Part shown: positions 1-64,000 of the stretch, one piece after another
Layout: the number at the start of each line of letters is the position of its first letter
Numbering within the stretch: the first letter of the stretch is position 1
Origin: Gemmatimonadota bacterium
GTDB taxonomy: Bacteria; Gemmatimonadota; Gemmatimonadetes; Longimicrobiales; Gaopeijiaceae
DNA length: 64,000 nt
NCBI GenBank assembly: GCA_034521595.1
Contig: JAXHMG010000003.1
Location: 1,472,001 to 1,536,000 of the forward strand
Direction of reading: 5' to 3'
Notes under the pieces: generated by a model
Told to the model about the DNA's origin: nothing
Database searches by the model: none
Seen by the model: only the letters and a program-made list of their open reading frames with translations
Made by a program: the position numbers and the translations under genes

Positions 1-198
1 CTCCTGCGTGCAGGCGATCAGCCGGTCCAGGTTGGGATCGTCCAGCTGGGCTCCAACCGCCGTCTCGCGGAAATCCGAGTACGCATGGTGCAAGTCCACG
101 CCGCTCAGGAAGCGCTCGCCGAGGGCGCGCACCCGCTGCAGGAAGTAGTAGATGGGCTCCCGATGTCGAACCAGGAGGTCGGACAGGTCTTCGATCAC
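1..198 (-). CDS. Probable sucrose synthase, N-terminus (runs off window)
   Basis: GTG start overlaps the TGA of the upstream SPS fusion (GTGA). Hand translation MIEDLSDLLVRHREPIYYFLQRVRALGERFLSGVDL...LIACTQE resembles proteobacterial sucrose synthase N-termini; operon context fits. Confidence 0.6.
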   Translation of the reverse strand, partial: MIEDLSDLLVRHREPIYYFLQRVRALGERFLSGVDLHHAYSDFRETAVGAQLDDPNLDRLIACTQE

Positions 199-3100
199 GC
201 GTCTTCCTCCGGGTCGGGGCGTATGGCTCCGAAGAAGTCGTAGTGCTCGATGCCCTCGAGGATGCCGCGGGCATGGGGTCGGCTCGCGAAGTACACGCGG
301 TAGTGGCCCTTCAGCTCCTCGAGCTCTTCGGTGTGGTTGGCCACGACCACCCCCAGGGTGTCGCCCGTCAACATATCGGCGTCGTTTCCGGAGTCCCCGG
401 CCACGAGGAGACGTTCGGGCGGCAGATCCCACTTGAAGCAGAGGAAGCGAATGGCCATGCCCGGCGAAGCACGGACCGGAATCACGTCGAGGTACCGGTC
501 GTGGTCGAGGATCGTCGTGGCCCGCACCCCCTCCTTACGCAGCGCCCTCCGCACGTCGGAAGCCGCTGGACCGGTCTCGGGATCGGACCAGTAACGGATC
601 CGATGCGGGGTCTGGTGCTCGTCGTCGTCGAGCCGCAGACCGTCGAGGCTCGAAAGCACCTTCCGGATCCGCCCCGGCTCCCAACGATAATGGATCTGGC
701 GCTCCCACGAGCGGTCTCGGATGAGTCGGTCCCCGTAGTGGAGCTGGGTGCCGGTCCCGGTGATGAGCACGTCGGGAACCGGGACTCCGAGGCGGTCGAT
801 CATCTGGAGCGCCTGGTCCAACGTCCGGCCCGTCGCGATCCCGAACCCGATGCTCGGTCCGGCGTCCACCAATCGCTCGATGAAGCGGCGCAGCCCGTCC
901 TCGTCGCCCGTGAGGGTATTGTCGATGTCGGTCACCACGAGCCGGTCGAGCACGGGCATGCGGCCCGCCCCCGCGTGGCGCCCGCTCGGACGGCCGCCGC
1001 TCACGGCCTGGCGGAGCTGCTTCAAATACCGTTCCGCGTGGGCCGACCACGAAAAGTGCTCGTGGACCTTCTCGATCCCTCCAGCCGCCCACCGTCTCCA
1101 CCGGTCCCGGTCGGCCAACGCCGCTTCGAGACCCCGCGCGATCTCGCTCGGCTCGGTCGCGTCGACCAGCAGCCCGTTCTCGCAAGCCGAGAGGATGTCC
1201 CTCGGCCCTCCGTCATCCGTGGCCACGATCGGCACGCCGGTGGCGGCCGCCTCCAGAAGGGTCAAGCCGAACGGCTCGGTGAACGCGGGGTTCACGAACA
1301 CGCCGCCCGTCCGCGCGGCCAGCCGGTACATGTCCGGCACGTCGGCGGACCCGTGCTCTTTGGGATACGCCACGGAGCCGTACAGATCGTAGCGGTCGAT
1401 GAGGATGAGCATGCGTGTGAGGACCGCGCGGGCGTTCTTGGAGAGCTCACGGATGTCCTCGCGATTTCCGGCGATGAGCACGAGGTTCGCCCACTTTCGC
1501 AGCTTCTCGCTCCTGCCGTACGCGCGGATCAGCCCCTCGAAGTTCTTGCGCTCGTCTGGGCGGGCTATGGCCAGGATCATCGGCCGGCCCGGCTCCCGCA
1601 GGAACCGCTCCAGATCGTCGGCGATGGGCGGTGGCCTCCAGTCGGGATCGGCGGGAGCGTAGCGCTCGAGATCCACGCCGGGAGGGATCACTTGCATCCC
1701 CTCGGGATGGTAATTGTCGTAGAGCTGGTATTGGTCTTGGACTTCCTGGTTCGTGCTCGCGATCACGACCGTCGCGGATTCCAGGGCCCGTTCCTCGGCC
1801 TCGATGCGCTCGGGAAAGTGGTACCGCTCGTCGAGCTTGGCCGCGTCCTTTCCGCCGGCCAACAACCGGGCACGCTTGACCCGCCCCAGGGAGTGCCCCG
1901 TGAAGAAGAACGGCACGCCGAGCAGCTGCGAGAGCCTCGAGCCCACGTAGCCCGCGTCGGCGTAGTGGCCATGGATCAGATCGGGGATGCGGCCGGTGCT
2001 CCGCACGTGCCGGATCAGCTCGTCCAGCAGGCTGTCGAGGTGCGGCCAGAGGGATTCCTTGCGCAGATACCGTTTGGGACCGAAGGGCAGCCGCACGATG
2101 CGTGCGCCGTGGGAGAGCGGTTCTTCGGGCACCGCGTACTGCCGGTCCACGCGCCGGTCGAAGATCTGCCGCGTCACGACCTCGACACGCTCGACATCCG
2201 GATGCGCCGCGAGAGCGCGAGCCTCGTCGACCACGTAAGACACCTGCCCGCCCGTATCCGGATCCCGGCCGAGCTCGATGTCTTTGCCGCGCACCAGGCC
2301 GTGCACGCTCAGGGACATGATATGGAGCCCGCGCCGACCTTCTCCTTCGTCGTCCCCGGGCGCGCCACTCTCGCTCCACGCGCGCAGGTGCCGTTCGTAC
2401 AGCGACGGGTCACCGGTCGTCGCTCCGCGGATTCTGCAGATGTCGGAAGCGAAGCGGGTCGCGCGATCCAGCGTGACGCGGGCACCCCAGCCGCCGAGGA
2501 TGCCCATGCCCAGGACGGCACCGAAGGCGTCTCCCGCTCCGACGGTGTCGACCACCTCGGTGACGACGGGGTCCTCGCCAACGTCCAGCGCTCCGTCCTT
2601 CGTGACGCAGATCGCCCCCTCGCTTCCCCGCGTCACGACGACGCGGTGGATGTCGTAGCGGTCGCCAACATCACGCGCGGCGGCCTCGCATTCCTCGAGG
2701 GTGCCCGTAGGCTTCCCGGTCACCTCACCGAGCTCGACCTCGTTGAGCTTGAGCCAGCGGGCTCGTTCCATGGCCGCCCGAACGTTCTCCGGAGTCGACC
2801 ACGGCTCGCGTAGATTGATGTCGACCAGCGCCGACACGCCCCGGTCCAGGAGCTGCTGGAGCGCCGCGCGGCTCGTCTCCGAGCGCATGGCGAGCGTTCC
2901 GTGGTACAGGAATCGAACCGCCTCGGGGAGGGCTTCGAGGGCGGTGTCACCGTTGATGAAATCCCACGCCTGACCGGGCTCGATGGTATAGGAGTTCTCA
3001 CCGTCCGCGATCTCCACGTCCACGCGCCCGGTCCGCCGCTCCCCGTGGACCTGGACCCCTTTCCTCGACAGGCCCCATTCCTCCATGCGCTGGAGCACGT

Positions 3101-3290
3101 CGTGGCCCGGCTTGTCGAAGCCGACCGCACTCAAAAATGCCGGATCCGCTCCGAAGCCTCGAAGGTGCCACGCAACGTTGAAGGGCGCACCGCCGAGCAC
3201 GCGCGTGCCGTCCGGGAACTCGTCGAAGAGGACTTCGCCGAACACGGCCGGGCGTCCACGCGCGAGAGGGATCCGATGGGGTCCGATCAA
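195..3290 (-). CDS. PfkB fructokinase + sucrose-phosphate synthase (GT4) + HAD-IIB phosphatase fusion
   Basis: N-term GGAPFNVA and DTVGAGDAF (PfkB); middle HGLVRG..ELGRDPDTGGQ, HGHYADAG, EPFGLTLLEAAA (SPS); C-term DIDNTL and GDSGND (SPP-like HAD). Confidence 0.9.
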   Translation of the reverse strand: MIGPHRIPLARGRPAVFGEVLFDEFPDGTRVLGGAPFNVAWHLRGFGADPAFLSAVGFDKPGHDVLQRMEEWGLSRKGVQVHGERRTGRVDVEIADGENSYTIEPGQAWDFINGDTALEALPEAVRFLYHGTLAMRSETSRAALQQLLDRGVSALVDINLREPWSTPENVRAAMERARWLKLNEVELGEVTGKPTGTLEECEAAARDVGDRYDIHRVVVTRGSEGAICVTKDGALDVGEDPVVTEVVDTVGAGDAFGAVLGMGILGGWGARVTLDRATRFASDICRIRGATTGDPSLYERHLRAWSESGAPGDDEGEGRRGLHIMSLSVHGLVRGKDIELGRDPDTGGQVSYVVDEARALAAHPDVERVEVVTRQIFDRRVDRQYAVPEEPLSHGARIVRLPFGPKRYLRKESLWPHLDSLLDELIRHVRSTGRIPDLIHGHYADAGYVGSRLSQLLGVPFFFTGHSLGRVKRARLLAGGKDAAKLDERYHFPERIEAEERALESATVVIASTNQEVQDQYQLYDNYHPEGMQVIPPGVDLERYAPADPDWRPPPIADDLERFLREPGRPMILAIARPDERKNFEGLIRAYGRSEKLRKWANLVLIAGNREDIRELSKNARAVLTRMLILIDRYDLYGSVAYPKEHGSADVPDMYRLAARTGGVFVNPAFTEPFGLTLLEAAATGVPIVATDDGGPRDILSACENGLLVDATEPSEIARGLEAALADRDRWRRWAAGGIEKVHEHFSWSAHAERYLKQLRQAVSGGRPSGRHAGAGRMPVLDRLVVTDIDNTLTGDEDGLRRFIERLVDAGPSIGFGIATGRTLDQALQMIDRLGVPVPDVLITGTGTQLHYGDRLIRDRSWERQIHYRWEPGRIRKVLSSLDGLRLDDDEHQTPHRIRYWSDPETGPAASDVRRALRKEGVRATTILDHDRYLDVIPVRASPGMAIRFLCFKWDLPPERLLVAGDSGNDADMLTGDTLGVVVANHTEELEELKGHYRVYFASRPHARGILEGIEHYDFFGAIRPDPEEDA

Positions 3291-3460
3291 GCGCGCACCC
3301 TCGAAGCTGGCTCGTTGAGAGATTAGAATTCTCCGGCTTACAATGGCCGCGACCCGCAGGGCCGCGTTTCGTTATGATGGTAGGCCCTTCGGCCGGAAAT
3401 TCCACCCCGGTATCCGAACCTCCCGAGCGAAGAGCCCGAAGCTTGACCTCGACGCCCCGC

Positions 3461-4249
3461 ATGCTGGCCTCCGACCTCGACGGCACGCTCATCCCTCCGA
3501 CCGCCGACCCGGAGCGGCTCGAGGAGATCCGAAGCTTTCAGGAGGCGCTGGCGGCGCGTCCCCTCGACCTCGCGTACGTGACCGGGCGCGATCACGCCCT
3601 CGCCCTCCGGGGCGTGGAGCGTCTCGGGCTCCCGATGCCCGGCGTTTTGGTATGCAACGTAGGCACGAGCATCTACGTCCGCCGGCCGCACGGGCCCGAC
3701 TACGTGCTCGACGAGGACTACCGCCGCCGCATGCGGGCCGCGCTGGGCGGGGCCGACCGCGATGACCTCGTCGCGGGGGTCGGCACCATCGCCGGCCTCG
3801 AGCTCCAGGAAGCCCGCAAGCAAGCGGAGTTCAAGGTCAGCTATTACGTCGACGAGGAGCGGATCGAGGAGGTGCGCGAGGCCGTGGCGCGGCGCCTCGA
3901 GGCGTTCCCGATCCCCCCGAAGCTCGTCTGGAGCCACGACCCCCACTCCGGACGCATGCTCCTCGATCTGCTCCCGCGAGGCGTGGCCAAGCACGTCGCC
4001 CTCGAGCACCTGCGCGAACAGGGCGGATACGCCATGGAGGAGATCGTCTACGCCGGCGATTCCGGGAACGACTTCGACGCCTTTCTCAGCGGCCACCCCG
4101 CGATCGTCGTCGCCAACGCTCCCGACGCACTGAAGCGCGAGGTCCGAGAGGGAGCCCGCGCGGCGGATGTCCTGGATCGCGTGTACTTCGCCGAATCCCC
4201 GTTCGCGGCAGGGGTTCTGGAAGGGTGCCGCCACTTCGGCGCCCTCTGA
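3461..4249 (+). CDS. HAD-IIB family hydrolase, sucrose-phosphatase-like
   Basis: MLASDLDGTL, VTGR, K, GDSGND HAD motifs; divergent from the SPS fusion. Start uncertain (ORF opens at 3374). Confidence 0.85.
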   Translation: MLASDLDGTLIPPTADPERLEEIRSFQEALAARPLDLAYVTGRDHALALRGVERLGLPMPGVLVCNVGTSIYVRRPHGPDYVLDEDYRRRMRAALGGADRDDLVAGVGTIAGLELQEARKQAEFKVSYYVDEERIEEVREAVARRLEAFPIPPKLVWSHDPHSGRMLLDLLPRGVAKHVALEHLREQGGYAMEEIVYAGDSGNDFDAFLSGHPAIVVANAPDALKREVREGARAADVLDRVYFAESPFAAGVLEGCRHFGAL

Positions 4250-4273
4250 ACCGTTCCCCTGAAGTGCGAGCCC

Positions 4274-4705
4274 TCAGCCCTTACCGGAGATATACGCCAT
4301 CAGGTGCCTGTTGGTCGCCTCGGTCTCGGAGCGCAGATTGTGCACCACGTCGCCAATGGAAACGATTCCCGCGAGACGTCCCCGGGCCACGACCGGGAGG
4401 TGACGTACCTTGTGGTCCGTCATCAGGTGCATAACCTCGTCGAGATTCGCGTCCGGATGGGTGGTCACGACCGATCGCGTCATAACGGTCCAGGTGGGCG
4501 TGTCGGCCAGCGCCTCGGGATCCCCCGCGACCAGGCGCAGGATGTCCCGCTCCGAAAGGATGCCCACGAGCTGGCCGCCCCCCACCACGACCGTCGCGCC
4601 GATGTTGTGCTCGATGAGGGTCCGAACGACTTCGAGGACCGTGCAGTCGGGGCCGACGGAGACGACGTCGGAGCCCTTCGACCGCAAAACGTCGGAGATA
4701 CGCAT
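4274..4705 (-). CDS. CBS-domain pair protein
   Basis: GILSERDI and VRHLPVV..GIVSIGDVV CBS motifs. Confidence 0.9.
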   Translation of the reverse strand: MRISDVLRSKGSDVVSVGPDCTVLEVVRTLIEHNIGATVVVGGGQLVGILSERDILRLVAGDPEALADTPTWTVMTRSVVTTHPDANLDEVMHLMTDHKVRHLPVVARGRLAGIVSIGDVVHNLRSETEATNRHLMAYISGKG

Positions 4706-4783
4706 CTGACCTTCCTCCCTCCGGGGGTCACGCTCGTCAACATACGCCCCCCCGCGCGCTTCCGAAAGCAGCCGACCCGGCGC

Positions 4784-5989
4784 TCAGCGGGCCACCCGGT
4801 TCCGTCCCGCCCGCTTCGCCCGGTAGAGCGCCTTGTCCGCTTTCCCGAGCACCGCCTCCGGCGTCACGCCGGAAGAAGCCTTGGAGTCCGCCATGCCGAT
4901 GCTCACCGTCACCGAGAGGGGGCGCGAGCCCTTGGCCGCGCCTCGGCGCTTCTTGCCGGCCTTCTCGGTCGCCGGGCGGGTCCACCCCCGGAGCGAGAAG
5001 CGCGCCGCCGCCACCGAGGCGCGCACCGCGTCCAGGTGGGGCGCGGCCGCGTCCCGCGAAAGGCCGCGGTAGAGGAGCGTGAACTCTTCACCGCCGTACC
5101 GGTAGGCCTTGCCGCCCCCCGGGGCGCGGGCGAGCCGACTCGCGACGAGGCGCAATACCTGGTCTCCGACATCGTGTCCGTGACGGTCGTTGAACCTCTT
5201 GAAGTGATCCACGTCGACCATGGCCAGCGTGTAGGTCCCCTTGAGTCCGTCGAGGTCCCGCAGAAGCGAGCGCCGGGCGGGTAGCCCCGTGAGCTCGTCC
5301 CGGTACGCCATGGCGTAGGACGTCTCGAGCACGCCGAGCCCGAAGGTCAACACGGCCCCCGACCACAGCAGAGCGACCGCGCCGGGTTCCGTGACGGGCC
5401 CCGTGGTCGGGAGCAACAGGAGGAGCGCCCAGACCGCGCCCCGCTCCACGGGTCCACCCCGCCGGTACACGGCCCAGGCCAACGCGAGGGCAGCGATCCC
5501 CATCGCCACCACGGCCCCGACCGAGACTCCGGTGACCCGCTCGATCCACGGACCGGACGAGCCGGCGAGGAGCCAGTCCTGGAGCCGTGCCGTTCGGAAC
5601 CGTGCCAGAGCTACCCACGTGGCGGCCAGCGCTCCGAGGCCCGTGAGCTGGGCGAGCCCGCCCGGCGACGTCACTCCGCGATCCCGCAGGACAGCGGCGA
5701 GCGCCGCCAGAATCACGAGCCCGATCCCGAGCGACGCGATCGCGTCGGATTCGACGACCTCGATCCGAAGTGCCCCGTGCACGACGGCGGCGGCCACGAC
5801 GAGCGAGAGCACCCGGCTGCGGTGGAACAGGACCGCCAGCCCCCCGGAAAGAACGTAGACGAGGGGCGCGTAGCGCCGCGTGATGGTGGGGACGAGATCC
5901 TCGCTTCCGGTGGGGAACGTAACGAGGAGCCAGCCGGTGACTGCGACGACCGCGCCACCGGGGAGCAACCACCGTATGAAGGATTTCAC
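4784..5989 (-). CDS. Membrane diguanylate cyclase (GGDEF)
   Basis: Multi-TM N-terminus; RDELTGL, DVDHFKRFNDRHGH, RYGGEEF. Confidence 0.92.
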   Translation of the reverse strand: MKSFIRWLLPGGAVVAVTGWLLVTFPTGSEDLVPTITRRYAPLVYVLSGGLAVLFHRSRVLSLVVAAAVVHGALRIEVVESDAIASLGIGLVILAALAAVLRDRGVTSPGGLAQLTGLGALAATWVALARFRTARLQDWLLAGSSGPWIERVTGVSVGAVVAMGIAALALAWAVYRRGGPVERGAVWALLLLLPTTGPVTEPGAVALLWSGAVLTFGLGVLETSYAMAYRDELTGLPARRSLLRDLDGLKGTYTLAMVDVDHFKRFNDRHGHDVGDQVLRLVASRLARAPGGGKAYRYGGEEFTLLYRGLSRDAAAPHLDAVRASVAAARFSLRGWTRPATEKAGKKRRGAAKGSRPLSVTVSIGMADSKASSGVTPEAVLGKADKALYRAKRAGRNRVAR

Positions 5990-6160
5990 GAGGTGGCTTC
6001 AACTCCTTGGCAGCCCGTGGTGAGATTCCGTTAGCAGCCCGTGGTAGCCCCACGGGGGCGGCGCCCGATCCGTCTGCGCGGGAAGCGGGAAGCTTGGGCT
6101 CGACGCCTCGGGCGTCAACGCGCATACTGGAGCGGCCCCGATCCTCCCGCTCCGAGCCCG

Positions 6161-6796
6161 TTGCGCGACCTCGTCCTGTTCTTCGTTTCCCTCTTCTCCG
6201 TGGTGAACCCGTTGGCGGTGATTCCGACCTTCGTCGGTTTCACGCAAGGGGCTTCCCGCTTCGACCGTCGGAAGATCAGCCGTCGGGCCTCGATCGCCGT
6301 CTTCCTGATCCTGACCACGTCGTATCTGGCGGGCGAGGCCGTTCTCCAGTTCTTCTCCATCAGCGTGGCGTCCCTCCGCGTGGCCGGAGGAATCCTGATC
6401 TTCGGCATGGCGTGGTCCATGCTGCAAGCGACCGTGAGCCGCGCGAAACAGACCCGCGAAGAAGCGATGGAAGCGAGCGAGCGTGACAGCATCGCGGTGG
6501 TCCCGCTGGCCATGCCCCTGCTCGCCGGTCCCGGCGCGATCAGTCTCATGATCATCGTCGCGGGCCGCACGGACGAACTCCTCAACCACGGGCTCGTCCT
6601 GCTCGGCACGGCCGTCGTGGCGCTCATCACCTGGGGCCTGATGCTCGTCGCGGGACCGATCACGAAGGCGCTCGGCCGTACCGGCCTCAACGTCGCGACC
6701 CGGTTCATGGGGCTCATTTTGGCAGCCATCGCCGTGGAGTTCATCTCGTCGGGGCTGCTCGAGATCTTCCCGGGTTGGGGGATCGCCGGGCCATGA
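6161..6796 (+). CDS. MarC family membrane protein
   Basis: VNPL, VPLAMPLLAGPGAI, TRFMGLILAAIAVE motifs; TTG start inferred. Confidence 0.9.
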   Translation: MRDLVLFFVSLFSVVNPLAVIPTFVGFTQGASRFDRRKISRRASIAVFLILTTSYLAGEAVLQFFSISVASLRVAGGILIFGMAWSMLQATVSRAKQTREEAMEASERDSIAVVPLAMPLLAGPGAISLMIIVAGRTDELLNHGLVLLGTAVVALITWGLMLVAGPITKALGRTGLNVATRFMGLILAAIAVEFISSGLLEIFPGWGIAGP

Positions 6797-6896
6797 GGCA
6801 CCGTCGGGAACCCCGAACCGTCACGGGTGTTGATACCGTGAACGCGACCGTGCCCCTTCCAACCGCTCGACTCAAGCGCCGCGCGGGAGTTATGCC

Positions 6897-7856
6897 ATGA
6901 TCATCCGCCGTCCACCCAAAGTCCCGTCCTCGGAGATCACCCCCGAGCACGTGTACGTGAACCGCCGGAAGTTCATCAAGGCCGCCGCCTTGGGCGCGGC
7001 CGGACTGGCGATGGAACCGGACGCGTTGAGCGGCATGATCCGTCCGCGGCAGGAGCAGGAGATCCCCGAGCGCTTCCGGAACATGACCTCGGAGCTCGAC
7101 GAGGAGCTCAACTCGTACGAAGCGATCACGACGTACAACAACTTCTACGAGTTCGGCACGGACAAGAAGGACCCGCACAGGAACTCGGGTGACTTCCGTC
7201 CGCGCCCGTGGACGGTCCGGATCGAAGGGCACGTCAACAAGCCCGGCGACTACCACCTCGACGACCTCCTCGCCCCCCACACCATGGAGGACCGCGTCTA
7301 CCGCCTCCGCTGCGTGGAAGCGTGGTCGATGGTGATCCCGTGGAGAGGCTTCCCCCTGGCCGACCTCATCAAGCGGGTCGAGCCCACAGGCAACGCGAAG
7401 TTCATCGAGTTCCGGACGGTGATGCGTCCTTCGGAGATGCCGGCGCAGCGCACGAACGTGCTGGACTGGCCGTACGTGGAAGGCCTCCGCATGGACGAGG
7501 CGATGCATCCGCTCACCCTCATGGTCACCGGTGTGTACGGACTCGACATCCCCAACCAGAACGGGGCCCCGCTCCGCCTGATTGTCCCGTGGAAGTACGG
7601 GTTCAAGGGCATCAAGTCGATCGACCGCATCCGCTTCGTCGAAGAGATGCCGCTGAACACCTGGAAAGCGCAGAACTCGCACGAATACGGGTTTTACGCC
7701 AACGTCAACCCGAACGTGGACCATCCACGCTGGAGTCAGGCTCGTGAGCGCCGCCTCCCGGGGCTCTTCAAGAACCACGAGACCCTCATGTTCAACGGGT
7801 ACGCGGACGAGGTGGAGCACCTCTACGCCGGCATGGACCTGACCCGCTGGTACTGA
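6897..7856 (+). CDS. msrP: Protein-methionine-sulfoxide reductase catalytic subunit
   Basis: Tat-like [35 protein letters not shown]. Confidence 0.95.
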
Positions 7857-7920
7857 TTCCGGCTTCCGATCCGTCACGGAGCGTGACCGTCACGGAACAC
7901 CGCTTGGAGCGGCACGAGGG

Positions 7921-8541
7921 ATGAGTCCGAAGGGAAAGGTACGCGCGCTCAAGGTCCTGCTCTGGCTCGGCGCCCTGGCGCCCGGCGCATGGCTGGTTTC
8001 GGGCTTCCTACAGGGGAGCCTGGGCCCGAATCCGATCGAGACGCTGACCCTCACGACGGGGATGACGACGCTCGTGCTCCTGTTGCTCACGCTGTCCGTC
8101 ACCCCCGTGCGCCGGATCACCGGGTGGAACCCCGTCATCCGCCTCCGGCGTCCCATGGGGCTCTTCGCCTTCTTCTACGCCGTCTGCCACTTCTCGATCT
8201 GGTTCGTCTTCGACATGGTCTTCAACTTCGGCTGGATGGTCGACGACGTGCTCGACCGACCCTACATCACGGTGGGGATGGCCGCCTTCGTGCTGCTCAT
8301 CCCCCTGGCCGTGACGTCGACGCGGGGGTGGATCCGACGGCTCGGCAAGCGGTGGGTGAAGCTGCACCGGCTGGTGTACGTGGCCGCCGGGCTCGGAGTC
8401 GTCCACTACTTCTGGCTCGTGAAGTCGGACTACCGGCTTCCCATACTCCTGGCCGTTTGCCTCGGCATCCTGATCGCGGCCCGGGTACCCTTCGGGCGTA
8501 TCCTGGCGTCCAGGAAGACTGCCGAACGCACGGCTTCCTGA
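7921..8541 (+). CDS. msrQ: Protein-methionine-sulfoxide reductase heme-binding subunit
   Basis: RRPMGLFAFFYA..H, LAVTS, W.KLHRLVY, HYFW; follows msrP. Confidence 0.95.
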   Translation: MSPKGKVRALKVLLWLGALAPGAWLVSGFLQGSLGPNPIETLTLTTGMTTLVLLLLTLSVTPVRRITGWNPVIRLRRPMGLFAFFYAVCHFSIWFVFDMVFNFGWMVDDVLDRPYITVGMAAFVLLIPLAVTSTRGWIRRLGKRWVKLHRLVYVAAGLGVVHYFWLVKSDYRLPILLAVCLGILIAARVPFGRILASRKTAERTAS

Positions 8542-8567
8542 CGTAGCTCCCACGGGCTGGCCGACCG

Positions 8568-10205
8568 CTAACCGCGCGCGATCTCTTCCAGGAAGGCGGC
8601 TCCGTAGCGCTCGAGCTTCACGTCACCGACACCCGGAACCTGGAGCAGCTCCTCCGGGGTGCGTGGCCGCCGTGCCGCCATCTCGCGCAGCGCTCGATCG
8701 TTGAAGACCACGTAGGCGGGCACGCCCTGGCGTTCGGCGAGCGCACGGCGTAGCTCCCTCAGCCTCTCGAAGAGGGACGCATCGCCTTCGGAGAGCGCCA
8801 TGTCCGGTCGTGCAGAAGGGCCCCCTCGAGCTCCCCTCGACGGTCGACTCCGCGCCGAACGGCCGGCGCTCGACACCGGCTCTCCCTGCTCGGCCATCGC
8901 GGCTTGCGCCGTGTCGGCGACGGTCTCGCCCGTGCACACGTCACACGAAGCGGTACACGACGGCATTTCCTCGTCGAAGTGCTCGAGGATCGCCCGGTGT
9001 CGGCAGACGTTCGCCTCGAGCATGCGGTAGAGGTCGACGGTCGACCGGTGCCGGTCGCGGCGCAGCGCGGCATCCTCGATGTCGCTCAGGAACCGTTCGT
9101 GCAGCTTCACGTCCGCCCATGAGTAGAAGAGCACGCAGTCGCTCTCCAGACCGTCGCGGCCCGCCCTTCCCATCTCCTGATACCACGACTCGATGTCTTT
9201 CGGCATGTCCCGGTGGATGACGAAGCGCACGTCCGGCTTGTCGATGCCCATCCCGAACGCGACCGTAGCCACGATGACGTCCGTGCGGTCGGTGCGGAAC
9301 GCCTCCTGGTTGTGGATCCGTTCTTCACCCGGAAGTCCCGCATGGTAGGGTAGCGCGTCGACCCCGTTGGCACGTAGGAACGCCGTGGTCTGCTCGACCG
9401 CGCGTCTGCTCAGGCAATAGACGATGCCGCTCTCGCCCGCGCGGCGTCGCACGAGCGCCAGAATCTCGCGCTTCGTGTCCCCACTGCCCTTCTTGCGTGC
9501 ACCGACGAGCAGGTTGGGCCGGTAGAAGGATCCCTTGTAGCCGGCCGGCTTCCGCATGCCGAGCTGACGCAGGATGTCCCGCGCCACGGCCCTCGTGGCG
9601 GTCGCGGTGAGCGCGAGGACGGGCACGTCGAGGCCGTCCTTCAGGCCGTGAAGACGCCGGTACGACGGCCGAAAGTCGTGACCCCACTGCGAGATGCAGT
9701 GTGCTTCGTCCACGACCACCAACGAGATCGGACAGGAAGCCACGAACTCTCCCAGCCGCCCATCGAGCGCTTCCGGCGCCAGATACACCAGCTCGTAGGC
9801 TCCACGGCGGAGGGCGGCCAGGCGAGCGCGCCGCTCCTCGTACTCCAGCGTCGAGTTGATCTCCACCGCCTCGAAGCCGAGCGCGCGAACGGCGTCCACC
9901 TGGTCCTTCATGAGGCTGATGAGTGGCGTGACCACCAATACCGTGCCCTCCATCAGGCGGGCCGGAAGCTGATAGGTGAGCGACTTTCCCGCCCCCGTCG
10001 GCATCACCGCGATGCAGTCCTTGCGGGCCAACACCGCATCGACGACTTCGCGCTGGCCCGGGCGGAACGTGTCGAAACCGAACACGGAACGGAGCACCGC
10101 TTCCGGATCGGACGTGCTCGCGGGATGGGACGTAATACGTGGAGCCAACGGCGGACGCCGGGAACGGAGGAAACGAGAGGACCCCTTACACGGGGTCCTC
10201 AACAT
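8568..10205 (-). CDS. recQ: RecQ family ATP-dependent DNA helicase
   Basis: [45 protein letters not shown], Zn-binding Cys cluster, C-terminal HRDC. Start uncertain. Confidence 0.92.
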
Positions 10206-10328
10206 GAACAGAAACCGGTCTTCGGGGACACCCCGATGGCATGTCGAGTCCAATGGGGCTGGACCAGACGGGCGAGCCCAAGGACGCGCCCATGGCATGC
10301 CGAACGATGGACGAACCAGCGAAGCTCT

Positions 10329-12113
10329 TCAGGCCGGCACCTCGGCATCCAACGGTCCCCCGCCCTCGTCCTCCGTCGTGGACCCGACGGCGTGGAGCAG
10401 GCCTTCGACCGAGAAGGGCTTCTCGATGAACCCCGAAGACCGTTCGCGGGCGAGTCGCTTGAGAACGAGCTCGTCCGAATGTCCAGACATGTACAGCACG
10501 GAAATGTCGGGATGAGCTTCCCGTGCCCGCTCAGCGAGATCGACCCCGTTCATGTCGGGAAGGCCCAGGTCGGTCAGGAGGACATCCACTCGGGCGTTCT
10601 CGCCGCCGATCACGGCCAACGCGTCTTCCGCGGTGGCCGCGGCACGGACCTCGAGCCCGTGACGCTCCAGCACACGGGCGGTCACGCGCCGCACACCGTC
10701 CTCGTCATCCACCACGAGAACGGACCTGCGCTCGGATGGCGAGCGGGCGCTCTCCTTCCGGTCCGATGCCTCTCCCTCCAGCGGCTCCGCCGGCTGCTCC
10801 GTGCCCGGCAGCCTCAAGACGAACGTCGTGCCCACCCCGAGCGTCGAGTCGACGGACAGCTCGCCCGACGCTTGCTTGACGATTCCATGCGCGGTCGAGA
10901 GCCCCAAACCCGTACCGTCCGCTCGCGTCGTGAAGAAGGGCTCGAAGATTCTCGCGCTGGTTTCGGCATCCATTCCCTTCCCGTCGTCGCTCACTTCCAC
11001 CACCAGCTCGGCCAGGCCCTCCGCCCCGGGAGCTCCGGCGTATGCCTTGATGGAGATCCTTCCCCGACCGCCCACCGCCTCCACGGCGTTCGTCACGAGG
11101 TTCAGCAGCACCTGCTCGATGTGGGAGGGGTCCGCCTCGACGGTGGGAAGATCGTCGGCGAGATCGAGGTCGATCCTCACCCCGGCCGGCACCAGCCGAC
11201 GCAACATGGGCTCCGCCAGTCGGATCAACTCGCCCATGTCCATGGGGCGCGAGCGATGAATGCGCCTGCGACTGAAGGCGAGGAGCTGCTGCGTGAGCGT
11301 GACCGCCCGCTTCGCTCCGGCCTTCGCCTCCTCCAGCTCGGGCCGGATGGGATGGTCCGGGCCTACCTCGCCCTCGCAGAGATCGAGGGGAGCGACGATC
11401 GTGGTCAGGAGGTTGTTGAAATCGTGAGCGACCGCGCCCGTCAACTCACCGAGCGCCTCCAGCCGCTGGGAGCGCAGAGCCTCTTCTCTCAGACGCTCCT
11501 CCTCCGTGACATCCAGATGGAGGCTCATCACCGCCGGCGCCCCGTCCCACTCGATCCGGCGTCCGTGCACCTCGACCCGGACCTTGTCCCCGCCCTTCTT
11601 TAGGCCCGTGTAGCGGTAGCGAACATCGTCGACTTCCGCCGCCACACGCCGACGAAGGTGTTCCGCAACCACGCCCCGCTCGTCGGGAGCGATCAGGTCA
11701 CCCACCGGGGTCGGGGGATCGACGATCTCGTCGGGAGCGTAGCCGAACATCTCCGCGAAACGGTGGTTCACGAACCGGAAGGCGCCGTCCTGGACGACAC
11801 TGATCCCCGCGAGGTCCTGGTCGATCAAGCTTCGGTGCTGCCGCGCTCGAGCCCACCGTTCCCTCAACTCGCGGTAGGAGAGCGCGGCGACGACGACGGC
11901 CGAACCCAGCACGAAGGCACCCCCCATGGCCAGCCTCGCGAACGGCGCGTCACTCGGTCCCCGAACCCACGCACCGATGACCGGATCCGAGAGGACGATC
12001 CACGTGGCGGCGAGCGAAACCGCGACCGCGTAGAGCACCCCGATCCTGAGGGCGCTCCAAAACGGCGCACTGCTGCCCTCGTTCTCGGGCAGCCAACCCT
12101 TGGAACCGTTCAT
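10329..12113 (-). CDS. PAS-domain hybrid sensor histidine kinase/response regulator
   Basis: 2 TM, PAS, AHDFNNLL H-box, DDGKGM and GTGLGL, receiver VVDDED...TD. Confidence 0.92.
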   Translation of the reverse strand: MNGSKGWLPENEGSSAPFWSALRIGVLYAVAVSLAATWIVLSDPVIGAWVRGPSDAPFARLAMGGAFVLGSAVVVAALSYRELRERWARARQHRSLIDQDLAGISVVQDGAFRFVNHRFAEMFGYAPDEIVDPPTPVGDLIAPDERGVVAEHLRRRVAAEVDDVRYRYTGLKKGGDKVRVEVHGRRIEWDGAPAVMSLHLDVTEEERLREEALRSQRLEALGELTGAVAHDFNNLLTTIVAPLDLCEGEVGPDHPIRPELEEAKAGAKRAVTLTQQLLAFSRRRIHRSRPMDMGELIRLAEPMLRRLVPAGVRIDLDLADDLPTVEADPSHIEQVLLNLVTNAVEAVGGRGRISIKAYAGAPGAEGLAELVVEVSDDGKGMDAETSARIFEPFFTTRADGTGLGLSTAHGIVKQASGELSVDSTLGVGTTFVLRLPGTEQPAEPLEGEASDRKESARSPSERRSVLVVDDEDGVRRVTARVLERHGLEVRAAATAEDALAVIGGENARVDVLLTDLGLPDMNGVDLAERAREAHPDISVLYMSGHSDELVLKRLARERSSGFIEKPFSVEGLLHAVGSTTEDEGGGPLDAEVPA

Positions 12114-12321
12114 AGATCATCCTTCCGAGACGTTCCACCACCGGCCGGCTCCGGGCCAGCGTGCGGGATGCTTGACACCAAGCAATACGACATCGCGATG
12201 GTGCGCGCAAACTGCGCGCCTCCTTGCTCCCCGGGATGATCCCGAGAGCGACTGGGTCCGCGGTGTTGCGGGAACCCGAGGACGCGCCCCATCGTAGCCT
12301 CGAGCGGAATCATCGCCCGAC

Positions 12322-12765
12322 ATGTTCACCGACCGAGGGATAACCGGAGTGTTCGCCCATCCTGGGGTCCGTGCCCTTCTCGTAGTACTCCTCGGATTGG
12401 TCGCGGCGGGATGTTCGCGCTGGCGCTTCGCGTCGAGCCCCGCGCCGACCGTGGTGGCCACCGAACGACCGGAGCGCGTACGGGTCACCCGTGGCGACGG
12501 GAGTCGGCTCGAGATCAGCGACCCGTCCGTTCGCAACGATTCGATCGTGGGCACTGCGCGCCGGCCGGCCTGCACCCTCGACGAGGCCATGGATCCGGCG
12601 CGGGACTGTCCGATGCGGAGCGTCCCCGTCGGGATCGCGTCGAGCGACATGGTGGAGCTCGAGCTCCGAGAGCGGAGCGTGATGCGGTCGATGGTGCTGG
12701 CAGGCGGGCTCGCACTCGGGATCTACCGGCTCGTCCGCATGGCCGCGCCCGCCTTCGGGAGCTGA
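12322..12765 (+). CDS. Hypothetical lipoprotein
   Basis: Lipobox-like VAAGC; C-terminal hydrophobic helix. Confidence 0.55.
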   Translation: MFTDRGITGVFAHPGVRALLVVLLGLVAAGCSRWRFASSPAPTVVATERPERVRVTRGDGSRLEISDPSVRNDSIVGTARRPACTLDEAMDPARDCPMRSVPVGIASSDMVELELRERSVMRSMVLAGGLALGIYRLVRMAAPAFGS

Positions 12766-13183
12766 GCGACACCTCGCTTCCGTCACGAGCGGAGCATCCG
12801 CCCTCTCCGGGCTCCGGAGTCGTCCCCGGCAGGGGACAGCTACTCACCCGTGGGCCACGGCAACCCCGTCGTGAAGCGGATTTTAGCCGTGGCATGCCCC
12901 GTGCTCTTTCGTTCGTTGGAGACGCCGAGGCGGGCCCGGCCGCCCGGGACGGGGACGGGGGCGCGGACGCGGCGGCGGGCGCTGACCGAATGGCACCTCA
13001 GCGGGGCCCTGCCCTCACCGCACGTCGCGCACTGCGACGAGGGCACTTCCCGATCCTCCTTGCTCCACCTACCGCCGGAGCCTACCGTGTCCGCTCGGTC
13101 CCCGCTCCGTGACCATCGAGATTCCCACGTGGGCGAGAGCGGGTGCGACCCGACGAATTCGGCTCCAGAACGGAGGATCCCCG

Positions 13184-13912
13184 ATGCACGCGAAACAGTT
13201 GCTCTCGATGTCCATGCTGGGCCTCGGCACCCTCGCACTCCACGGCTGCGACGCGCCGGAGCCCGCGATGGATGAGCCGGCCGCGGAGGCGGCGACTCAG
13301 GAGCCCCAGCTCGATGTCAGCTCCGACGAGCCGATGACGTTCTTCGTAACCAGCGTCGGGATGGGGAACGGTGGAGATCTCGGAGGACTGGACGGCGCCG
13401 ACGGACACTGCCAGACCCTCGCCGAAGCAGCCGGGGCGGGAGACCGGGAGTGGCGAGCCTACCTCAGCACCCAGGAGAGCGGCGGCCAGCCCGCCGTGCA
13501 CGCCCGAGACCGGATCGGGGAGGGCCCCTGGCACAACGCGAACGGCCTCATCATCGCATCCGACCTCGAGAGCCTCCACCACGACAACTCGAACATCCGT
13601 TACGAGTACGCGTTGGACGAGCAGGGCGAGACCGTGAACTCGGGTGGGATGGGTGACTCGCCGAACATGCACGACGTCCTCACCGGCACGCAGATGGACG
13701 GTACCGCGTACCCCTCGGGCGACGACCGCACCTGCGACAACTGGACGAGCAGCAGCGAGGACGGCACGGCCATGGTGGGCCACCACGACCGCATCACCCG
13801 CACCACGCCCGGCGGATCGTGGAACGCCGCGCACCCCTCGGCCGGGTGCAGCCAGCAGGACCTCGTCGATACCGGTGGGGCCGGACTCTTCTACTGCTTC
13901 GCGGCGAACTGA
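13184..13912 (+). CDS. Lipoprotein with endostatin/C-type-lectin-like domain
   Basis: LHGC lipobox; [40 protein letters not shown]. Confidence 0.75.
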   Translation: MHAKQLLSMSMLGLGTLALHGCDAPEPAMDEPAAEAATQEPQLDVSSDEPMTFFVTSVGMGNGGDLGGLDGADGHCQTLAEAAGAGDREWRAYLSTQESGGQPAVHARDRIGEGPWHNANGLIIASDLESLHHDNSNIRYEYALDEQGETVNSGGMGDSPNMHDVLTGTQMDGTAYPSGDDRTCDNWTSSSEDGTAMVGHHDRITRTTPGGSWNAAHPSAGCSQQDLVDTGGAGLFYCFAAN

Positions 13913-13940
13913 AGCCGGACAGGGCCTGCGCCGCGGGGCT

Positions 13941-14816
13941 TCATTCGCGGTGTCGCTCCAGCATGGCCCGGAAGGCGGGGTGATCTCGCACCGGCTCCCA
14001 CGTCCAGCGTGTCTCCAGCGTGTGCACGGTGATGAGCGAGGGAACCGACAGAAGCGCCTCCAGGTGTTCGACCGCGCCCTCCACGTCACCGAGCTCGGCG
14101 TAGGCCTGGGCCCACCGCCGGCGCACCCGCGGCAACCAGGCATCGCTCACCGGCATCGACATCGCGTCTTCCAGCACGCGTCGGGCGTCCGCCGTCCGTC
14201 CGGCACGCGCCAGGTTGCGCGCGAGTTGGGCCCTACCTTCCGCGGCGGCATCCGGGTTCCCCGGCGGTGTCGCCCGCTCCTGCCCCATGGCCAGGGAATC
14301 GAAGTAGATCCGGGCCTCCTCCGTGCGCCCGGCGACCCGATGGACCCAAGCCTTGATCCCGTAGCACGAGCACCGGTACCGCGGATCGGGGTGCTCCCGC
14401 GAGAGGCTGAGCACCATTTCATCGAACTCACCCCCGACCAAGAGGCTCGGGTAGCTTCCCAGGTGGCCGACCAGCATCTGGGGCGGAAGGCTCACGACCG
14501 CCCGCATCTCCCGGAAGCGCCGCTGGATTCCGTCCACCCCACCACCCGAAGCGAGCTCGTACAGGAGCGTGTTGCTGATGACCGCGTTCAGCAGATCGAG
14601 GCTCTCATCCCACGCCTCATCGTAGCGTTCACCCGCGTCATCCCAGTCCCGCAGGAGACGAGCCGCGTTCGCCGCTTCGAGCAGGTTGGGGGGCGTCGGC
14701 TCCGTATCCGCCTCCCGGATCAGCGCACGGAGCTCGGACTCGGTCTGCTGCGCTTGGATCGGTGGAGCCGCGAGCAGCAGCGCCGCGGCCACCAGAATGA
14801 CGTGCCACATGGACAT
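13941..14816 (-). CDS. Secreted TPR-like protein
   Basis: Signal peptide; helical repeats; C-terminal WEPVRDHPAFRAML motif. Confidence 0.6.
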   Translation of the reverse strand: MSMWHVILVAAALLLAAPPIQAQQTESELRALIREADTEPTPPNLLEAANAARLLRDWDDAGERYDEAWDESLDLLNAVISNTLLYELASGGGVDGIQRRFREMRAVVSLPPQMLVGHLGSYPSLLVGGEFDEMVLSLSREHPDPRYRCSCYGIKAWVHRVAGRTEEARIYFDSLAMGQERATPPGNPDAAAEGRAQLARNLARAGRTADARRVLEDAMSMPVSDAWLPRVRRRWAQAYAELGDVEGAVEHLEALLSVPSLITVHTLETRWTWEPVRDHPAFRAMLERHRE

Positions 14817-15045
14817 CTCCCGGAAATCCCCCGCAGGCAGACCGGTAGTGCTCTGAACTTGTATGTAGTATGGGAGCCATCGCAACTACGGTCCGGCTCG
14901 AAGCCCCGGATCCGCTCGTGCCGGCGAAGCGCGGGCCCTCTCCCGTGAAGCGGGCCCGCACGCTGCACGGAGCCAACGACCGGGGTGGACCGCACGCCGA
15001 ACCCCACTATATTACCATACAGTTGACACTAGACGGGGAGGTGCG

Positions 15046-15390
15046 ATGCAAGCTCACACTCGGCTCACGCCGGAGCTCGTCGATCTGATCGCGGAACGGT
15101 TCAAGGCGCTCGCAGAGCCCGCACGGCTCCATATCCTCAACGCGCTCCGCGCAGGGGAGAAAACGGTGAGCGAGCTCATGGAGGAAACCGGACTCGGCCA
15201 GGCCAACGTCTCGAAACACCTACAGCTGCTCCACGGGCTCGGGTTCACCGAGCGTCGGAAAGAGGGGCTGTACGTGTATTACCGGCTCACGGATCCCACC
15301 GTCTTCGAGCTGTGCGACATCGTGTGCGGGCGACTCGACCGCGAAGCCCGGACACGAAGCGATCTGGTTTCCGGAAGGGGGTCCTCTTGA
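15046..15390 (+). CDS. ArsR/SmtB family transcriptional regulator
   Basis: FKALAEPARLHIL, QANVSKHL, YYRL, C-terminal CDIVC. Confidence 0.9.
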   Translation: MQAHTRLTPELVDLIAERFKALAEPARLHILNALRAGEKTVSELMEETGLGQANVSKHLQLLHGLGFTERRKEGLYVYYRLTDPTVFELCDIVCGRLDREARTRSDLVSGRGSS

Positions 15391-15437
15391 CGGCGACCCT
15401 ACATGACTGCATACTCATATAGTTGCGTATGCAGTCA
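15387..15437 (+). promoter_or_regulatory. Sigma70-like promoter overlapped by an 11-bp inverted repeat (probable ArsR operator)
   Basis: TTGACG-17-CATACT; TGACTGCATAC (15404-15414) / GTATGCAGTCA (15427-15437) perfect inverted repeat. Confidence 0.65.
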
Positions 15438-15467
15438 CGCATATGATCGAGGCCAATTGGAGGAACG

Positions 15468-15818
15468 ATGAATACCGAAGACAATGAAGTGTTGACCCTG
15501 ACCGAAGAGCGCTTCACGCAGGACGTCGAGGGCGGATCGGGCCTGACGCTCGTGGATTTCTGGGCGCCCTGGTGCGGCCCGTGCCGAATGGTCGCGCCCA
15601 TGATCGAGCAGCTCGCCGAGGAGTACGCGGGCCGCGTGACGTTCGCGAAGCTGAACGTCGACGAGGCCCCGAGCACGGCGGGGAAGTACGGCATCCGATC
15701 GATTCCGACCATCGGGCTCTTCAAGGACGGCGAGGCGGTGGACGGCGTGGTCGGCGTGGTGCCGCAGGAACAGCTTTCCGCGCTGATCGACAAGCACCTC
15801 GACGGTGACGTCGAATAA
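15468..15818 (+). CDS. trxA: Thioredoxin
   Basis: DFWAPWCGPC, IRSIPT. Confidence 0.95.
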   Translation: MNTEDNEVLTLTEERFTQDVEGGSGLTLVDFWAPWCGPCRMVAPMIEQLAEEYAGRVTFAKLNVDEAPSTAGKYGIRSIPTIGLFKDGEAVDGVVGVVPQEQLSALIDKHLDGDVE

Positions 15819-17535
15819 GACCGATCGCAGCAAGCTCCCGGCGCCCGACTGGCTGAGGAGTTACCGGCGGGCCGACCTCCCGGGAGACCTATCGGCTGGC
15901 GTCACGGTCGCCGTGATGCTCATCCCGCAGGGCATGGCGTACGCCATGCTCGCGGGGCTCCCGCCGGTCGTCGGCCTGTACGCCTCCACCATCCCGCTCT
16001 TCGTCTACGCGCTCCTGGGCTCATCGCGACAGCTCGCGGTGGGCCCGGTGGCGATCGTCTCACTTCTGACGTTGAGCGGGATCTCGGCCGTCGCCGAGCC
16101 CGGCTCGGGAGAGTTCATCGCCCTGGCCGCCCTGCTGGCCCTCCTCGCCGGGACCGTCCAGCTCGGGCTCGGGCTCCTCCGCGCGGGCTTCATCGTCAAC
16201 TTCCTGTCCCACGCGGTCATCAGCGGCTTCACTTCGGCCGCAGCCATCGTCATCGGCCTCAGCCAGCTGAAGGAGCTTCTCGGGATCGAGCTCGCGTCCC
16301 GACACTCCGTATTCGCATTGATCCAGGAGGCGGCGCTGCGGATCGGCGAGACCAACCCTTATACGCTCGCCATCGGGCTCGCGAGCATCGCCGCCTTGAT
16401 CGTGGCGAAGAAGCGCGCACCCCGCCTGCCCGCGGCGCTCGTCGTCGTGTTGGTGGCAACCGTGGCGACGTGGGCCTTGGGGCTCGCGGACAAAGGCGTG
16501 GCGGTCGTGGGTGCGGTGCCCGGCGGATTTCCGGCGCCCTCCCTCCCGATGCTCGACCCGGCGGCCCTCACCGGACTGCTCGGCAGCGCGCTCACCATCT
16601 CGTTCGTCGGGTTCGTGGAATCGTTCGCAGTGGCCAAGTCCATCGCGACGCGCGAGAAGTACAAGATCGACGCGAATCGGGAGCTGAAGGCACTCGGTCT
16701 CGCCAACGTCGCCACCGCGTTGTTTTCCGGATTCCCCGTGACCGGCGGTTTCTCCCGCTCCGCCGTCAACTATCAGTCCGGGGCACGGACGCCGCTCGCC
16801 AGCATCGTCACCGGGGTGCTGATCCTCGTCACGGTGCTCGCCTTCACTTCGCTCTTCCACTACCTACCCACCGCCGTGCTCGCCGCGGTCGTCGTCGTCG
16901 CCGTCTACGGCCTCGTCGACGTCCGGCACGCCGTGCATCTGTTCCAACTCAAGAAGGTGGACGGCTGGACGCTGGTGATCACCTTCGTCGCCACGCTCGT
17001 GCTCGGCATCGAAACCGGCATCCTCGTGGGCGTCGGCTTCTCCCTCCTCGTATTCATCTGGCGCAGCGCCTACCCGCACTGGGCCCGCTTGGGCTACCTG
17101 GTCCGGGCACGCGTCTTCCGTAACGTGGAGCGCTTCCCCGAAGTGCGAACCTACCCCGGCGTCCTGATCCTACGGGTGGATGCGTCGCTCTACTTCGCGA
17201 ACATGACCTTTCTGGAAGACACACTCCGGAGCGAGTTGCTCGAGCGTCCCGACTGCCGCGAGATCATCCTCGATTTTTCCGGGGTGAACGACATGGACGC
17301 CGTCGCCGTCGAAACGCTCGAAATCCTGATGCAGGAGATGCGGTCGCAAGGGGTCACGGTCCGCATCGCCGCCATGAAGGGACCGGTGCGAGACGTCACC
17401 ACCCGGGCGGGTTGGCCCGACAAGTTCGGGGAGCGCATCGGCTACTTCTCGATCGAACGGGCGCTCGAAGCCGTCGGCATCCGGGACCTCGATGATTCGT
17501 CCATGGACGCCTCCTCCGTGGAGCACGCGCCGTGA
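15805..17535 (+). CDS. SulP/SLC26 anion transporter with STAS domain
   Basis: PQGMAYAMLAGLPP..GLY, GSSRQLAVGP, GGFSRS; STAS LYFAN. Confidence 0.93.
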   Translation: MTSNKTDRSKLPAPDWLRSYRRADLPGDLSAGVTVAVMLIPQGMAYAMLAGLPPVVGLYASTIPLFVYALLGSSRQLAVGPVAIVSLLTLSGISAVAEPGSGEFIALAALLALLAGTVQLGLGLLRAGFIVNFLSHAVISGFTSAAAIVIGLSQLKELLGIELASRHSVFALIQEAALRIGETNPYTLAIGLASIAALIVAKKRAPRLPAALVVVLVATVATWALGLADKGVAVVGAVPGGFPAPSLPMLDPAALTGLLGSALTISFVGFVESFAVAKSIATREKYKIDANRELKALGLANVATALFSGFPVTGGFSRSAVNYQSGARTPLASIVTGVLILVTVLAFTSLFHYLPTAVLAAVVVVAVYGLVDVRHAVHLFQLKKVDGWTLVITFVATLVLGIETGILVGVGFSLLVFIWRSAYPHWARLGYLVRARVFRNVERFPEVRTYPGVLILRVDASLYFANMTFLEDTLRSELLERPDCREIILDFSGVNDMDAVAVETLEILMQEMRSQGVTVRIAAMKGPVRDVTTRAGWPDKFGERIGYFSIERALEAVGIRDLDDSSMDASSVEHAP

Positions 17536-17552
17536 ACCCGCGGCAGCCGCAG

Positions 17553-17635
17553 TGCCGGGGGCGGGAATCGAACCCGCATGGGATTACTCCCGGGGGATTT
17601 TAAGTCCCCTGCGTATACCATTTCGCCACCCCGGC
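17553..17635 (-). tRNA. tRNA-Leu (anticodon TAA)
   Basis: GCCGGGG acceptor stem, D-loop TGGTA, anticodon arm GGGGA-CTTAAAA-TCCCC, long variable arm, GGTTCGATTCC T-loop; CCA not encoded. Confidence 0.95.
17598..17635. repeat. att core direct repeat, copy 1 (5' half of tRNA-Leu)
   Basis: ttttaagtcccctgcgtataccatttcgccaccccggc, identical to 48325-48362. Confidence 0.95.
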
Positions 17636-17688
17636 TTCATGTTGCCCCACAACCACTTACGCCGTCTTCGGTAAGCTGCGATTCCACG

Positions 17689-17714
17689 GCGGGGTGAGTT
17701 TGCGGGGTGAGTTT
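17689..17714. repeat. Tandem 13-bp repeat, candidate integrase arm-type sites
   Basis: GCGGGGTGAGTTT x2; related pair GGGGTGAGAAC/GGAGTGAGTTT at 48187-48208. Confidence 0.7.
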
Positions 17715-17732
17715 AGCTACGTACCTGCTCAT

Positions 17733-18961
17733 TCAGCGGACCTCCCGAAGCTCCGCTCCGTGCGTAACCACACGGAGCATAGTCTCGTCATCCGGACGCT
17801 GGTAGGCCAGCTTTAGCGCTTCCAGGCTGGACCATCCGCCCGCCTGAGCCACGTCCACGTCGGGCAGGTTCTTCCTCGAACTGGCCCAGAGCCTTCGATA
17901 CGCATGCCAGAGGGAGCCCTCCTGGAGTTCGAGTCCGGCCTTGTCCTCGGCGCTCCGGAGCCAGGTCGCCGCATCGTAGTAGGTGATGGGCTCCTCGGGA
18001 TTCTGTGGGTTCGGGAAGAGCGGCCCAGTCCCTACCCTGCCCTGTCTCGCCCGCTTCGCGCTGGCCGCTTCCAGGGCATGCCGTACCGTCGGGGAGATCG
18101 GACACCGCCATCGCTTCCCCATTTTGTCGCTGTCCTCCGGCCAGACGATGGCGCCCCAGGGCGCGGCCTCGGTGGCCTCGAGGTCCAGGTCCTCCAGCCT
18201 GAGTTGGCACACCGCGGAAACCCGGCGCCCGGTACCGATCACCGACTTCGAAGAGCTCGGGCAGGTAGCTCTCGATGAGCTTCCCACCGACCTGCATCTT
18301 CACGTCCCGGTAGACGCCCCTGATCGCATCCACCCGGTCATGTGTGGCCACTGGCCGAGCCGGATTCCGCTCCTTCGGAATTTCGAGGCCGCGCGTCGGA
18401 TCCCGGTCGAGGAGCATCTGATCCTGCTCGTCCCGGAACTCCGTGGCCCACCGGCACACGGCGCGAAGCCACGCGCAGTCCTTCTCCACGACCCGGTCCC
18501 GAACGGGCCGCCTCTTCGTCGCTGGGACGCTCCGGCCCCTGGCGTTTATGGCTCCGGAACGGCGCTCCCGCACGAAGGCGTCCCACTGGCGGCGCGAGCA
18601 GCGTGGTCAGATCGAAGCCCGCTCCGAGCACTTCGGTCCAGCAGGGCGGCGTGTCGCGCGTCCGCTCGGCGGCTCGCCTCTCTCTTATCGGGCGTCGCGA
18701 TGCTCCAGGTACAGTTGGACGTATGCAGGCCACCGTGGGCTTCGCCGACGATACCTTCTTGCTGCCCTTCCGCAGCTCCGCGGAGAGCTCATCGGCATAA
18801 TCCATCGCCCGCTCCCGGTCGCCGTGCTTGAGGGAGCGTTTGACCTCGCGGCCATCCTCCCAGACCGAGACGTAGATGCTCGCCCGGCCCGGCCGCTCGT
18901 AGACCCGGACCTTGTGTCCGTGCCGCCCGGCGGTGTAGCTCCACGTTCGTTTCTTCCCCAT
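17733..18961 (-). CDS. Tyrosine recombinase/integrase (frameshifted in this sequence)
   Basis: Pieces in three frames: MGKKRTWSY..., VVEKDCAWLRAV..., GTGRRVSAV...WHAYRRLWAS...AGGW...AY (R, HxxR, W, Y catalytic set). Confidence 0.85.
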
Positions 18962-18971
18962 CGCTGGCCTC

Positions 18972-19199
18972 CTACGGATCGAGTTCGGCCGCCTCCAGGG
19001 CGTCGGCAAGCTCCGCGTGCCGCCTGGACCACCGGCGAAGCGCCGCCACAAGGGCATCCCTGGTGGCGGGCGTCATCCGGCGCTCCCCGTCGCGGATGGC
19101 GACGAGGAGGCCGTGAGAGACCCCCGCCGCTCGGGCAAGGGCGCGCATGGACGCCGGACTGCCTTCCAGTACGCTCTGAAGTGCGTCCCTTATCTCCAT
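18972..19199 (-). CDS. Small XRE-like HTH protein
   Basis: SMRALARAAGVSHGLLVAIRDGERR HTH pattern. Confidence 0.6.
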   Translation of the reverse strand: MEIRDALQSVLEGSPASMRALARAAGVSHGLLVAIRDGERRMTPATRDALVAALRRWSRRHAELADALEAAELDP

Positions 19200-19240
19200 G
19201 TTGTGACCATATTGGTTACCTTCATGGGCTCTCGCAAGAG

Positions 19241-19616
19241 CTATGACTCCCTCGACCGATGAAGACGCAGTGTCCGGTCCAGGATCTCCGACTTCGCGGC
19301 CTGTTCCTCCTCCCCCGCCCGACACCCAGGCTTCCGGGGCACGTCCACGACGCGGATCCGGGGCGCGTGCTTCGTACCGACGTTGTCGATGTCGCCGCGC
19401 GCCACGAGATGCTGGAGGTGAGAGTACGAATACCCGCCGAGCTGGGCCGCCTCCTCCAGCGTGACCTCACGCAGCTTCCTCGGCCACGGCCGCCGCCTCA
19501 ACCTGGTCGGCATGCCGCTCGCAGGCGATAGCCAGACGCTCGTCACCGTAGGCACGGAAGGTCTTGGCTTCCATGCGCCAGGTCTGCACCAGAGCCGCGA
19601 GCGACGCCGATCTCAT
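19241..19616 (-). CDS. Excisionase-like HTH protein (frameshifted)
   Basis: VTLEEAAQLGGYSYSHLQHLVARGDI resembles HTH_17/Xis; upstream of int. Confidence 0.55.
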
Positions 19617-19619
19617 TAC

Positions 19620-22135
19620 TCAGTGGGGGGCTTGCGCGCGGGCGAGGTTCACCGACGGCCTCCACGGGGCAGAGGCAGGCGCCGGCTCCCCCCGCCTGGC
19701 GGCGACATACCTCGGCGTAAGTGACGCATTTGACGCAGCCCGGTATAAAGAGCGTTCCCGCGCGCGTGCGTGCGAAAACGGTGGATAAGCAGAAATGCGT
19801 CCCATGCGTCACTACCCGCTACGCCGATTCCAAGAGGCTGCGTTGGATCCGTCACGGCTCCCACCTCCGCGGCTGCTCGCTGGATGTCACGCGGAGTCCG
19901 AGGTATCCTGCGGACCCCGCCGGTGCCCCGCTTGGGCGGGTAGCCCCGCTCCTCCAGCGTAGACGCGAAACGCTTCTTTGAGCCGCCATACTCCCCGCGG
20001 CATCGGCCCACCGCTTCCATGAAGCGTAGAGCGTGCCTGCTGGCTCCCACGCCGACGGGTCCACATCAGCAGCATTCCTCCATCCACTGTGCAATAGCGT
20101 CCTCGGACTCCAGATACGATTCCGTCGCGGCGCGCACGATCGAAGGCGGGTTGAGCCCCTGGTGCTGCCAGGCGAGGCGTGCGTCGATGCACCAGCGGAG
20201 GATCGCCGGCCACTCCCGCTGGAGCTTCTCGGGTAACTCGTGATCTCGCTCCGCTTCCGGGATGGTGACGGTGAAGGGCATCAGATGAAGCCGGCGCCGC
20301 ATGGCCTCGTCGACACCACGGAGCGAGGGCCGGTGATTACCGATCACAAAGACCTTGAACTGCGGCTGGAACTCGAAGAAGTCTTGCCTCATGAAGCGCG
20401 CGGCGATCGGGTCGCCTCCGGTCAGCGCCTTGATTCGCGCCTCCGCCCAGCGCTTCCCGTCCTCCGTCTCCGATCCGATCGCGAGGCGGACTCCGCGGAG
20501 CCGTGCGAGTTCGGTCGGGTGGCGCTCGTTCTTCGACACCATGAGCAGCTCGGTCGGGATCGAGATGGCGTACGCGCCCAAGACGGCCTTAATAGTGTTG
20601 AGAGTTACGCCCTTCCCGTTCGCGCCCCCACCGTGCCCGAACGTAAACGCGTGCTCACGAATCGAGCCAGTCAGCGCGTAACCGGAGAAGCGCTGCAGAT
20701 ACTCGATCAGGTCCGGGTCGCCACCCGTGATGCGCTCGAGGTGCGCCGTCCAGATCGGGGCTGGCGTGCCCGGGGGTGCGGGAGCGACGGCCGTGAGCTT
20801 CGTGATGTAGTCCTCGGCTCGAGCGGGGTGTAGCTTCACCGGTCCGTAGATCCACCGTCCCACCCGGGGTGCCAAGCAGCCACGGATCGGCATCCCATTG
20901 CCCAACTTCGGCCGCCTGCGCAACGTTCGAACGAGCGAGGCCGATGACCTTCGTGATCGTCTCGGCTTGGCGCAGCCGCCGAGCGGTGTCCACCTTCTCG
21001 GGCCCGAGCTGGTCAGCGCGCTCACGGAGATATCCCCGCGCTCGGGTCATGTACTCGAGCGTCTCGTCCTGGACCCACACCCTGCCATTCCAAAAGACCC
21101 ACGCACCCCATGCGGCGACGTGACGCGCGTCGCCCCTCCAGCAGTCGCCGAGGTCGAGCGCCAGGCCGTCGTGGGTCAGGTCGCGGTGGCCCTCCTCCAC
21201 CTGGTGCTCGGAGTGGGGCGGCTCGACCACGGGCGCGCCTGGCGGCGGAGCTTGGGGGCGTTGGGCCACCTCCTCCTCCCCGGTTCCCACTCCGGCGCCA
21301 CCCGCGCGAGCTGCTTGAGCTCTTTCACCGATCCGCCAACGTCGAGCCAATCGCTGACGTCGCCCTTCGGTGGGAGGTCAGGTAGCTCGAGGACCTTCAC
21401 GGTCTTGGCGACCCCATGGAGCGAACGAGCGACCTGCTGCGCGTGTTCGCGGCCTGGCTCGTCGTTGTCGATGATGATGACGACGACTTGGCCGCGGAGA
21501 GCCTCGGAGTACTCGCGTCGCCACTTGCCGGCGCCGCCGGGGCACGTCGTCGCTACGATCCCGAGTTCGGTCAGTCGGTCGGCGTCCTTCTCACCCTCGA
21601 CAACCGCCACCGCCTTCGCGGACGCAAGCGCTTCCGGAAGGCGGTATAGTGGGAGACGACCTTGTCGCATCTGCAGCGCTCGGGATTGCCGCCGAGTCCC
21701 CAGGCCCAGCCGTCCGCGGCCTCGGGACAACGATGCTGCTGGCGGAAATCCTTGGGAGCGAGCCGCACGACGCGGCCTACCGGCTCGCCGCTGGCGTCCA
21801 CGTACGTGTACTCGGCGACGATCGCGGGGCGAGAGCCGTTGCTGTTGCCGTTCGACCCCGAGGCTGATCCCCAGCTCACGCACGAGACGTTGCGCTGCGT
21901 CGCGCGGAGCCATGCCCCACACAGCCGACGCGAGCGAGACCGGGGACCCTTTGAGCTCGCAGCCGTGACATTTCCCGGCGGTCCGGCCTCCCTCTCGGAA
22001 CACCGAGAACGACGGGTCGCCATCGTCGTGATCGGGCGACGGACATCGCCACCCAGCGCCGACCCTCTGGGCTCCGAGGACCTGCGCGAGCTGCTCGGGC
22101 GAGATTTCCGTGGCAATCCGGTCGTAGTCGATCAC
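19620..22135 (-). CDS. P4/PICI-type primase-helicase: CHC2 Zn finger + TOPRIM + D5/SF3 helicase (frameshifted)
   Basis: CPSPDHDD..PSF..CHGC; VVEGEKDADRL, DNDEPG, KGDVSDWL; GGGANGKG Walker A, IKALTGGDPIAARFMRQDFFEF. Confidence 0.85.
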
Positions 22136-22837
22136 GTGACCCCAACCTCCGCAGATAGAGCCGGCCCGTCGAAGGGCACGGCGCGCCGGAAGGTGACGCC
22201 ATGACGCGTCGGCGCGGCGCGTCCGACCATTAGAACTCGATTTCCTCGTCGTTGCGCGCAGCGTGCGACACAGGCGCAGATGGCTCCGGCTCACGTAACG
22301 GGATGGGGCCGGGACCACGCCCTATTCGCGAGTCCACACCGTACGGCAACGGCCAGGGCACGCACGTACGCCCCCCGCACCCGCAGTCGGCGGCGATGTA
22401 CCGGAGCCCGTGGGGCCCCAGCTCGCCCCGCAGAACAACGGCCTCCTCAAGCGGGATCCCGCACCACACGCAGGGTCGGTAGGCGGCGTCGCGGTAGGTG
22501 TCGAGCCGCAGGGCGAGCCTCATGCCGACCTCGGCAGCCTCCGAGAGTAGGCGGGCGGTCGCGGGGCTCACTGACCCACCTCGAGATCGCGCCGAGCGGC
22601 CTCGACGGCCTCGCGGCGGATGTAGCCGAGAGGGGCTCCTTCCGGCGGGCAGCAGCAGCCTGGATGACCTTCTCTCGTCGTCCGCCAATCGCATCGCATA
22701 CGTGAGCCGGGGTGAGCCCGGCGTTAGGCGTGCCGTAGTACCTCTCCTGTGCGTATTGCGCAAAACAACTCGGTGCTTTATTCTGAGCAATTCTGGCACT
22801 TTGCGCAACATGACGCAATGCTCTCTTCTGAGGAGTA

Positions 22838-23533
22838 TGGAGTATGGGCGGACCGAACGACCGACGGATACGGTGAACGGCTGAGCAAGGCTCGAAGAGC
22901 GAGGGCCACGCCCGATGAGCGGACGGAAGCTGGCCCGGCGCGTCCGAGGAAGTACCGCAACCTTGACGGTACCACGGACAGCGGCGTCAGGCAGTACGTC
23001 GTAGGGGCGATCGCAACCCCCGTGTCGAGCTCCTGCGTGCGTTCGCAGACGTGCTCGGGGTACGAGCGGATTGGCTCGCGTTCAACGACGGTCCGATGAC
23101 GGAGGAGGAGGCTGCCGTGGAGCGAGATGCTCAAGCAGCCCGCCGCTACGTGGTCGGCGAACGGGACCCCGACGCGCCGCCGGTTCCTCGCCTCCGAGAA
23201 AAGCAAATGCTGAAGGAGGCGATTCTTGAGCTCTCGCCGGAGCCTCCCCGCACCCTTGAGGAGATCCCGACCTGGGCGGACTCCACTGGTCGAGGTCTTC
23301 AAGCGTGTGGTGCTTCATCCGTCCGACGAGGAGACATTGCCGACATAGTTGCGGCGGTCCGCGGGCCCATCGGGCGCTTCGGCGTGGACTTCGAGCGAAT
23401 GCGCGATCGTCCTCGCATGATGGGTGACTACATCATGGCCCTCACGCCCGCACTGCTCGCCCTGGTGGCCGAGCGCGATCGGCAACAACGGGAAGAGGCG
23501 AGGTTCCGACAAGGGGCTGCCACAGATTCCTGA
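22838..23533 (+). CDS. Probable repressor-like HTH protein, divergent from the replication module (frameshifted)
   Basis: YGERLSKARRAR N-terminus and LGVRADWLAF, typical of XRE/cI proteins; AT-rich divergent intergenic region. Confidence 0.45.
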
Positions 23534-24289
23534 ACTGCTCGACGCGGCGGCTGAGGAGCATGCTCGGCGCTACCCAGGGAGACCTTTGGCGCCCTGGAGA
23601 TCATCGAGATGCTGGCCCAGGAGCACCGTCCAAGGCTCAGGACCTCAGCCTCCGCGCCTCATCCTGCGTCGTCGGTCAGGTAGTGCTAGCCTTGCACGAC
23701 TACCCGCGCCGTAGGAGGATGATCCTGCTACTTGTCACGGCGCGGGGAGGTCGGAATGAAGACCCGACGTATATGTCGCTGGACCCACATCGATCCTCGA
23801 ATTGCAGGTTACTGTGGATCAAGAGCCGTCGATCGAGGAGGACGACGGCAACTGGTGGATGGATGGAATCGTGATTCCGCCCGACCGCTTGATCGCGATC
23901 GTCCCGGACGGGCAGCTGGAGGGCCGGACCTGGCAAAGTATCGCCCCGAAATAGTCTTCCTGCTTGCGCTCCTCCGTTCTCGCTCTTCTCGAGGAAGTCA
24001 GGCGTCTCACGTGCAAACCAGCGCTGCTGTGCTGGCGCTCGTACGGTAGGCGGCGAGTGAGGCTCCATCGATCGGGCTTCTGCGATGCCATCCGGTTTCG
24101 GCAAAAGCCAGAGAAAAGCTCGTGGCCTGGCGCTGGTCGAGGGCGTCGTACTCCTCCATCTGCCGAGGGATCAATGAGGAACCCGCGCTCGGTCCGCGCC
24201 TGGGCGAGTGGTGACGGGCGTCTTCGAGTGCGCGCCAGCTGAGTCGGAGTCCCCGCCGTCCTCGTGTATCGTCGAGCGTGAGTCGCCGC

Positions 24290-24723
24290 TTATCGCCGTC
24301 CAGCGTGTAAGTCCACGGTCACCGCAGAGCTTACCGAGGGCACGCTTCCATCTGCCGTTACGGCCAGCCTGGTGACAGCTACAACGTGCCTGGCGCGATG
24401 GACGAAGCCTGACGGCAACGCGCCCCGTTTGATCGAGTCTGGGGTACGCCTCCAGATACACGAACTCGAGGACGAATGGCGAGGGAGCCTAGCTGAAACA
24501 GAGCCCCGAGGATCGCCAGCGGTATCCCCACGAGAACCATCGTCGCAGGCAGCGTGGGAAGATCCATAATGATCTGCCATATCGAGCCGAGTGCGGTTCC
24601 GGTCAGGGCGAGCCAAAGTCCGGAAAGCAAAGCCCACCAGCCCTTCAGCCCCAAGTAGTTGACGCCCACGGAGCGCGCCATTGCCCAGCGTGCTTTCCAT
24701 TTCTGCGGGGCTCGCACGTTCAA
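24290..24723 (-). CDS. Hypothetical membrane protein (frameshifted, end uncertain)
   Basis: Two hydrophobic helices in ORF 24379-24723. Confidence 0.35.
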
Positions 24724-24846
24724 ATCAGTTGCACCGATGAGAAAGCAGGCGACGTTGTCGGGGCCATTCCGGCAGCGCCCTCTCCAGGGCTACGGTTCTG
24801 GGATGGGGGACTAACGCTACGCCGGTTCCGGGTACGGCTCCGGGCC

Positions 24847-27987
<3,141 letters not shown>

Positions 27988-28030
27988 CGCTCTCCATCCC
28001 TCGAAAGCAAGGGGGACGTCCACGGAATCG

Positions 28031-29359
28031 TCACGAAGCGCTCGCCTCGACAAGCTCTTCCGCCACCGGCACCCGGATCTCCCCCGATATCAGCCTGGGA
28101 AGCAGTGTATCACGCAGAGCTGCAAGCACGCGGGAACTCCGCAGCCCTGGGTAGTGCTGGAACGAGCGGACCCGTGAACGCGCCAAAGGCCACGGCGACG
28201 CGCTCGTCTGAGAGGTAGGGCCAGGCGGTAATGTTCCAAGCGGTAATGGGTTCGGCTGCCTTCCACTCGAGCCGGTCATGCTCCTAATCGCAAATTGACG
28301 GAACGGCTCGTGGCGGGCCAGGCAATAGGCGAAGTGCTTCTCGGGAAGCGGGGGCTTCGGTCGGAGCACGATGTACTCCGTGGAGCCCCATCCGACCTGG
28401 CCATCCGCAAGATAGATCAACGTAAGCAGTCTTTCCGTTTTCCCAGACGCGGAGTGATACGTGCCATGAGGAGTATCACCGATTCAGCGAAACGCTCACA
28501 CGGGGAGCCATCAGGCCCGCTCCCCCATAGAGTCTGGGGTGTGGCCCTTGGTGGGCATGCTTGCCGTCGGCAGATACGGGGGCGGAGATCCCTCTGGACA
28601 AGCGGCGGGTAGGGTTGATGTCGATCACGTCTTTCAGACCAACGACTTCCCACCCCTCAGGCACTTTCCCCAATTCCGAATCCACCATCCGGTCCGGAAA
28701 TAGGTCGTACCAATGCTCAGGGAACCCCGGCAAGGACTCTCCTGGCTGCCACCGCCCTTCGATCTTCGGCGCGCACCGGCTCGAAGTCTACGAACCATGA
28801 CTTGAAGAGCGTGTGCGTCATTGCCTTCAAGCGTCTCCCATCCTGCGGGTCAGCTCAATCTTGTCGTCGAGCGTCCCGAGCACGTCGGCAATGTCACGCT
28901 GTTCGGAGACGGGAGGTAGCGTGACGATGAGATGATCCAATCAGGTCGACGGGACACGTTGCCGACCCGACGAGCCCGTCATCTGGCTAATCGCGTACGC
29001 CCTCACCTCACTCCACTGAGCCAGGTAGTAGGCGAAACCGGTGTCGCTCACGCCGGGGCGGCCGCGGATGACAATGAACTCCGTCGATCCATGGGCCCCC
29101 TCCGCACCACGTGAGTCGCGGTAGCGCGCGATCTTGCCGTTCTCAAGACACGGTGTGATTCGCGCCATCAGAACGTCGCCGTCTTGAAACCGGGCACCAC
29201 CGCCAGTGAACTCACGGCACTCAGGGGCGACAACGGTCCTTATGCCGGGCTCCACGGCTCCCATGTCTACGAAGGGGAAAGGTCGACCGCGCTCAAGCGT
29301 CACCGGAGGATTTATCTGAACCGCCTGACTTAGGGCAATTCCCGCCACTCGTCACGCAT
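28031..29359 (-). CDS. hsdS: Type I specificity subunit S (frameshifted)
   Basis: Two TRDs with ARITP..ENGK and GSTE(F/Y)[12 protein letters not shown] and [16 protein letters not shown] conserved regions. Confidence 0.88.
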
Positions 29360-30929
29360 ACCCAAGCCTCTCCAGATTCGCGGCGATGGCGTCGTCGAGG
29401 CCTGCAGCTTCAACTAGCTGCTGCTGCCGTTCCGCCACAAGATCCTCCATCTTCTGCTCGAACGGCTCGTCATCCTCCTCCAGGGCCTCGGTCCCCACAT
29501 AGCGACCGGGCGTCAGTTCATGGTTGTGTCTGCGGATCTCCTCAAGTGGCACACTCTTACAAAATCCCGGCACGTCATCGTACTCGCCGGCGCCCCTCTC
29601 ACCCCTCCAGGCGTGATATACATCGGCGATCTGTGTGATGTCCTCGCTCATCAGTTCCCGGTGGGTGCGATCCACCATCGTGCCCATCCTCCGGGCGTCG
29701 ATGAAGAGCACCTCTCCCCGCCGATCGCGGTATTTCCCATTGTTGCGGTCACGAGCAAGGAACCACAGGCAGACGGGGACCTGCGTTGAGTAGAACAACT
29801 GCCCCGGAAGCGCGACCATGCAATCCACTAAGTCCGCCTCCACGAGATTTTTCCGGATCTCACCCTCGCCCAGCTGCTGGGAGCTCATGGATCCCTTCGC
29901 CAGGACGAACCCCGCGGTGCCACGTGGGCGCGAGGTGATGCACGATGTGCTGGACCCAGGCGAAGTTGGCGTTGCCGGCCGGCGGGATCCCGAACTTCCA
30001 GCGCCTGTCGTCCTTCAGCCGCTCTCCACCCCAGTCACTGATGTTGAAGGGCGGGTTTGCGAGGATGTAGTCGGCCTTCAGGTCGGGGTGACGATCGTTG
30101 TGGAACGTGTCGCCGTGGTGCGATCTGACCCTCGATGCCACGGATCGCCAGGTTCATCTTGGCGAGCCGCCAGGTCGTGTAGTTCGACTCCTGGCCGTAG
30201 ATCGAGATGCTGGAGCGGGCCTTCCGCCATTGCCGTTGCCGTTCTGGTGCGCCCGGATGAACTCCACCGACTGTACGAACATCCCCGAGGAGCCGCAGCA
30301 CGGGTCGTAGACTCGGCCCTCGAAGCGGTTCCAGCATCTCGACCAGCAAGGGCGACGACGCAGCGAGGCGTGTAGAACTCACCGCCCTTCTTGCCTTCGG
30401 CGCTGGCGAACTGGGACAGGAAGTACTCGTAGACGCGGCCGAGCACGTCCTTTGGCCCTCGCCGACTCGCTCCCAACGCTCGATGTTGCTGATCAGGTCG
30501 ATGAGCTGGCCCAGCCGGGTCTTGTCGAGCGCCGGGCGGGCGTAGTCCTTCGGTAGCACACCCTTCAGCGGACGGGTTGTCGCGCTCGATGGCCGCCATC
30601 GCGTCGTCGACGAGCTGGCCGATGGTCGGCTGCTTGCGCTTGGTTCTTGAGGTGCGGCCCACCGCGCCTCGGGCGGCACCCAGAAGACGTTCGCGGCACG
30701 GTACTCGTCGGGATCCTCCGGATCCGCGCCCTGATCCTGCTCGTCGGTCAGCCGCGCCGTGTAGCTCCTCGAAGGCATCCGAGATGTACTTGAGAAAGAT
30801 CAGGCCGAGGACGACGTGCTTGTACTCAGCCGCGTCCATCGAGCCCCGAAGGGCGTCGGCCATCTTCCAGAGTTCGGCCTCATATCCGACGTTCGCGGCG
30901 CTATCGCTCGAAGTCTTGTTCTTCGTCAC
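29352..30929 (-). CDS. hsdM: Type I methyltransferase subunit M (frameshifted)
   Basis: [62 protein letters not shown]. Confidence 0.92.
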
Positions 30930-31293
30930 GGGATCTTTTGCTGGCGGGATGTGAGGAGGAGGTCGAAGATGGAAGCGCCCTCGTCGTGGATGGGTTCGGG
31001 ACGGAAGGTCCACCGAAAGCCCACCGGAGGCAAGGTATCCGGGTGGTTCAGCGGGAAGCGATCCGGACTCCGGTAACCGGGTCAACCTCCGATTGCCACG
31101 GGGTCACCGACCACCACCATGTCTTCGTTCTCTCGCACATCGGTCACCACCTCCGATGGCCCGCTCGCACCCTACCTTTCGCGAATCAGTTGCCCGGCGG
31201 AGTAATGCACGAGTCCTAGTCCAGTGGCTAGTCAGAACCCCAGGCGTCTGTTGCCGGCGCCGTGAATCTGTCCTACCAAGACGCGAGTCAATT

Positions 31294-32580
31294 TTATCCT
31301 CGTGCCCTTTGGCAGCTCGTCGACACACGGCATCGCACCGTTGGCACAACCCTCCACCTCCACTCACGCCCTCCTTCCACGGGCATCTGCGCGGCGCGGA
31401 GCTCGCGTTCCAACTCCCTGCGCCAACGGTCATCGTCGCTCATCTCGATATAGACGATTCCGTCAAAATCTGACGGGGCCTCCAACCTAGGACTCACGAG
31501 CGCGCACACCCTGGGTTGACCGAGATGGGCGAGGAAGTAACCGAGTTCGAGGATGACGTTCTGACGCGCCCTTGGCGCGAGCTCACCTGCCGCCGCTCCA
31601 CCCCGATCGTCACCCGTCATGACAATCACGGCGAAAGTGACTAGCTCCGCTTCTTCGATGAACTTGGTAAGTAGTACGGCGCCCCATGTTCGGCTGATCA
31701 TGGAGGACGATCGGATCCAAACCGAGCTCGACCAGAAAGTCGACAACTTCGGTTCGCGCTTTCTTCGTCCCGTCCGTGCACGACGAAGACACGGCGTGGA
31801 TGGCGCGTTTCTTCGAAGGCATCGGGAGGTGGGCCAGGACTCGCTCCGGCTTATGGCCTCTTCGTCCACGGACACGCGGTCAGCGGCATCTGGTCCAGAA
31901 AAGGCCCTTCTAACCAGGAACGCCGACAGCAACGAGCTCTCAGCCGTAACCGCCCCCGGGTTCTTCAGTGCAAATCTGATAATCTGGTTAGCACGGTCCC
32001 GGCGACTACCAAGCTCCCGACCAGCCTCCAGTTCGGTCACCCCAGCCTCTGAGCAGGAGATCGTCAATCTCCGTGTGACTCCAATCGGATATGACATTCC
32101 GGACTCGAATCAGGTCATTCCGAGGCGGTGTTGGTAGCCCCCGCGGAGTGAATCGCCCGAGCAGTTGAGTACTGACGTCAACGCCTCCCTGGGCCAAGAC
32201 GGCTAAGAGGTCGCCGCGTTTGACAGCCCAGTGATGTCGGCTGAACTCAAACTGTTCGATATCGAGGTGACCGCGGAGGCGCCAGATCGCGTCGTTGGTT
32301 AGCGGCTCGGGGCTAAGATCCTCAGAGACGGAAACCACGATATCACTGCCTGTACGGCGGATGGACTCGATCTCAACAAGGTACGCTCGCTCATCCGCAC
32401 GCCCCTCTTGCATAAGAAGGCAGGGCCAGGACTGGATAGACCTGCATCGCCTCGGAAGAGCGGCTTCGAAGTTGATCGGAAATGACCCGGACCGTGCTAC
32501 TCGAGAAACCGGGAGGGCTCGACGGTGACGAAATGTTCGTCGAGTTGCGCTACGTCGTTCGAGACTATCAGGTTGTACAT
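31294..32580 (-). CDS. TIR-like nucleotide-binding domain protein with uncharacterised N-terminal domains (frameshifted)
   Basis: C-terminal FAVIVMTGDD...RARQNVILELGYF...PSDFDGIVYI matches the CAP12/Pycsar-type TIR family; start MYNLIVS at 32580. Confidence 0.8.
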
Positions 32581-33030
32581 GCGGGCAGCTTACGGTCCCG
32601 TCACTGCCGCGGAAAGAGTCGGGTCCCAGGATAGCACGGGCGCCCAACCTCACTCGAATGAGGCACGTCGGTGACCGCGGGTGGCGTCACAAGGACCGTA
32701 GCCCGGGCGTCGGCGATCGCTGACCTGACCCCAGGGCCACTACCGGGAACTCTGCTGACATCGGGCTCTTGAACACTGATTCTCGGCCCGAACTCTACCC
32801 ACAATCTCACCCCCATACGGGAAGATCCGACGCGCAGAATCAGGCCGATTGACCTTCTTCGCAGGGAGAGACCGTATCTCGACCCGCAGCAGGCTCCTGG
32901 ATGCGGTCGCCACTTCTGAATTGCCGTGGCCCGGGTGAGCGCAAGAAAACCAGCGCTACTCCCAACAAGCTTCCCGTGCCTCAAGATCAAGACCAGCCGA
33001 TCGAGGATACGCTGCCTCGCGTCCGCTCTG

Positions 33031-33086
33031 GGCCATGTGGGGGAAGCGAACGAAGTGAGCGGAGCCGGAAACATACTTGTTATGTG
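33031..33086. repeat. attC-like hairpin repeat A (right arm only)
   Basis: GGCCATGT..GCGAACGAAGTGAGCGGAGCCGGAAACATACTTGTTATGTG, closely similar to the right arm of repeat C. Confidence 0.7.
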
Positions 33087-33294
33087 ATGGGTGCCGCTGT
33101 CCGTCGACATCAGTCACGTCTTGGGGTCAGTCCGCTCTTGCCATGGATCCTTCGCCGCGTCCATGATGCTCGGGTGAAGATCAAAGACATTATCCGTGTC
33201 AACGCCGGTTCAGAAGTGGACAGATCCGACGGAGTAGAGTTTGACACTTCCGGGTCGGGTTGGTTGGTCATCGGGGCATGAGGTTTCTCCTGGC

Positions 33295-34078
33295 TCAGGG
33301 GTGAGGGGACGGCGAGGCCGGCGTTTCTTCGGTGGCGGAGCCGGTAGCTTTCGCCGCGGATGTTGAGGGTGGTGGCATGGTGGAGTAGACGGTCGAGGAG
33401 AGCGATGGCGAGGACGGGATCGGGGAAGATCTCGTCCCATTGGCCGAAGCTCTTGTTGGAGGTGAGGATGATGGACTTCTGGGCCTGGTAGCGCTTGTTG
33501 ACGACCTCGAAGAGGAACGTGGCGTCGTGCTGCTCGAGGGGCAGATACCCGACCTCGTCGAGGATCGAGGACCTTGGGCCGGATCAGGACACGAAGCAGG
33601 ACAGTCGAGCCGGTTCTTCTCGCGATGGGCTCGGGAGCGGGTCACGAGGTCATGGAGCGTGAGGAAGTAGATGCGGTGCCCCTGCTCGATGGCCTTGAGC
33701 GAGAGGCCGATCGCCGAGGTGCGTCTTGCCGACACCGCTGGGTCCGAGGAGCAAGACGTTCTCGCCCTGATGCAGGAAGCGCAGCGTGGCGAGCTCGGCG
33801 ACGACGTCCTTGGGCACCTGAGGCTGAGCCTCGTAGTCGAAGTCTTCGAGCGTCTTGGGCGCCGGGCAGGCCGCTGAGCTTGAGGTTGGTGTTCACCCGC
33901 CGCTCGAAGCGAGCGGCGAGCTCGATGCGTGAGGAGCTCGTCGAGGACCTCGACCGGCGAGCTTCTCGCTCTTCTGGCCCCGCTCCAGGATCTCGATCGA
34001 GAGCCGTGAGCGCGGCTTCCAGCTTCGAGTTGATCGAGCTGGTCGCGGACCCGCTCGTAGCTGACCGCGCGCACTCAT
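33295..34078 (-). CDS. istB: IS21 helper ATPase (frameshifted)
   Basis: YERVRDQL.., GPSGVGKT region, DEVGYL, TSNKSF, AILDRLLHH across frames. Confidence 0.85.
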
Positions 34079-35408
34079 GAGGCGCCCCCGCGAGCAACGC
34101 GCTCATAGGCATCGAGCGCGCCTGGATCTCACGACGGGCGCGACCTGCTTGAGGCGATCGAGTCGACCGACGAGCCGAGCTCGGCCGCCGCGACGCGCTG
34201 CATCGAAGCGAGGCGGGCCGCCTCGTCGTCCGCACGCCTTCTGAGTCCACTGCCACGTGTGAGCTGGCGGATCGCCTTCGGCGTGCTCGGCGAGCGTGCA
34301 CGGCCGGCTCCCGGAGGTCGGACGCGATGCCGACCAGGAGCTCGGTCGCCGAGGTAGACGGCGAAGCACGTCCGTCGCTCCTCGGCGGCCGCACCATCAC
34401 CGTGTGGCCGCAGCCGCGGGTCGGGCACGCTGTAGCGCACGCCTCGGAAGCTGAAGTGAGCAGTCGGCGGCCACCTTACGGAGCTCGACGGGCCGCATGT
34501 CGTAGGCCGGCACCGCGCTCGCTCGCCGGAGCTCGGGCAAGCTCGACGACGGTGGCGATCCAGCCGGCCGCTCGCCCGTGGTGCCGTGCACCCGGACGTT
34601 CGCGACCGTGTCGAGCCAGTGCTCGAGCTGACGGTTCAGATCCTCGAGATCGGTGAAGTGAGCGGCCCTCGAGGAACGATTGCTTCACGTAGCCGACGCC
34701 CCGCTCGACCTTGCCCTTCACCCGCGGCCAGTACGGTGGACTCGCCACCGGCAGCACCTCGTAGTGCTCGCACGAAGTCCAGGAACGTGGCGTTCCAGCG
34801 CACCGTGCCCGTCGTCACGTCGTGCTGGTCGACCGCCTGCTTCATGTTGTCGACCAGCAGCTCGCGCGGGCACGCCCAGGCGCTCGAACGCCTCCTTCAT
34901 GCACGCCAGCAGGGTCGGCCGCTTCATCGACGTCGTGAAGCGCGCATACATCCGGCGGCTGTAGCCCAGAACCAAGATGAACACGCACAGCTTCTTCGTT
35001 CGCCGACCCTGCTCGATCGTACCGCACTCGCCCCAGTCGATCTGGGCCTGCCGGCCGGGCAGCGTCTCGAAGCGCTCCATCGACCCGACGCGCATGAACT
35101 CTGCCTTCAGCGGCCGCATGAAGTCGCGGAGGATCGTGAGCCCACCCTCGTAGCCGAGCCCCTCGAGCTCTCGCTTCAGCACCGTGGCCGGCAGGTCGAA
35201 GCGCCTCCAGGCGAGCCCGGATGTAGTCCTTGTACGGATCGAGCTTCGAAGCCCGCCCGGCCCGGGGCTTCGGATACGGCTCGGTCCGGTTCAGATGGTT
35301 GTAAACCGTCTGGCGCGTCACGCCCTGAGCGGCGCGCGATCTCGGCTGATCGTCACGCCCTCTTCGGCCAAAGAATTTGATCTGCATGTGCTTCTCCCGT
35401 AGCATCAT
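34076..35408 (-). CDS. istA: IS21 transposase (frameshifted)
   Basis: SKLDPYKDYI, RFETLPGRQAQIDWGE, LGYSRRMY, KGKVERGVGYVK. Confidence 0.88.
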
Positions 35409-36686
35409 CTGTCTCGAAGTCCTCCGGCGCGTGGGGCCGATCCTTGGTCGGACGACCCCAACCTAGCGCGCCAGAGGGCTTCTTTTTGGGTGAGGGGTTC
35501 CGGGGCCCTCTCCTCGCGCCTGCGGCGCTCGGGGCCCACGGCTCCCGCGGCTACGGAAGTGTCAAATTCTCAACCGTCGCTTCTGTCCAAGATCAAACCG
35601 GTGGGGACATCCGTGCGGCCCCAACCTTCTTCCGAGCGGCTTGGAACTGGTTCAGCCACTTCGATACCCTGATGTCGCTCTGGGCTGGCTCGGGAGTGCA
35701 TCCGCCCTGATTGCAGCCTTCTCTGCAGTGGTGGGTTGGATCGTAGCGCGACTCGCTTCGTTCGGACCGGTCCTCAGCTTCTTCCTCGCGCTAATCGCAT
35801 GGGTCTTGGTGTCTGTCGCCTTGGCGCTGAATCGATGGGTTCCAGGTTGGAATGCCCGCTCCCGAAGAGAAGGGGCCGTCCGAGCCTCTCGGGACCAGTG
35901 AGGAGTCTCCGACGGAACTCGTCTTCCACCTGCAGTCTCCGACCGAGACGTTTGACCTACGGATCGCTGGAGCCTTTCCGGGAAAGCTGGGCCTGATCGA
36001 GATCGCGAATCCGACCGAAGCCGTTGAGCGTCTCGGCGCGCTTCTCCTACCGACCGTATTCCGCCGGAATGACCTCTCTCATGACCCGATCTGGTGGTTT
36101 CGTGGCCATTCGAGCCAGTCCGTCGAGACGTTTCGTGATCTCGAAGGCGGCAGGTGCCTCCTCAATCACATGGAACTCACCTTACGGCGCGTCGTCGCAT
36201 ACCGCTCGATCGATACGGCCCACCAATTCGTCTATGTAGAGTGCGACCCTGATCCACCTGTTGGTTCGGATCCCCACTCGCTCCGTAGCCTTGAAGAAAG
36301 GGTCGCGGAACGCGGTTACGCGGCCGAGGAGTACGGCCTCTTTCGGGGCATGCCGTCACTCGGATGGAGTACGATGACGCTGCAGCCGTGGATTAACGGG
36401 AAGCTGTAGATTTCACCACGACGTCAGACCGAGCAGAGGTCAGGCGTCGGTTTCCTTACGAGGTTCAACTTCATCATCTGCGCGAAGTTCCATCCGCTGA
36501 AATCGGAACGCCCTGGATCAATCCGATGGAGGATATCCCGAATGCGATCCTCCGGGGTGGGGCGACTGTTGAAGATCTAGTCGAGCACATCCGGCAACTT
36601 CCGGCGCATCCAGGGGATGGAATGCACCTGGCCTAATCGCTCAGAAGCGAGACCAAGGAACCGATCCATCACCTGAAGGCACCTTT

Positions 36687-36840
36687 CACATAACGTTCAG
36701 ACGTTTCCGACGTGGCCACCACGGAAGCGCCCACGCTACCTACCCGAGCATACGCTGCGATCTGCTCTCGTGCCACAAAACTCCGAGGCCATGTAGGTGA
36801 AGAGAGCGAAGCGAACGGAACCGGAAACGTTCTGTCATGC
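36687..36840. repeat. attC-like hairpin repeat B
   Basis: CACATAAC-GTTCAG-ACGTTTCCG-ACGTGGCC...GGCCATGT...CGGAAACGT-TCT-GTCATGC. Confidence 0.75.
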
Positions 36841-36959
36841 AGACGCTCTGGGCCCCGCTGTGCTGAGGAACCGTGGGAGTCTAGTACACCTGCGCTGTCT
36901 GGCCTTACGGGGAGAGTATCGAGCCCCGATGGTCCGGATGAATCGATCGGCGAAGTCCC

Positions 36960-37630
36960 CAATTCCACCGGCTCGCCAAGGTTGCCAAGCCCGTCGCTGT
37001 GTCTTCCAGCTAAGGCAAACGCTGTGATGGGAATGGCCAGCGTGAGCATAACGATTCCGTTGCGCACCCCGGAGAAGCTGACCGAAAGAGCGTTTGACCG
37101 AAGATTTGTCACTTTCTGATTCTGTTCAACATAGTAGAGTCGCCTCGCTCGCGCCCTCGATTCCATCCTTAATGACGATCTCTTCGTTGAGCGCAGGTTG
37201 ATACGTCCGAGCGACTTTCATTGCCTCCAACGCCCACCAGCCAGCTGCCAGCAGGTAGATCGCGCCCAGATAGCAGGACCACGGCGACAGCCACCGCTCG
37301 GCGATCACTCGGAAGACCGAAGAAGTTGACGCTGGCAGACAAGATCGCGAAGGAAAGAGTCACCCCAATGATGTTGCTCTTAGCCTTGTCTTCGATGGAT
37401 CGTCGCCGTTCCAGCTCAATACCTTCAAAGAATCGGAGGCGGTCCTCATCGACCGCACTCGCCGTCTGTCGAAGCTCCTTCAGGTGGCAGGAGAACGCGT
37501 CGTCTCGATCCTCCAAGTCCTTAAGGATGGCTTTCCGAGCATTTCTAGCGGCCGGGATATCCAACAGAAAGCACACGGCTCATGCGAGTCACCATCGAGG
37601 AGAGCCGTCCCCCACGGTGATTATCCACGA
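36960..37630 (-). CDS. Membrane protein downstream of the ATP-grasp gene (frameshifted, ends approximate)
   Basis: RRRSIEDKAKSNIIGVTLSFAIL, LGAIYLLAAGWWAL, VRNGIVMLTLAI hydrophobic segments. Confidence 0.5.
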
Positions 37631-38567
37631 ATGAGAGCTCGTGCCAGAGTCAGGGATATCTCAAGGTCGAGAGCGGACTCCAGCCACACCCACTCTCCGA
37701 GAGGGTTGACCTCCAAGAAGAGGTATTCGCCGTCCCGCTCCATCAGGTCTATCGCCCCATATATCGAGCCCCAGGCGGTCCATCAGTCGAAGGCATCCAT
37801 CGACGACTTCGGTAGGCAATGTGGTCAGTCTATAAGACACGTCACCCTTGCGGAGCCGCCAGTCGCCGTCAATCGACTCGCCGTTGTCCGTGATCGCCAC
37901 CGCCCACCAGGTTGAGCCCACGATCGTAAGGCGAACGTCCACCTTTGGCTGGACACCTTCCTGTAGGACGTACGGCATCTACCGAGTTGCGGGCCTGAGC
38001 CTTGAATGCTTCAGCGCTCATCAGTGTCGTGTAGCCGAAATGGACGTCCGCATCGTCCTCCCAGAGCACGGTGTCCAATCCCTTTACGGCTACGCGCCCG
38101 GCACCAGGAAAGTGGTCAAACGGCCAGTTGCCGATTCTCGTCCATGGGATTTGCAGCCCGGCCTCAACCGCGACCGCGAGCTGCTCAAGCTTGTCGTTCG
38201 GATCTGTAGATCGCGAACGGAGAGTTGATCCAATGCCCACCTGCGGCGACCAATGAGCGGAGCATCGTCTCCCAATGGAGATGTCTCAACTGACTCGGCC
38301 CGGGACTCCCATGCGTTCGAACATACGCAGGCCGCTTGCAGTAGACGGAGTGAGGACCGGACACCGTGAAGGCCTGTCCTGAGGACTCACCGAAGATTGT
38401 CTTGGCTACCGGGTCGACGCTGATCCGGACCGGAGATCCTCGGTATTCAGTCGTTGGTAGGAGGCGTCTAGGTCACGAAGGTGCCCAACGACCAAGTCAG
38501 CGCCGAAATCGAATCGCGACGTGATCAGCAGGATCGTGGGAGCCGAAGAGGAAATGTCGTTACTCAA
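37621..38567 (-). CDS. ATP-grasp ligase, RimK/MvdC-D-like RiPP maturase (frameshifted)
   Basis: ILLITSRFDFGADLV..YQRLNTEDL, DKLEQLAVAVEAGLQIPWTRIGN, QEGVQPKVDVRLTIVG, DWR, FLEVNPLGEW. Confidence 0.8.
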
Positions 38568-38776
38568 TATCCCTTCTGGTCCTCTCCGGTTTCGACGTCG
38601 TTCTTCTTCGTCTGGGGGCGGGGGCCTTCCGGCCGCCTCATCAGCAGTTCTCCCGATTCCGAGTGAACCCACGCGCCGATCTTCGGGTCATATGCTGCCC
38701 CCCTAGGTGTGGGATCGGATGCGGGGCGCGAGTTCCTGACTGCTCCTGCTATCAGCATGTGCTTAGACAGTTGCAT
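38564..38776 (-). CDS. Putative graspetide precursor peptide (70 aa)
   Basis: GGAGG RBS; C-terminal core TKKNDVETGEDQKG rich in T/K/D/E; stop overlaps the ATP-grasp start. Confidence 0.7.
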   Translation of the reverse strand: MQLSKHMLIAGAVRNSRPASDPTPRGAAYDPKIGAWVHSESGELLMRRPEGPRPQTKKNDVETGEDQKGY

Positions 38777-38869
38777 CGATCCTCCAGGACGTGATGACAT
38801 ACGACAAGACATGGGGCGGCACGAACACTATCCGTTTCTCTACAACAAGAGGGGTCCAGAGTGTCTCAT

Positions 38870-40368
38870 AGACACGATGGAAGGGCTGGCCTCCTGGTTT
38901 TTTCGTGGATTAGCATCCCGAAGTAGCCCGGAGTGCCAGAGCCACCTGCGGCGTTCGAGCCGCACAGCCCAGGAGACCAGCCCATGTCTGCGCCAATCTT
39001 CTTCGTCGGCCTCGACGTGCACAAGGACACGGTGACGGTCGCGGTGTTTCGCAACCGCGATGTGGAGCCGATGCGGGTCGATCGACTTCCCCACGACCAC
39101 AAGAAGCTGCGTCGCTACTTCCAGCGTCTCGAGGCCGAGGGCTCGAGTCCGAGCCTGCTACGAAGCCTCCGGGGCGGGCTACGTGCTGCAGCGCGCGCTC
39201 ACCGAGTGGGGCATCGCCTGCGAGCTCGCCGCTCCGTCCCTCATTCCGAGGCGAGCGCGGTGAGCACCGCAAGACCGATCGACGCGATGCGATCGAGATC
39301 GCCCGGGACTTTCGCGACGATCGCCGCGTGCTCATCCACATCCCCACCGAAGCCGACGAGCGCGTCCGCGACTTGGTGCGCTGCCGCGAGACCTTCCAGC
39401 GCGAGATCGTCAAGTCACGCCATTACATCCTGAAGTTCCTGCGCCGCCGAGGCTTCATCTACCGCGACGGCACGCACTGGACCACGCGCCACATGAACTG
39501 GATCCGACAGGTGCTCGAGCCCGGCACCCTCGCCGAGGAGGACGGCGTCGTGCTCGCCGAGTACCTTGCGCTCCTCGAGTACGAGTTGCAGCGCAGAGAC
39601 GAGCTCGACCGCAGGATCGAGGCCCTGGCGCTCACGCCCCGCTACAAGCCCCTCGTCGACCGTATCCGCTGCTTCCGGGGCTTCAAGACCCAGGCGGCCA
39701 TGGTGCTCGCCACCGAGATCGGCGACGTGCGTCGCTTCGAGAGTCCGCGCCAGCTCATGGCCTATCTCGGACTCGTGCCCGGCGAGAACTCCTCGGGCGA
39801 TCGAAGGCGACTCGGGGCCATCACCAAAGCCGGCAACGCACGCGTGCGTCATGTGCTCATCCAGGCCGCCTGGCAGTACCGACGACGGCCTGCCGTCGGT
39901 GTCACCCTCCGGCGTCGTCAGCAAGGTCAGGACCCGGCCGTCATCGCCCATGCCTGGAAGTGTCAGGACCGTCTCTACAAGGTCTTCCACCGCCTGGCCG
40001 CCAAGAAGCCCAAGCCCGTCGCCGCCACGGCCGTCGCACGTGAGATGGTCGGCTTCCTGTGGGCCGTGCTCAACGACATCGATGTCGCCCAACTCCAGGA
40101 CGCGGAGGTGAGCCGAGCCGCCTGACCCCGATCCTGACACTTCACGTCCGGAAGGAGAGCGCCCGGGGCACGATAGGAGAACGCCTCGAAACGTTATGGG
40201 GTCCGGCTCCGTGCCCAATCCCCGCACATAGACTCCGGCCAGCTCCCGACGAATCCGTCTCATGATGCTCTGAGCCTCAACGCTCAACCATCGAATATCA
40301 GCAGGATGCATCGTCGAAGACGCCCCGGCCTCTCCTTCGGACCGCGACTTGACAACACCCTTCCATAT
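38870..40368 (+). mobile_element. IS110-family (IS1111-type) element
   Basis: Subterminal IRs ATGGAAGGG (38877-38885) / CCCTTCCAT (40358-40366); long 3' non-coding region; TTGACA at 40349; ends approximate. Confidence 0.8.
38984..40125 (+). CDS. IS110 transposase (frameshifted near the 5' end)
   Basis: FVGLDVHKD, CYEA, KTDRRDA, AYLGLVPGENSSG, GAITKAGN. Confidence 0.9.
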
Positions 40369-40421
40369 CAGGCGACCGGAACCGGGGCGTCCGTGGGCGT
40401 GGTGCGCCGGACCCGGAGCTC

Positions 40422-40793
40422 GTGGAGCGCCCTCGGCGTCGTACGTTCACGGCGGCCTACAAGCTCAAGATCGTGCAGGAAGCGGACGCGTGCGAGAAGC
40501 GGGGCGAGGTGGGCGCGTTGCTGCGTCGTGAGGGGCTCTACACGTCCCACCTCTCGGCGTGGCGCAAGGAGCGCGACAAGGGAGCGCTCCAGGCGCTGTC
40601 GAAGCCTCGGGGTCGGCCGAAGCCGGATCCACGCGACGGCGAGATCGAGCGGCTGCGCCGGCGTGCGGAGCGAGCCGAAGCCGAGCTGGCCACGGCCCAC
40701 AAGGTCATCGAGGTGCAGGGAAACGTCTCGGCGCTCTTGGAAGAGCTGCTCCAGGCTGGGGGCGCGAAGCAGAACGGGAGCAGCGAGCGGTGA
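40422..40793 (+). CDS. IS3 OrfA (5' part probably missing)
   Basis: RRRTFTAAYKLKIVQEAD..GALLRREGLYTSHL. Confidence 0.85.
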   Translation: MERPRRRTFTAAYKLKIVQEADACEKRGEVGALLRREGLYTSHLSAWRKERDKGALQALSKPRGRPKPDPRDGEIERLRRRAERAEAELATAHKVIEVQGNVSALLEELLQAGGAKQNGSSER

Positions 40794-41794
40794 CGGAGCA
40801 GGCCGTGGAAGAGCTCACGCCACTGATCGGGACGAGTCCGGCGTGCCGGGCCCTCGGGACGGCACGGGCGACGATCTACCGGCGTCGGCGTCCACCCGAG
40901 CCCCGGCCCCGGAAGCCTCGGCCGAAGCCGGCGCGGGCGCTCTCGGAACAGGAGCGCGACGCGGTGCTCGAAGCGCTGCACTCCGAGCGCTTCGTCGATG
41001 CCTCACCGGCACAGGTCTGGGCCACGCTGCTCGATGAAGGCCGTTACCTGGCGTCGGAGCGCACGATGTACCGCCTCCTGGCCGAGCAGAGCGGGAGCCG
41101 GGAGCGGCGCGACCAGTTGGTCCATCCGGCCTATGCCAAGCCGGAGTTGCTGGCCACGCGGCCCAACGAGCTCTGGAGCTGGGACATCACCAAGCTCCTG
41201 GGGCCGGCCAAGTGGACCTACTTCTACCTCTACGTCATCCTGGACGTCTTCAGCCGCTACGTCGTGGGCTGGACGATCCAGCACCGTGAGTCGGCCTCCG
41301 TGGCCCAGCAGCTCATCGCCCAGAGCATCGAGCAGCAGGACGTCGGGGCCGGCGAGCTCACGATCCACGCCGACCGCGGCACCTCGATGCGCTCGAAGCC
41401 GGTCGCGTTCCTGCTCGCCGACCTCGGCGTCACGAAGACGCACTCGAGGCCCTACACCTCGACGGACAACCCCTACTCCGAGGCCCAGTTCAAGACGCTC
41501 AAGTACCGGCCCGACTTCCCCCACCGCTTCGCCTCGATCCTGCACGCGAGGTCCTGGGCCCGGGGCTTCTTCGCCTGGTACAACCATGAGCACCGCCACT
41601 CCGGCCTTGGCCTCATGACCCCGACCACGGTCCACTACGGCCGGGCCGACGAGGTCAGGGAACAGCGTGGTGAGGTGCTCGAGGCCGCCTACGCGGCCAA
41701 CCCCGAACGCTTCGTGCGCGGGCTACCCCAGCCGCCCAAGTCGCCCACCGCAGCTTGGATCAACCCACCCGCCACCGAGGAGGATGCTCACTAA
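40790..41794 (+). CDS. IS3 OrfB DDE transposase
   Basis: WSWDITKL, LDVFSRYVVGW, HADRG, DNPYSEAQFKTLKY; uninterrupted. Confidence 0.92.
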   Translation: MTEQAVEELTPLIGTSPACRALGTARATIYRRRRPPEPRPRKPRPKPARALSEQERDAVLEALHSERFVDASPAQVWATLLDEGRYLASERTMYRLLAEQSGSRERRDQLVHPAYAKPELLATRPNELWSWDITKLLGPAKWTYFYLYVILDVFSRYVVGWTIQHRESASVAQQLIAQSIEQQDVGAGELTIHADRGTSMRSKPVAFLLADLGVTKTHSRPYTSTDNPYSEAQFKTLKYRPDFPHRFASILHARSWARGFFAWYNHEHRHSGLGLMTPTTVHYGRADEVREQRGEVLEAAYAANPERFVRGLPQPPKSPTAAWINPPATEEDAH

Positions 41795-42149
41795 TATCAG
41801 ACCACCTTCTGTCTCATCGGCGTTGACAGGTTCCGCTTCACGCTAGATACGTACGGATGCTTCGGCCCAGAACTGAAACAGAAAAAGCGACGGGCCGCGC
41901 CCGCCGCCACCCTATCCGTCCGCGGTCTTGCTTCGGTCCTTCTTAATGGTGTTATGAGTCGTTGCAGGCACGGTCGTCGTCACCGTACCGCTACCCCTTC
42001 TTTGGCTCGTTGGTCGTATACTGTCCCACGATCGACGGCACCTCTCCTGGTACGGCGCTCCAGATCCTCCCCTTCGCTCGATCAGGTCTGAGAACAGGGC
42101 AACTGTGTCGAGATGAATACCTCTTTCGCTCTCCTCCTTACGGCGGCTA

Positions 42150-42937
42150 AGCCAATTACCTTCTCCTGGCCCTCCGTGCGATAGCGTTCAATCGCATCGG
42201 GTGACTAGCTGATCGGCAGGATCGGAGCTTCGGCTCTGCAGGGACTCCCGAAGTTTGTGATGCACGACGGCCAGCCCGGCAACGTACTCACGGATCAGCG
42301 GTACTCAGATCGACCACCTCCCCAAGATCGGCCAGTTCATCGAGAACGTTCGACTGAAGCCTCCATCCTCCCGGAGACGCTCGGTATCGATGCTCGGTAC
42401 TATTGCATTTCGGCGGGTCGAGCCTTCTTCAAGTCGGTCGCGCCAGAACTGATGGGACATGCGCACCGCACCGCAACTCCCCGGGTGCTGCGTGTAGTTC
42501 CGAAGGGCCTCCATCGCCCGGTATCCGAGACGGGAGTCATACTCGATGGATCGCCATGCGTTGAACCGGGCAAGACCGGTCCGAGTCTTTGCCGAATCGG
42601 CAGCTGAGTAGGTGACGGCGCCTGATCCAGGTATCCTCTTCCACCCGAAAGGAGGTTCACGACTCTTCGGTCGACATCGTGGATGGTTCCGACCGCACTC
42701 GGACCAAGACCCCTCTGTACAGAGGAGTGAATACAACGCCCGATCGAGCAGGGCACCTTCGTACTCATAGAAGTTTGCCAGGACGAGATGGAAGCCTTCT
42801 TCCAAAGCGAGGGCGTCCACCAGTAGACCCTTGGCGTCCTTCAGCTCCTGGAAGTCGCTCCGATCAAGCGGGAGGAATGGTGTCTTCCCGAAGACGGCGA
42901 TCTGACCAGAGCCGTGTCCGACCTGATCATCGTTCAT
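42150..42937 (-). CDS. Cassette-borne hypothetical protein with RxxxxH (HEPN-like) motif (frameshifted, end uncertain)
   Basis: DRRVVNLLS and YRAMEALRNYTQH; flanked by 18-bp inverted cassette ends. Confidence 0.5.
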
Positions 42938-43020
42938 ACGGAAATCTGGATTGCTGCGTTTACCAAGAGAGAAGAGGAGGGACACCCCCCCGACGTCGCG
43001 CGAGATCCAGCCTGCAATGA

Positions 43021-43140
43021 CTCATAACGAATCAGGGGTTTCCGAACTTGCGGCCTGGCGCGGCTCGTCGCGCTCGCACGAGACGTGACAGGGCGGAAGT
43101 CAGGCCGGAGGGGCCCCGGAGCCGGGAACCCTCACAGTGG
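43021..43140. repeat. attC-like hairpin repeat E (divergent)
   Basis: CTCATAAC-GAATCAG-GGGTTTCCG...CAGGCCGGAG..CGGAGC-CGGGAACCC; same layout as B/C/D with a degenerate right core. Confidence 0.55.
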
Positions 43141-43179
43141 AGGGCTGAAATCGCGCCCCGACCCGTGACCATCCGTCCT

Positions 43180-43900
43180 ATCGGGACCCATCCCAAGTGC
43201 GGGCTTTACGGATGCGCGTTCGAATCCTTCTCGGCAGTAGCGGGTCTCCCGCATCCAACCGGTACTTTCGCGAAAGTAATTCTCAGCGACGTTCTCCTGC
43301 CTTGCCTGCTTCCCCCAGTCGCACCAAAACAGGAGACAAACGATCTAAGATCCGGATGTCTCCCGAGATACCTCGTCTCCACGCAACTCTTGGAGGAGCT
43401 CACCGACAAAACCCTCCCTCCCGCTGTATCCCCGCATACTCATCAATCGTCCTGCAGAGCCTCTTCTATGTACATCCGAGCTGCCGCACGCACACTCCGT
43501 CTTCTCTAGAGACTTCGCCCGATCAGCAGCAGCGCTGAGACTCATTTCTCAGCTTCCAGAATCTTTGGTTAGCTTCATAGTCTATCACCCTCCCGAAATT
43601 GATCCAGTTTACCAAACTCTCATTTTCCCGCGCCATCCAGCGGGCCTCAAGGTCCTCTGCACCTTCCTCATCGAGATCGTCAGCCAAGATGAGAACCTTG
43701 TACTCGTCGTCGAGATGCCTCTTCACGTAGAATTCCCAGAGCTCATGCCCATTCTTCTCCCACGCACGGCGCCCCTTGCCCTTCCCGACGTAGAAGATCT
43801 CGCCATCGCGATCCACATGCGCGTACACGTAGAACCGACGCGGATTCGTTCGATCGGCCTCGTCGGATGGTGTCAGCCTCTGAGGCGAAGTGGAGTCACT
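43180..43900 (-). CDS. GIY-YIG nuclease-domain protein (frameshifted C-terminus, ends approximate)
   Basis: FYVYAHVD..IFYVGKGKGRR..E..N motif set. Confidence 0.75.
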
Positions 43901-43980
43901 GAGTGACAGAGCGATACCGCGATTGGTAAAATGAAACAGCAGCTCGTTATGTGGCGTGCTGCACTTGGTCCATGACGCCA

Positions 43981-45069
43981 CTACTGCTCGGGGTAAACAC
44001 CCAACAACGCGGCGACGCTTGCTTTCCACTCCTCTCGGCACCCCCTCATCGCGACAGTAGCTCCGAAAGCGACTTCAATTTGTGTTGAAGAGGGGTGAAC
44101 GAGGTTCGCTCGACGTTGAATATCGGTGACCGCCTCTAGATCAGCGCTGAACCCAGTCGATGGACAGTACGCGATCCTCACCGGTTTCGATGAGGTGGTA
44201 CCTTCTGGAAACGACCGCCCTTCGCTCTGTCTACAATCAGCAGAGGACCACGAGGCCGACGCCCTTCTACGTCTGCGGCGGCGAGCAACGCGGTTCCCAT
44301 CACGGGAACTAAGGTCATGAGGCCCAACCGGAGATAGATCGGGGTCATCTGCCGATGCTCCATCGAAGACCTCCTTCGGGTAGCATCCAGTAACATCCGC
44401 CATCTCCCCTTCGGGGATGGCCGCTCGGGCGAACCGACCGCCTGCCGCCGGCCAGGCGTCTGATTAGAGCGATCGCAATCGCCGCGCAACGATCCAGATT
44501 CTCTTCAGGATAGTCACTGACGACGAGGAAGCCGTCGCCAAACTGATGCGCGAAGAGCCGCTCCCGTTCCTTCGGAAACACACGACGACCGATGCGGGCG
44601 ATGGCAGCCATGAGTTCGCCAATCGCCTGCACGTGGTCCCGCGACGATCGCTGCTTGAAGCCCTGAACGTCGATGTACAGTGACGATCGGTCGTCAGCGG
44701 AAGCAACCGTCGCTCCGAAAGGAGAGCCTCTCCGCCCTTTGCCACTGATCTCGCTCGCCAAACCCATCCTGTGGAGAGCCAGAAGCAGAACCGTGCAATT
44801 GCAGTTGTGGCCTCTCTGGCTGCGGTACCGAACACCTCGGGCGACATACTCCTTGAGATCCGTGGTCGCGGACGTACCGTCCGGCGGAATGCTGAAACGC
44901 ATGATAGAGAGCTTCCACACCAACGTAGAACCGCGAGTGGCCACGTTGGTAGCAGAGCCGTCGGTCGTCGGACGAGACGATCTTGGTGGTGCCGCCGCCT
45001 GGATTCTCAAGGAGCGTGCCCTGGGGGCACGCTGTCGCCCAGCCTGTGCGAGAACTGAGTAAAATCCAT
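43981..45069 (-). CDS. Class III nucleotidyl-cyclase-like protein (frameshifted)
   Basis: YIDVQGF, QFGDGFLVV and VMGTALLAAA correspond to the two metal Asp motifs and the G..N.AA region of class III cyclases. Confidence 0.5.
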
Positions 45070-45129
45070 GGAGATCGGCGCCGCCTCCCGATAGAGCTTC
45101 CAACTCACGGCACCTCGTTCCTAGCATGC

Positions 45130-45287
45130 CACATAACGTTCAGATGTTTCCGACGTGGCCACAGCATATGCGCTCATCTTTCCTGGGCCTTCGGAGTGCA
45201 GCTGACAGCATACGATATCAGCACGTTCGAGGCCATGTAGGTCGGAGCGAACGAAGTGAGCGGAGCCGGAAACATTCTTGTTATGTG
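45130..45287. repeat. attC-like hairpin repeat C
   Basis: CACATAAC-GTTCAG-ATGTTTCCG-ACGTGGCC...GGCCATGT...CGGAAACAT-TCTT-GTTATGTG. Confidence 0.8.
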
Positions 45288-45335
45288 ATGGCCTTTCGCT
45301 GTTTCCCTACACCGATTCGCACTCTTGGGCAGCGG

Positions 45336-46533
45336 TCAGCTTCGGGCAAGTTCGTAGATCCGAGCGTACTCGACCTCAAGTTCGTCCCGCCAGACCCCGA
45401 CCACTTGGTCCCCCAGGATCTGAGTCGGGCGGAGCCGCTGATCGGGAAACTCGACGGTGCCGAGCCAGACTCCTTCACGATCGAAGACAGCCCAAGAACG
45501 AGCATCACCATCGTACGAAAAGTCCTGGACCCAAAGGAACCCCTCACTGTCGACAAGGAACCTCGAGTAGGCCGGTCGGCTCTGAGGTTGCGGCTGCTCT
45601 TGGTAACGGGCCCGAAGACCAGGTCGAGCGCCTTCTGGAGCTGCGAGCACTCGTGCCTCAACAGCGGCGTCGTAGGACACCTCATCCAATCGGACGTCGA
45701 CATCCGATCTGCGGATCAGACTTCGGAGGATACCGTCCTCAGAATAGACGCCGATCTGGTATGCATCTTGAGAACCCTGAAGGATCTCCTCACCCCGGAC
45801 TGCGTGACTCACCGACCGGGCCAAGAGAGGACGGAGCATCTCCACAGTCTGAGGGCCGTACATCAGGATCCGTTCCGAGCCCGGAGTCACGAGGACCGTG
45901 TCTTCCAGCGCTCCGGAGTGGGTCGATCCGGACGTAGGCTGCTCCGAACCTAGTCGGAGACCGGCGGGCAACTCGTCGATGATCGCCGACGAGAATGCGA
46001 GGTGCGCGGCCGGCGCGACGAGCCCCCGCGACGAGCCGACCGGACCAAGTCCTGCGTCGTCCACCGCAGCCCGGGCAACCCGAAACGGTCCGCTCTCGGG
46101 ATCCAAGACCGTGATCCTCTGCTGCGCGCCCGTCGAAGTCCCAGAGCGAGTCGGCGTTCAGCCCGATGGAAGGTCAGGCCCTGAAATTCCCCGGGCCCTT
46201 CGCCTGACCGACCGAACACGGAGATAGGGTTGCCAAGCAGGTTAAAAAGCTTGACCTGGCTGGCACCTTCGTCGAGCACGGCGATCCTCTCGCCGTGAGA
46301 ACGAAGACGCCCGAGAGCCGGTCGAACGCCGCATCGCCGTCCAGGCTACCCAGGCTCAGAACCGGATCCTGAGATACCTGCCATACCTCATGATCATTCC
46401 AAGCGGGACGACTGTTCTGCACGATCCGAATGCCGGCGCTGTCTTGGACGGCAACTGCAACGGGAGGAACTTCGTCAGACCCGCAGGCCGTGCAGATCAG
46501 AAGACAACCCAAGAGCGCTAGTCTCACCCGCAC
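45336..46533 (-). CDS. 6-bladed beta-propeller lipoprotein (frameshifted)
   Basis: Lipobox CTAC; DSAGIRIVQN, FGRSGEGPGEF, VDSEGFLWV, FDREGVWLG, DELEVEY. Confidence 0.8.
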
Positions 46534-46560
46534 GTTCTCCTCCGTCCAAAGAATGGCTTT

Positions 46561-46721
46561 CACATAACGTTCAGATGTTGCCGACGTGGCCCACCACCGC
46601 TCCCTCCGGAGCCGGCCACCCGTCATGAATACGGCTTAGGCGCTCAACCCGCCACACCCGTTCCGGGCCATGTAGGCCGGAGCGCCCGCAGGGCGCGGAG
46701 CCGGCAACATACTTGTTAGCA
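46561..46721. repeat. attC-like hairpin repeat D
   Basis: CACATAAC-GTTCAG-ATGTTGCCG-ACGTGGCC...GGCCATGT...CGGCAACAT-ACTT-GTTAGCA. Confidence 0.8.
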
Positions 46722-47429
46722 GATGTTGGCTTCCTGTGGTCCACGCCACACTTACGGTTGACTTCACGAGGGACGTCGCGTCGACGGCTATCCGTCCCGG
46801 TGGTTCGACCTGAAACGGAAACCCCGCGGACACACGGTCGAGGGATCGCGCGAAGGAAGCCCAAGGAGCGAGCAGACCGAAGGTGTGGCCCCAGTCGACC
46901 GATGATGCCTCGGAGCGGGTCAACGCGCGATTCACCAAAACCTCTTTGGCGCCGTCGACGAAGAACCCGCCGGGTGGACATCGCAGTCGTGGATCGAGCC
47001 CGCCCGACCGTGTGGAGCCACACGGGGGGAGGGACAGCGGCGAATCCATAGGGTGGTGGGCGTGACTCGAGCCGAAGGTGCGAACCCCAGTCGACCGTAG
47101 ATGCCTGGGAGGATGTCAACGCACGAGGAGTTGAAGGCGTCGCCGCTGTCCTCGAACCTGACCGTCCATGGCCAATGTCCGCTAACTGGTTGTTGCCGCA
47201 GAAGTGTGTCGCTTCTGCTCCTCGTCCTAGGCGGGATTCCCGACGTTGAGGATCTGGGGCTGGAGCGTCTGAGTAAGTTACCTCCGGTCTCCGCAACGTT
47301 CGCTCCCCCTCGGCGGAGCGCAAGGTAATCGCTCGGCGAAGGATCCGGGTGAGTCGGCGGGCGAGTCACGGCCTCCATCCGGTCGGCTGACGGTGGACTG
47401 GACCACGACCACACGTACGTCGAGACCTT

Positions 47430-48144
47430 TCAGTCGGCTGCATACGTGGACCGACCGTCGGTCGTCACGTTGTCACCCCCTGTCCTGGGTCCTTGAGCAC
47501 CCGTTCCGCCGGCCCCACTCGTCCACCAGCTCGGGGTTCGCTTCCGCATGACGCAGTGCTGCCGCGATCGGCAGCCCCTTCGAGACGTGCAAGCTGATGA
47601 CGAACTGCCACATCGCCGTCGCGAGGAGCATCGCCCCGTCGTCCTGATCGTTTGTGCCGGTTCGGCCTGGTACAGCCCGAAGTGCTTCATGAGCTGCTCG
47701 CCGTGCTCGGACTTGTCTTCGAACTGGAGGACGAAGTTGCCATGCATGTCCCATTTCCAGCCCTTCACCAGCCGCTGGAGGTCATCGGGAAGGGCGAGCA
47801 GATCCTCGGGCCGTTTAGCTCGTAGGCCCCGAACTCAGCGAGGTTGGCGAACGCCACCGCTGAGACCTCGTCGATCACGCGTTCCGCTGCGGTCCGCCTG
47901 GTTTCCTCAGCTCGACGCGGCGGGCGGCAAGATACGCCTGAACCTCTGGCTCCTTCAGGAGCTGGCGCGCATTCGTGGCGGCGTCCTTCCCCTTTGCCTT
48001 GAACCCCGACGCCTCGTACGCCACCCGGTGCCCCTTCCCTTCCAGGATGCCCTCACAGAACGCGATCCGTTCCGCGCTGAGCTCGCCGTCCTGAGCCTTC
48101 CCGCGTGGCCGGGCACGCCGGACCGCAGTGCCGTTACCAGCCAT
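47430..48144 (-). CDS. Terminase small subunit-like protein (frameshifted, end uncertain)
   Basis: FCEGIL..AYEASGF..NARQLLKEPEVQAYL, VIDEVSAVAFAN, DK...LMKHFGLY match the Terminase_2 layout. Confidence 0.7.
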
Positions 48145-48324
48145 GAGTCTCCTTCTCGGCACGGCCCATCGAGCCGCGCCCAAAATGGGGTGAGAACGGA
48201 GTGAGTTTGGCTTCGCTGGGGCAGCGGATCCAGGTTTCCGGACTTCGCCATCGGTACCGGAAAGGCATGAAACGACAAGACTTCCGGCACGCCGACAGCG
48301 AAATGCCGTACCCCCGCTGGCGGC

Positions 48325-48362
48325 TTTTAAGTCCCCTGCGTATACCATTTCGCCACCCCGGC
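48325..48362. repeat. att core direct repeat, copy 2 (orphan 5' half of tRNA-Leu)
   Basis: Identical to 17598-17635; identity stops at the anticodon loop. Confidence 0.95.
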
Positions 48363-48500
48363 GCAAGCGTCTCGCAAGCTATGCTCCTCTCCCCCACCAC
48401 GGGAAGTCCGGCTCGACGCCCGGTGTACCGTCGGCGTCCTACCGGGCCGGGGGCCACACGGCACGGATGCGTCGTCTCATGGACGACGTCAGGTTCACGC

Positions 48501-49262
48501 TCAGGGCCGGCGGCGCAGGACCCAGATCTCCAACAGCGACCACTCCTCGCCGGGATAGTTCTCCTGCTCCAGCTGCGACATACGGCGGTGACGGGTGGCC
48601 GTGCTGCCCACGAAATCCAGCCGCTCCAGGAGGATGCGCTTGGTCTCGTCGGCCTTCTCCAGGCTGAAGGGGTTGAGGAAGTTCACCAGCATGTAGCCCT
48701 CGCGCGGGGCGCGGGCGAAGGCGTCGACCAGGCCCTTGATGACATCGGTCTCGAGATAGACCAGCGAGGCGGTGGAGATCACCACGTCAGCGTTCTCCAT
48801 GGCGCTGTCCACGGACCGCTTCGCCTCAGGCGAAGGGGCGTTGAGATCGGCGACCACGGTGTCGTCGAACAGGCCGGAGCGCTGGCCGTAGGCCATGGCG
48901 TTGCCGGAGATGTCGATGCCGGTGGTATGGGCCGGGAAGCGGCGGTCGGCCTCGATGGTCCGGCAGGCCTCGGCATCGCGCCAGTTGTGGCGGATGGCCT
49001 CGTAGTCCATGCCGTAGACGGTGGCCATGGTGGTGTTGCCGAAGCAGGCGCACAGGTCGACGTAGTTGACGGTCTCGCCGCGCTCCGCCTTTGCCTGCAC
49101 CCAGGGCAGGATCAGGCGGTCGAACATCTGGCGGTTGAAATCGTCCGAGATGTAGTCCAGCGCGTCCAGGATGCGCTCCTTGAAGGGCACCGGAGTCTCG
49201 GCGACGTAGATGTCGTCGAAATGCTGCTTCTTCTCGTCGGTTCTGATGCTGCTCTGGCTCAT
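48501..49262 (-). CDS. Class I SAM-dependent methyltransferase-like protein
   Basis: VDLCACFG, GIDISGNA, VADLN, ADVVISTASLVY. Confidence 0.7.
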   Translation of the reverse strand: MSQSSIRTDEKKQHFDDIYVAETPVPFKERILDALDYISDDFNRQMFDRLILPWVQAKAERGETVNYVDLCACFGNTTMATVYGMDYEAIRHNWRDAEACRTIEADRRFPAHTTGIDISGNAMAYGQRSGLFDDTVVADLNAPSPEAKRSVDSAMENADVVISTASLVYLETDVIKGLVDAFARAPREGYMLVNFLNPFSLEKADETKRILLERLDFVGSTATRHRRMSQLEQENYPGEEWSLLEIWVLRRRP

Positions 49263-49474
49263 CTTTCGTCTCTGCTTGCTGTGAAGTAGCGCGCTCTTTC
49301 GGTTCCCGCTTCGGCGGAAGCATCTCCCTATGTTAATGGTTTCCCCGTCTCTCGGCATTCGCACCCCCTCCCTGCTGGTGCTCACCGCGGGGCCGGCGCA
49401 TGCCGGCGGTCCCGGTCTGCCGAGCTCGCGGCCGATCGCATCACGACCGTGTCTCCCTGCGCTGTAGGCTGGGG

Positions 49475-49528
49475 TTGCATCTTCAGCGTGTTACCAGTAT
49501 ATATCGTGTATCGACGATCAACGATATA
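49475..49528 (+). promoter_or_regulatory. ars promoter with inverted-repeat operator
   Basis: TTGCAT-17-TATATA; TATATCGT (49500-49507) / ACGATATA (49521-49528). Confidence 0.6.
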
Positions 49529-49540
49529 GGAGCACCTGTG

Positions 49541-49942
49541 ATGCCAGTTGTAGCCGAGACGCAGTCCTTGCCCTTGGACGCACCAGCCGCCGAGCCGGCG
49601 TCCGGTGCAGAGATCGCCGCGATCGCCAAGGCGCTAGGCCATCCGGCCCGGATTCACATCGTGCGGTTGTTGCTGGAGGAGCCCTGCGTCGGCCGCGAGA
49701 TCGTGGGCGAGGTGGGGCTGGCGCAGTCCACGGTTTCCGAGCATCTGCGCATTCTCAAAGCAGCCGGCATCATCATGGGCGAAATCGAACATCCGCGAGT
49801 CTGCTACTCCCTCAATCCCGACAGCGTGGCTCCGCTGGCGGGACTGCTGAGCGCGGTGTTTGAGAAGGACAACCGTTGCGAAGTCGACGATGCCGACTGC
49901 TGCCCACCTGCGGGCTGCGAATCCACGAACACCTCTTGCTGA
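49541..49942 (+). CDS. arsR: ArsR family regulator
   Basis: AKALGHPARIHI, LAQSTVSEHLRILK, VCY; Cys-rich tail; heads arsD-arsA. Confidence 0.85.
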   Translation: MPVVAETQSLPLDAPAAEPASGAEIAAIAKALGHPARIHIVRLLLEEPCVGREIVGEVGLAQSTVSEHLRILKAAGIIMGEIEHPRVCYSLNPDSVAPLAGLLSAVFEKDNRCEVDDADCCPPAGCESTNTSC

Positions 49943-49956
49943 TGAGGAGCGCTCTC

Positions 49957-50562
49957 ATGCCTACAGTCACGATTTATGATCCACCCATGTGTTGCTCGAC
50001 GGGCGTCTGCGGCCCCGAGGTCGATCCGAAGCTGGTGCAATTCGCCGGTGACCTCGACTGGCTGAAGGCCCGGGGCGTCGAGGTCCGGCGCGTGAATCTC
50101 GCGCAGGAGCCCGACCGCTTCGTCGCGAACCCCACGGTCAAGGCGATCCTCGATCGCTCGGGAGACGATGAGCTGCCGGTAGTCGTCGTGGGTGACGAGT
50201 TGATGGCGAGCGGGCGGTACCCCAGCCGCGACGAGCTCGCCGAGAGCACGGGCGTCGGAGTCGAGCCTCCGGCCGAAGAAGTGACCGACGGGGTCAAAGA
50301 GCTCATCGCCATCGGCGCCGCCATCGGCGCAAGCTGTGAGCCCTGTTTCAAGTTTCACTACGACAAGGCTCGAAAGCTGGGCGTCTCCGTCGAGGCCATG
50401 CGCGAGGCCGTCCGGGTCGGCGACGCCGTCAAGGCTGCGTCGGCCAAGAACATGCTCGGACTCGCCGACCGGATCCTCGGCGCCGAAGAGCCCGAAGCGG
50501 CCGCCAGCGCCTGCTGCGGCGACGCCGACGAGCCCCAGGAGAAAGCCTCCGGCTGCTGTTGA
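49957..50562 (+). CDS. arsD: Arsenic metallochaperone ArsD fused to a CMD/AhpD-like domain
   Basis: YDPPMCCSTGVCG..GRYPSRDEL, then KELIAIGAAIGASCEPCFKFH; CC...GCC tail. Confidence 0.88.
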   Translation: MPTVTIYDPPMCCSTGVCGPEVDPKLVQFAGDLDWLKARGVEVRRVNLAQEPDRFVANPTVKAILDRSGDDELPVVVVGDELMASGRYPSRDELAESTGVGVEPPAEEVTDGVKELIAIGAAIGASCEPCFKFHYDKARKLGVSVEAMREAVRVGDAVKAASAKNMLGLADRILGAEEPEAAASACCGDADEPQEKASGCC

Positions 50563-50610
50563 TCGCCGCCCGAGCGCTACGCATACCTTATAGAAAGAAG
50601 GAAGCACACC

Positions 50611-52380
50611 GTGTTCAACGATCTACCCAAGTTCGTCTTCTTCACCGGTAAGGGCGGGGTCGGCAAGACGTCGCTGGCATGCGCCACGGCCGTCAGCCTG
50701 GCCGACCGCGACAAAAAGGTCCTGCTCGTCAGCACCGACCCGGCCTCCAACGTCGGGCAGGTATTCGATACGGAGATCGGCAACCGCATGGTGCCCGTCT
50801 CGGGCGTGCCGGGGCTCGACGCCATCGAGATCAACCCCGAGGAAGCGGCCGCCGACTACCGGGAGCGGATCGTCGGCCCCATGCGTGACGTGCTCCCGGA
50901 GAACGCGCTCAAGAGCATCGAGGAACAGCTCTCCGGCGCCTGCACCACGGAGATCGCCGCTTTCGACGAGTTCACGGGCCTCCTGACGCATCAGGAGCGC
51001 ATCGAAGGCTACGACCACGTCCTCTTCGATACGGCTCCGACGGGCCACACGATTCGCCTGCTCCAACTGCCCGGAGCCTGGTCGGGCTTCCTCGAGGAGG
51101 GGAAGGGCGACGCCTCCTGCCTCGGTCCGCTGGCCGGCCTGGAGAAGCAGCGCGAGCGGTACGCGGCAGCGGTGGCGCGCCTTTCCGACGGCGACAGCAC
51201 GCGTCTCGTCCTCGTGGCTCGCCCGCGCCCATCGGCCCTCGCCGAGGCCGCGCGGGCGTCACGCGAGCTGGCGGCCATCGGCATCCGGAACCAGCAGCTC
51301 GCCATCAACGGGCTGATGCCCGAGGACGTCGAGGGCGACCCGCTGGCCACGGCGCTGGCCGAGCGGGACCGGACGGCATTGGCCGAGATGGACGCGGACC
51401 TCGAGGACCTTCCCCGCGTGACGGTCCCCCTCCGGTCGGAGAACCTCATGGGTGTCCAGGCGCTTCGCCGGTTCGCCGAGGGCGCCCCGGATACCGACGG
51501 CGCTCCCGTCCCGGACCCGTCGGCTCAGGACGAGCTACCCGATCTCGAATCGCTCCTCGACGAGGTGGAAAAGCCCGGCAAAGGGCTCCTCATGTTCATG
51601 GGCAAGGGCGGCGTGGGGAAGACGACCATGGCCGCGGCCTTCGCGGCCGACCTCGCGGCCCGGGGGCACGAGGTGCTGCTGACCACCACGGATCCCGCCG
51701 CGCACCTGGTGGAAACGCTGGGAGGAGAGGTCCCGGGCCTCACCGTCAGCCGGATCGATCCGGCCGAGGAGACGCAGCGCTACCGGGACCGCGTGCTCAA
51801 AACCAAGGGCGAGGGCTTGGACGCGGAGGCGCGGGCCATGCTGGAAGAGGATCTGCGCTCTCCGTGCACGGAGGAGATCGCCGTGTTCCAGGCGTTCTCC
51901 AAGGTCATCCGGGAAAGCAGCCGGCGCTTCGTGGTGATGGATACGGCGCCCACGGGGCACACGTTGCTGTTGCTGGACGCCACCGGATCCTATCACCGCG
52001 ACGTCCTTCGGCACATGGCACCGGACCAGGAAGGTCACGTCACCACGCCGATGATGCAGCTTCAAGACCCGAGCCAGACGAAGATCTTCATCGTGACGCT
52101 GCCCGAGACGACACCCGTCGTGGAAGCGGCGCACCTACAGGAGGATCTCCGACGCGCGGGCATCGAGCCCTGGGGCTGGATCATCAACGCGAGCCTCGCG
52201 GCGGCGCGGACCCAGCATCCCCTGCTCCTCCGCCGGGCTGCCTCGGAGTACACGCAGGTCGCCAAGGTGCGCGACGAATTGGCGTCACGACACGCCGTCG
52301 TGCCCATGCAGGCCGAAGAGCCGGTGGGCCGCGAGCACCTCATGGCCCTGGGCCGGCCGATGACGCCTTCGGAGGTGTGA
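50611..52380 (+). CDS. arsA: Arsenical pump-driving ATPase
   Basis: Two GKGGVGKT and two DTAPTGH motifs; GACTTE, SCLGP, SPCTEE. Confidence 0.96.
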   Translation: MFNDLPKFVFFTGKGGVGKTSLACATAVSLADRDKKVLLVSTDPASNVGQVFDTEIGNRMVPVSGVPGLDAIEINPEEAAADYRERIVGPMRDVLPENALKSIEEQLSGACTTEIAAFDEFTGLLTHQERIEGYDHVLFDTAPTGHTIRLLQLPGAWSGFLEEGKGDASCLGPLAGLEKQRERYAAAVARLSDGDSTRLVLVARPRPSALAEAARASRELAAIGIRNQQLAINGLMPEDVEGDPLATALAERDRTALAEMDADLEDLPRVTVPLRSENLMGVQALRRFAEGAPDTDGAPVPDPSAQDELPDLESLLDEVEKPGKGLLMFMGKGGVGKTTMAAAFAADLAARGHEVLLTTTDPAAHLVETLGGEVPGLTVSRIDPAEETQRYRDRVLKTKGEGLDAEARAMLEEDLRSPCTEEIAVFQAFSKVIRESSRRFVVMDTAPTGHTLLLLDATGSYHRDVLRHMAPDQEGHVTTPMMQLQDPSQTKIFIVTLPETTPVVEAAHLQEDLRRAGIEPWGWIINASLAAARTQHPLLLRRAASEYTQVAKVRDELASRHAVVPMQAEEPVGREHLMALGRPMTPSEV

Positions 52381-52387
52381 AGACACC

Positions 52388-52801
52388 ATGTTGGAATACT
52401 CGGTACAGGCCCGGCGCATCGACGAGCACGGGAGCCTCGCTACCACCAACGAGGCCGAGATCACGCTCGACACCGACGTGAAGGGCCGCGAAGACGCCTT
52501 CAACCCCGCCGAGCTGTTCCTCGCGGCCATCGCGGCCTGTATGATCAAGGGCGTCGAGCGAGTGACGCCCATGCTCGAGTTCGAGCTACGCGGCGTCGAG
52601 GTGAAGCTGGACGGCGTCCGGCAGGACAGCCCACCGAAGATGGCTTCAGTGGATTACGAGATCATCGTCGATACGGACGAAGATGACCGGCGGCTCGAGC
52701 TGCTGCACACGAACGTCCGCAAGTTCGGCACGATCTCCAATACGGTCGCCGAGGCCACCCGGCTGGAAGGCACCATCCGGCGGCGGTCCGCGACCTCGTG
52801 A
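52388..52801 (+). CDS. OsmC-like protein
   Basis: FNPAELFLAAIAAC; the second OsmC Cys is absent (GTISNT). Confidence 0.75.
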   Translation: MLEYSVQARRIDEHGSLATTNEAEITLDTDVKGREDAFNPAELFLAAIAACMIKGVERVTPMLEFELRGVEVKLDGVRQDSPPKMASVDYEIIVDTDEDDRRLELLHTNVRKFGTISNTVAEATRLEGTIRRRSATS

Positions 52802-52825
52802 GCCAGCGGAGACGGTCACCCCTTC

Positions 52826-53959
52826 TCACGGTTGAGCTCCCGTGCCCGCGCTCACCCCCGCGGGCACGGCGCAGTTCGACACCCCCTCGATCTCCGCCTC
52901 GGCCTCCGGGAAGTATCTGCGCCGCCACCAGAGGGCGACGTTCACCAGGGCGATGAGGACCGGAACCTCCACCAGAGGACCGATAACGGCGGCGAAGGCC
53001 GCCCCGTGGGCGATGCCGAAGGTGCCCACAGCCACGGCGATGGCCAGCTCGAAGTTGTTGGACGCGGCAGTGAACGACAGCGTCGTCGTCTTCCTGTAGT
53101 CGGCACCGGCCCAGCGGCTCATGAAGAACGTGATCACGAACATCGCCAGGAAGTAGATCAGGAGGGGCACGCCCACCCGGACCACGTCCAACGGCTGGGC
53201 CACGATGGCCTCGCCCTGGATGGAGAACATGACCACGATGGTGAAGAGGAGCGCCACCAGGGTGACCGGGCTGATCTTCGGGATGAAGCGCTCTTGGTAC
53301 CAGGTCTTGCCCTTCGCCTTCACGAGGACGAGGCGCGTCAGCATCCCGGCCAGGAAGGGGATCCCGAGATAGATGAACACGCTCTCGGCGATCTGCCCCA
53401 TGGTGATGTCGATGACCGCCCCTTCGAGTCCGAGCCACCCGGGAATCACGGTGATGAAGAGCCAGGCGTACACCGAGTAGAAGAAGACCTGGAAGACCGA
53501 GTTGAAGGCCACCAGGCCGGCGGCGTACTCGTTGTCGCCCTCGGCGAGCTCGTTCCACACGATCACCATGGCGATGCAGCGCGCCAGGCCGATGAGGATG
53601 AGCCCCACCATGAGCTCCGGGTGGTCGCGCAGAAAAGCCACGGCCAGCCCGAACATGAGGATCGGTCCGATGAGCCAGTTCTGCACCAGGGAGAGCCCCA
53701 GGATCTTCCAATCCCGGAAGACGTCGCCCAACTCCTCGTAACGCACCTTCGCCAGGGGTGGATACATCATCAGGATGAGTCCGATGGCGATGGGGATGGA
53801 CGTGGTCCCGACGTGCGTCGCCTCGTTCACGGCCGTGACGGCCGCCGGCCAGAGGTGCCCCAGCGCAACGCCCACCACCATGGCGGCCCCGATCCACACC
53901 GTCAGATAGCGGTCCAGGAGCGACATCCGACGGGCGACCCCTTGCTGCTCGTGCCTCAT
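52826..53959 (-). CDS. acr3: ACR3 family arsenite efflux transporter
   Basis: [43 protein letters not shown]. Confidence 0.96.
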
Positions 53960-54723
53960 GCGTTTTCCTCCGTCTCCGGCATGCCGCCGGTCTCGAGGTA
54001 TGCGGCGAAGTCGTCCGGGAGGTCACTACCGCGGATCGCCTCCGTCGCCCGTTCCAGGTCGTAGTCCACCCGCTCGAACTCCACACGCACCTGCTCACCG
54101 TCCATGTCCACCACCACGTATCCGGCCCGCCAGTCTCCGTCCTTCGGCCGTCCCACCGATCCCGTGTTGACGAACTCGATGCCTTCGACGGTCCGGTGCC
54201 ACGGCTTGTGGGTATGGCCGAAGGCGATGACGTCCCCGGCCTTCGCCCCGAGGTGCCCGGCCATCTTGAGGCAAAAGGCGTCCGAACGGTCCTCCGTCCA
54301 GTAGACGGTGTTCAGCACGGGGTTGCCGTGGAGCAGCATGAGTCGGGGGCCGGGCGCGTGTCCCCCCAGCGGCCGGACGTCGATCCGGAAGGGGAGCCCA
54401 CCCAGCCATTTCTTCGTCTCACGCGACACGTTCGTCCGGGTCCACTCGTAGCTCAGGTGGCTCAGAGCCTCCTGCCGCGGGTCCTCGGATCTGCACCCGC
54501 AGTGCTCGTAGTCCGTGGCCGTCGTCGAGTCGTAGTTCCCCGCGATCCCCGGAATCGCACGCTCCCGAAGGAGCGCGACCACTTCGTTCGGCCACGGTGC
54601 GTAGCCCACCAGGTCGCCGAGGTGATACACGGCCTCGACGTCCGCGCGAGCGTCGAGGGCGGCGAGGACCGCCTCGAGGGCCGGGAGATTCCCGTGAATG
54701 TCGCTGATCAACGCGATCCGCAT
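53956..54723 (-). CDS. Metallophosphoesterase family protein
   Basis: SDIHGN, GDLVGY, GNYD, HG, GHTH, NTGSVG. Confidence 0.9.
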
Positions 54724-54727
54724 CGCT

Positions 54728-55561
54728 CTACCCTTTCGCCGCCGCGGGCTTCCGCGCCCGCACGAAGGCTGACATGATGCGCCCTTCCACGGCGCTCACG
54801 AAGGCGTCGACGTCCAATCCCCCTTCCTCGAGAAAGGCCCGGGCGTCCTCGGGCTCGTAGATGCGCGTGGGCTCGAGGCTCGGATTTTCGAAGCCCGCTT
54901 CCCTCAGCAGGCGCTCGAACTCCCGCTCCTCGAGCGCGCCCGCCACGCAGCCCACCCAGAGCTCCATGCTCCGACGGAGCTCCGGTGGGATGTCGCCGCG
55001 CACCACCACGTCCGAGACCGCGAAGCGTCCGCCGGGCTTCAACACCCGGACGGCCTCCCGGAGCACCCGCCCCTTGTCGGCGGACAGGTTGATCACGCAG
55101 TTGCTGATGATCACGTCGACGCTCTCGTCCGGAAGCGGGATCTGTTCGATGTCGCCCTTCAGGAACTCGACGTTCGTCGCGCCGGCCTCCCGTGCATTGT
55201 GACGGGCGAGCTCGAGCATCTCGTCGGTCATGTCCAGCCCGTACGCCTTGCCCGTCGGGCCGACCCGCCGCGCGCTCAGCAACACGTCGATCCCGCCGCC
55301 GCTCCCCAGGTCCAGGACCACCTCGCCCTCGGACAGCTCCGCGAGGGCGGTGGGGTTTCCGCACCCCAGGGAGGCCAGAACCGCCTTCTCCGGGAGTGTG
55401 GACGTAGTGACCTCATCGTACAGGTCGCGCGTGATGGGGTCGCTCGCCTCCGGCCCGCAGCCGCACGACGAGCCGCAGCAGCTTCCGGCCGAGCTCGACG
55501 TCGCGCGCGCCGCCGCCTCACCGTACTTCTGACGCACCGTGCTTCTCAGATCCTCGCTCAT
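54728..55561 (-). CDS. arsM: Arsenite S-adenosylmethionine methyltransferase
   Basis: [35 protein letters not shown]. Confidence 0.93.
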
Positions 55562-55572
55562 TCCGCCCTCCC

Positions 55573-55588
55573 ATCAACCATTGTTGAT
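55573..55588. promoter_or_regulatory. Palindromic operator ATCAAC-N4-GTTGAT upstream of arsM
   Basis: Same palindrome recurs at 55962-55977. Confidence 0.65.
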
Positions 55589-55616
55589 ATATCGGTTCAA
55601 AAAAACGGCTCGGCCG

Positions 55617-55955
55617 TCACTCGCAGCATGACACGCGACCTTCCGGGGCCGGACGCCACGTCTCGGTAGGCGTAACGTCTCCCAGGAAGGCCCGCATCTC
55701 TTCGAGCGCCTCCGGCACCGCCGAGTAGTAGACCCAGCGACTGTCTCTCCGGTCCCTGACCAACCCCGCGTCCTTGAGCTTTTTGAGGTGGAACGACAAG
55801 CGCGACTGCGCCACGTCGAGGTCGCCCTGAAGCTCGCACACGCACCGCTCCCCGCTCGCGAGGAGTTGGAGGATGCGAACGCGGGTTCCCTCACCCACCG
55901 CTTGGAAACGCTGGAGGAGGAGATCGTTGGACAGGATATCGTGCGGCATGGCCAA
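55617..55955 (-). CDS. arsR: ArsR family regulator
   Basis: ERCVCEL, QSRLSFHLKKL, WVYY; C-terminal CC. Confidence 0.9.
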   Translation of the reverse strand: MAMPHDILSNDLLLQRFQAVGEGTRVRILQLLASGERCVCELQGDLDVAQSRLSFHLKKLKDAGLVRDRRDSRWVYYSAVPEALEEMRAFLGDVTPTETWRPAPEGRVSCCE

Positions 55956-55961
55956 CGATAC

Positions 55962-55977
55962 ATCAACGACGGTTGAT
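55962..55977. promoter_or_regulatory. Palindromic operator ATCAAC-N4-GTTGAT upstream of arsR
   Basis: Same palindrome as 55573-55588. Confidence 0.65.
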
Positions 55978-56038
55978 GAGCAACGTCCGCCCCAAACGCC
56001 TCGACGATCGCGGGCGCCCTGTCCCCCGGCTCATTCGG

Positions 56039-56452
56039 TCAGCCGAGCAGGCGGCGCATCTCCTGGCCGTGCTCGTCCTCGTCGGCCGCTTGCTCCTCCA
56101 TCTTCATCTTCAGGGCGATGAGCCCTTCCTGTTCCGCGAGCGAAGCCAGCCGCACATAGTTCTTCGTGTCGATGGTTTCCTCGCTGGCGTCGTTCTCGAG
56201 CATGCGACGCACTGCCTCCGGCGGCGGACTGAGGTCCGGCTTCAGGCTCGGCGCCCCACCCAGCGCTACGATCTGGTTCGCCAGGTATTGCGCGTGCCCT
56301 ACCTCGTCCAGGACCTCTTCCAAATACATCTCGCGTACGGCCTCGGCCTCGGCGCCGCTGATCGACGCCGCCTGGAGCATATAGCGGAGAAAGGTCGTGA
56401 CCTCTCGGTTGAGTTGGTCGTTGAGCGCTTGGATGAGCTCGTCGCGAGCCAT
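56039..56452 (-). CDS. Ferritin/bacterioferritin-like protein
   Basis: E..Y, DEVGHA, E...Y, DEDEH di-iron motifs; GGAGG-like RBS. Confidence 0.8.
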   Translation of the reverse strand: MARDELIQALNDQLNREVTTFLRYMLQAASISGAEAEAVREMYLEEVLDEVGHAQYLANQIVALGGAPSLKPDLSPPPEAVRRMLENDASEETIDTKNYVRLASLAEQEGLIALKMKMEEQAADEDEHGQEMRRLLG

Positions 56453-56604
56453 GGTGTCCTCCTGAGGGATGAAAGTCGAAGTTGAAGGCGTTACGCATCC
56501 GCGCACGCCGGTGATCTGCGTCCCTCACGGTTCTTTCGCAATTACGTTCCTCCCTCCGCAAGGCTACGCGGGCCCTACCACACCGCGTGAAAGAGGCCTC
56601 GGCG

Positions 56605-57435
56605 CTAACGCTCCCCTTTCAACTCCCCGGCGATCGCGTCCGTCGCGATCCTGTGACCGACCCAAAAGCTACCGAATTCGCCGTAGACCGACGTCACCTC
56701 GTCGTAGCGCATGTCGGTGACCAACTCCTTGAAGTGCAACGGGTCGGGCGCGAAGAGCGTCACGGCCCACTCCCAGTTGTCCAGCCCCACGGAGCCGGTG
56801 ACGATCTGGGACACTTTGCCCGCGTAACCCCGCCCCGTGTGGCCATGCTCCTGCATGAGCCGGGCTCGCTCGGCCAGAGTCTGCGTGTACCAGTTCTGCT
56901 CCACGTTGCGCCGCTTGTTCATCGGGTAGAAGCAGACGTAGGGCATGTCGTCGGGCTGCCGGGGATAGAGCCGGCGCTGGGTATAGGGCGTTCCGAGCTG
57001 CTCGGCGAGGAGCTCGTCGACCATCTCCTTCCACGGCTCCGAACCGAGCTCGACCCCCTCGCGCTCCGCCCGCTTGGCGAGGCCGAGAGTGTGCCCGTAC
57101 AGCCCGAGCTCGACCACGGACACGTAGTCCCCGGTGACCACCAGATCCTGGCTCGACGGATGGAGCCTGAGGGTACGCTCCGCCTCTCCCAACTGGTCGA
57201 GGCTCGGCCGGAGGTGGAGGAGCATGTAGTCGTTTCCGCCCCCTACGACCCGGTACAGGGCACTCCAACCGCCATCCCCCAGGTCCTCCCAGTCCGCAAG
57301 CGTCGCGGCGAGCTCGTCGAGGCGTTCAGCCCTGCCTTCGTCCCCGTCACCCTCGAAGGATAGCGTGACGTCGGCGAATTGGGTGAGCATGTACCAGCCG
57401 TGGAGGGCGAGCGGGGGAATGATGGCGTCGGACAT
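56605..57435 (-). CDS. Chlorite dismutase family / coproheme decarboxylase (ChdC/HemQ-like)
   Basis: YVSVVEL, FYPMNKRR..NWY, MQEHG..GR.Y, GLDNWEW, MRYDE. Confidence 0.85.
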   Translation of the reverse strand: MSDAIIPPLALHGWYMLTQFADVTLSFEGDGDEGRAERLDELAATLADWEDLGDGGWSALYRVVGGGNDYMLLHLRPSLDQLGEAERTLRLHPSSQDLVVTGDYVSVVELGLYGHTLGLAKRAEREGVELGSEPWKEMVDELLAEQLGTPYTQRRLYPRQPDDMPYVCFYPMNKRRNVEQNWYTQTLAERARLMQEHGHTGRGYAGKVSQIVTGSVGLDNWEWAVTLFAPDPLHFKELVTDMRYDEVTSVYGEFGSFWVGHRIATDAIAGELKGER

Positions 57436-57554
57436 CGGCGCGTCGTCGTCCTGTGGGAGTCACTGATCGGGGGGCCCGCTCCAACGCACACGACGTCGGA
57501 GCGGCCACTGCCCGAAAGCTATCATCTTCAGCCCACCTCGCATCCACCCGCGTC

Positions 57555-57917
57555 TCAGCCTCCCCGCACCAGCACCAGCGTCTCGGCGGACGACGCGACG
57601 ACGAGGCGATCGGGAAGGTCTTCGAACGTCCCGGTGTAGTCGGTGCCGTCGCTGGTCGTGAACCGTACCTCGCCTTCTGCCCAGCTCCCGGTGAGGGTGT
57701 TCACTTCCTCGCCTTCGACGAACTCCGTTCCCTCGAAGCTTCCGTGGGTTTCCCCGTCGTCGGTGGATTCGAAGCTGAAGTCCCGGTCCTGGTCCTCGAC
57801 GCCCCAGGTGTTGGTGATGATGAGGGCGGGGAGGACCACCGCCGTGGCCGGGTCGCAGCCCGGCGTGCTCAGGGAAAGCCCGCCCACCAGGAGCCATGCC
57901 GTGGTTCGCATTCGCAT
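57555..57917 (-). CDS. Hypothetical lipoprotein
   Basis: Signal peptide with TPGC; GGAGG RBS. Confidence 0.55.
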   Translation of the reverse strand: MRMRTTAWLLVGGLSLSTPGCDPATAVVLPALIITNTWGVEDQDRDFSFESTDDGETHGSFEGTEFVEGEEVNTLTGSWAEGEVRFTTSDGTDYTGTFEDLPDRLVVASSAETLVLVRGG

Positions 57918-57967
57918 CGTTCATCCTCCATCCACTGGGCTCCCGCCCCGCCGACCCGACCGGGTCG

Positions 57968-58963
57968 CTAAGGCTTCCGGAGCGCTTCGAGCAAGGGTGG
58001 CACTTCGGCTTCCAACCGAGCCAGAAGAGGCTCCAGGCGGTCCAGGGCTCCTACGACCTTCTGCCTGGCTCGGCGCAGCTCGTCGTCGTCCGTGGCACCG
58101 CCGTTGTACTCCGCCTGGATCACCAGGAGCGGCTCGCGCAAGGTGAGCACGGTCCGGTGAAAGTCCCCGTGGATCCGGTCGAGAACTTCGGACAGCTCCC
58201 GGGCCACGCTCGAGTCGCCGGACCAGGCCCGACGAACCTCGCCGGGGGCTTCGCCCAGGCCTTCGTCCAGCGCGGCGTATCCGTCGCTGTAGGCCGCCAT
58301 GGCATTGTAGAGGGCCAGGAAGTTCGCCTGGCTCATGGACCGGGAGACATCGATGAGCCCGAAGGCGTCCACGAGGTCCCGGCTCGTCCTCAGGTAGCTT
58401 CGCAGATACCGGCTGACCCGCTCACGAAGCTCGGCGCGGTCGGCTCCCGCCACCGCCCGCCCCACCGCGCCCTCCGTCAGGTCCGCGATGCGGACCACCA
58501 GTCCGTCCAGCTCCGATCGGAGCACGTCCTGGATGTCGGACTCCGACACGCCTCGGAGCTCCAGTGTCTCCCGGAGAGCGCGCAGATCCCGGCCGATCCG
58601 GTCTTCCACCGCCTCCCCGATCCGCCGTCCCACGACCACGGCGGCCACCGTGCCGGGATCCCGGGGAACGGGCGTGCGCCCGTCCGGCGGGTAGAGGACC
58701 TCGAGCTCCGGATCGCCCACCACCCGGAGCGTCACCTCATTCGGCTCGCCCTCCAGAGGATGGCTGAAGAGGCCTCCGTCGCGGATGACGACTTCCGGCG
58801 GATGGCCCACGACGACCAGGCGCACGTCCGCCGCGGCTTCGCCGTTCCGCTGGAGGAGCTCTCCCCGGAGCGTCGTGGTCTGGGCGCCTCCCGGCCGCAC
58901 CCAGCTCAACGTGAGGGTCAGGGCCAGCCCGATCGCGCCTCGAAGACCGACGGCATCCGGCAT
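57968..58963 (-). CDS. Hypothetical secreted protein
   Basis: Signal peptide, beta-rich N-domain, helical C-domain; high-GC codon frame. Confidence 0.55.
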   Translation of the reverse strand: MPDAVGLRGAIGLALTLTLSWVRPGGAQTTTLRGELLQRNGEAAADVRLVVVGHPPEVVIRDGGLFSHPLEGEPNEVTLRVVGDPELEVLYPPDGRTPVPRDPGTVAAVVVGRRIGEAVEDRIGRDLRALRETLELRGVSESDIQDVLRSELDGLVVRIADLTEGAVGRAVAGADRAELRERVSRYLRSYLRTSRDLVDAFGLIDVSRSMSQANFLALYNAMAAYSDGYAALDEGLGEAPGEVRRAWSGDSSVARELSEVLDRIHGDFHRTVLTLREPLLVIQAEYNGGATDDDELRRARQKVVGALDRLEPLLARLEAEVPPLLEALRKP

Positions 58964-58966
58964 CGC

Positions 58967-59837
58967 TCAGGACCCGAAAAGGAGGGTCACGGGCGTGCCG
59001 GCCGTGACCGGCACCTCCGTGTTGAAGCCCACCGTGTCACCCCGGGTGCCGATCACGGACAGGCGACCTCCGGAAGGGGGCTCGAGCGCGACGCCGAAGT
59101 TGCCCAGCGCGTCCGTCGTGTCCACGGCGATCCCGCTCCCGAAGCTCAGAACCACCCCCGCCACGGGTGCGCGGGTCTCCCGGTGCAGGACCGTGCCGCG
59201 GAGCTCTCGGAGCGTGGAGCGGGTCCTGAGCGCGAGACGGATGACGCCGTCGGCGGGCACCTCTTCGACGACATGACTCGCCGACGTGAAGCCTTCGGCG
59301 TCGGCCGACACGGTGACGCCCGACGCCGTGGGGGGCAGGCCGAGGAACGAAGCTTGCCCCGTGGCGTCGGTCATCTGCACGAGGCGCTGGGGGCCCCAGT
59401 CCAGTCGCACCTGGGCACCGCCGACCGGACCGCCTCCGTCTTCCGGCGACCGATCGACGCGCACCGCCACCGAACGGAGTCCGCCTTCGGGGACGAGGAA
59501 GAAGCCGCCCACGACCACCATCGCCGCAAAGGCCGCCGGACCGGTGAGCGTGATGTCCCGGGGGCTCTTTCCCTGGAAGGTGGCCGTGGACTTCATGGCG
59601 CCGAACGCGAAGGCCGCGGCCGACATCCCCAGGGGGACGAGGAGGACGTAAAATACCCGGTGGTCCAGGCCCGCCGCCACGATCCGATCGGCCCCGTAGA
59701 CCAGCAAAAGGAGGAGACCCACCGAAACCGCGAGACCCGCGGCGCTCACCGTCAGGTACGTCCGGGGCTCGAGCGGCTGGGGCCTGGAATTCGCCTCGCC
59801 GCTGCCGGAGCGCGCCACACTCGAAGGATCGGAACTC
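58967..59837 (-). CDS. Membrane protein with carboxypeptidase-regulatory-like (Ig) repeats
   Basis: 3 TM helices, then PVGGAQV..TDATG and PVAGVVL..TDALGNF repeats; start MSSDPS. Confidence 0.6.
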
Positions 59838-59929
59838 ATCACCCCTCCGGTCGAGGGCTGTGGCCGGACGCTCCGTCGACCCCGTGCCGCGTTCGCGACC
59901 CGCCTGAGCACAAAGTGCACCGCGGACTC

Positions 59930-60780
59930 CGTTTGCGCCAGGAGGGCGAGGGCGGATCGACAGCGATGAGCTCGGTCTGCGGCGCGCCTCGGGCGGGCGA
60001 GATGGGTGGCGGGTGTTCGGGGATGCGCAGATGCCGGAGGAGGGGGCGTACGACCGCCGGGTCGGTGAGAAAGGCGAGGATGCGCATCTGACCGTGACAG
60101 GCCAGACAGCGCAGCGGGTCGATCTCGTAGACGCGCGCAAGGAGCTGGGCCCAGCGACGGCGGGGGCCGCGGTCGGGCCCGTGATCGCACACGGAGCCGG
60201 GTGCGGTGGCGTCCCCAGCGGGCTCCGAGCTGGATGCCACCTCCTCCGCGTCCCGCCGCTGGAGGATCGGCGTGAGCGCCCGTGCACGCTCGGCGTCCAG
60301 CCCTACGGCCGAGTGGAACTGGAGCGGAGCGCCCTCCTCGCCGTGCTCCCGCGCGAACAGACCATCGGTGACCGCCACGTGGAAGTGAGGGTGCGGATTC
60401 AGGCCCGACCCGAAGCGGTGCAGGAAGGACACGGCGCCGAGGCGGGCGTCGGACGCGGCGCCTCGGACGGAGTCGCGAAGCTCGTTCCTTATGACCCGAA
60501 GCAGGATGCGCAGCACGGCGCCTGCCAGATCCGAGTTCCGCAGGAGGTGCGGACGCAGCCGCTTGGGTACGGACAACACCCACTGACGTATCGGTACGGC
60601 CGGTACCACGCTGTCGCTCAGGTGGGCCGCGACCTCGACCATGCGCCGATTCGTACACGACGGGCAGACACATCTCCCCTTGCAGCTGAACGCCACCAGC
60701 CGCTCCTGCCCGCACTCGGTGCACCGCGCCCGAGCGAAGCCGAAGGATCGGGGTCGGCCTCGCCGTCGTCGGCGGCGGGC
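59930..60780 (-). pseudogene. IS91-family (Y2/HUH) transposase remnant
   Basis: CTECG..VAFSCKGRCVCPSC Zn domain, HPHFH HUH motif, WAQLLARVYEIDPLRC C-terminus; central catalytic Tyr region and N-terminus appear missing. Confidence 0.75.
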
Positions 60781-60873
60781 TCCTGCTGGCACCTGTGTCG
60801 AGGTCATGAGGCGACCGGGCGGCGGCGTCGCCCGGGTCTTCCGCACGATCGGTACAGCGGAGGAGGCTTGGTC

Positions 60874-61542
60874 CTACGGCTCCGGCGAGGAGGACCTCAT
60901 GGATCTCAGGCCGGCGGCCAGATCTTCCGCCAGGACGCCCAGGCCCGCATCCAGCAGCGTCACCAGGCTGTTGTAGTCTCCCACCGTCCAGTTGTCCACT
61001 CGATAGTCCGTCGTGCCCCGGGTGAGTACCCTGCCGTCCTCCGGGCGGATGATCTCCCACGTCGCCACCACGTGGACCCCTCCCTCGAGCGTCGCCTCTT
61101 CCTCCGGGAGCTGACCCTCGAAGCGCAACACGTGGAGTTGGATCAGGTAGTCGTGCCGTTCGCGGGGCGCCCACGGAGCCACGTCGACGGCGCGGAAGGT
61201 CCCCTGCTCGAACAGGTGTCCGGCCACGGCTCGGTTGATTCCCTCGCCGAGATGCTCTCCCCACCGGTGAAGCTCGGTGAGGCCGATCTGATGGGGTCCC
61301 CGGCGCACCACGATGAACGGGACGTCGAGGTAGGACGCGATCTGAGGCCGCCGCAGCGCGATCGCGAGGTCCGCGGAATCGCGGGGCTGTGCCGCAACCT
61401 CGTGCGAATGTCCTCCCTCGAGCACGTAGTGCTGTATGGGTGGGGCGCCTCGGTTCAGACCGAAACACCCTGAGGAGCCGAGCAACGTAGCCAAGCAGAC
61501 CAGCCACGTCGCCTTCATCCGGTACCGCGTCTTGTCATCCAC
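60874..61542 (-). CDS. PqiC-like ABC transport auxiliary lipoprotein
   Basis: Lipobox SSGC, YLD, HRWGEHL; last gene of the Mla-type operon. Confidence 0.8.
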   Translation of the reverse strand: MDDKTRYRMKATWLVCLATLLGSSGCFGLNRGAPPIQHYVLEGGHSHEVAAQPRDSADLAIALRRPQIASYLDVPFIVVRRGPHQIGLTELHRWGEHLGEGINRAVAGHLFEQGTFRAVDVAPWAPRERHDYLIQLHVLRFEGQLPEEEATLEGGVHVVATWEIIRPEDGRVLTRGTTDYRVDNWTVGDYNSLVTLLDAGLGVLAEDLAAGLRSMRSSSPEP

Positions 61543-62518
61543 CTGGCGCTCTCCCTCTGATGAGCATGTCGGGGTTCTGCTCCATCGAAAGCACGAGCGC
61601 GCGTAGCGCGTCCGCAGCGTCCTTCAGGCTGGCCATTGCCCCCTCCATCTGATATCCGATCCCCGAATCGGAACCCAGGAACCCACGCGTATCTTCCAGC
61701 GCCTGTCTCATCGTCTGCAACGTCAGCACCACTTCTTCATTCGTGTCTTCCAGCCGGGCCTGAAGCGGATCGATCATCCCGCCGAGCCGCTCCGCCATCC
61801 GCTCCATCTCGCTTAGGGTGCTCGTCGTCTGCTCGGCGATCCGCGGGACCTCGTCGAGCGCAACGCGCAACTCCGGGGCATCGGCCAGCCGTTCGACGGC
61901 CCGGGCCGAGGCCACCACGGTTTCGTTGATCTCCGCCATGTCCACCTCCTCGAGGATCTCGTTCACGCGGAAGAGGATCGCCAGCACGTCCCCGACGAGG
62001 CTACCGGCCTGGGTCCCGAACGCGGCGAGCATCGAAGGAACCGTCGGGATCTCCGGATAAACGGTCTGAGCGCGTCGGAGCGCGGCCGGCGCCGCGTCCC
62101 GACGGTAGGTGAGCTCGACGTAGAGCTGACCCGTGACCACGCTTTCCATCTGCAGCTGGGCCCGGAGACCGTCGGCGATCTGCTGCCGCAAGACGTCCGG
62201 ATCGTCGAGTTGGACGAAGGTGCCGCCCGCCGACGTGAGGCGGGTGAGATCGATGTCGTACTGGACCGGAACCTCGAAGGTCTTGTCCACCAACTCGATC
62301 TGGATGAGCAGGTTCGTCACCTGCCCGACCGGCACCCCCTGGAACTTCACCGGGGCGCCGACCTCCAGGCCGTTCACCGACTCTCCGAAGTAACTGATGA
62401 AGGTCGACTGCTTGCGGAACAGCGAGCCGGAGGCCAGCGCGCCGACTCCGATCACGGAGAGCAGGATGGCCCCGATCATGAACAGACCGATGGCGGTAGG
62501 GTTGGCGCGGGCGCTCAT
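61535..62518 (-). CDS. MlaD/MCE family protein
   Basis: ESVNGLEVGAPVKFQGVPVGQV, LRAQLQ..VTGQLYVEL. Confidence 0.9.
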   Translation of the reverse strand: MSARANPTAIGLFMIGAILLSVIGVGALASGSLFRKQSTFISYFGESVNGLEVGAPVKFQGVPVGQVTNLLIQIELVDKTFEVPVQYDIDLTRLTSAGGTFVQLDDPDVLRQQIADGLRAQLQMESVVTGQLYVELTYRRDAAPAALRRAQTVYPEIPTVPSMLAAFGTQAGSLVGDVLAILFRVNEILEEVDMAEINETVVASARAVERLADAPELRVALDEVPRIAEQTTSTLSEMERMAERLGGMIDPLQARLEDTNEEVVLTLQTMRQALEDTRGFLGSDSGIGYQMEGAMASLKDAADALRALVLSMEQNPDMLIRGRAPGG

Positions 62519-63324
62519 GGCTGGGGTATCCGGATAGGCTCGTGGTTGGATGCTGGCGGCGGGTGACCGTCGGCTTCGCTGCTGCGCGTAAGAAATCGGC
62601 GCACTTCCTCGCTGGGTGGGTTGTCCCTTAGTTCGGAAGGGCTTCCGAGCGCGGTCATGGTCTTCTCCTTGATGTCCAGGAATAGCACTCTGTCGGCGAT
62701 CTTGAAGATGCTCGCGAGGTCGTGGCTCACCACGACGATCGTGGTGCCGAAGCTGCTACGGATCTGCAAGATCAGGTCGTCGAGGCGGCTCGCCGTGATC
62801 GGATCGAGTCCGGAAGACGGCTCGTCGAAGAAGAGCACCTCCGGGTCCAACGCCATGGCACGGGCGAGGGCCGCGCGCTTGCGCATCCCTCCGGATATCT
62901 GGACGGGATAGAACGTCTCGAAACCGCGCAGCCCCACCAGTGCGAGCTTCAGTGACACGAACTCGGCGATGGCCTCGGGGCCGAGGTCTGTGTACTCCTC
63001 GAGCGGTAGGGCCACGTTTTCGGCGAGCGCGAGTCCGCCCCGAAGCGCGCCGTTCTGGTAGAGCACCCCCATGCGGCGCAACATTCCTCGCTTCGCATCT
63101 TCGTCGGCCGCTCCGAAGTCGTTGCCGTCGAACAGGATGGATCCTTTCGCGGGCTTCCTGAGCCCGATCAGGTGCTTCAGGAGGGTGCTCTTCCCGCTCC
63201 CGCTCCCGCCCGCGATTACGAAGACCTCTCGCCGGCGGACATCGAAGTCCAGCTGCTGCATGATGACGTGCGTCCCGTACGCCATCGTCAAGCCTCTGAC
63301 TTCCACTGCCGGATTCTTGGTCAT
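62515..63324 (-). CDS. MlaF-type ABC ATP-binding protein
   Basis: GGSGSGKS, ISGGMRKR, FFDEPSSGLDP. Confidence 0.92.
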   Translation of the reverse strand: MTKNPAVEVRGLTMAYGTHVIMQQLDFDVRRREVFVIAGGSGSGKSTLLKHLIGLRKPAKGSILFDGNDFGAADEDAKRGMLRRMGVLYQNGALRGGLALAENVALPLEEYTDLGPEAIAEFVSLKLALVGLRGFETFYPVQISGGMRKRAALARAMALDPEVLFFDEPSSGLDPITASRLDDLILQIRSSFGTTIVVVSHDLASIFKIADRVLFLDIKEKTMTALGSPSELRDNPPSEEVRRFLTRSSEADGHPPPASNHEPIRIPQP

Positions 63325-63331
63325 GACGGCC

Positions 63332-64000
63332 TCAGATCTCGAGCAGGGCGGCCGTCCAGTCGATGACGGCGTTGGCGAGGATGATCAACGTGATGCCCGT
63401 GACCACAGCGGAGGTCGCCGCTCGCCCCACGGCTCCGGCGTCGCTGCCCGTCTGCATGCCCCGCATGCAGCCGGCCACGCCGATGATCAGACCGAAGACG
63501 GTGCCCTTGAAAACGCCGAGGAGCCCGTCGGCGAGGGTGATCGGCGTCAAAAGCCCTCCCACGAACTGGGTGGTGGTAAGATCCAGCAGGCTGACCGCCA
63601 CGATGAGCCCGCCCACGATGCCGATGAACATCGAATAGACGGTCAACAGCGGCATCATCACGAACAGGCCCAGTACGCGTGGCAGGACGAGGTGCTCCAC
63701 GGGTGACAGCCCGAAGGTCTCGAGGGCGTCGACCTCCTCCGTGATCTTCATGGTTCCGAGCTCGGCGGCGAACGCGGCCCCCGTGCGGCCGGCCATGATG
63801 ATTCCCGTCATCAGCGCTGCCATCTCGCGCAGCATCCCGAAGCCGACGAGGTAGGACACGTAGTAGCCGGCGCCGAAGCGGCGCAGCGTCACCGCTCCGA
63901 GAAAGGCGATGATCAGCCCGACGAGAAAGCTGATCAAGGTGACGATGGGGAGTGCGCCCGAACTGTTCGATTGCACCACCGACCAGAAGTCCCGCCAGCG
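63332..64000 (-). CDS. MlaE-type ABC permease (5' end beyond window)
   Basis: REMAALMT..AGRTGAAFAAELGTMK..EEVDAL, VGRAATSAVV. Confidence 0.9.
   Translation of the reverse strand, partial: RWRDFWSVVQSNSSGALPIVTLISFLVGLIIAFLGAVTLRRFGAGYYVSYLVGFGMLREMAALMTGIIMAGRTGAAFAAELGTMKITEEVDALETFGLSPVEHLVLPRVLGLFVMMPLLTVYSMFIGIVGGLIVAVSLLDLTTTQFVGGLLTPITLADGLLGVFKGTVFGLIIGVAGCMRGMQTGSDAGAVGRAATSAVVTGITLIILANAVIDWTAALLEI

Follow-up and report, generated by a model that had tools for sequence, protein, structure and literature searches.

Sites and cassettes of the window array

The window, the 64,000-nucleotide stretch of a Gemmatimonadota chromosome analysed here, contains a 30.7-kb island at tRNA-Leu, and an array of related repeats lies within this island (Table 1). 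All five repeats listed in the preliminary description are present; B, C and D are full copies, A is a half copy, and E is degenerate and lacks the GTT end. The layout running from CATAAC to GTTA is found in B, C and D as had been described, and the three covarying variants of the 9-bp arm are likewise present and stay paired. The array appears to run leftwards from an attI-like region through cassettes D and C, the unit bounded by E, an IS-disrupted stretch to B, and the B-A unit, ending at the truncated A, which is its integrase-distal end.

Table 1. Features of the window array, in window coordinates (R1, covariance model of the sites)
Feature	Position	Strand	Remarks
Site A, truncated attC-like	33030..33087	+	Half site with GGCCATGT, side hairpin, arm CGGAAACAT and GTTATGTGA; R1 match 32958-33087, 35.7 bits
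Unit between A and B, 3.6 kb	33088..36685	-	No Pfam matches for ORFs beyond the IS21-type block
Site B, full	36686..36842	+	Arms ACGTTTCCG/CGGAAACGT; outer core decayed to GTC; R1 133.7 bits
IS110-family transposase fragment, between B and E	39328..40125	+	Pfam Transposase_20, E 1e-20
Transposase with rve domain, second IS between B and E	40559..41794	+	Pfam rve, E 5.5e-22
Site E, degenerate	43021..43144	+	CATAAC; arms GGGTTTCCG/CGGGAACCC; GTT end lost; R1 20.1 bits (E-value 0.004, weak)
Unit between E and C	43145..45128	-	Longest ORFs on minus strand: 43523-44041, 43981-44403, 44345-45127; no known family
Site C, intact	45129..45288	+	R1 149.2 bits
Cassette body of site C	45289..46559	-	Minus-strand ORFs 45336-46106 and 46174-46626; no known family
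Site D, intact	46560..46723	+	Arms ATGTTGCCG/CGGCAACAT; R1 158.2 bits
Integrase-proximal cassette body	46724..47186	-	With site D, 93.5% copy of C3:31915-32543
attI-like region, no integrase gene behind it	47187..47330	-	Box 1 TAACTGNTTNTTNCCG, box 2 TTNCCGACGTTGA and a distal block, common to the main attI region

Searches of the window cassette ORFs with Pfam, NCBIfam, and PADLOC gave almost no family matches, and Rfam returned only tRNA over the window. A 2.4-kb block of the unit between A and B (33197-35609) recurs at 89% identity in a main-array unit (blastn) and was considered as a duplicated cassette. This was dropped because of an IS21-type NCBIfam match at 34842-35408, itself weak (E 1.9e-5), and a 59-nt end that recurs at five other loci, and the block is probably a degraded IS.

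The island had been described as a phage satellite, a view to which its integrase fragment, split primase pieces, and 89-aa terminase-small-subunit-like fragment lend partial support, but many of its genes are broken. Because of partial erosion and of IS insertions in the window array, where A is truncated and E degenerate, cassettes C and D alone look fully competent. The window contains no integron integrase, as had been stated, according to a recombinase inventory and tblastn, and no integrase remnant was found behind its attI-like end (tblastn).

Site family, folded structure, and cassette borders

Twenty-one full copies from the source genome (3.49 Mb, 93% complete) were used to build the covariance model R1. 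The family comprises 26-27 copies in this genome, of which R1 recovers 26 at E <= 0.001: 16 on contig C3 (1528-32696), two on contig C1, three at C3:1.014-1.025 Mb, one at 1.4497 Mb, and four in the window. A 29-nt pattern of the left end has 22 matches in the genome, compared with 0 for a reversed control, and the repeats exceed what chance would give. Full sites measure 157-166 nt. When R1 was run over 151 genomes of the phylum under strict filters, only the source genome and one family member matched; the model is too sequence-specific to be suited to mapping the whole family.

From left to right, each full site reads CATAAC, 6 nt, the first 9-bp arm and ACGTGGCC; after a variable part come GGCCATGT, a side element, the second 9-bp arm, 4 nt, and GTTA. 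The site is an imperfect palindrome of ~160 nt. As a single strand, it would form an outer stem of 5-7 bp (ATAAC/GTTAT) that leads through an asymmetric internal loop of 6/4 nt into a 9-bp stem paired throughout, and from there into a three-way junction. This junction is predicted to bear a small side hairpin, whose 6-bp stem is closed by a G-N-A loop, together with a distal stem of 8 bp capped by the variable part. ATAAC/GTTAT cores are present in the 21 full copies. The 9-bp arm is paired throughout, the spacers are 6 and 4 nt, and the side hairpin comes after the ninth pair, an arrangement that departs from the canonical pattern of extrahelical bases and 5/6-nt spacers. In an alignment of 39 copies from three genomes, itself fitted to the model, 92.5% of the pair cells hold a pair, against 30-42% with slid partners. 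Compensatory changes on both sides occur in 24 of 28 pairs of this same model-fitted alignment, and none of 500 shuffles reaches the observed values. Copies beside integrases of 43-64% identity have the same architecture with other stem sequences.

Folding z-scores of single copies as single-stranded DNA are modest (-2.6, obtained with site C, and -2.4). The computed folding of single-stranded DNA makes the plus strand the more stable one in 8/21 copies by MFE and in 4/21 by ensemble energy, and the use of strand folding energies as a pointer to the reactive strand was dropped, as the supposed reactive strand is not favoured. A G-T wobble, an indirect asymmetry, is kept on one strand in 35/39 copies, and the folding energies do not favour this strand. 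The reactive strand may be marked by the side hairpin, which is located where a canonical attC carries an extrahelical base. The sites would be recombined as folded single strands.

Strand exchange is proposed to take place inside the conserved GTTA/TAAC, so that a cassette would be made up of a gene on the minus strand of the window and the site behind it. The 6 bases outside GTT agree with those at the left end of the next site at all six positions in 9 of 13 main-array junctions and at five in the other 4, whereas the two ends of one and the same site agree 6/6 in 0 of 20 cases. In the window, the A-to-B and C-to-D junctions also show 6/6 agreement. Outer bases therefore pair with the neighbour and not with their own partner, which is a signature of cassette exchange at GTT/AAC. 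In addition, the homology between window positions 46558-47186 and the copy in the main array (blastn) stops at AAC on both sides, and the contexts of the two copies differ, one adjoining an attC and the other an attI-like site. As judged from these alignments, the cassette borders lie at the core. In Logan contigs, summed depth is very high on sites C and D relative to their flanks, and contigs diverge at the site edges. No excision products were readable in these metagenome contigs, where short joints had sides under 31 nt.

Main array and candidate recombinase

The main array, with its 16 co-oriented sites on C3, adjoins a tyrosine recombinase gene and an attI-like junction. It is cut by contig ends and probably continues in the two sites on C1. 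At a distance of 231 bp from the stop of the integrase gene is the junction TCCCATAAC, which agrees with GTTATGGGA of the last site. Box 1 has just two occurrences in the 3.49-Mb genome, one in the attI-like end of the window array and the other in the main attI region. For box 2 there are four, two of which lie in these regions with equal spacing. Alignments reveal homologous boxes of the putative attI in the window and partly also at three other loci (L016, L017, and L102). The attI-like region carries the GTTTCCGACGT motif, as do the site arms.

The recombinase is a protein of 399 aa encoded at G000:C3:34259-35458, 1.47 Mb from the window array, and its gene reads into the main array. The preliminary description had left a choice between a divergent CALIN and cassettes moved by some other recombinase. 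Either suggestion is supported, as the window holds an integrase-less, non-canonical cluster and the genome encodes an array-linked recombinase that is no normal IntI; one correction is that the latter appears to be dedicated to these sites. The enzyme scores 213.5 bits with TIGR02249 against a cut-off of 265, and model positions 175-234 are unmatched. Its best PDB match and closest solved relative is VchIntIA (2a3v, E 6.4e-45), of which chain residues 173-239 face query residues 293-317, so that about 42 residues are absent from the 399-aa protein; four canonical IntIs of the phylum have 41 extra residues at the same point. The absent segment is the I2 insert, through which extrahelical bases are bound. 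The catalytic R, K, H-x-x-R, H, and Y are conserved. In these comparisons, the enzyme is IntI-like without the I2 insert. A fold search with the whole integrase model returned recombinase cores only. In a quick tree, integrases with the N-terminal domain, canonical IntI, and IS91-associated enzymes are grouped apart from XerC/D with a support of 100, with no order within the group.

Four tyrosine recombinases are encoded in the source genome, including two of Xer type. The search of the host genome for a normal intI, proposed in the preliminary description, gave 0 TIGR02249 matches over the cut-off in the 93% complete assembly; the only array-linked recombinase in the genome is this I2-less enzyme.

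The N-terminal domain of the 399-aa protein is kept in relatives down to 33% identity, with a pLDDT of about 90. The Pfam family HARP (PF07443) matched 11 of 23 such domains at E <= 10, with a best E of 1.1e-4, and left alignment member 1 unmatched; a profile of the domain matched the SMARCAL1 HARP domain (4o66) at E 2.3e-4. Foldseek against the PDB gave nothing at E <= 0.001 and placed 4o66 at rank 13 (E 0.21), and a look-up in the ESM Atlas, with a best score of 0.86, was uninformative. The likeness to SMARCAL1 HARP thus consists of weak, repeated sequence matches of the N-terminal 75 residues and a beta-beta-alpha repeat pattern, whereas the structural similarity is not significant and the domain is fused here to a tyrosine recombinase rather than to an SNF2 motor. 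The domain is weakly assigned as HARP-like on this sequence evidence. HARP domains are binders of branched or fork DNA, and the side hairpin may be read by this domain.

In related integrase loci (47 and 80 loci searched), all 19 R1 matches are downstream of the integrase and on the opposite strand. An R1 match is present in 4/4 loci that have a full-length integrase match of at least 54% identity and at least 900 bp of downstream sequence. Among loci whose integrases are more distant (33-47% identity) and whose downstream sequence extends for 900 bp or more, several, namely L110, L111, and L125, yielded no convincing site. At the level of sequence, the architecture of integrase, putative attI, and array recurs in several genomes. 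It is on this conserved adjacency that the 399-aa integrase is named as the likely recombinase for the sites, at which it would carry out catalysis.

Interpretation and relation to known systems

The repeats are, with good probability, recombination sites of attC type that belong to an integron-like system of gene cassettes on the chromosome of a soil-type Gemmatimonadota bacterium, a system served by the 399-aa integrase. An unlikely alternative is an ordinary CALIN, whose normal attC sites a canonical IntI would have made and used, this enzyme being either lost or encoded in the 7% of the genome missing from the assembly, while the 399-aa recombinase would be a bystander. Canonical IntI is indeed common in the phylum (over the cut-off in 57/151 genomes), the sites have attC-type AAC/GTT cores and cassette logic, and a 93% complete genome whose main array is cut by contig ends leaves room for an unsampled canonical intI. 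However, no canonical IntI was found in the source genome, and both the adjacency of integrase and array and their polarity (19/19 matches) recur beside integrases of 43-64% identity in genomes and metagenomes. The sharing of GTTTCCGACGT between the attI-like region and the site arms also speaks against this alternative. Furthermore, at L094, the one canonical IntI locus of the phylum that was inspected, the attC sites are of the ordinary kind, with spacers of 5/6 nt and additional bases in L''. In 16 loci, comprising 14 canonical-IntI loci of the phylum and two IS91-associated loci of Acidobacteriota, R1 found nothing below E 0.87. Two Acidobacteriota relatives (L020 and L023) were set aside as members, since each has a 282-aa integrase beside an IS91-like transposase in an ordinary attC array.

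It is more improbable still that the sites are recombined by another enzyme, either the host XerC/XerD pair or a further factor, while the adjacent integrase does something else. Sites of the dif type are 28 bp long and consist of two 11-bp arms and a 6-bp spacer. The borders in the present arrays differ from those of such Xer/dif modules in being hairpin sites of 157-166 nt, and the arrays are flanked by an integrase that is conserved and dedicated and has an attI-like site of its own. The two Xer-type recombinases of the genome are in favour of such an enzyme, as is the reported action of Xer enzymes on folded single-stranded phage DNA (PMC3442271). REP- or MITE-like structured elements with no part in cassette exchange would account for intergenic, palindromic, multi-copy repeats with variable cores that can be sorted into a small number of conserved subtypes by sequence, but this is highly improbable, as the copies form one large array and four small clusters beside an integrase, all co-oriented on C3, rather than being dispersed (the scatter that the preliminary description had named as counter-evidence is not seen), no target-site duplications were seen around them, their outer bases match the neighbour, and one cassette is present in two contexts with its limits precisely at the cores.

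With the attC-type reading as the preferred one, a broader proposal can be made tentatively. The system may belong to a widespread and undescribed branch of integron-like systems. Folded sites would be recognised in this branch through a HARP-like, junction-binding N-terminal domain and the side hairpin, or in some relatives one bulged T in the position of this hairpin, in place of I2 and the extrahelical bases, and a state before I2 may have been preserved or reinvented. The I2 helix is treated as the innovation that enabled recombination of folded single-stranded attC (PMC4792948; PMC7790495; IntegronFinder 2.0 preprint), and integron detection tools demand the I2 segment. If the branch exists, it could be tested directly how integron integrases came to recombine single strands. 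An I2-less system of integrase, attI, and array would mean that integron-type gene capture is broader than the tools report, that many "CALINs" may own an unrecognised cognate enzyme, and that a second structural solution to reading folded sites exists. An array that has an attI and no integrase and sits on a tRNA-inserted island also suggests a possible route by which whole cassette sets move between genomes.

Searches of abstracts and article texts yielded no description of this variant and no paper linking I2-less integrases to cassette arrays. An "Integron-like" subgroup of simple tyrosine recombinases has been defined in a survey, in part of which the insertion is called essential for integron function (Smyshlyaev et al., 2021, PMC8138268). 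This subgroup, as presented there, is compatible with an IntI-like enzyme without the insert. In the same part of the survey, insert-less members are not tied to cassette arrays, whereas here such an enzyme adjoins arrays.

A CALIN is a cluster of attC sites lacking an integron integrase (Cury et al., 2016, PMC4889954). The window array, which comprises three full and two degraded sites and in which no remnant of an integrase was found, is a CALIN provided that its sites count as attC, and it resembles one in having a larger array elsewhere in the genome. It differs in that its sites are non-canonical by structure and a recognisable attI-like end is kept.

A close likeness also exists to sedentary chromosomal integrons, in particular the group with an integrase that reads toward the array, and to VchIntIA with its VCR sites (2a3v). 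Shared features are a tyrosine recombinase gene next to an attI-like site and an array of co-oriented units, most of which hold one or two genes; these genes are largely ORFans or belong to toxin-antitoxin pairs. The sites are in each case palindromic but imperfect, have AAC...GTT cores, are homogeneous within a genome, and become chimeric with the neighbouring site through exchange in the core; secondary integrase-less clusters also occur. The enzyme described here differs in having no I2 helix insert, a score below the TIGR02249 cut-off, and an N-terminal HARP-like domain. Canonical attC features include extrahelical bases in the L box and unpaired central spacers of 5/6 nt (compare PMC2727003). 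In contrast, single extrahelical bases are absent from the 9-bp stem of the present sites, whose spacers are 6/4 rather than 5/6 nt and which carry a conserved side hairpin at a predicted three-way junction.

Distribution and folding of the attC-like sites

The preliminary description of the window had reported five attC-like repeats, named A, B, E, C and D from left to right, with covarying 9-bp arms. All five were recovered in place (see table), and the three arm variants that had been quoted are all present, with pairing kept in each. The full copies (B, C and D) are 157-164 nt long and share the order CATAAC, 6 nt, 9-bp arm, ACGTGGCC, variable core, GGCCATGT, side element, complementary arm, 4 nt and GTTA. 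In the host genome assembly (G000; 3.49 Mb in three contigs, 93% complete), where the window spans C3:1472001-1536000, a pattern for the 29-nt left end finds 22 matches, compared with 0 for a reversed control. Motif scans together with R1, a covariance model built from 21 full copies and applied at E <= 0.001, give 26 copies, of which 16 form a co-oriented cluster on contig C3, termed here the main array. The genome-wide scatter that had been named as an argument against a cassette array was looked for and is absent; the copies are clustered, and their distribution is unlike that of dispersed REP or MITE elements. The two copies on contig C1 are consistent with an array split by the assembly. 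The main array also contains a 12.5-kb stretch without sites (G000:C3:1686-14263).

Features of the window, its island and the host genome (window positions unless contig C1 or C3 is named)
Feature	Location	Strand	Remarks
tRNA-Leu(TAA)	17552-17635	minus	
184-aa tyrosine recombinase fragment	tRNA end of island		
P4-type primase/helicase; type I restriction-modification	20066-22318 and 25160-31085		primase/helicase in two ORFs; hsdR in three pieces, hsdM in two
TIR-domain gene, CAP12/Pycsar-effector type	31294-32097	minus	Pfam E 1e-19; just beyond distal array end
89-aa terminase-small-subunit-like fragment	island		phrog_51, E 1e-7
Site A	33030-33087		right half only kept
Site B	36686-36842		full copy; outer core decayed to GTC
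Site E	43021-43144		degenerate; GTT end gone; R1 match E 0.004
Site C	45129-45288		full copy; looks fully competent
Site D	46560-46723		full copy; looks fully competent
Partial tRNA-Leu(TAA) copy	48319-48362		first 44 nt (5' half), 95% identical
399-aa tyrosine recombinase	C3:34259-35458	minus	reads toward main array
Site copies, main array	C3:1528-32696		16, co-oriented
Site copies	start of C1		2, opposite orientation
Site copies	C3:1.014-1.025 Mb		3
Site copy	C3:1.4497 Mb		1
Site copies	window		4, plus E at E 0.004

Pairing within the sites was counted in 39 copies from the host genome and the related loci L016, L017, L069 and L071. In this alignment, which was fitted to the model and so favours structure, standard pairs occupy 92.5% of pair cells, compared with 30-42% after partners have been shifted by 1-3 columns; both sides change in 24 of the 28 pairs, and none of 500 shuffles reaches the observed pairing values. 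A MAFFT alignment of 21 host copies independently gives the same covariations, such as AT/GC/CG at side-hairpin pair 135-141. The side-hairpin loop is a C-G-closed G-N-A in 20 of 21 copies, a type of loop that makes DNA mini-hairpins unusually stable. In the distal stem, a G-T wobble is retained in 35 of 39 copies, where the opposite strand would have a C-A mismatch. Computed DNA folding does not favour the plus strand: among 21 copies it is the more stable one in just 8 when judged by MFE and in 4 when judged by ensemble energy, so that the strand assignment rests on analogy, which hints that the plus strand might be the reactive one. As for the "variable" cores, about four conserved sequence subtypes account for those of the 21 host sites (alignment columns 33-114), and one subtype bears the motif GTCATGAATACGGCTTAG; subtypes of this kind are unusual for attC loops.

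The recombinase beside the main array

The host genome encodes four tyrosine recombinases: two Xer-like enzymes, the 184-aa fragment and the 399-aa protein encoded beside the main array. The gene for the 399-aa protein ends 231 bp from TCCCATAAC, a sequence that partners GTTATGGGA of the last site; the non-repeat DNA that follows it contains GTTTCCGA-type motifs resembling site arms. Judged by these sequence features, the TCCCATAAC junction is attI-like. Two family models match the protein best, both below cut-off: TIGR02249 ("integron integrase"), with 213.5 of the required 265 bits and a match broken into two pieces that leave out model positions 175-234, and XerA_Arch, with 210 of the required 220 bits. 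Its closest solved relative is VchIntIA (2a3v; E 6.4e-45), of which chain residues 173-239 are aligned to just query residues 293-317. Four canonical IntIs of the same phylum, aligned with MAFFT, have 41 residues at this point that are missing from the 399-aa protein and from all relatives with its N-terminal domain. Catalytic residues are kept in 24 orthologues.

The first ~80 residues of the protein form a conserved beta-beta-alpha-beta-beta-alpha-beta domain (pLDDT about 90) with a variable linker after it. Of 23 such N-terminal domains, 11 are matched by Pfam HARP (best E 1.1e-4); the domain of the host protein itself (alignment member 1) gives no match. The profile of the domain matches the HARP domain of SMARCAL1 (4o66; E 2.3e-4), whose PDB title reads "substrate recognition domain", and, at E <= 0.001, reaches 3,435 proteins, many of which contain 2-4 tandem copies. 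A Foldseek search with the domain returned nothing significant, its weak list including XPB N-terminal domains, 4o66 (rank 13) and MutS. The domain is probably HARP-like. HARP domains bind fork or branched DNA.

Orthologues at 59-72% identity are numerous in Gemmatimonadota metagenomes. At locus L017, where the integrase is 61% identical, 11 R1 matches lie inside 10 kb downstream of the gene, and further matches occur at L016, L102, L106, L114 (two), L117, L123 and L115 (a site cut by the contig end). All 19 R1 matches in related loci are downstream of the integrase on the opposite strand, as in the host genome, and all four loci with a full-length integrase match of at least 54% identity and at least 900 bp downstream have an R1 match. 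Among the contigs with an integrase of at least 51% identity, 13 of 17 end within 410 bp past the gene, as they would if repeat arrays interrupted the assemblies. The site copies in related loci retain the architecture with different stem sequences; those of L114 and L117 have two side hairpins each, and L124, whose insert-less integrase is 39% identical, has a single bulged T at the side-hairpin position. The sites of L124, three in number, lie beside its integrase (12374-14412) and have AAAC/GTTT cores. A generic hairpin scan of more distant loci gave mixed results, with no site in L110, L111 or L125. The region between integrase and first cassette has blocks common to the host genome, L016, L017 and L102. 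Sites C and D (45033-45314 and 46443-46724) are covered by metagenome contigs, from three runs and two studies, at a summed depth tens to hundreds of times higher than the flanking cassettes. These contigs diverge where the sites end; in those communities the site family is therefore abundant and has many different neighbours.

Cassette organisation of the window and its island

Throughout the arrays, the six bases outside GTT are the reverse complement of the six outside the AAC of the next site. At main-array junctions all six positions match in 9 of 13 cases and five of six in the remaining 4; the two ends of one site never match at all six (0 of 20). Since the first two positions are nearly invariant, about four of the six are informative. 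The variable fifth base (GTTAG, GTTAA) tracks the neighbouring site, which places the exchange point inside GTTA. In the window, the A-to-B and C-to-D junctions each match at 6/6 positions and the B-to-C junction at 4/6, the latter interval containing E and two IS elements.

Site D with the 463 bp to its right (46558-47186) has a counterpart of 93.5% identity at C3:31915-32543, with homology ending at AAC on both sides. The right border of this duplicated cassette adjoins another site in the main array and non-repeat DNA in the window. One cassette in two contexts fixes the polarity as a minus-strand gene followed by its site, and the integrase-proximal side is the right side of each array. 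In the 13 inter-site units between C3:14425 and the attI junction, most of the longest ORFs are encoded on the minus strand. A Pfam scan of ten main-array ORFs gave four solid matches, three to minus-strand ORFs (Phd/YefM antitoxin, SnoaL-like and nucleotidyltransferase) and one to a plus-strand ORF (HTH); another plus-strand ORF has a weak match. Separately, the body of cassette D has a 42-nt direct repeat at 83% identity (46889-46930 and 47085-47126).

Past TCCGCTAAC, on the right of cassette D, come three blocks that also occur in the main attI region. Box 1 (TAACTGNTTNTTNCCG) occurs in the genome only at these two places; box 2 (TTNCCGACGTTGA) occurs four times, two of them at these places with equal spacing; and a distal block (CAACGTTCGCT...GCGCAAG) is common to both. 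This homology stops about where the integrase stop codon would be, and tblastn found no integrase remnant past the attI-like end of the window array, which therefore consists of an attI-like site with cassettes and no integrase. Leftward from attI, the order is cassette D, cassette C, a 2-kb unit terminating at E, a 6-kb stretch with rve-type and IS110-type transposase genes, site B, a 3.6-kb unit that probably includes a degraded IS, and the truncated site A. Only C and D look fully competent, and the integrase 1.47 Mb away could act on them in trans to mobilise them. A 59-nt stretch at 35551-35609, possibly the terminus of an IS or MITE, recurs at 85-94% identity in five further positions on C3 (near 328214, 330259, 1322720, 2458251 and 2832134).

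The partial tRNA copy bounds 30.7 kb with tRNA-Leu(TAA). It is apparently the 5' part of the tRNA, and not the 3' part as is usual, whose duplication delimits the island, which contains the integrase fragment and the array. The preliminary description had called this element a phage satellite. Its P4-type primase and terminase-like fragment make a satellite-like gene set, but the split primase/helicase and broken type I restriction-modification genes indicate that the island is decaying, and "satellite-like but decaying" is a fair description.

Comparison with canonical integrons

Gemmatimonadota are named among integron-bearing phyla in one review (PMC8618304), and TIGR02249 scores above cut-off in 57 of 151 sampled genomes, the sample including two flagged as unpublished, G097 (among the 57) and G057 (outside them). 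The two-piece match without the insert, the IntI-specific I2 helix segment, is found in the host genome, G116 and G086. In the IntegronFinder 2.0 preprint this extra domain serves to separate IntI from other integrases, and Smyshlyaev et al. (PMC8138268) describe the insertion as not fully conserved in an "integron-like" subgroup, yet call it essential for integron function. In the literature surveyed at the level of main texts, no paper was found tying insert-less integrases to cassette arrays. R1 applied to 16 loci, 14 with canonical IntI from the phylum and two IS91-associated from Acidobacteriota, gives no match below E 0.87. At these two Acidobacteriota loci (L020 9962-11947, and L023), which belong to one MAG, an IS91-like transposase gene comes after that of a 282-aa Xer-like integrase inside ordinary attC arrays, an arrangement that may represent an IS91-type element targeting integron arrays.

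At the canonical locus L094, IntI likewise reads toward its array, whose seven sites are ordinary, with 5- and 6-nt spacers and two extra L'' bases after 3 and 9 pairs, as read off the sequences. Read on the integrase-sense strand, sites of the present family have their side hairpin on the side of these extra bases, again after the ninth pair. By analogy with this one locus and general attC anatomy, the side hairpin would correspond to the position of a canonical extra base. The preliminary reading, a divergent CALIN (an attC cluster without an integron integrase) or a cassette system with a different recombinase, gains support from the insert-less recombinase beside the main array and the lack of extrahelical bases. 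The system appears to work like an integron, yet departs from one in two defining respects, the IntI insert and the extrahelical bases.

Follow-up and report, generated by a model that had tools for sequence, protein, structure and literature searches.

Long cassette-specific stems pair the two ends of integron-type gene cassettes in a Gemmatimonadota genome

The window analysed here, a stretch of 64,000 nucleotides from a contig of a Gemmatimonadota bacterium (JAXHMG010000003.1), raises the question of why the sequence following one GTT core is repeatedly the reverse complement of the sequence preceding the next AAC core, with a different pair of sequences each time. A sequence-only reading of the region proposed that each pair marks the two ends of one integron cassette, and all six inverted pairs that it reported were found at the same coordinates, with the identities of the five strong pairs reproduced. 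The halves R' (GTTRRRY) and R'' (RYYYAAC) pair as the R box of an attC site, which is cleaved between A and C on the bottom strand (PMC5027507). The arms that extend these halves in the window are listed below by cassette, with no strand assigned.

33079..33095, K7 R''-side arm, 15/17 complementary to 36678-36694, matrix score 12/14
36678..36694, K7 R'-side arm, ending in the AAC crossover core, pairs with 33079-33095
36834..36856, K6 R''-side arm of a weak pair, needing one indel against 38851-38869, 3/14 ungapped
38851..38869, K6 R'-side arm, core decayed and interrupted by an insertion, as seen at the junctions
41951..41968, K5 R''-side arm, 17/18 against 43011-43028
43011..43028, K5 R'-side arm, ending in AAC, matrix score 14/14
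43946..43960, K3 R''-side arm, 14/15 against 45123-45137
45123..45137, K3 R'-side arm, ending in AAC, pairs with 43946-43960
45280..45293, K2 R''-side arm, 12/14 against 46555-46568
46555..46568, K2 R'-side arm, ending in AAC, pairs with 45280-45293
46715..46730, K1 R''-side arm, 13/16 against 47171-47186
47171..47186, K1 R'-side arm, K1 being the first cassette beside the attI-like site; identity to the main array stops at the AAC, 47186

The arms were compared in a 6 x 6 matrix in which 14 positions were scored (4-18 without position 11). The partners scored 12, 14, 11, 12 and 10, the gapped pair (K6, with the degenerate cores GTC and no AAC) scored 3, and every non-partner cell was at or below 9. 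Equally good matches between non-partner ends, which the sequence-only reading had named as evidence that would count against it, were absent from this matrix for the five strong pairs (non-partners at most 9 against 10-14). A blind scan of the window for GTT...AAC pairs of similar quality returned 17 matches; the reversed sequence gave 7, and five block shuffles gave 6-14. One such match alone is therefore not beyond chance, the significance of the arm pairs comes from their anchoring on the attC repeats, and the blind scan was dropped as a cassette finder. An extra blind match at 23041/25265 carrying the GACGT/ATGTC signature was taken as chance, as no attC-like sequence or fold adjoins it.

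The array in the window consists of integron-type gene cassettes whose bodies are separated by attC repeats of ~155 bp. The repeats are imperfect palindromes that have RYYYAAC and GTTRRRY at their two ends and L boxes inside, as determined from alignments, profile matches and folds. An nhmmer profile matched 4 sites in the window and 29 genome-wide, and the profile count was 52 in G003, a genome of the same genus. The attC sites and the two insertions that interrupt the array are the following.

32968..33084, minus strand, attC A, a remnant (profile positions 47-155 only) at the far array end, nhmmer match C3:1504968-1505084, E 1.5e-13
33192..35608, minus strand, IS-like insertion within the K7 body with a 5-bp direct repeat, ATCCG, 89% identity to C3:18830-21200
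36688..36840, minus strand, attC B, complete, right core degenerate (GTC), nhmmer E 5.3e-39 and alignment
38870..41813, plus strand, insertion with an IS110-family transposase ORF (PF02371, 74.3 bits) and an rve-type transposase ORF (PF00665, 78.4 bits)
43022..43148, minus strand, site F, degenerate and attC-like, left core and L box recognisable, right core GTG, weak fold (z -1.93)
45131..45286, minus strand, attC C, complete, nhmmer E 3.2e-45
46562..46721, minus strand, attC D, complete, part of cassette K1 (46568-47185), nhmmer E 7.3e-37

The K7 insertion holds a single rve fragment under the Pfam cut-off and is missing from one metagenome contig, in which 33191 is joined to 35609. The insertion at 38870..41813 has TGTCTCAT repeated at its bounds. 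Fold tests showed sites E, F and G of the window to be degenerate: an attC fold was absent from the DNA left of the K5 R''-side arm (41800-41950, z +1.95), and no clear attC fold was found in the DNA left of the K3 R''-side arm (43946, z -1.39). Pfam gave no match for 56 of the 57 ORFs of the cassette region, the single match being an ArsR regulator outside the array, and Rfam found only tRNA over the window. A DNA search of six same-genus genomes with 35614-47400 returned attC repeats, a paralogue of K1 and a piece of the attI-like site only, and so no homologue of a cassette body other than K1.

At first sight inverted termini of 14-18 bp around units of 0.5-3.6 kb look like the terminal inverted repeats of small MITE- or IS-like transposons lying between the repeats. 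We give this explanation almost no credence. The arms vary by unit past a short shared box, no target-site duplication was seen at the unit ends in the printed junctions, and 56 of the 57 cassette-region ORFs gave no sign of a transposase, the remaining one being the ArsR match outside the array. Identical termini in all copies accompanied by target-site duplications, the mark of such elements, were not found; instead, every unit abuts an attC repeat and the units are contiguous and co-oriented. The earlier identification of the units as integron-type cassettes is supported.

The sequence-only reading had the cassettes on the plus strand, each attC belonging to the body on its left, and crossover between G and TT of the plus-strand GTT. 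This geometry did not hold. The cassettes lie on the minus strand, each attC goes with the body on its right, and the true cassette boundary lies between AA and C of the plus-strand AAC. In duplicated cassettes the break falls precisely at the plus-strand AAC core at either end; the K1 unit (46558-47186), which shares 93% identity with C3:31915-32543 in the main array, ends exactly at AAC. This places the crossover within the conserved triplet of R', with a resolution limited to the shared triplet. In the repeated cassettes of G003 the left attC travels with the body, at 95-100% identity; the right attC reaches 72-81%, and a single pair is contrary. All five close pairs have a left attC of 95-100% identity, with the right attC at the background of 76 +/- 7%. 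In 46 of 58 units the minus strand carries the longest ORF, and many of these ORFs fill their unit; the recombinase gene and attI-like junction stand at the right end of the arrays (G000 and G003). The duplicates, the travelling left attC, the minus-strand ORFs and the right-end recombinase together make the plus-strand GTT the inverse core (R'') that starts a cassette's own attC.

Two observations favor the opposite geometry. On the plus strand the 5' arm exceeds the 3' arm by two bases (spacers of 8 and 6 nt), an asymmetry that would identify plus as the top strand if the classical layout is read in one way, and one repeated G003 pair shares its right attC (72% for the left attC, 86% for the body, 90% for the right attC). 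Spacer asymmetry was dropped as strand evidence since the comparison with the classical layout is ambiguous, and the duplicates, the ORFs and the attI junction were used instead. Against that geometry stand the units that start and stop at the AAC core, the left attC of the five close pairs, the minus-strand ORFs, the conserved junction AAC then TG(G/T)TT beside the recombinase gene in both genomes, and a G.T wobble that favors folding of the plus strand; plus-strand cassettes are thus very improbable.

To characterize the stems, 63 adjacent attC pairs were examined, 17 from this genome and 46 from G003. The two ends of one cassette pair over a median of 18 bp, with a stem of at least 14 bp in 57 of the 63 adjacent pairs compared to 4.4% of non-partner combinations, and a stem of 7 bp or less in six. 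Each stem is composed of 5 conserved bp (GTTAT/ATAAC), 2 co-varying bp, a box GAyGT/AyrTC and 5-8 further co-varying bp. Partner pairing at positions 1-10 is 65-100% in this genome and 83-100% in G003, pairing falls to 0-2% at position 11, pairing at positions 12-17 is 76-100% and 85-98%, respectively, and background is reached by about position 20. Position 11 is a G.T mismatch in 60 of the 63 cassettes; this near-invariant mismatch falls within the GAyGT/AyrTC box on the plus (bottom) strand. At the eight variable positions 7.02 of 8 are paired between partners, compared to 2.60 +/- 0.20 by permutation with 0 of 10,000 permutations reaching the observed value, and same-attC and non-partner pairs are 22-45% paired. 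These statistics support the view that the arms of each pair belong to one cassette and that the pairing is cassette-specific and runs well past the core. The stem is 17-20 bp in the Gemmatimonadota lineage examined. A further Gemmatimonadales MAG, whose attC sites are of a different family, has the same long partner stem with the position-11 mismatch. When the attC profile was applied to distant loci, it gave two weak matches only, both in L014, where the automatic site list included spurious sites and only pairs readable by eye were counted.

Long arms could also be a fossil of cassette or attC genesis, for example from a palindrome, with no present function, co-inherited as the crossover never separates them. 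Because the two arms are never parted from their cassette, descent by itself is enough to keep them together, and at the decayed window sites E and G the arms persist where no attC fold remains, indicating that arms can outlast function; in addition, K1 in the window carries an uncompensated change that is absent from its main-array twin. Set against this are 32 distinct stem clusters with 3-4 Watson-Crick pair types at each of positions 6, 7 and 13-18, and after de-duplication pairing is kept in 25-31 of 32 stems (78-97%) at positions 6, 7 and 13-17 and in 17 of 32 at position 18. Homologous short G003 cassettes with bodies 84-90% identical have different, internally complementary stems, the stem ends at a similar length (15-20 bp in 53 of 63 cassettes), and the mismatch at position 11 is held in a way unlike neutral decay. 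The suggestion of the sequence-only reading that the stems may record how cassettes are created found no support in the data. The co-variation argues for pairing that has been maintained, and a purely fossil origin is in our judgement unlikely.

The circularise-and-fold check that had been suggested was carried out in silico. Circularised junctions fold at -46.9 kcal/mol compared to -36.8 kcal/mol in the array context, lower in 56 of 58 cases, so that the circular sites are predicted to be ~10 kcal/mol better than the chimeric array sites; that attC sites in arrays are chimeric is established (PMC4889954). In the circular forms the plus strand folds lower than the minus strand in 48 of 58, a modest bias of 2.1 kcal/mol with no purine skew (0.507), and no strand bias was found in the array context (24 of 58). 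The minimum-energy folds contain 3.34 G.T pairs on the plus strand versus 2.64 on the minus strand, and the predicted folds carry bulges of 3 nt on the 5' arm, next to the AAC core, and of 1 nt on the 3' arm. Contigs from four public runs contain many short arm-to-arm joints (for example, 45293 to 46555) with unknown letters between them and sides of 20-31 nt, and yielded no evidence for cassette circles.

Each inverted pair represents the outer part of the R-box stem of a single attC, the one belonging to that cassette, split into two halves. In plus coordinates a cassette begins with the C of one AAC, continues through the ~155-bp attC, the GTT (R'') and the gene body, and stops after the AA of the following AAC (R'). 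Strand exchange inside the conserved triplet at R' leaves the R' half at the cassette's far end, ~0.25-3.7 kb away from the R'' half, and the full stem would form only in the excised cassette, whether circular or single-stranded. Judging from the predicted energies, the full stem may make the bottom-strand hairpin, the recombinogenic form, ~10 kcal/mol more stable than the chimeric resident sites. This added stability would favor the capture of free cassettes at attI while resident sites are kept less foldable, and the G.T wobble, which is C.A on the top strand, may bias folding to the bottom strand. We regard this explanation, including the proposed function of a circle-only stem as an aid to capture, as probable.

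IntI-type chemistry is an assumption here because the sole candidate recombinase does not have the IntI-specific insert. No integrase adjoins the array in the window: there is no TIGR02249 match in the window, the best tblastn E value is 0.25, and one PF00589 fragment (17736-18287) is 15 kb from the array beside a tRNA gene. The sole IntI-like recombinase of the genome is a protein of 399 aa at the main array, with an N-terminal extension of 120 residues, that scores 213.5 bits on TIGR02249, under the cut-off of 265, and that has 25 residues where IntI4 (2a3v) has 67. Integron integrases are defined as IntI type with an additional domain of ~35 residues near patch III (PMC4889954), and an integrase of this kind was found neither in the window nor in the best protein of the genome. 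The right end of the window array is the following site.

47187..47340, minus strand, attI-like site with no integrase gene behind it, collinear matches to the gap between the main array and the recombinase (E 5e-5 and 0.029)

In G000 a conserved junction, AAC then TG(G/T)TT...TTCCGACGT, is separated by ~230 bp from the stop codon of the recombinase gene; in G003 it adjoins the homologue, and sequence similar to it occurs at window position 47187 and in G002, where C161 matches window 47183-47338 at 73%; the likeness of the 47187 site to the G003 junction was judged by eye. In contrast to a classical integron, the recombinase gene is oriented toward the array, and the attI-like site follows its 3' end. 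At L016, which has the same recombinase family and 10 kb of flank, self-BLAST found no short direct repeats.

The map of cassettes at this locus is corrected with respect to strand, boundaries and the assignment of attC sites to genes, and partner-end complementarity can map cassette boundaries even at decayed or IS-interrupted attC sites. Should the long private stem and the fixed wobble prove functional, they would provide a testable handle on how a free cassette outcompetes resident sites and on how the bottom strand is chosen by an integrase that has no domain for reading extrahelical bases. The results also suggest that some attC clusters described as integrase-less in soil phyla have an unrecognised type of integrase beside the main array.

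The array resembles classical integrons in its imperfect palindromic attC sites with AAC and GTT cores and an inner L box, in having a cassette's own R' and R'' halves at its two ends, where they re-pair only in the circle, and in the G.T pairs that favor the bottom strand (PMC5027507, PMC4889954); G:T mispairs are enriched on attC bottom strands in general (PMC5027507). The unpaired extra bases may differ in position, lying here on the plus-strand 5' arm beside the cleaved core; the extrahelical bases of classical sites are placed near L'' (PMC5027507). In the portions of the integron literature covered, older 59-base-element papers being outside that scope, no statement was found on complementarity past the 7-bp cores. 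The baseline of about 7 bp assumed by the sequence-only reading proved too low, as the own ends of six classical cassettes (best-of picks from two plasmid integrons) pair over 7-13 bp. Compared to these, the median stem is 18 bp here and has a near-invariant mismatch at position 11; given what this small sample already reaches, the extension is one of degree.

A CALIN is a cluster of attC sites lacking an integron integrase, as defined by Cury et al. 2016 (PMC4889954). The window array, with four profile-detected attC sites and no adjoining integrase, fits this definition, but it still ends in an attI-like site homologous to the recombinase-side junction of the main array and of G003. This end (47187-47340) makes the array look like an integron platform without its lost integrase or like a duplicated platform end.

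Sedentary chromosomal integrons with a long homogeneous attC family, such as the Vibrio VCR type, share with the present arrays attC sites of ~120-160 bp that are homogeneous at the species level, dozens of mostly ORFan cassettes and a high turnover of cassettes among related genomes. The VCR-like cassettes in L060 pair over 10-13 bp compared to 17-20 bp here, with no fixed internal mismatch in those few. Arrays of Acidobacteriota (L017 and L019) have the same short recombinase family with a spacing of 59 residues from KDR to HxLRH, an array behind the 3' end of the recombinase and a partner-specific co-varying R stem; they differ in that 10 of the 11 adjacent pairs have a partner stem of exactly 9 bp, and the remaining pair spans an inserted module of 2.9 kb. 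It could be that Gemmatimonadota and, in shorter form, Acidobacteriota represent a distinct integron-like branch in which an insert-less recombinase reads a longer R arm (12 conserved positions and a fixed G.T) instead of or besides extrahelical bases, and in which a circle-only private outer stem turns free cassettes into far better substrates than the sites resident in the array, biasing capture over loss. This is a tentative proposal that we are inclined to doubt; if true, software that demands the IntI insert would classify such arrays as CALINs without an integrase. With 7-13 bp in classical cassettes and 9 bp in Acidobacteriota, the Gemmatimonadota stem is a quantitative, lineage-specific extension. 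The principle, that R' and R'' of one cassette re-pair in the circle, is the textbook one, and the length of the stem and the fixed mismatch are the twist of this lineage.

The five strong inverted pairs and the weaker sixth described in the sequence-only reading were reproduced at the same positions and with the same identities. In the window the arm pairs are separated by copies of a ~155-bp repeat:

window 36688-36840, complete attC repeat
window 45131-45286, complete attC repeat
window 46562-46721, complete attC repeat
window 32968-33084, partial attC repeat, truncated, at the array end

On the plus strand the repeat runs from an AAC core through a spacer, a GTTTCCG inner box, a variable middle, the complementary box CGGAAAC and a second spacer to a GTT core, and judged by its sequence it is laid out like an attC site. 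The three complete window copies were used to build a profile, which detected the repeat 29 times across the genome at E < 1e-5; 16 of these are in one array at C3:1531-32693 (C3 being the window's contig in its own coordinates), two are on contig C1, and there are smaller groups that include the window.

Taken singly, an inverted pair is not beyond chance, because inverted GTT...AAC matches of like quality, when searched for blindly across the window, numbered 17, compared to 7 after the sequence was reversed and 6-14 after block shuffling (five shuffles). The signal anchored on the attC repeats is overwhelming. The anchored test set consisted of all adjacent attC pairs with no more than 4.5 kb between them; this genome contributed 17 and the array of the same-genus genome G003 contributed 46, giving 63 pairs with a median partner stem of 18 bp. 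The possibility that non-partner ends match equally well was not borne out, as stems of at least 14 bp were found in 57/63 partners and in 4.4% of non-partner combinations. At variable positions 6, 7 and 13-18 a mean of 7.02 of 8 positions are paired versus 2.60 +/- 0.20 when partners were permuted, and none of the 10,000 permutations reached the observed value.

Complementarity between the sequence after a GTT core and that before the next AAC core was determined for this genome and G003. At positions 1-10 it is present in 65-100% and 83-100% of pairs, respectively, at position 11 in 0-2% in both genomes, and at positions 12-17 in 76-100% and 85-98%; partner pairing decays to background near position 20. 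Same-attC core pairs and all other combinations reach 22-45% at the variable positions. At position 11 a G in the GTT-side arm is opposite a T in the AAC-side arm in 60/63 pairs. When the stems were grouped by similarity into 32 clusters, three or four kinds of Watson-Crick pair were found at every variable position, with 25-31 of the 32 stems paired at positions 6, 7 and 13-17 and 17 of the 32 at position 18. At the level of sequence this co-variation shows that pairing is maintained; its timing and purpose are not given by the co-variation.

A ~255-bp cassette occurs at least 8 times in G003 (loci L008-L011, for example G003:C1 near 995-1014 kb) in two variants. The bodies are 84-90% identical, and the outer stems differ on both arms yet are complementary (CCCTCAGAC vs TCACTGAGC type). 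The two variants would have arisen by concerted change at the two ends or by exchange of bodies.

The sequence-only reading placed the crossover within the GTT core. Four concordant lines of evidence argue against that crossover point and the strand it implies. First, cassettes occur in duplicate: C3:17549-21416, which has an insertion sequence inside, duplicates C3:32540-34032, and C3:31915-32543 duplicates window 46558-47186, and in both cases the matching stretch opens with the left attC's AAC core and ends exactly at the next AAC. Second, in five close G003 cassette pairs the left attC is 95-100% identical, the bodies 88-100% and the right attC 72-81%, where the background among attC copies is 76 +/- 7%; one cassette pair shows the opposite pattern (72/86/90) and three are ambiguous. 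Among homologous G003 pairs, which are not independent of one another, the left attC is favored over the right 11 to 10 over all 21 and 7 to 1 in the subset of 8 whose bodies share at least 90% identity. Third, the longest ORF is on the minus strand in 46/58 units, and this ORF often begins 10-90 nt past the AAC core and ends 30-100 nt short of the GTT core. Fourth, the main array, the one with 16 attC copies, ends on the right with AAC followed by TGTTTATTTCCG, ~230 bp from the stop codon of an IntI-like gene, and the G003 array ends with AAC followed by TGGTTATTGCCG, with a 65% identical recombinase gene behind it in the same position and orientation. Therefore the minus strand is the one on which the cassettes are read. 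On the plus strand, the AAC core corresponds to R', where crossover occurs, and the GTT core to R'', with which the cassette's own attC, left of its body, begins. The earlier interpretation thus keeps its pairing beyond the core and its cassette identities, because both arms of each pair still belong to one cassette, and loses its strand and crossover point.

A GGTTCGG-like motif was observed in 25/63 cassettes of this genome and G003, compared to 8/63 control flanks. It lies in a G-rich stretch after the stem at cassette 5' ends (minus strand), ~20-30 nt past the R' core, and may belong to the translation start region.

From right to left, the window array contains:

window 47187-47340, attI-like site, no integrase gene behind it
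window 46568-47185, cassette K1, attC intact
window 45137-46567, cassette K2, attC intact
window 43028-45136, stretch with arms at 43946 and 45137 and degenerate attC-like sites F and G
window arms at 41951 and 43028, cassette K5
window 38870-41813, insertion with an IS110-family transposase ORF (39328-40122) and an rve-type transposase ORF (40559-41791)
window 36694-38869, cassette K6, cores decayed
window arms at 33079 and 36694, cassette K7, body holding a 2.4-kb IS-like insertion
window 33192-35608 and C3:18830-21200, 2.4-kb IS-like element, 89% identical copies in the window and the main array, each inside a cassette body

The attI-like site resembles the G003 junction beside the recombinase gene and is 73% identical to a piece of another same-genus genome (G002:C161); the window array may represent an integron platform from which the integrase has been lost. 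Folding gave no clear attC fold at sites F and G, and none in the DNA where the K5 attC is expected, a place interrupted by the 2.9-kb insertion with the two transposase ORFs. This insertion lies exactly in the decayed attC crossover core with TGTCTCAT repeated at its bounds; a subgroup of IS110/IS1111 elements targets attC sites. The window copy of the IS-like element has a 5-bp direct repeat, ATCCG, and ORFs split over several frames, and a contig from another metagenome joins 33191 to 35609 without it. No Pfam family was matched by 56 of the 57 cassette ORFs (the single match is outside the array), and apart from K1 no DNA homologues of the cassette bodies were found in six same-genus genomes.

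Two features were recorded to the left of the array:

window 17553-32653, left flank with a tRNA gene, a phage-type integrase fragment and primase-like ORFs (DUF5906, DnaG zinc ribbon)
window 31297-32097, ORF with a CAP12/Pycsar-type TIR domain

The flank also has a type I restriction system with HsdR and HsdM each in several ORFs and looks like a decayed defence island, though the split genes could be assembly errors. An inverted pair at 23041-23058 and 25248-25265 carries the GACGT/ATGTC signature and the position-11 wobble of the cassette arms. It sits within restriction-system fragments with no attC-like sequence beside it, was for that reason rejected as cassette arms, and is probably due to chance.

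The recombinase gene lies beside the main array:

C3:34259-35458 (locus L001:1195-2394), minus strand, IntI-like recombinase gene at the putative attI end, transcribed towards the array

No second IntI-like candidate was found in the genome, which is 93% complete. The 399-aa protein has an unassigned ~120-residue N-terminal extension, an IntI-typical N-terminal SAM-like domain (PF13495) and a catalytic domain, and the closest solved structure is the Vibrio integron integrase IntI4. At the IntI-specific insert it has 25 residues versus 67 in IntI4, ~42 being missing; its TIGR02249 score is 213.5 bits against a cut-off of 265, and on an archaeal XerA model it scores nearly as high. According to PMC4889954, an integron integrase requires an additional ~35-residue domain; since this domain is absent from the predicted protein, the recombinase is not an integron integrase by that definition. 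The 59-residue motif spacing is common to six related loci, and the short form is present in Gemmatimonadota, Acidobacteriota and one Spirochaetales MAG locus. The nearest relatives are from Gemmatimonadota MAGs (59-64% identity), and the G003 homologue is at locus L011. Arrays lie behind the 3' end of the gene in this genome, G003, L014 and L017, gene and array are both present at L019, and no array was seen beside the short recombinase at L016. In the Acidobacteriota MAG locus L017 (4128-12274), the recombinase gene plus ~2 kb is duplicated 6 kb apart at 86-95% identity, and each copy is followed by a separate attC array.

Exchange falls in the R' triplet, and because of this the R' half of the outer (R-box) stem lies at one cassette end and the R'' half with the remaining attC at the other. 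Each attC in the array is chimeric, combining the R'' of one cassette with the R' of the next, with pairing limited to conserved positions 1-5, 8-9 and 12. When 58 cassettes were circularised in silico and folded, circles folded better than the array context in 56, with predicted plus-strand means of -46.9 and -36.8 kcal/mol, respectively. The plus strand is predicted to be 2.1 kcal/mol more stable than the minus strand in circles (48/58) and to have no advantage in the array context (24/58); predicted folds contain 3.34 G.T pairs on the plus strand versus 2.64 on the minus. In classical attC sites, as described in PMC5027507, the bottom strand is the substrate, is cut between A and C and is richer in G:T mispairs, and the modelled plus-strand folding and G.T excess fit these findings. 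The private outer stem would give the free cassette, as a substrate, a much better fold than resident sites have, and the position-11 wobble, being fixed, may aid strand choice.

The principle is the classical one: the R' and R'' belonging to one cassette pair with each other, and attC sites within arrays are chimeric. As a baseline, the best partner stem was determined for eight cassettes of two plasmid-borne integrons with annotated integron integrases (Vibrio gangliei and Diaphorobacter); six gave 11, 10, 13 (one mismatch), 12, 8 and 7 bp; the other two could not be interpreted. These six, a small sample of best-of picks, place classical stems above 7 bp but not above 13, and the ~7 bp assumed in the sequence-only reading was too low. 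Of 11 adjacent pairs in two Acidobacteriota loci that have the short recombinase, 10 show a partner stem of exactly 9 bp. A Gemmatimonadales MAG whose attC family is different has partner stems of 12-18 bp, again with the position-11 mismatch. Given these ranges, with the classical sample being small, the stem of 17-20 bp and its fixed wobble extend a known feature in a lineage-specific way. No published description of such a stem was found in the literature as covered by our search, and relative to those sources the inverted-pair system is of a kind already known in a variant that is new.
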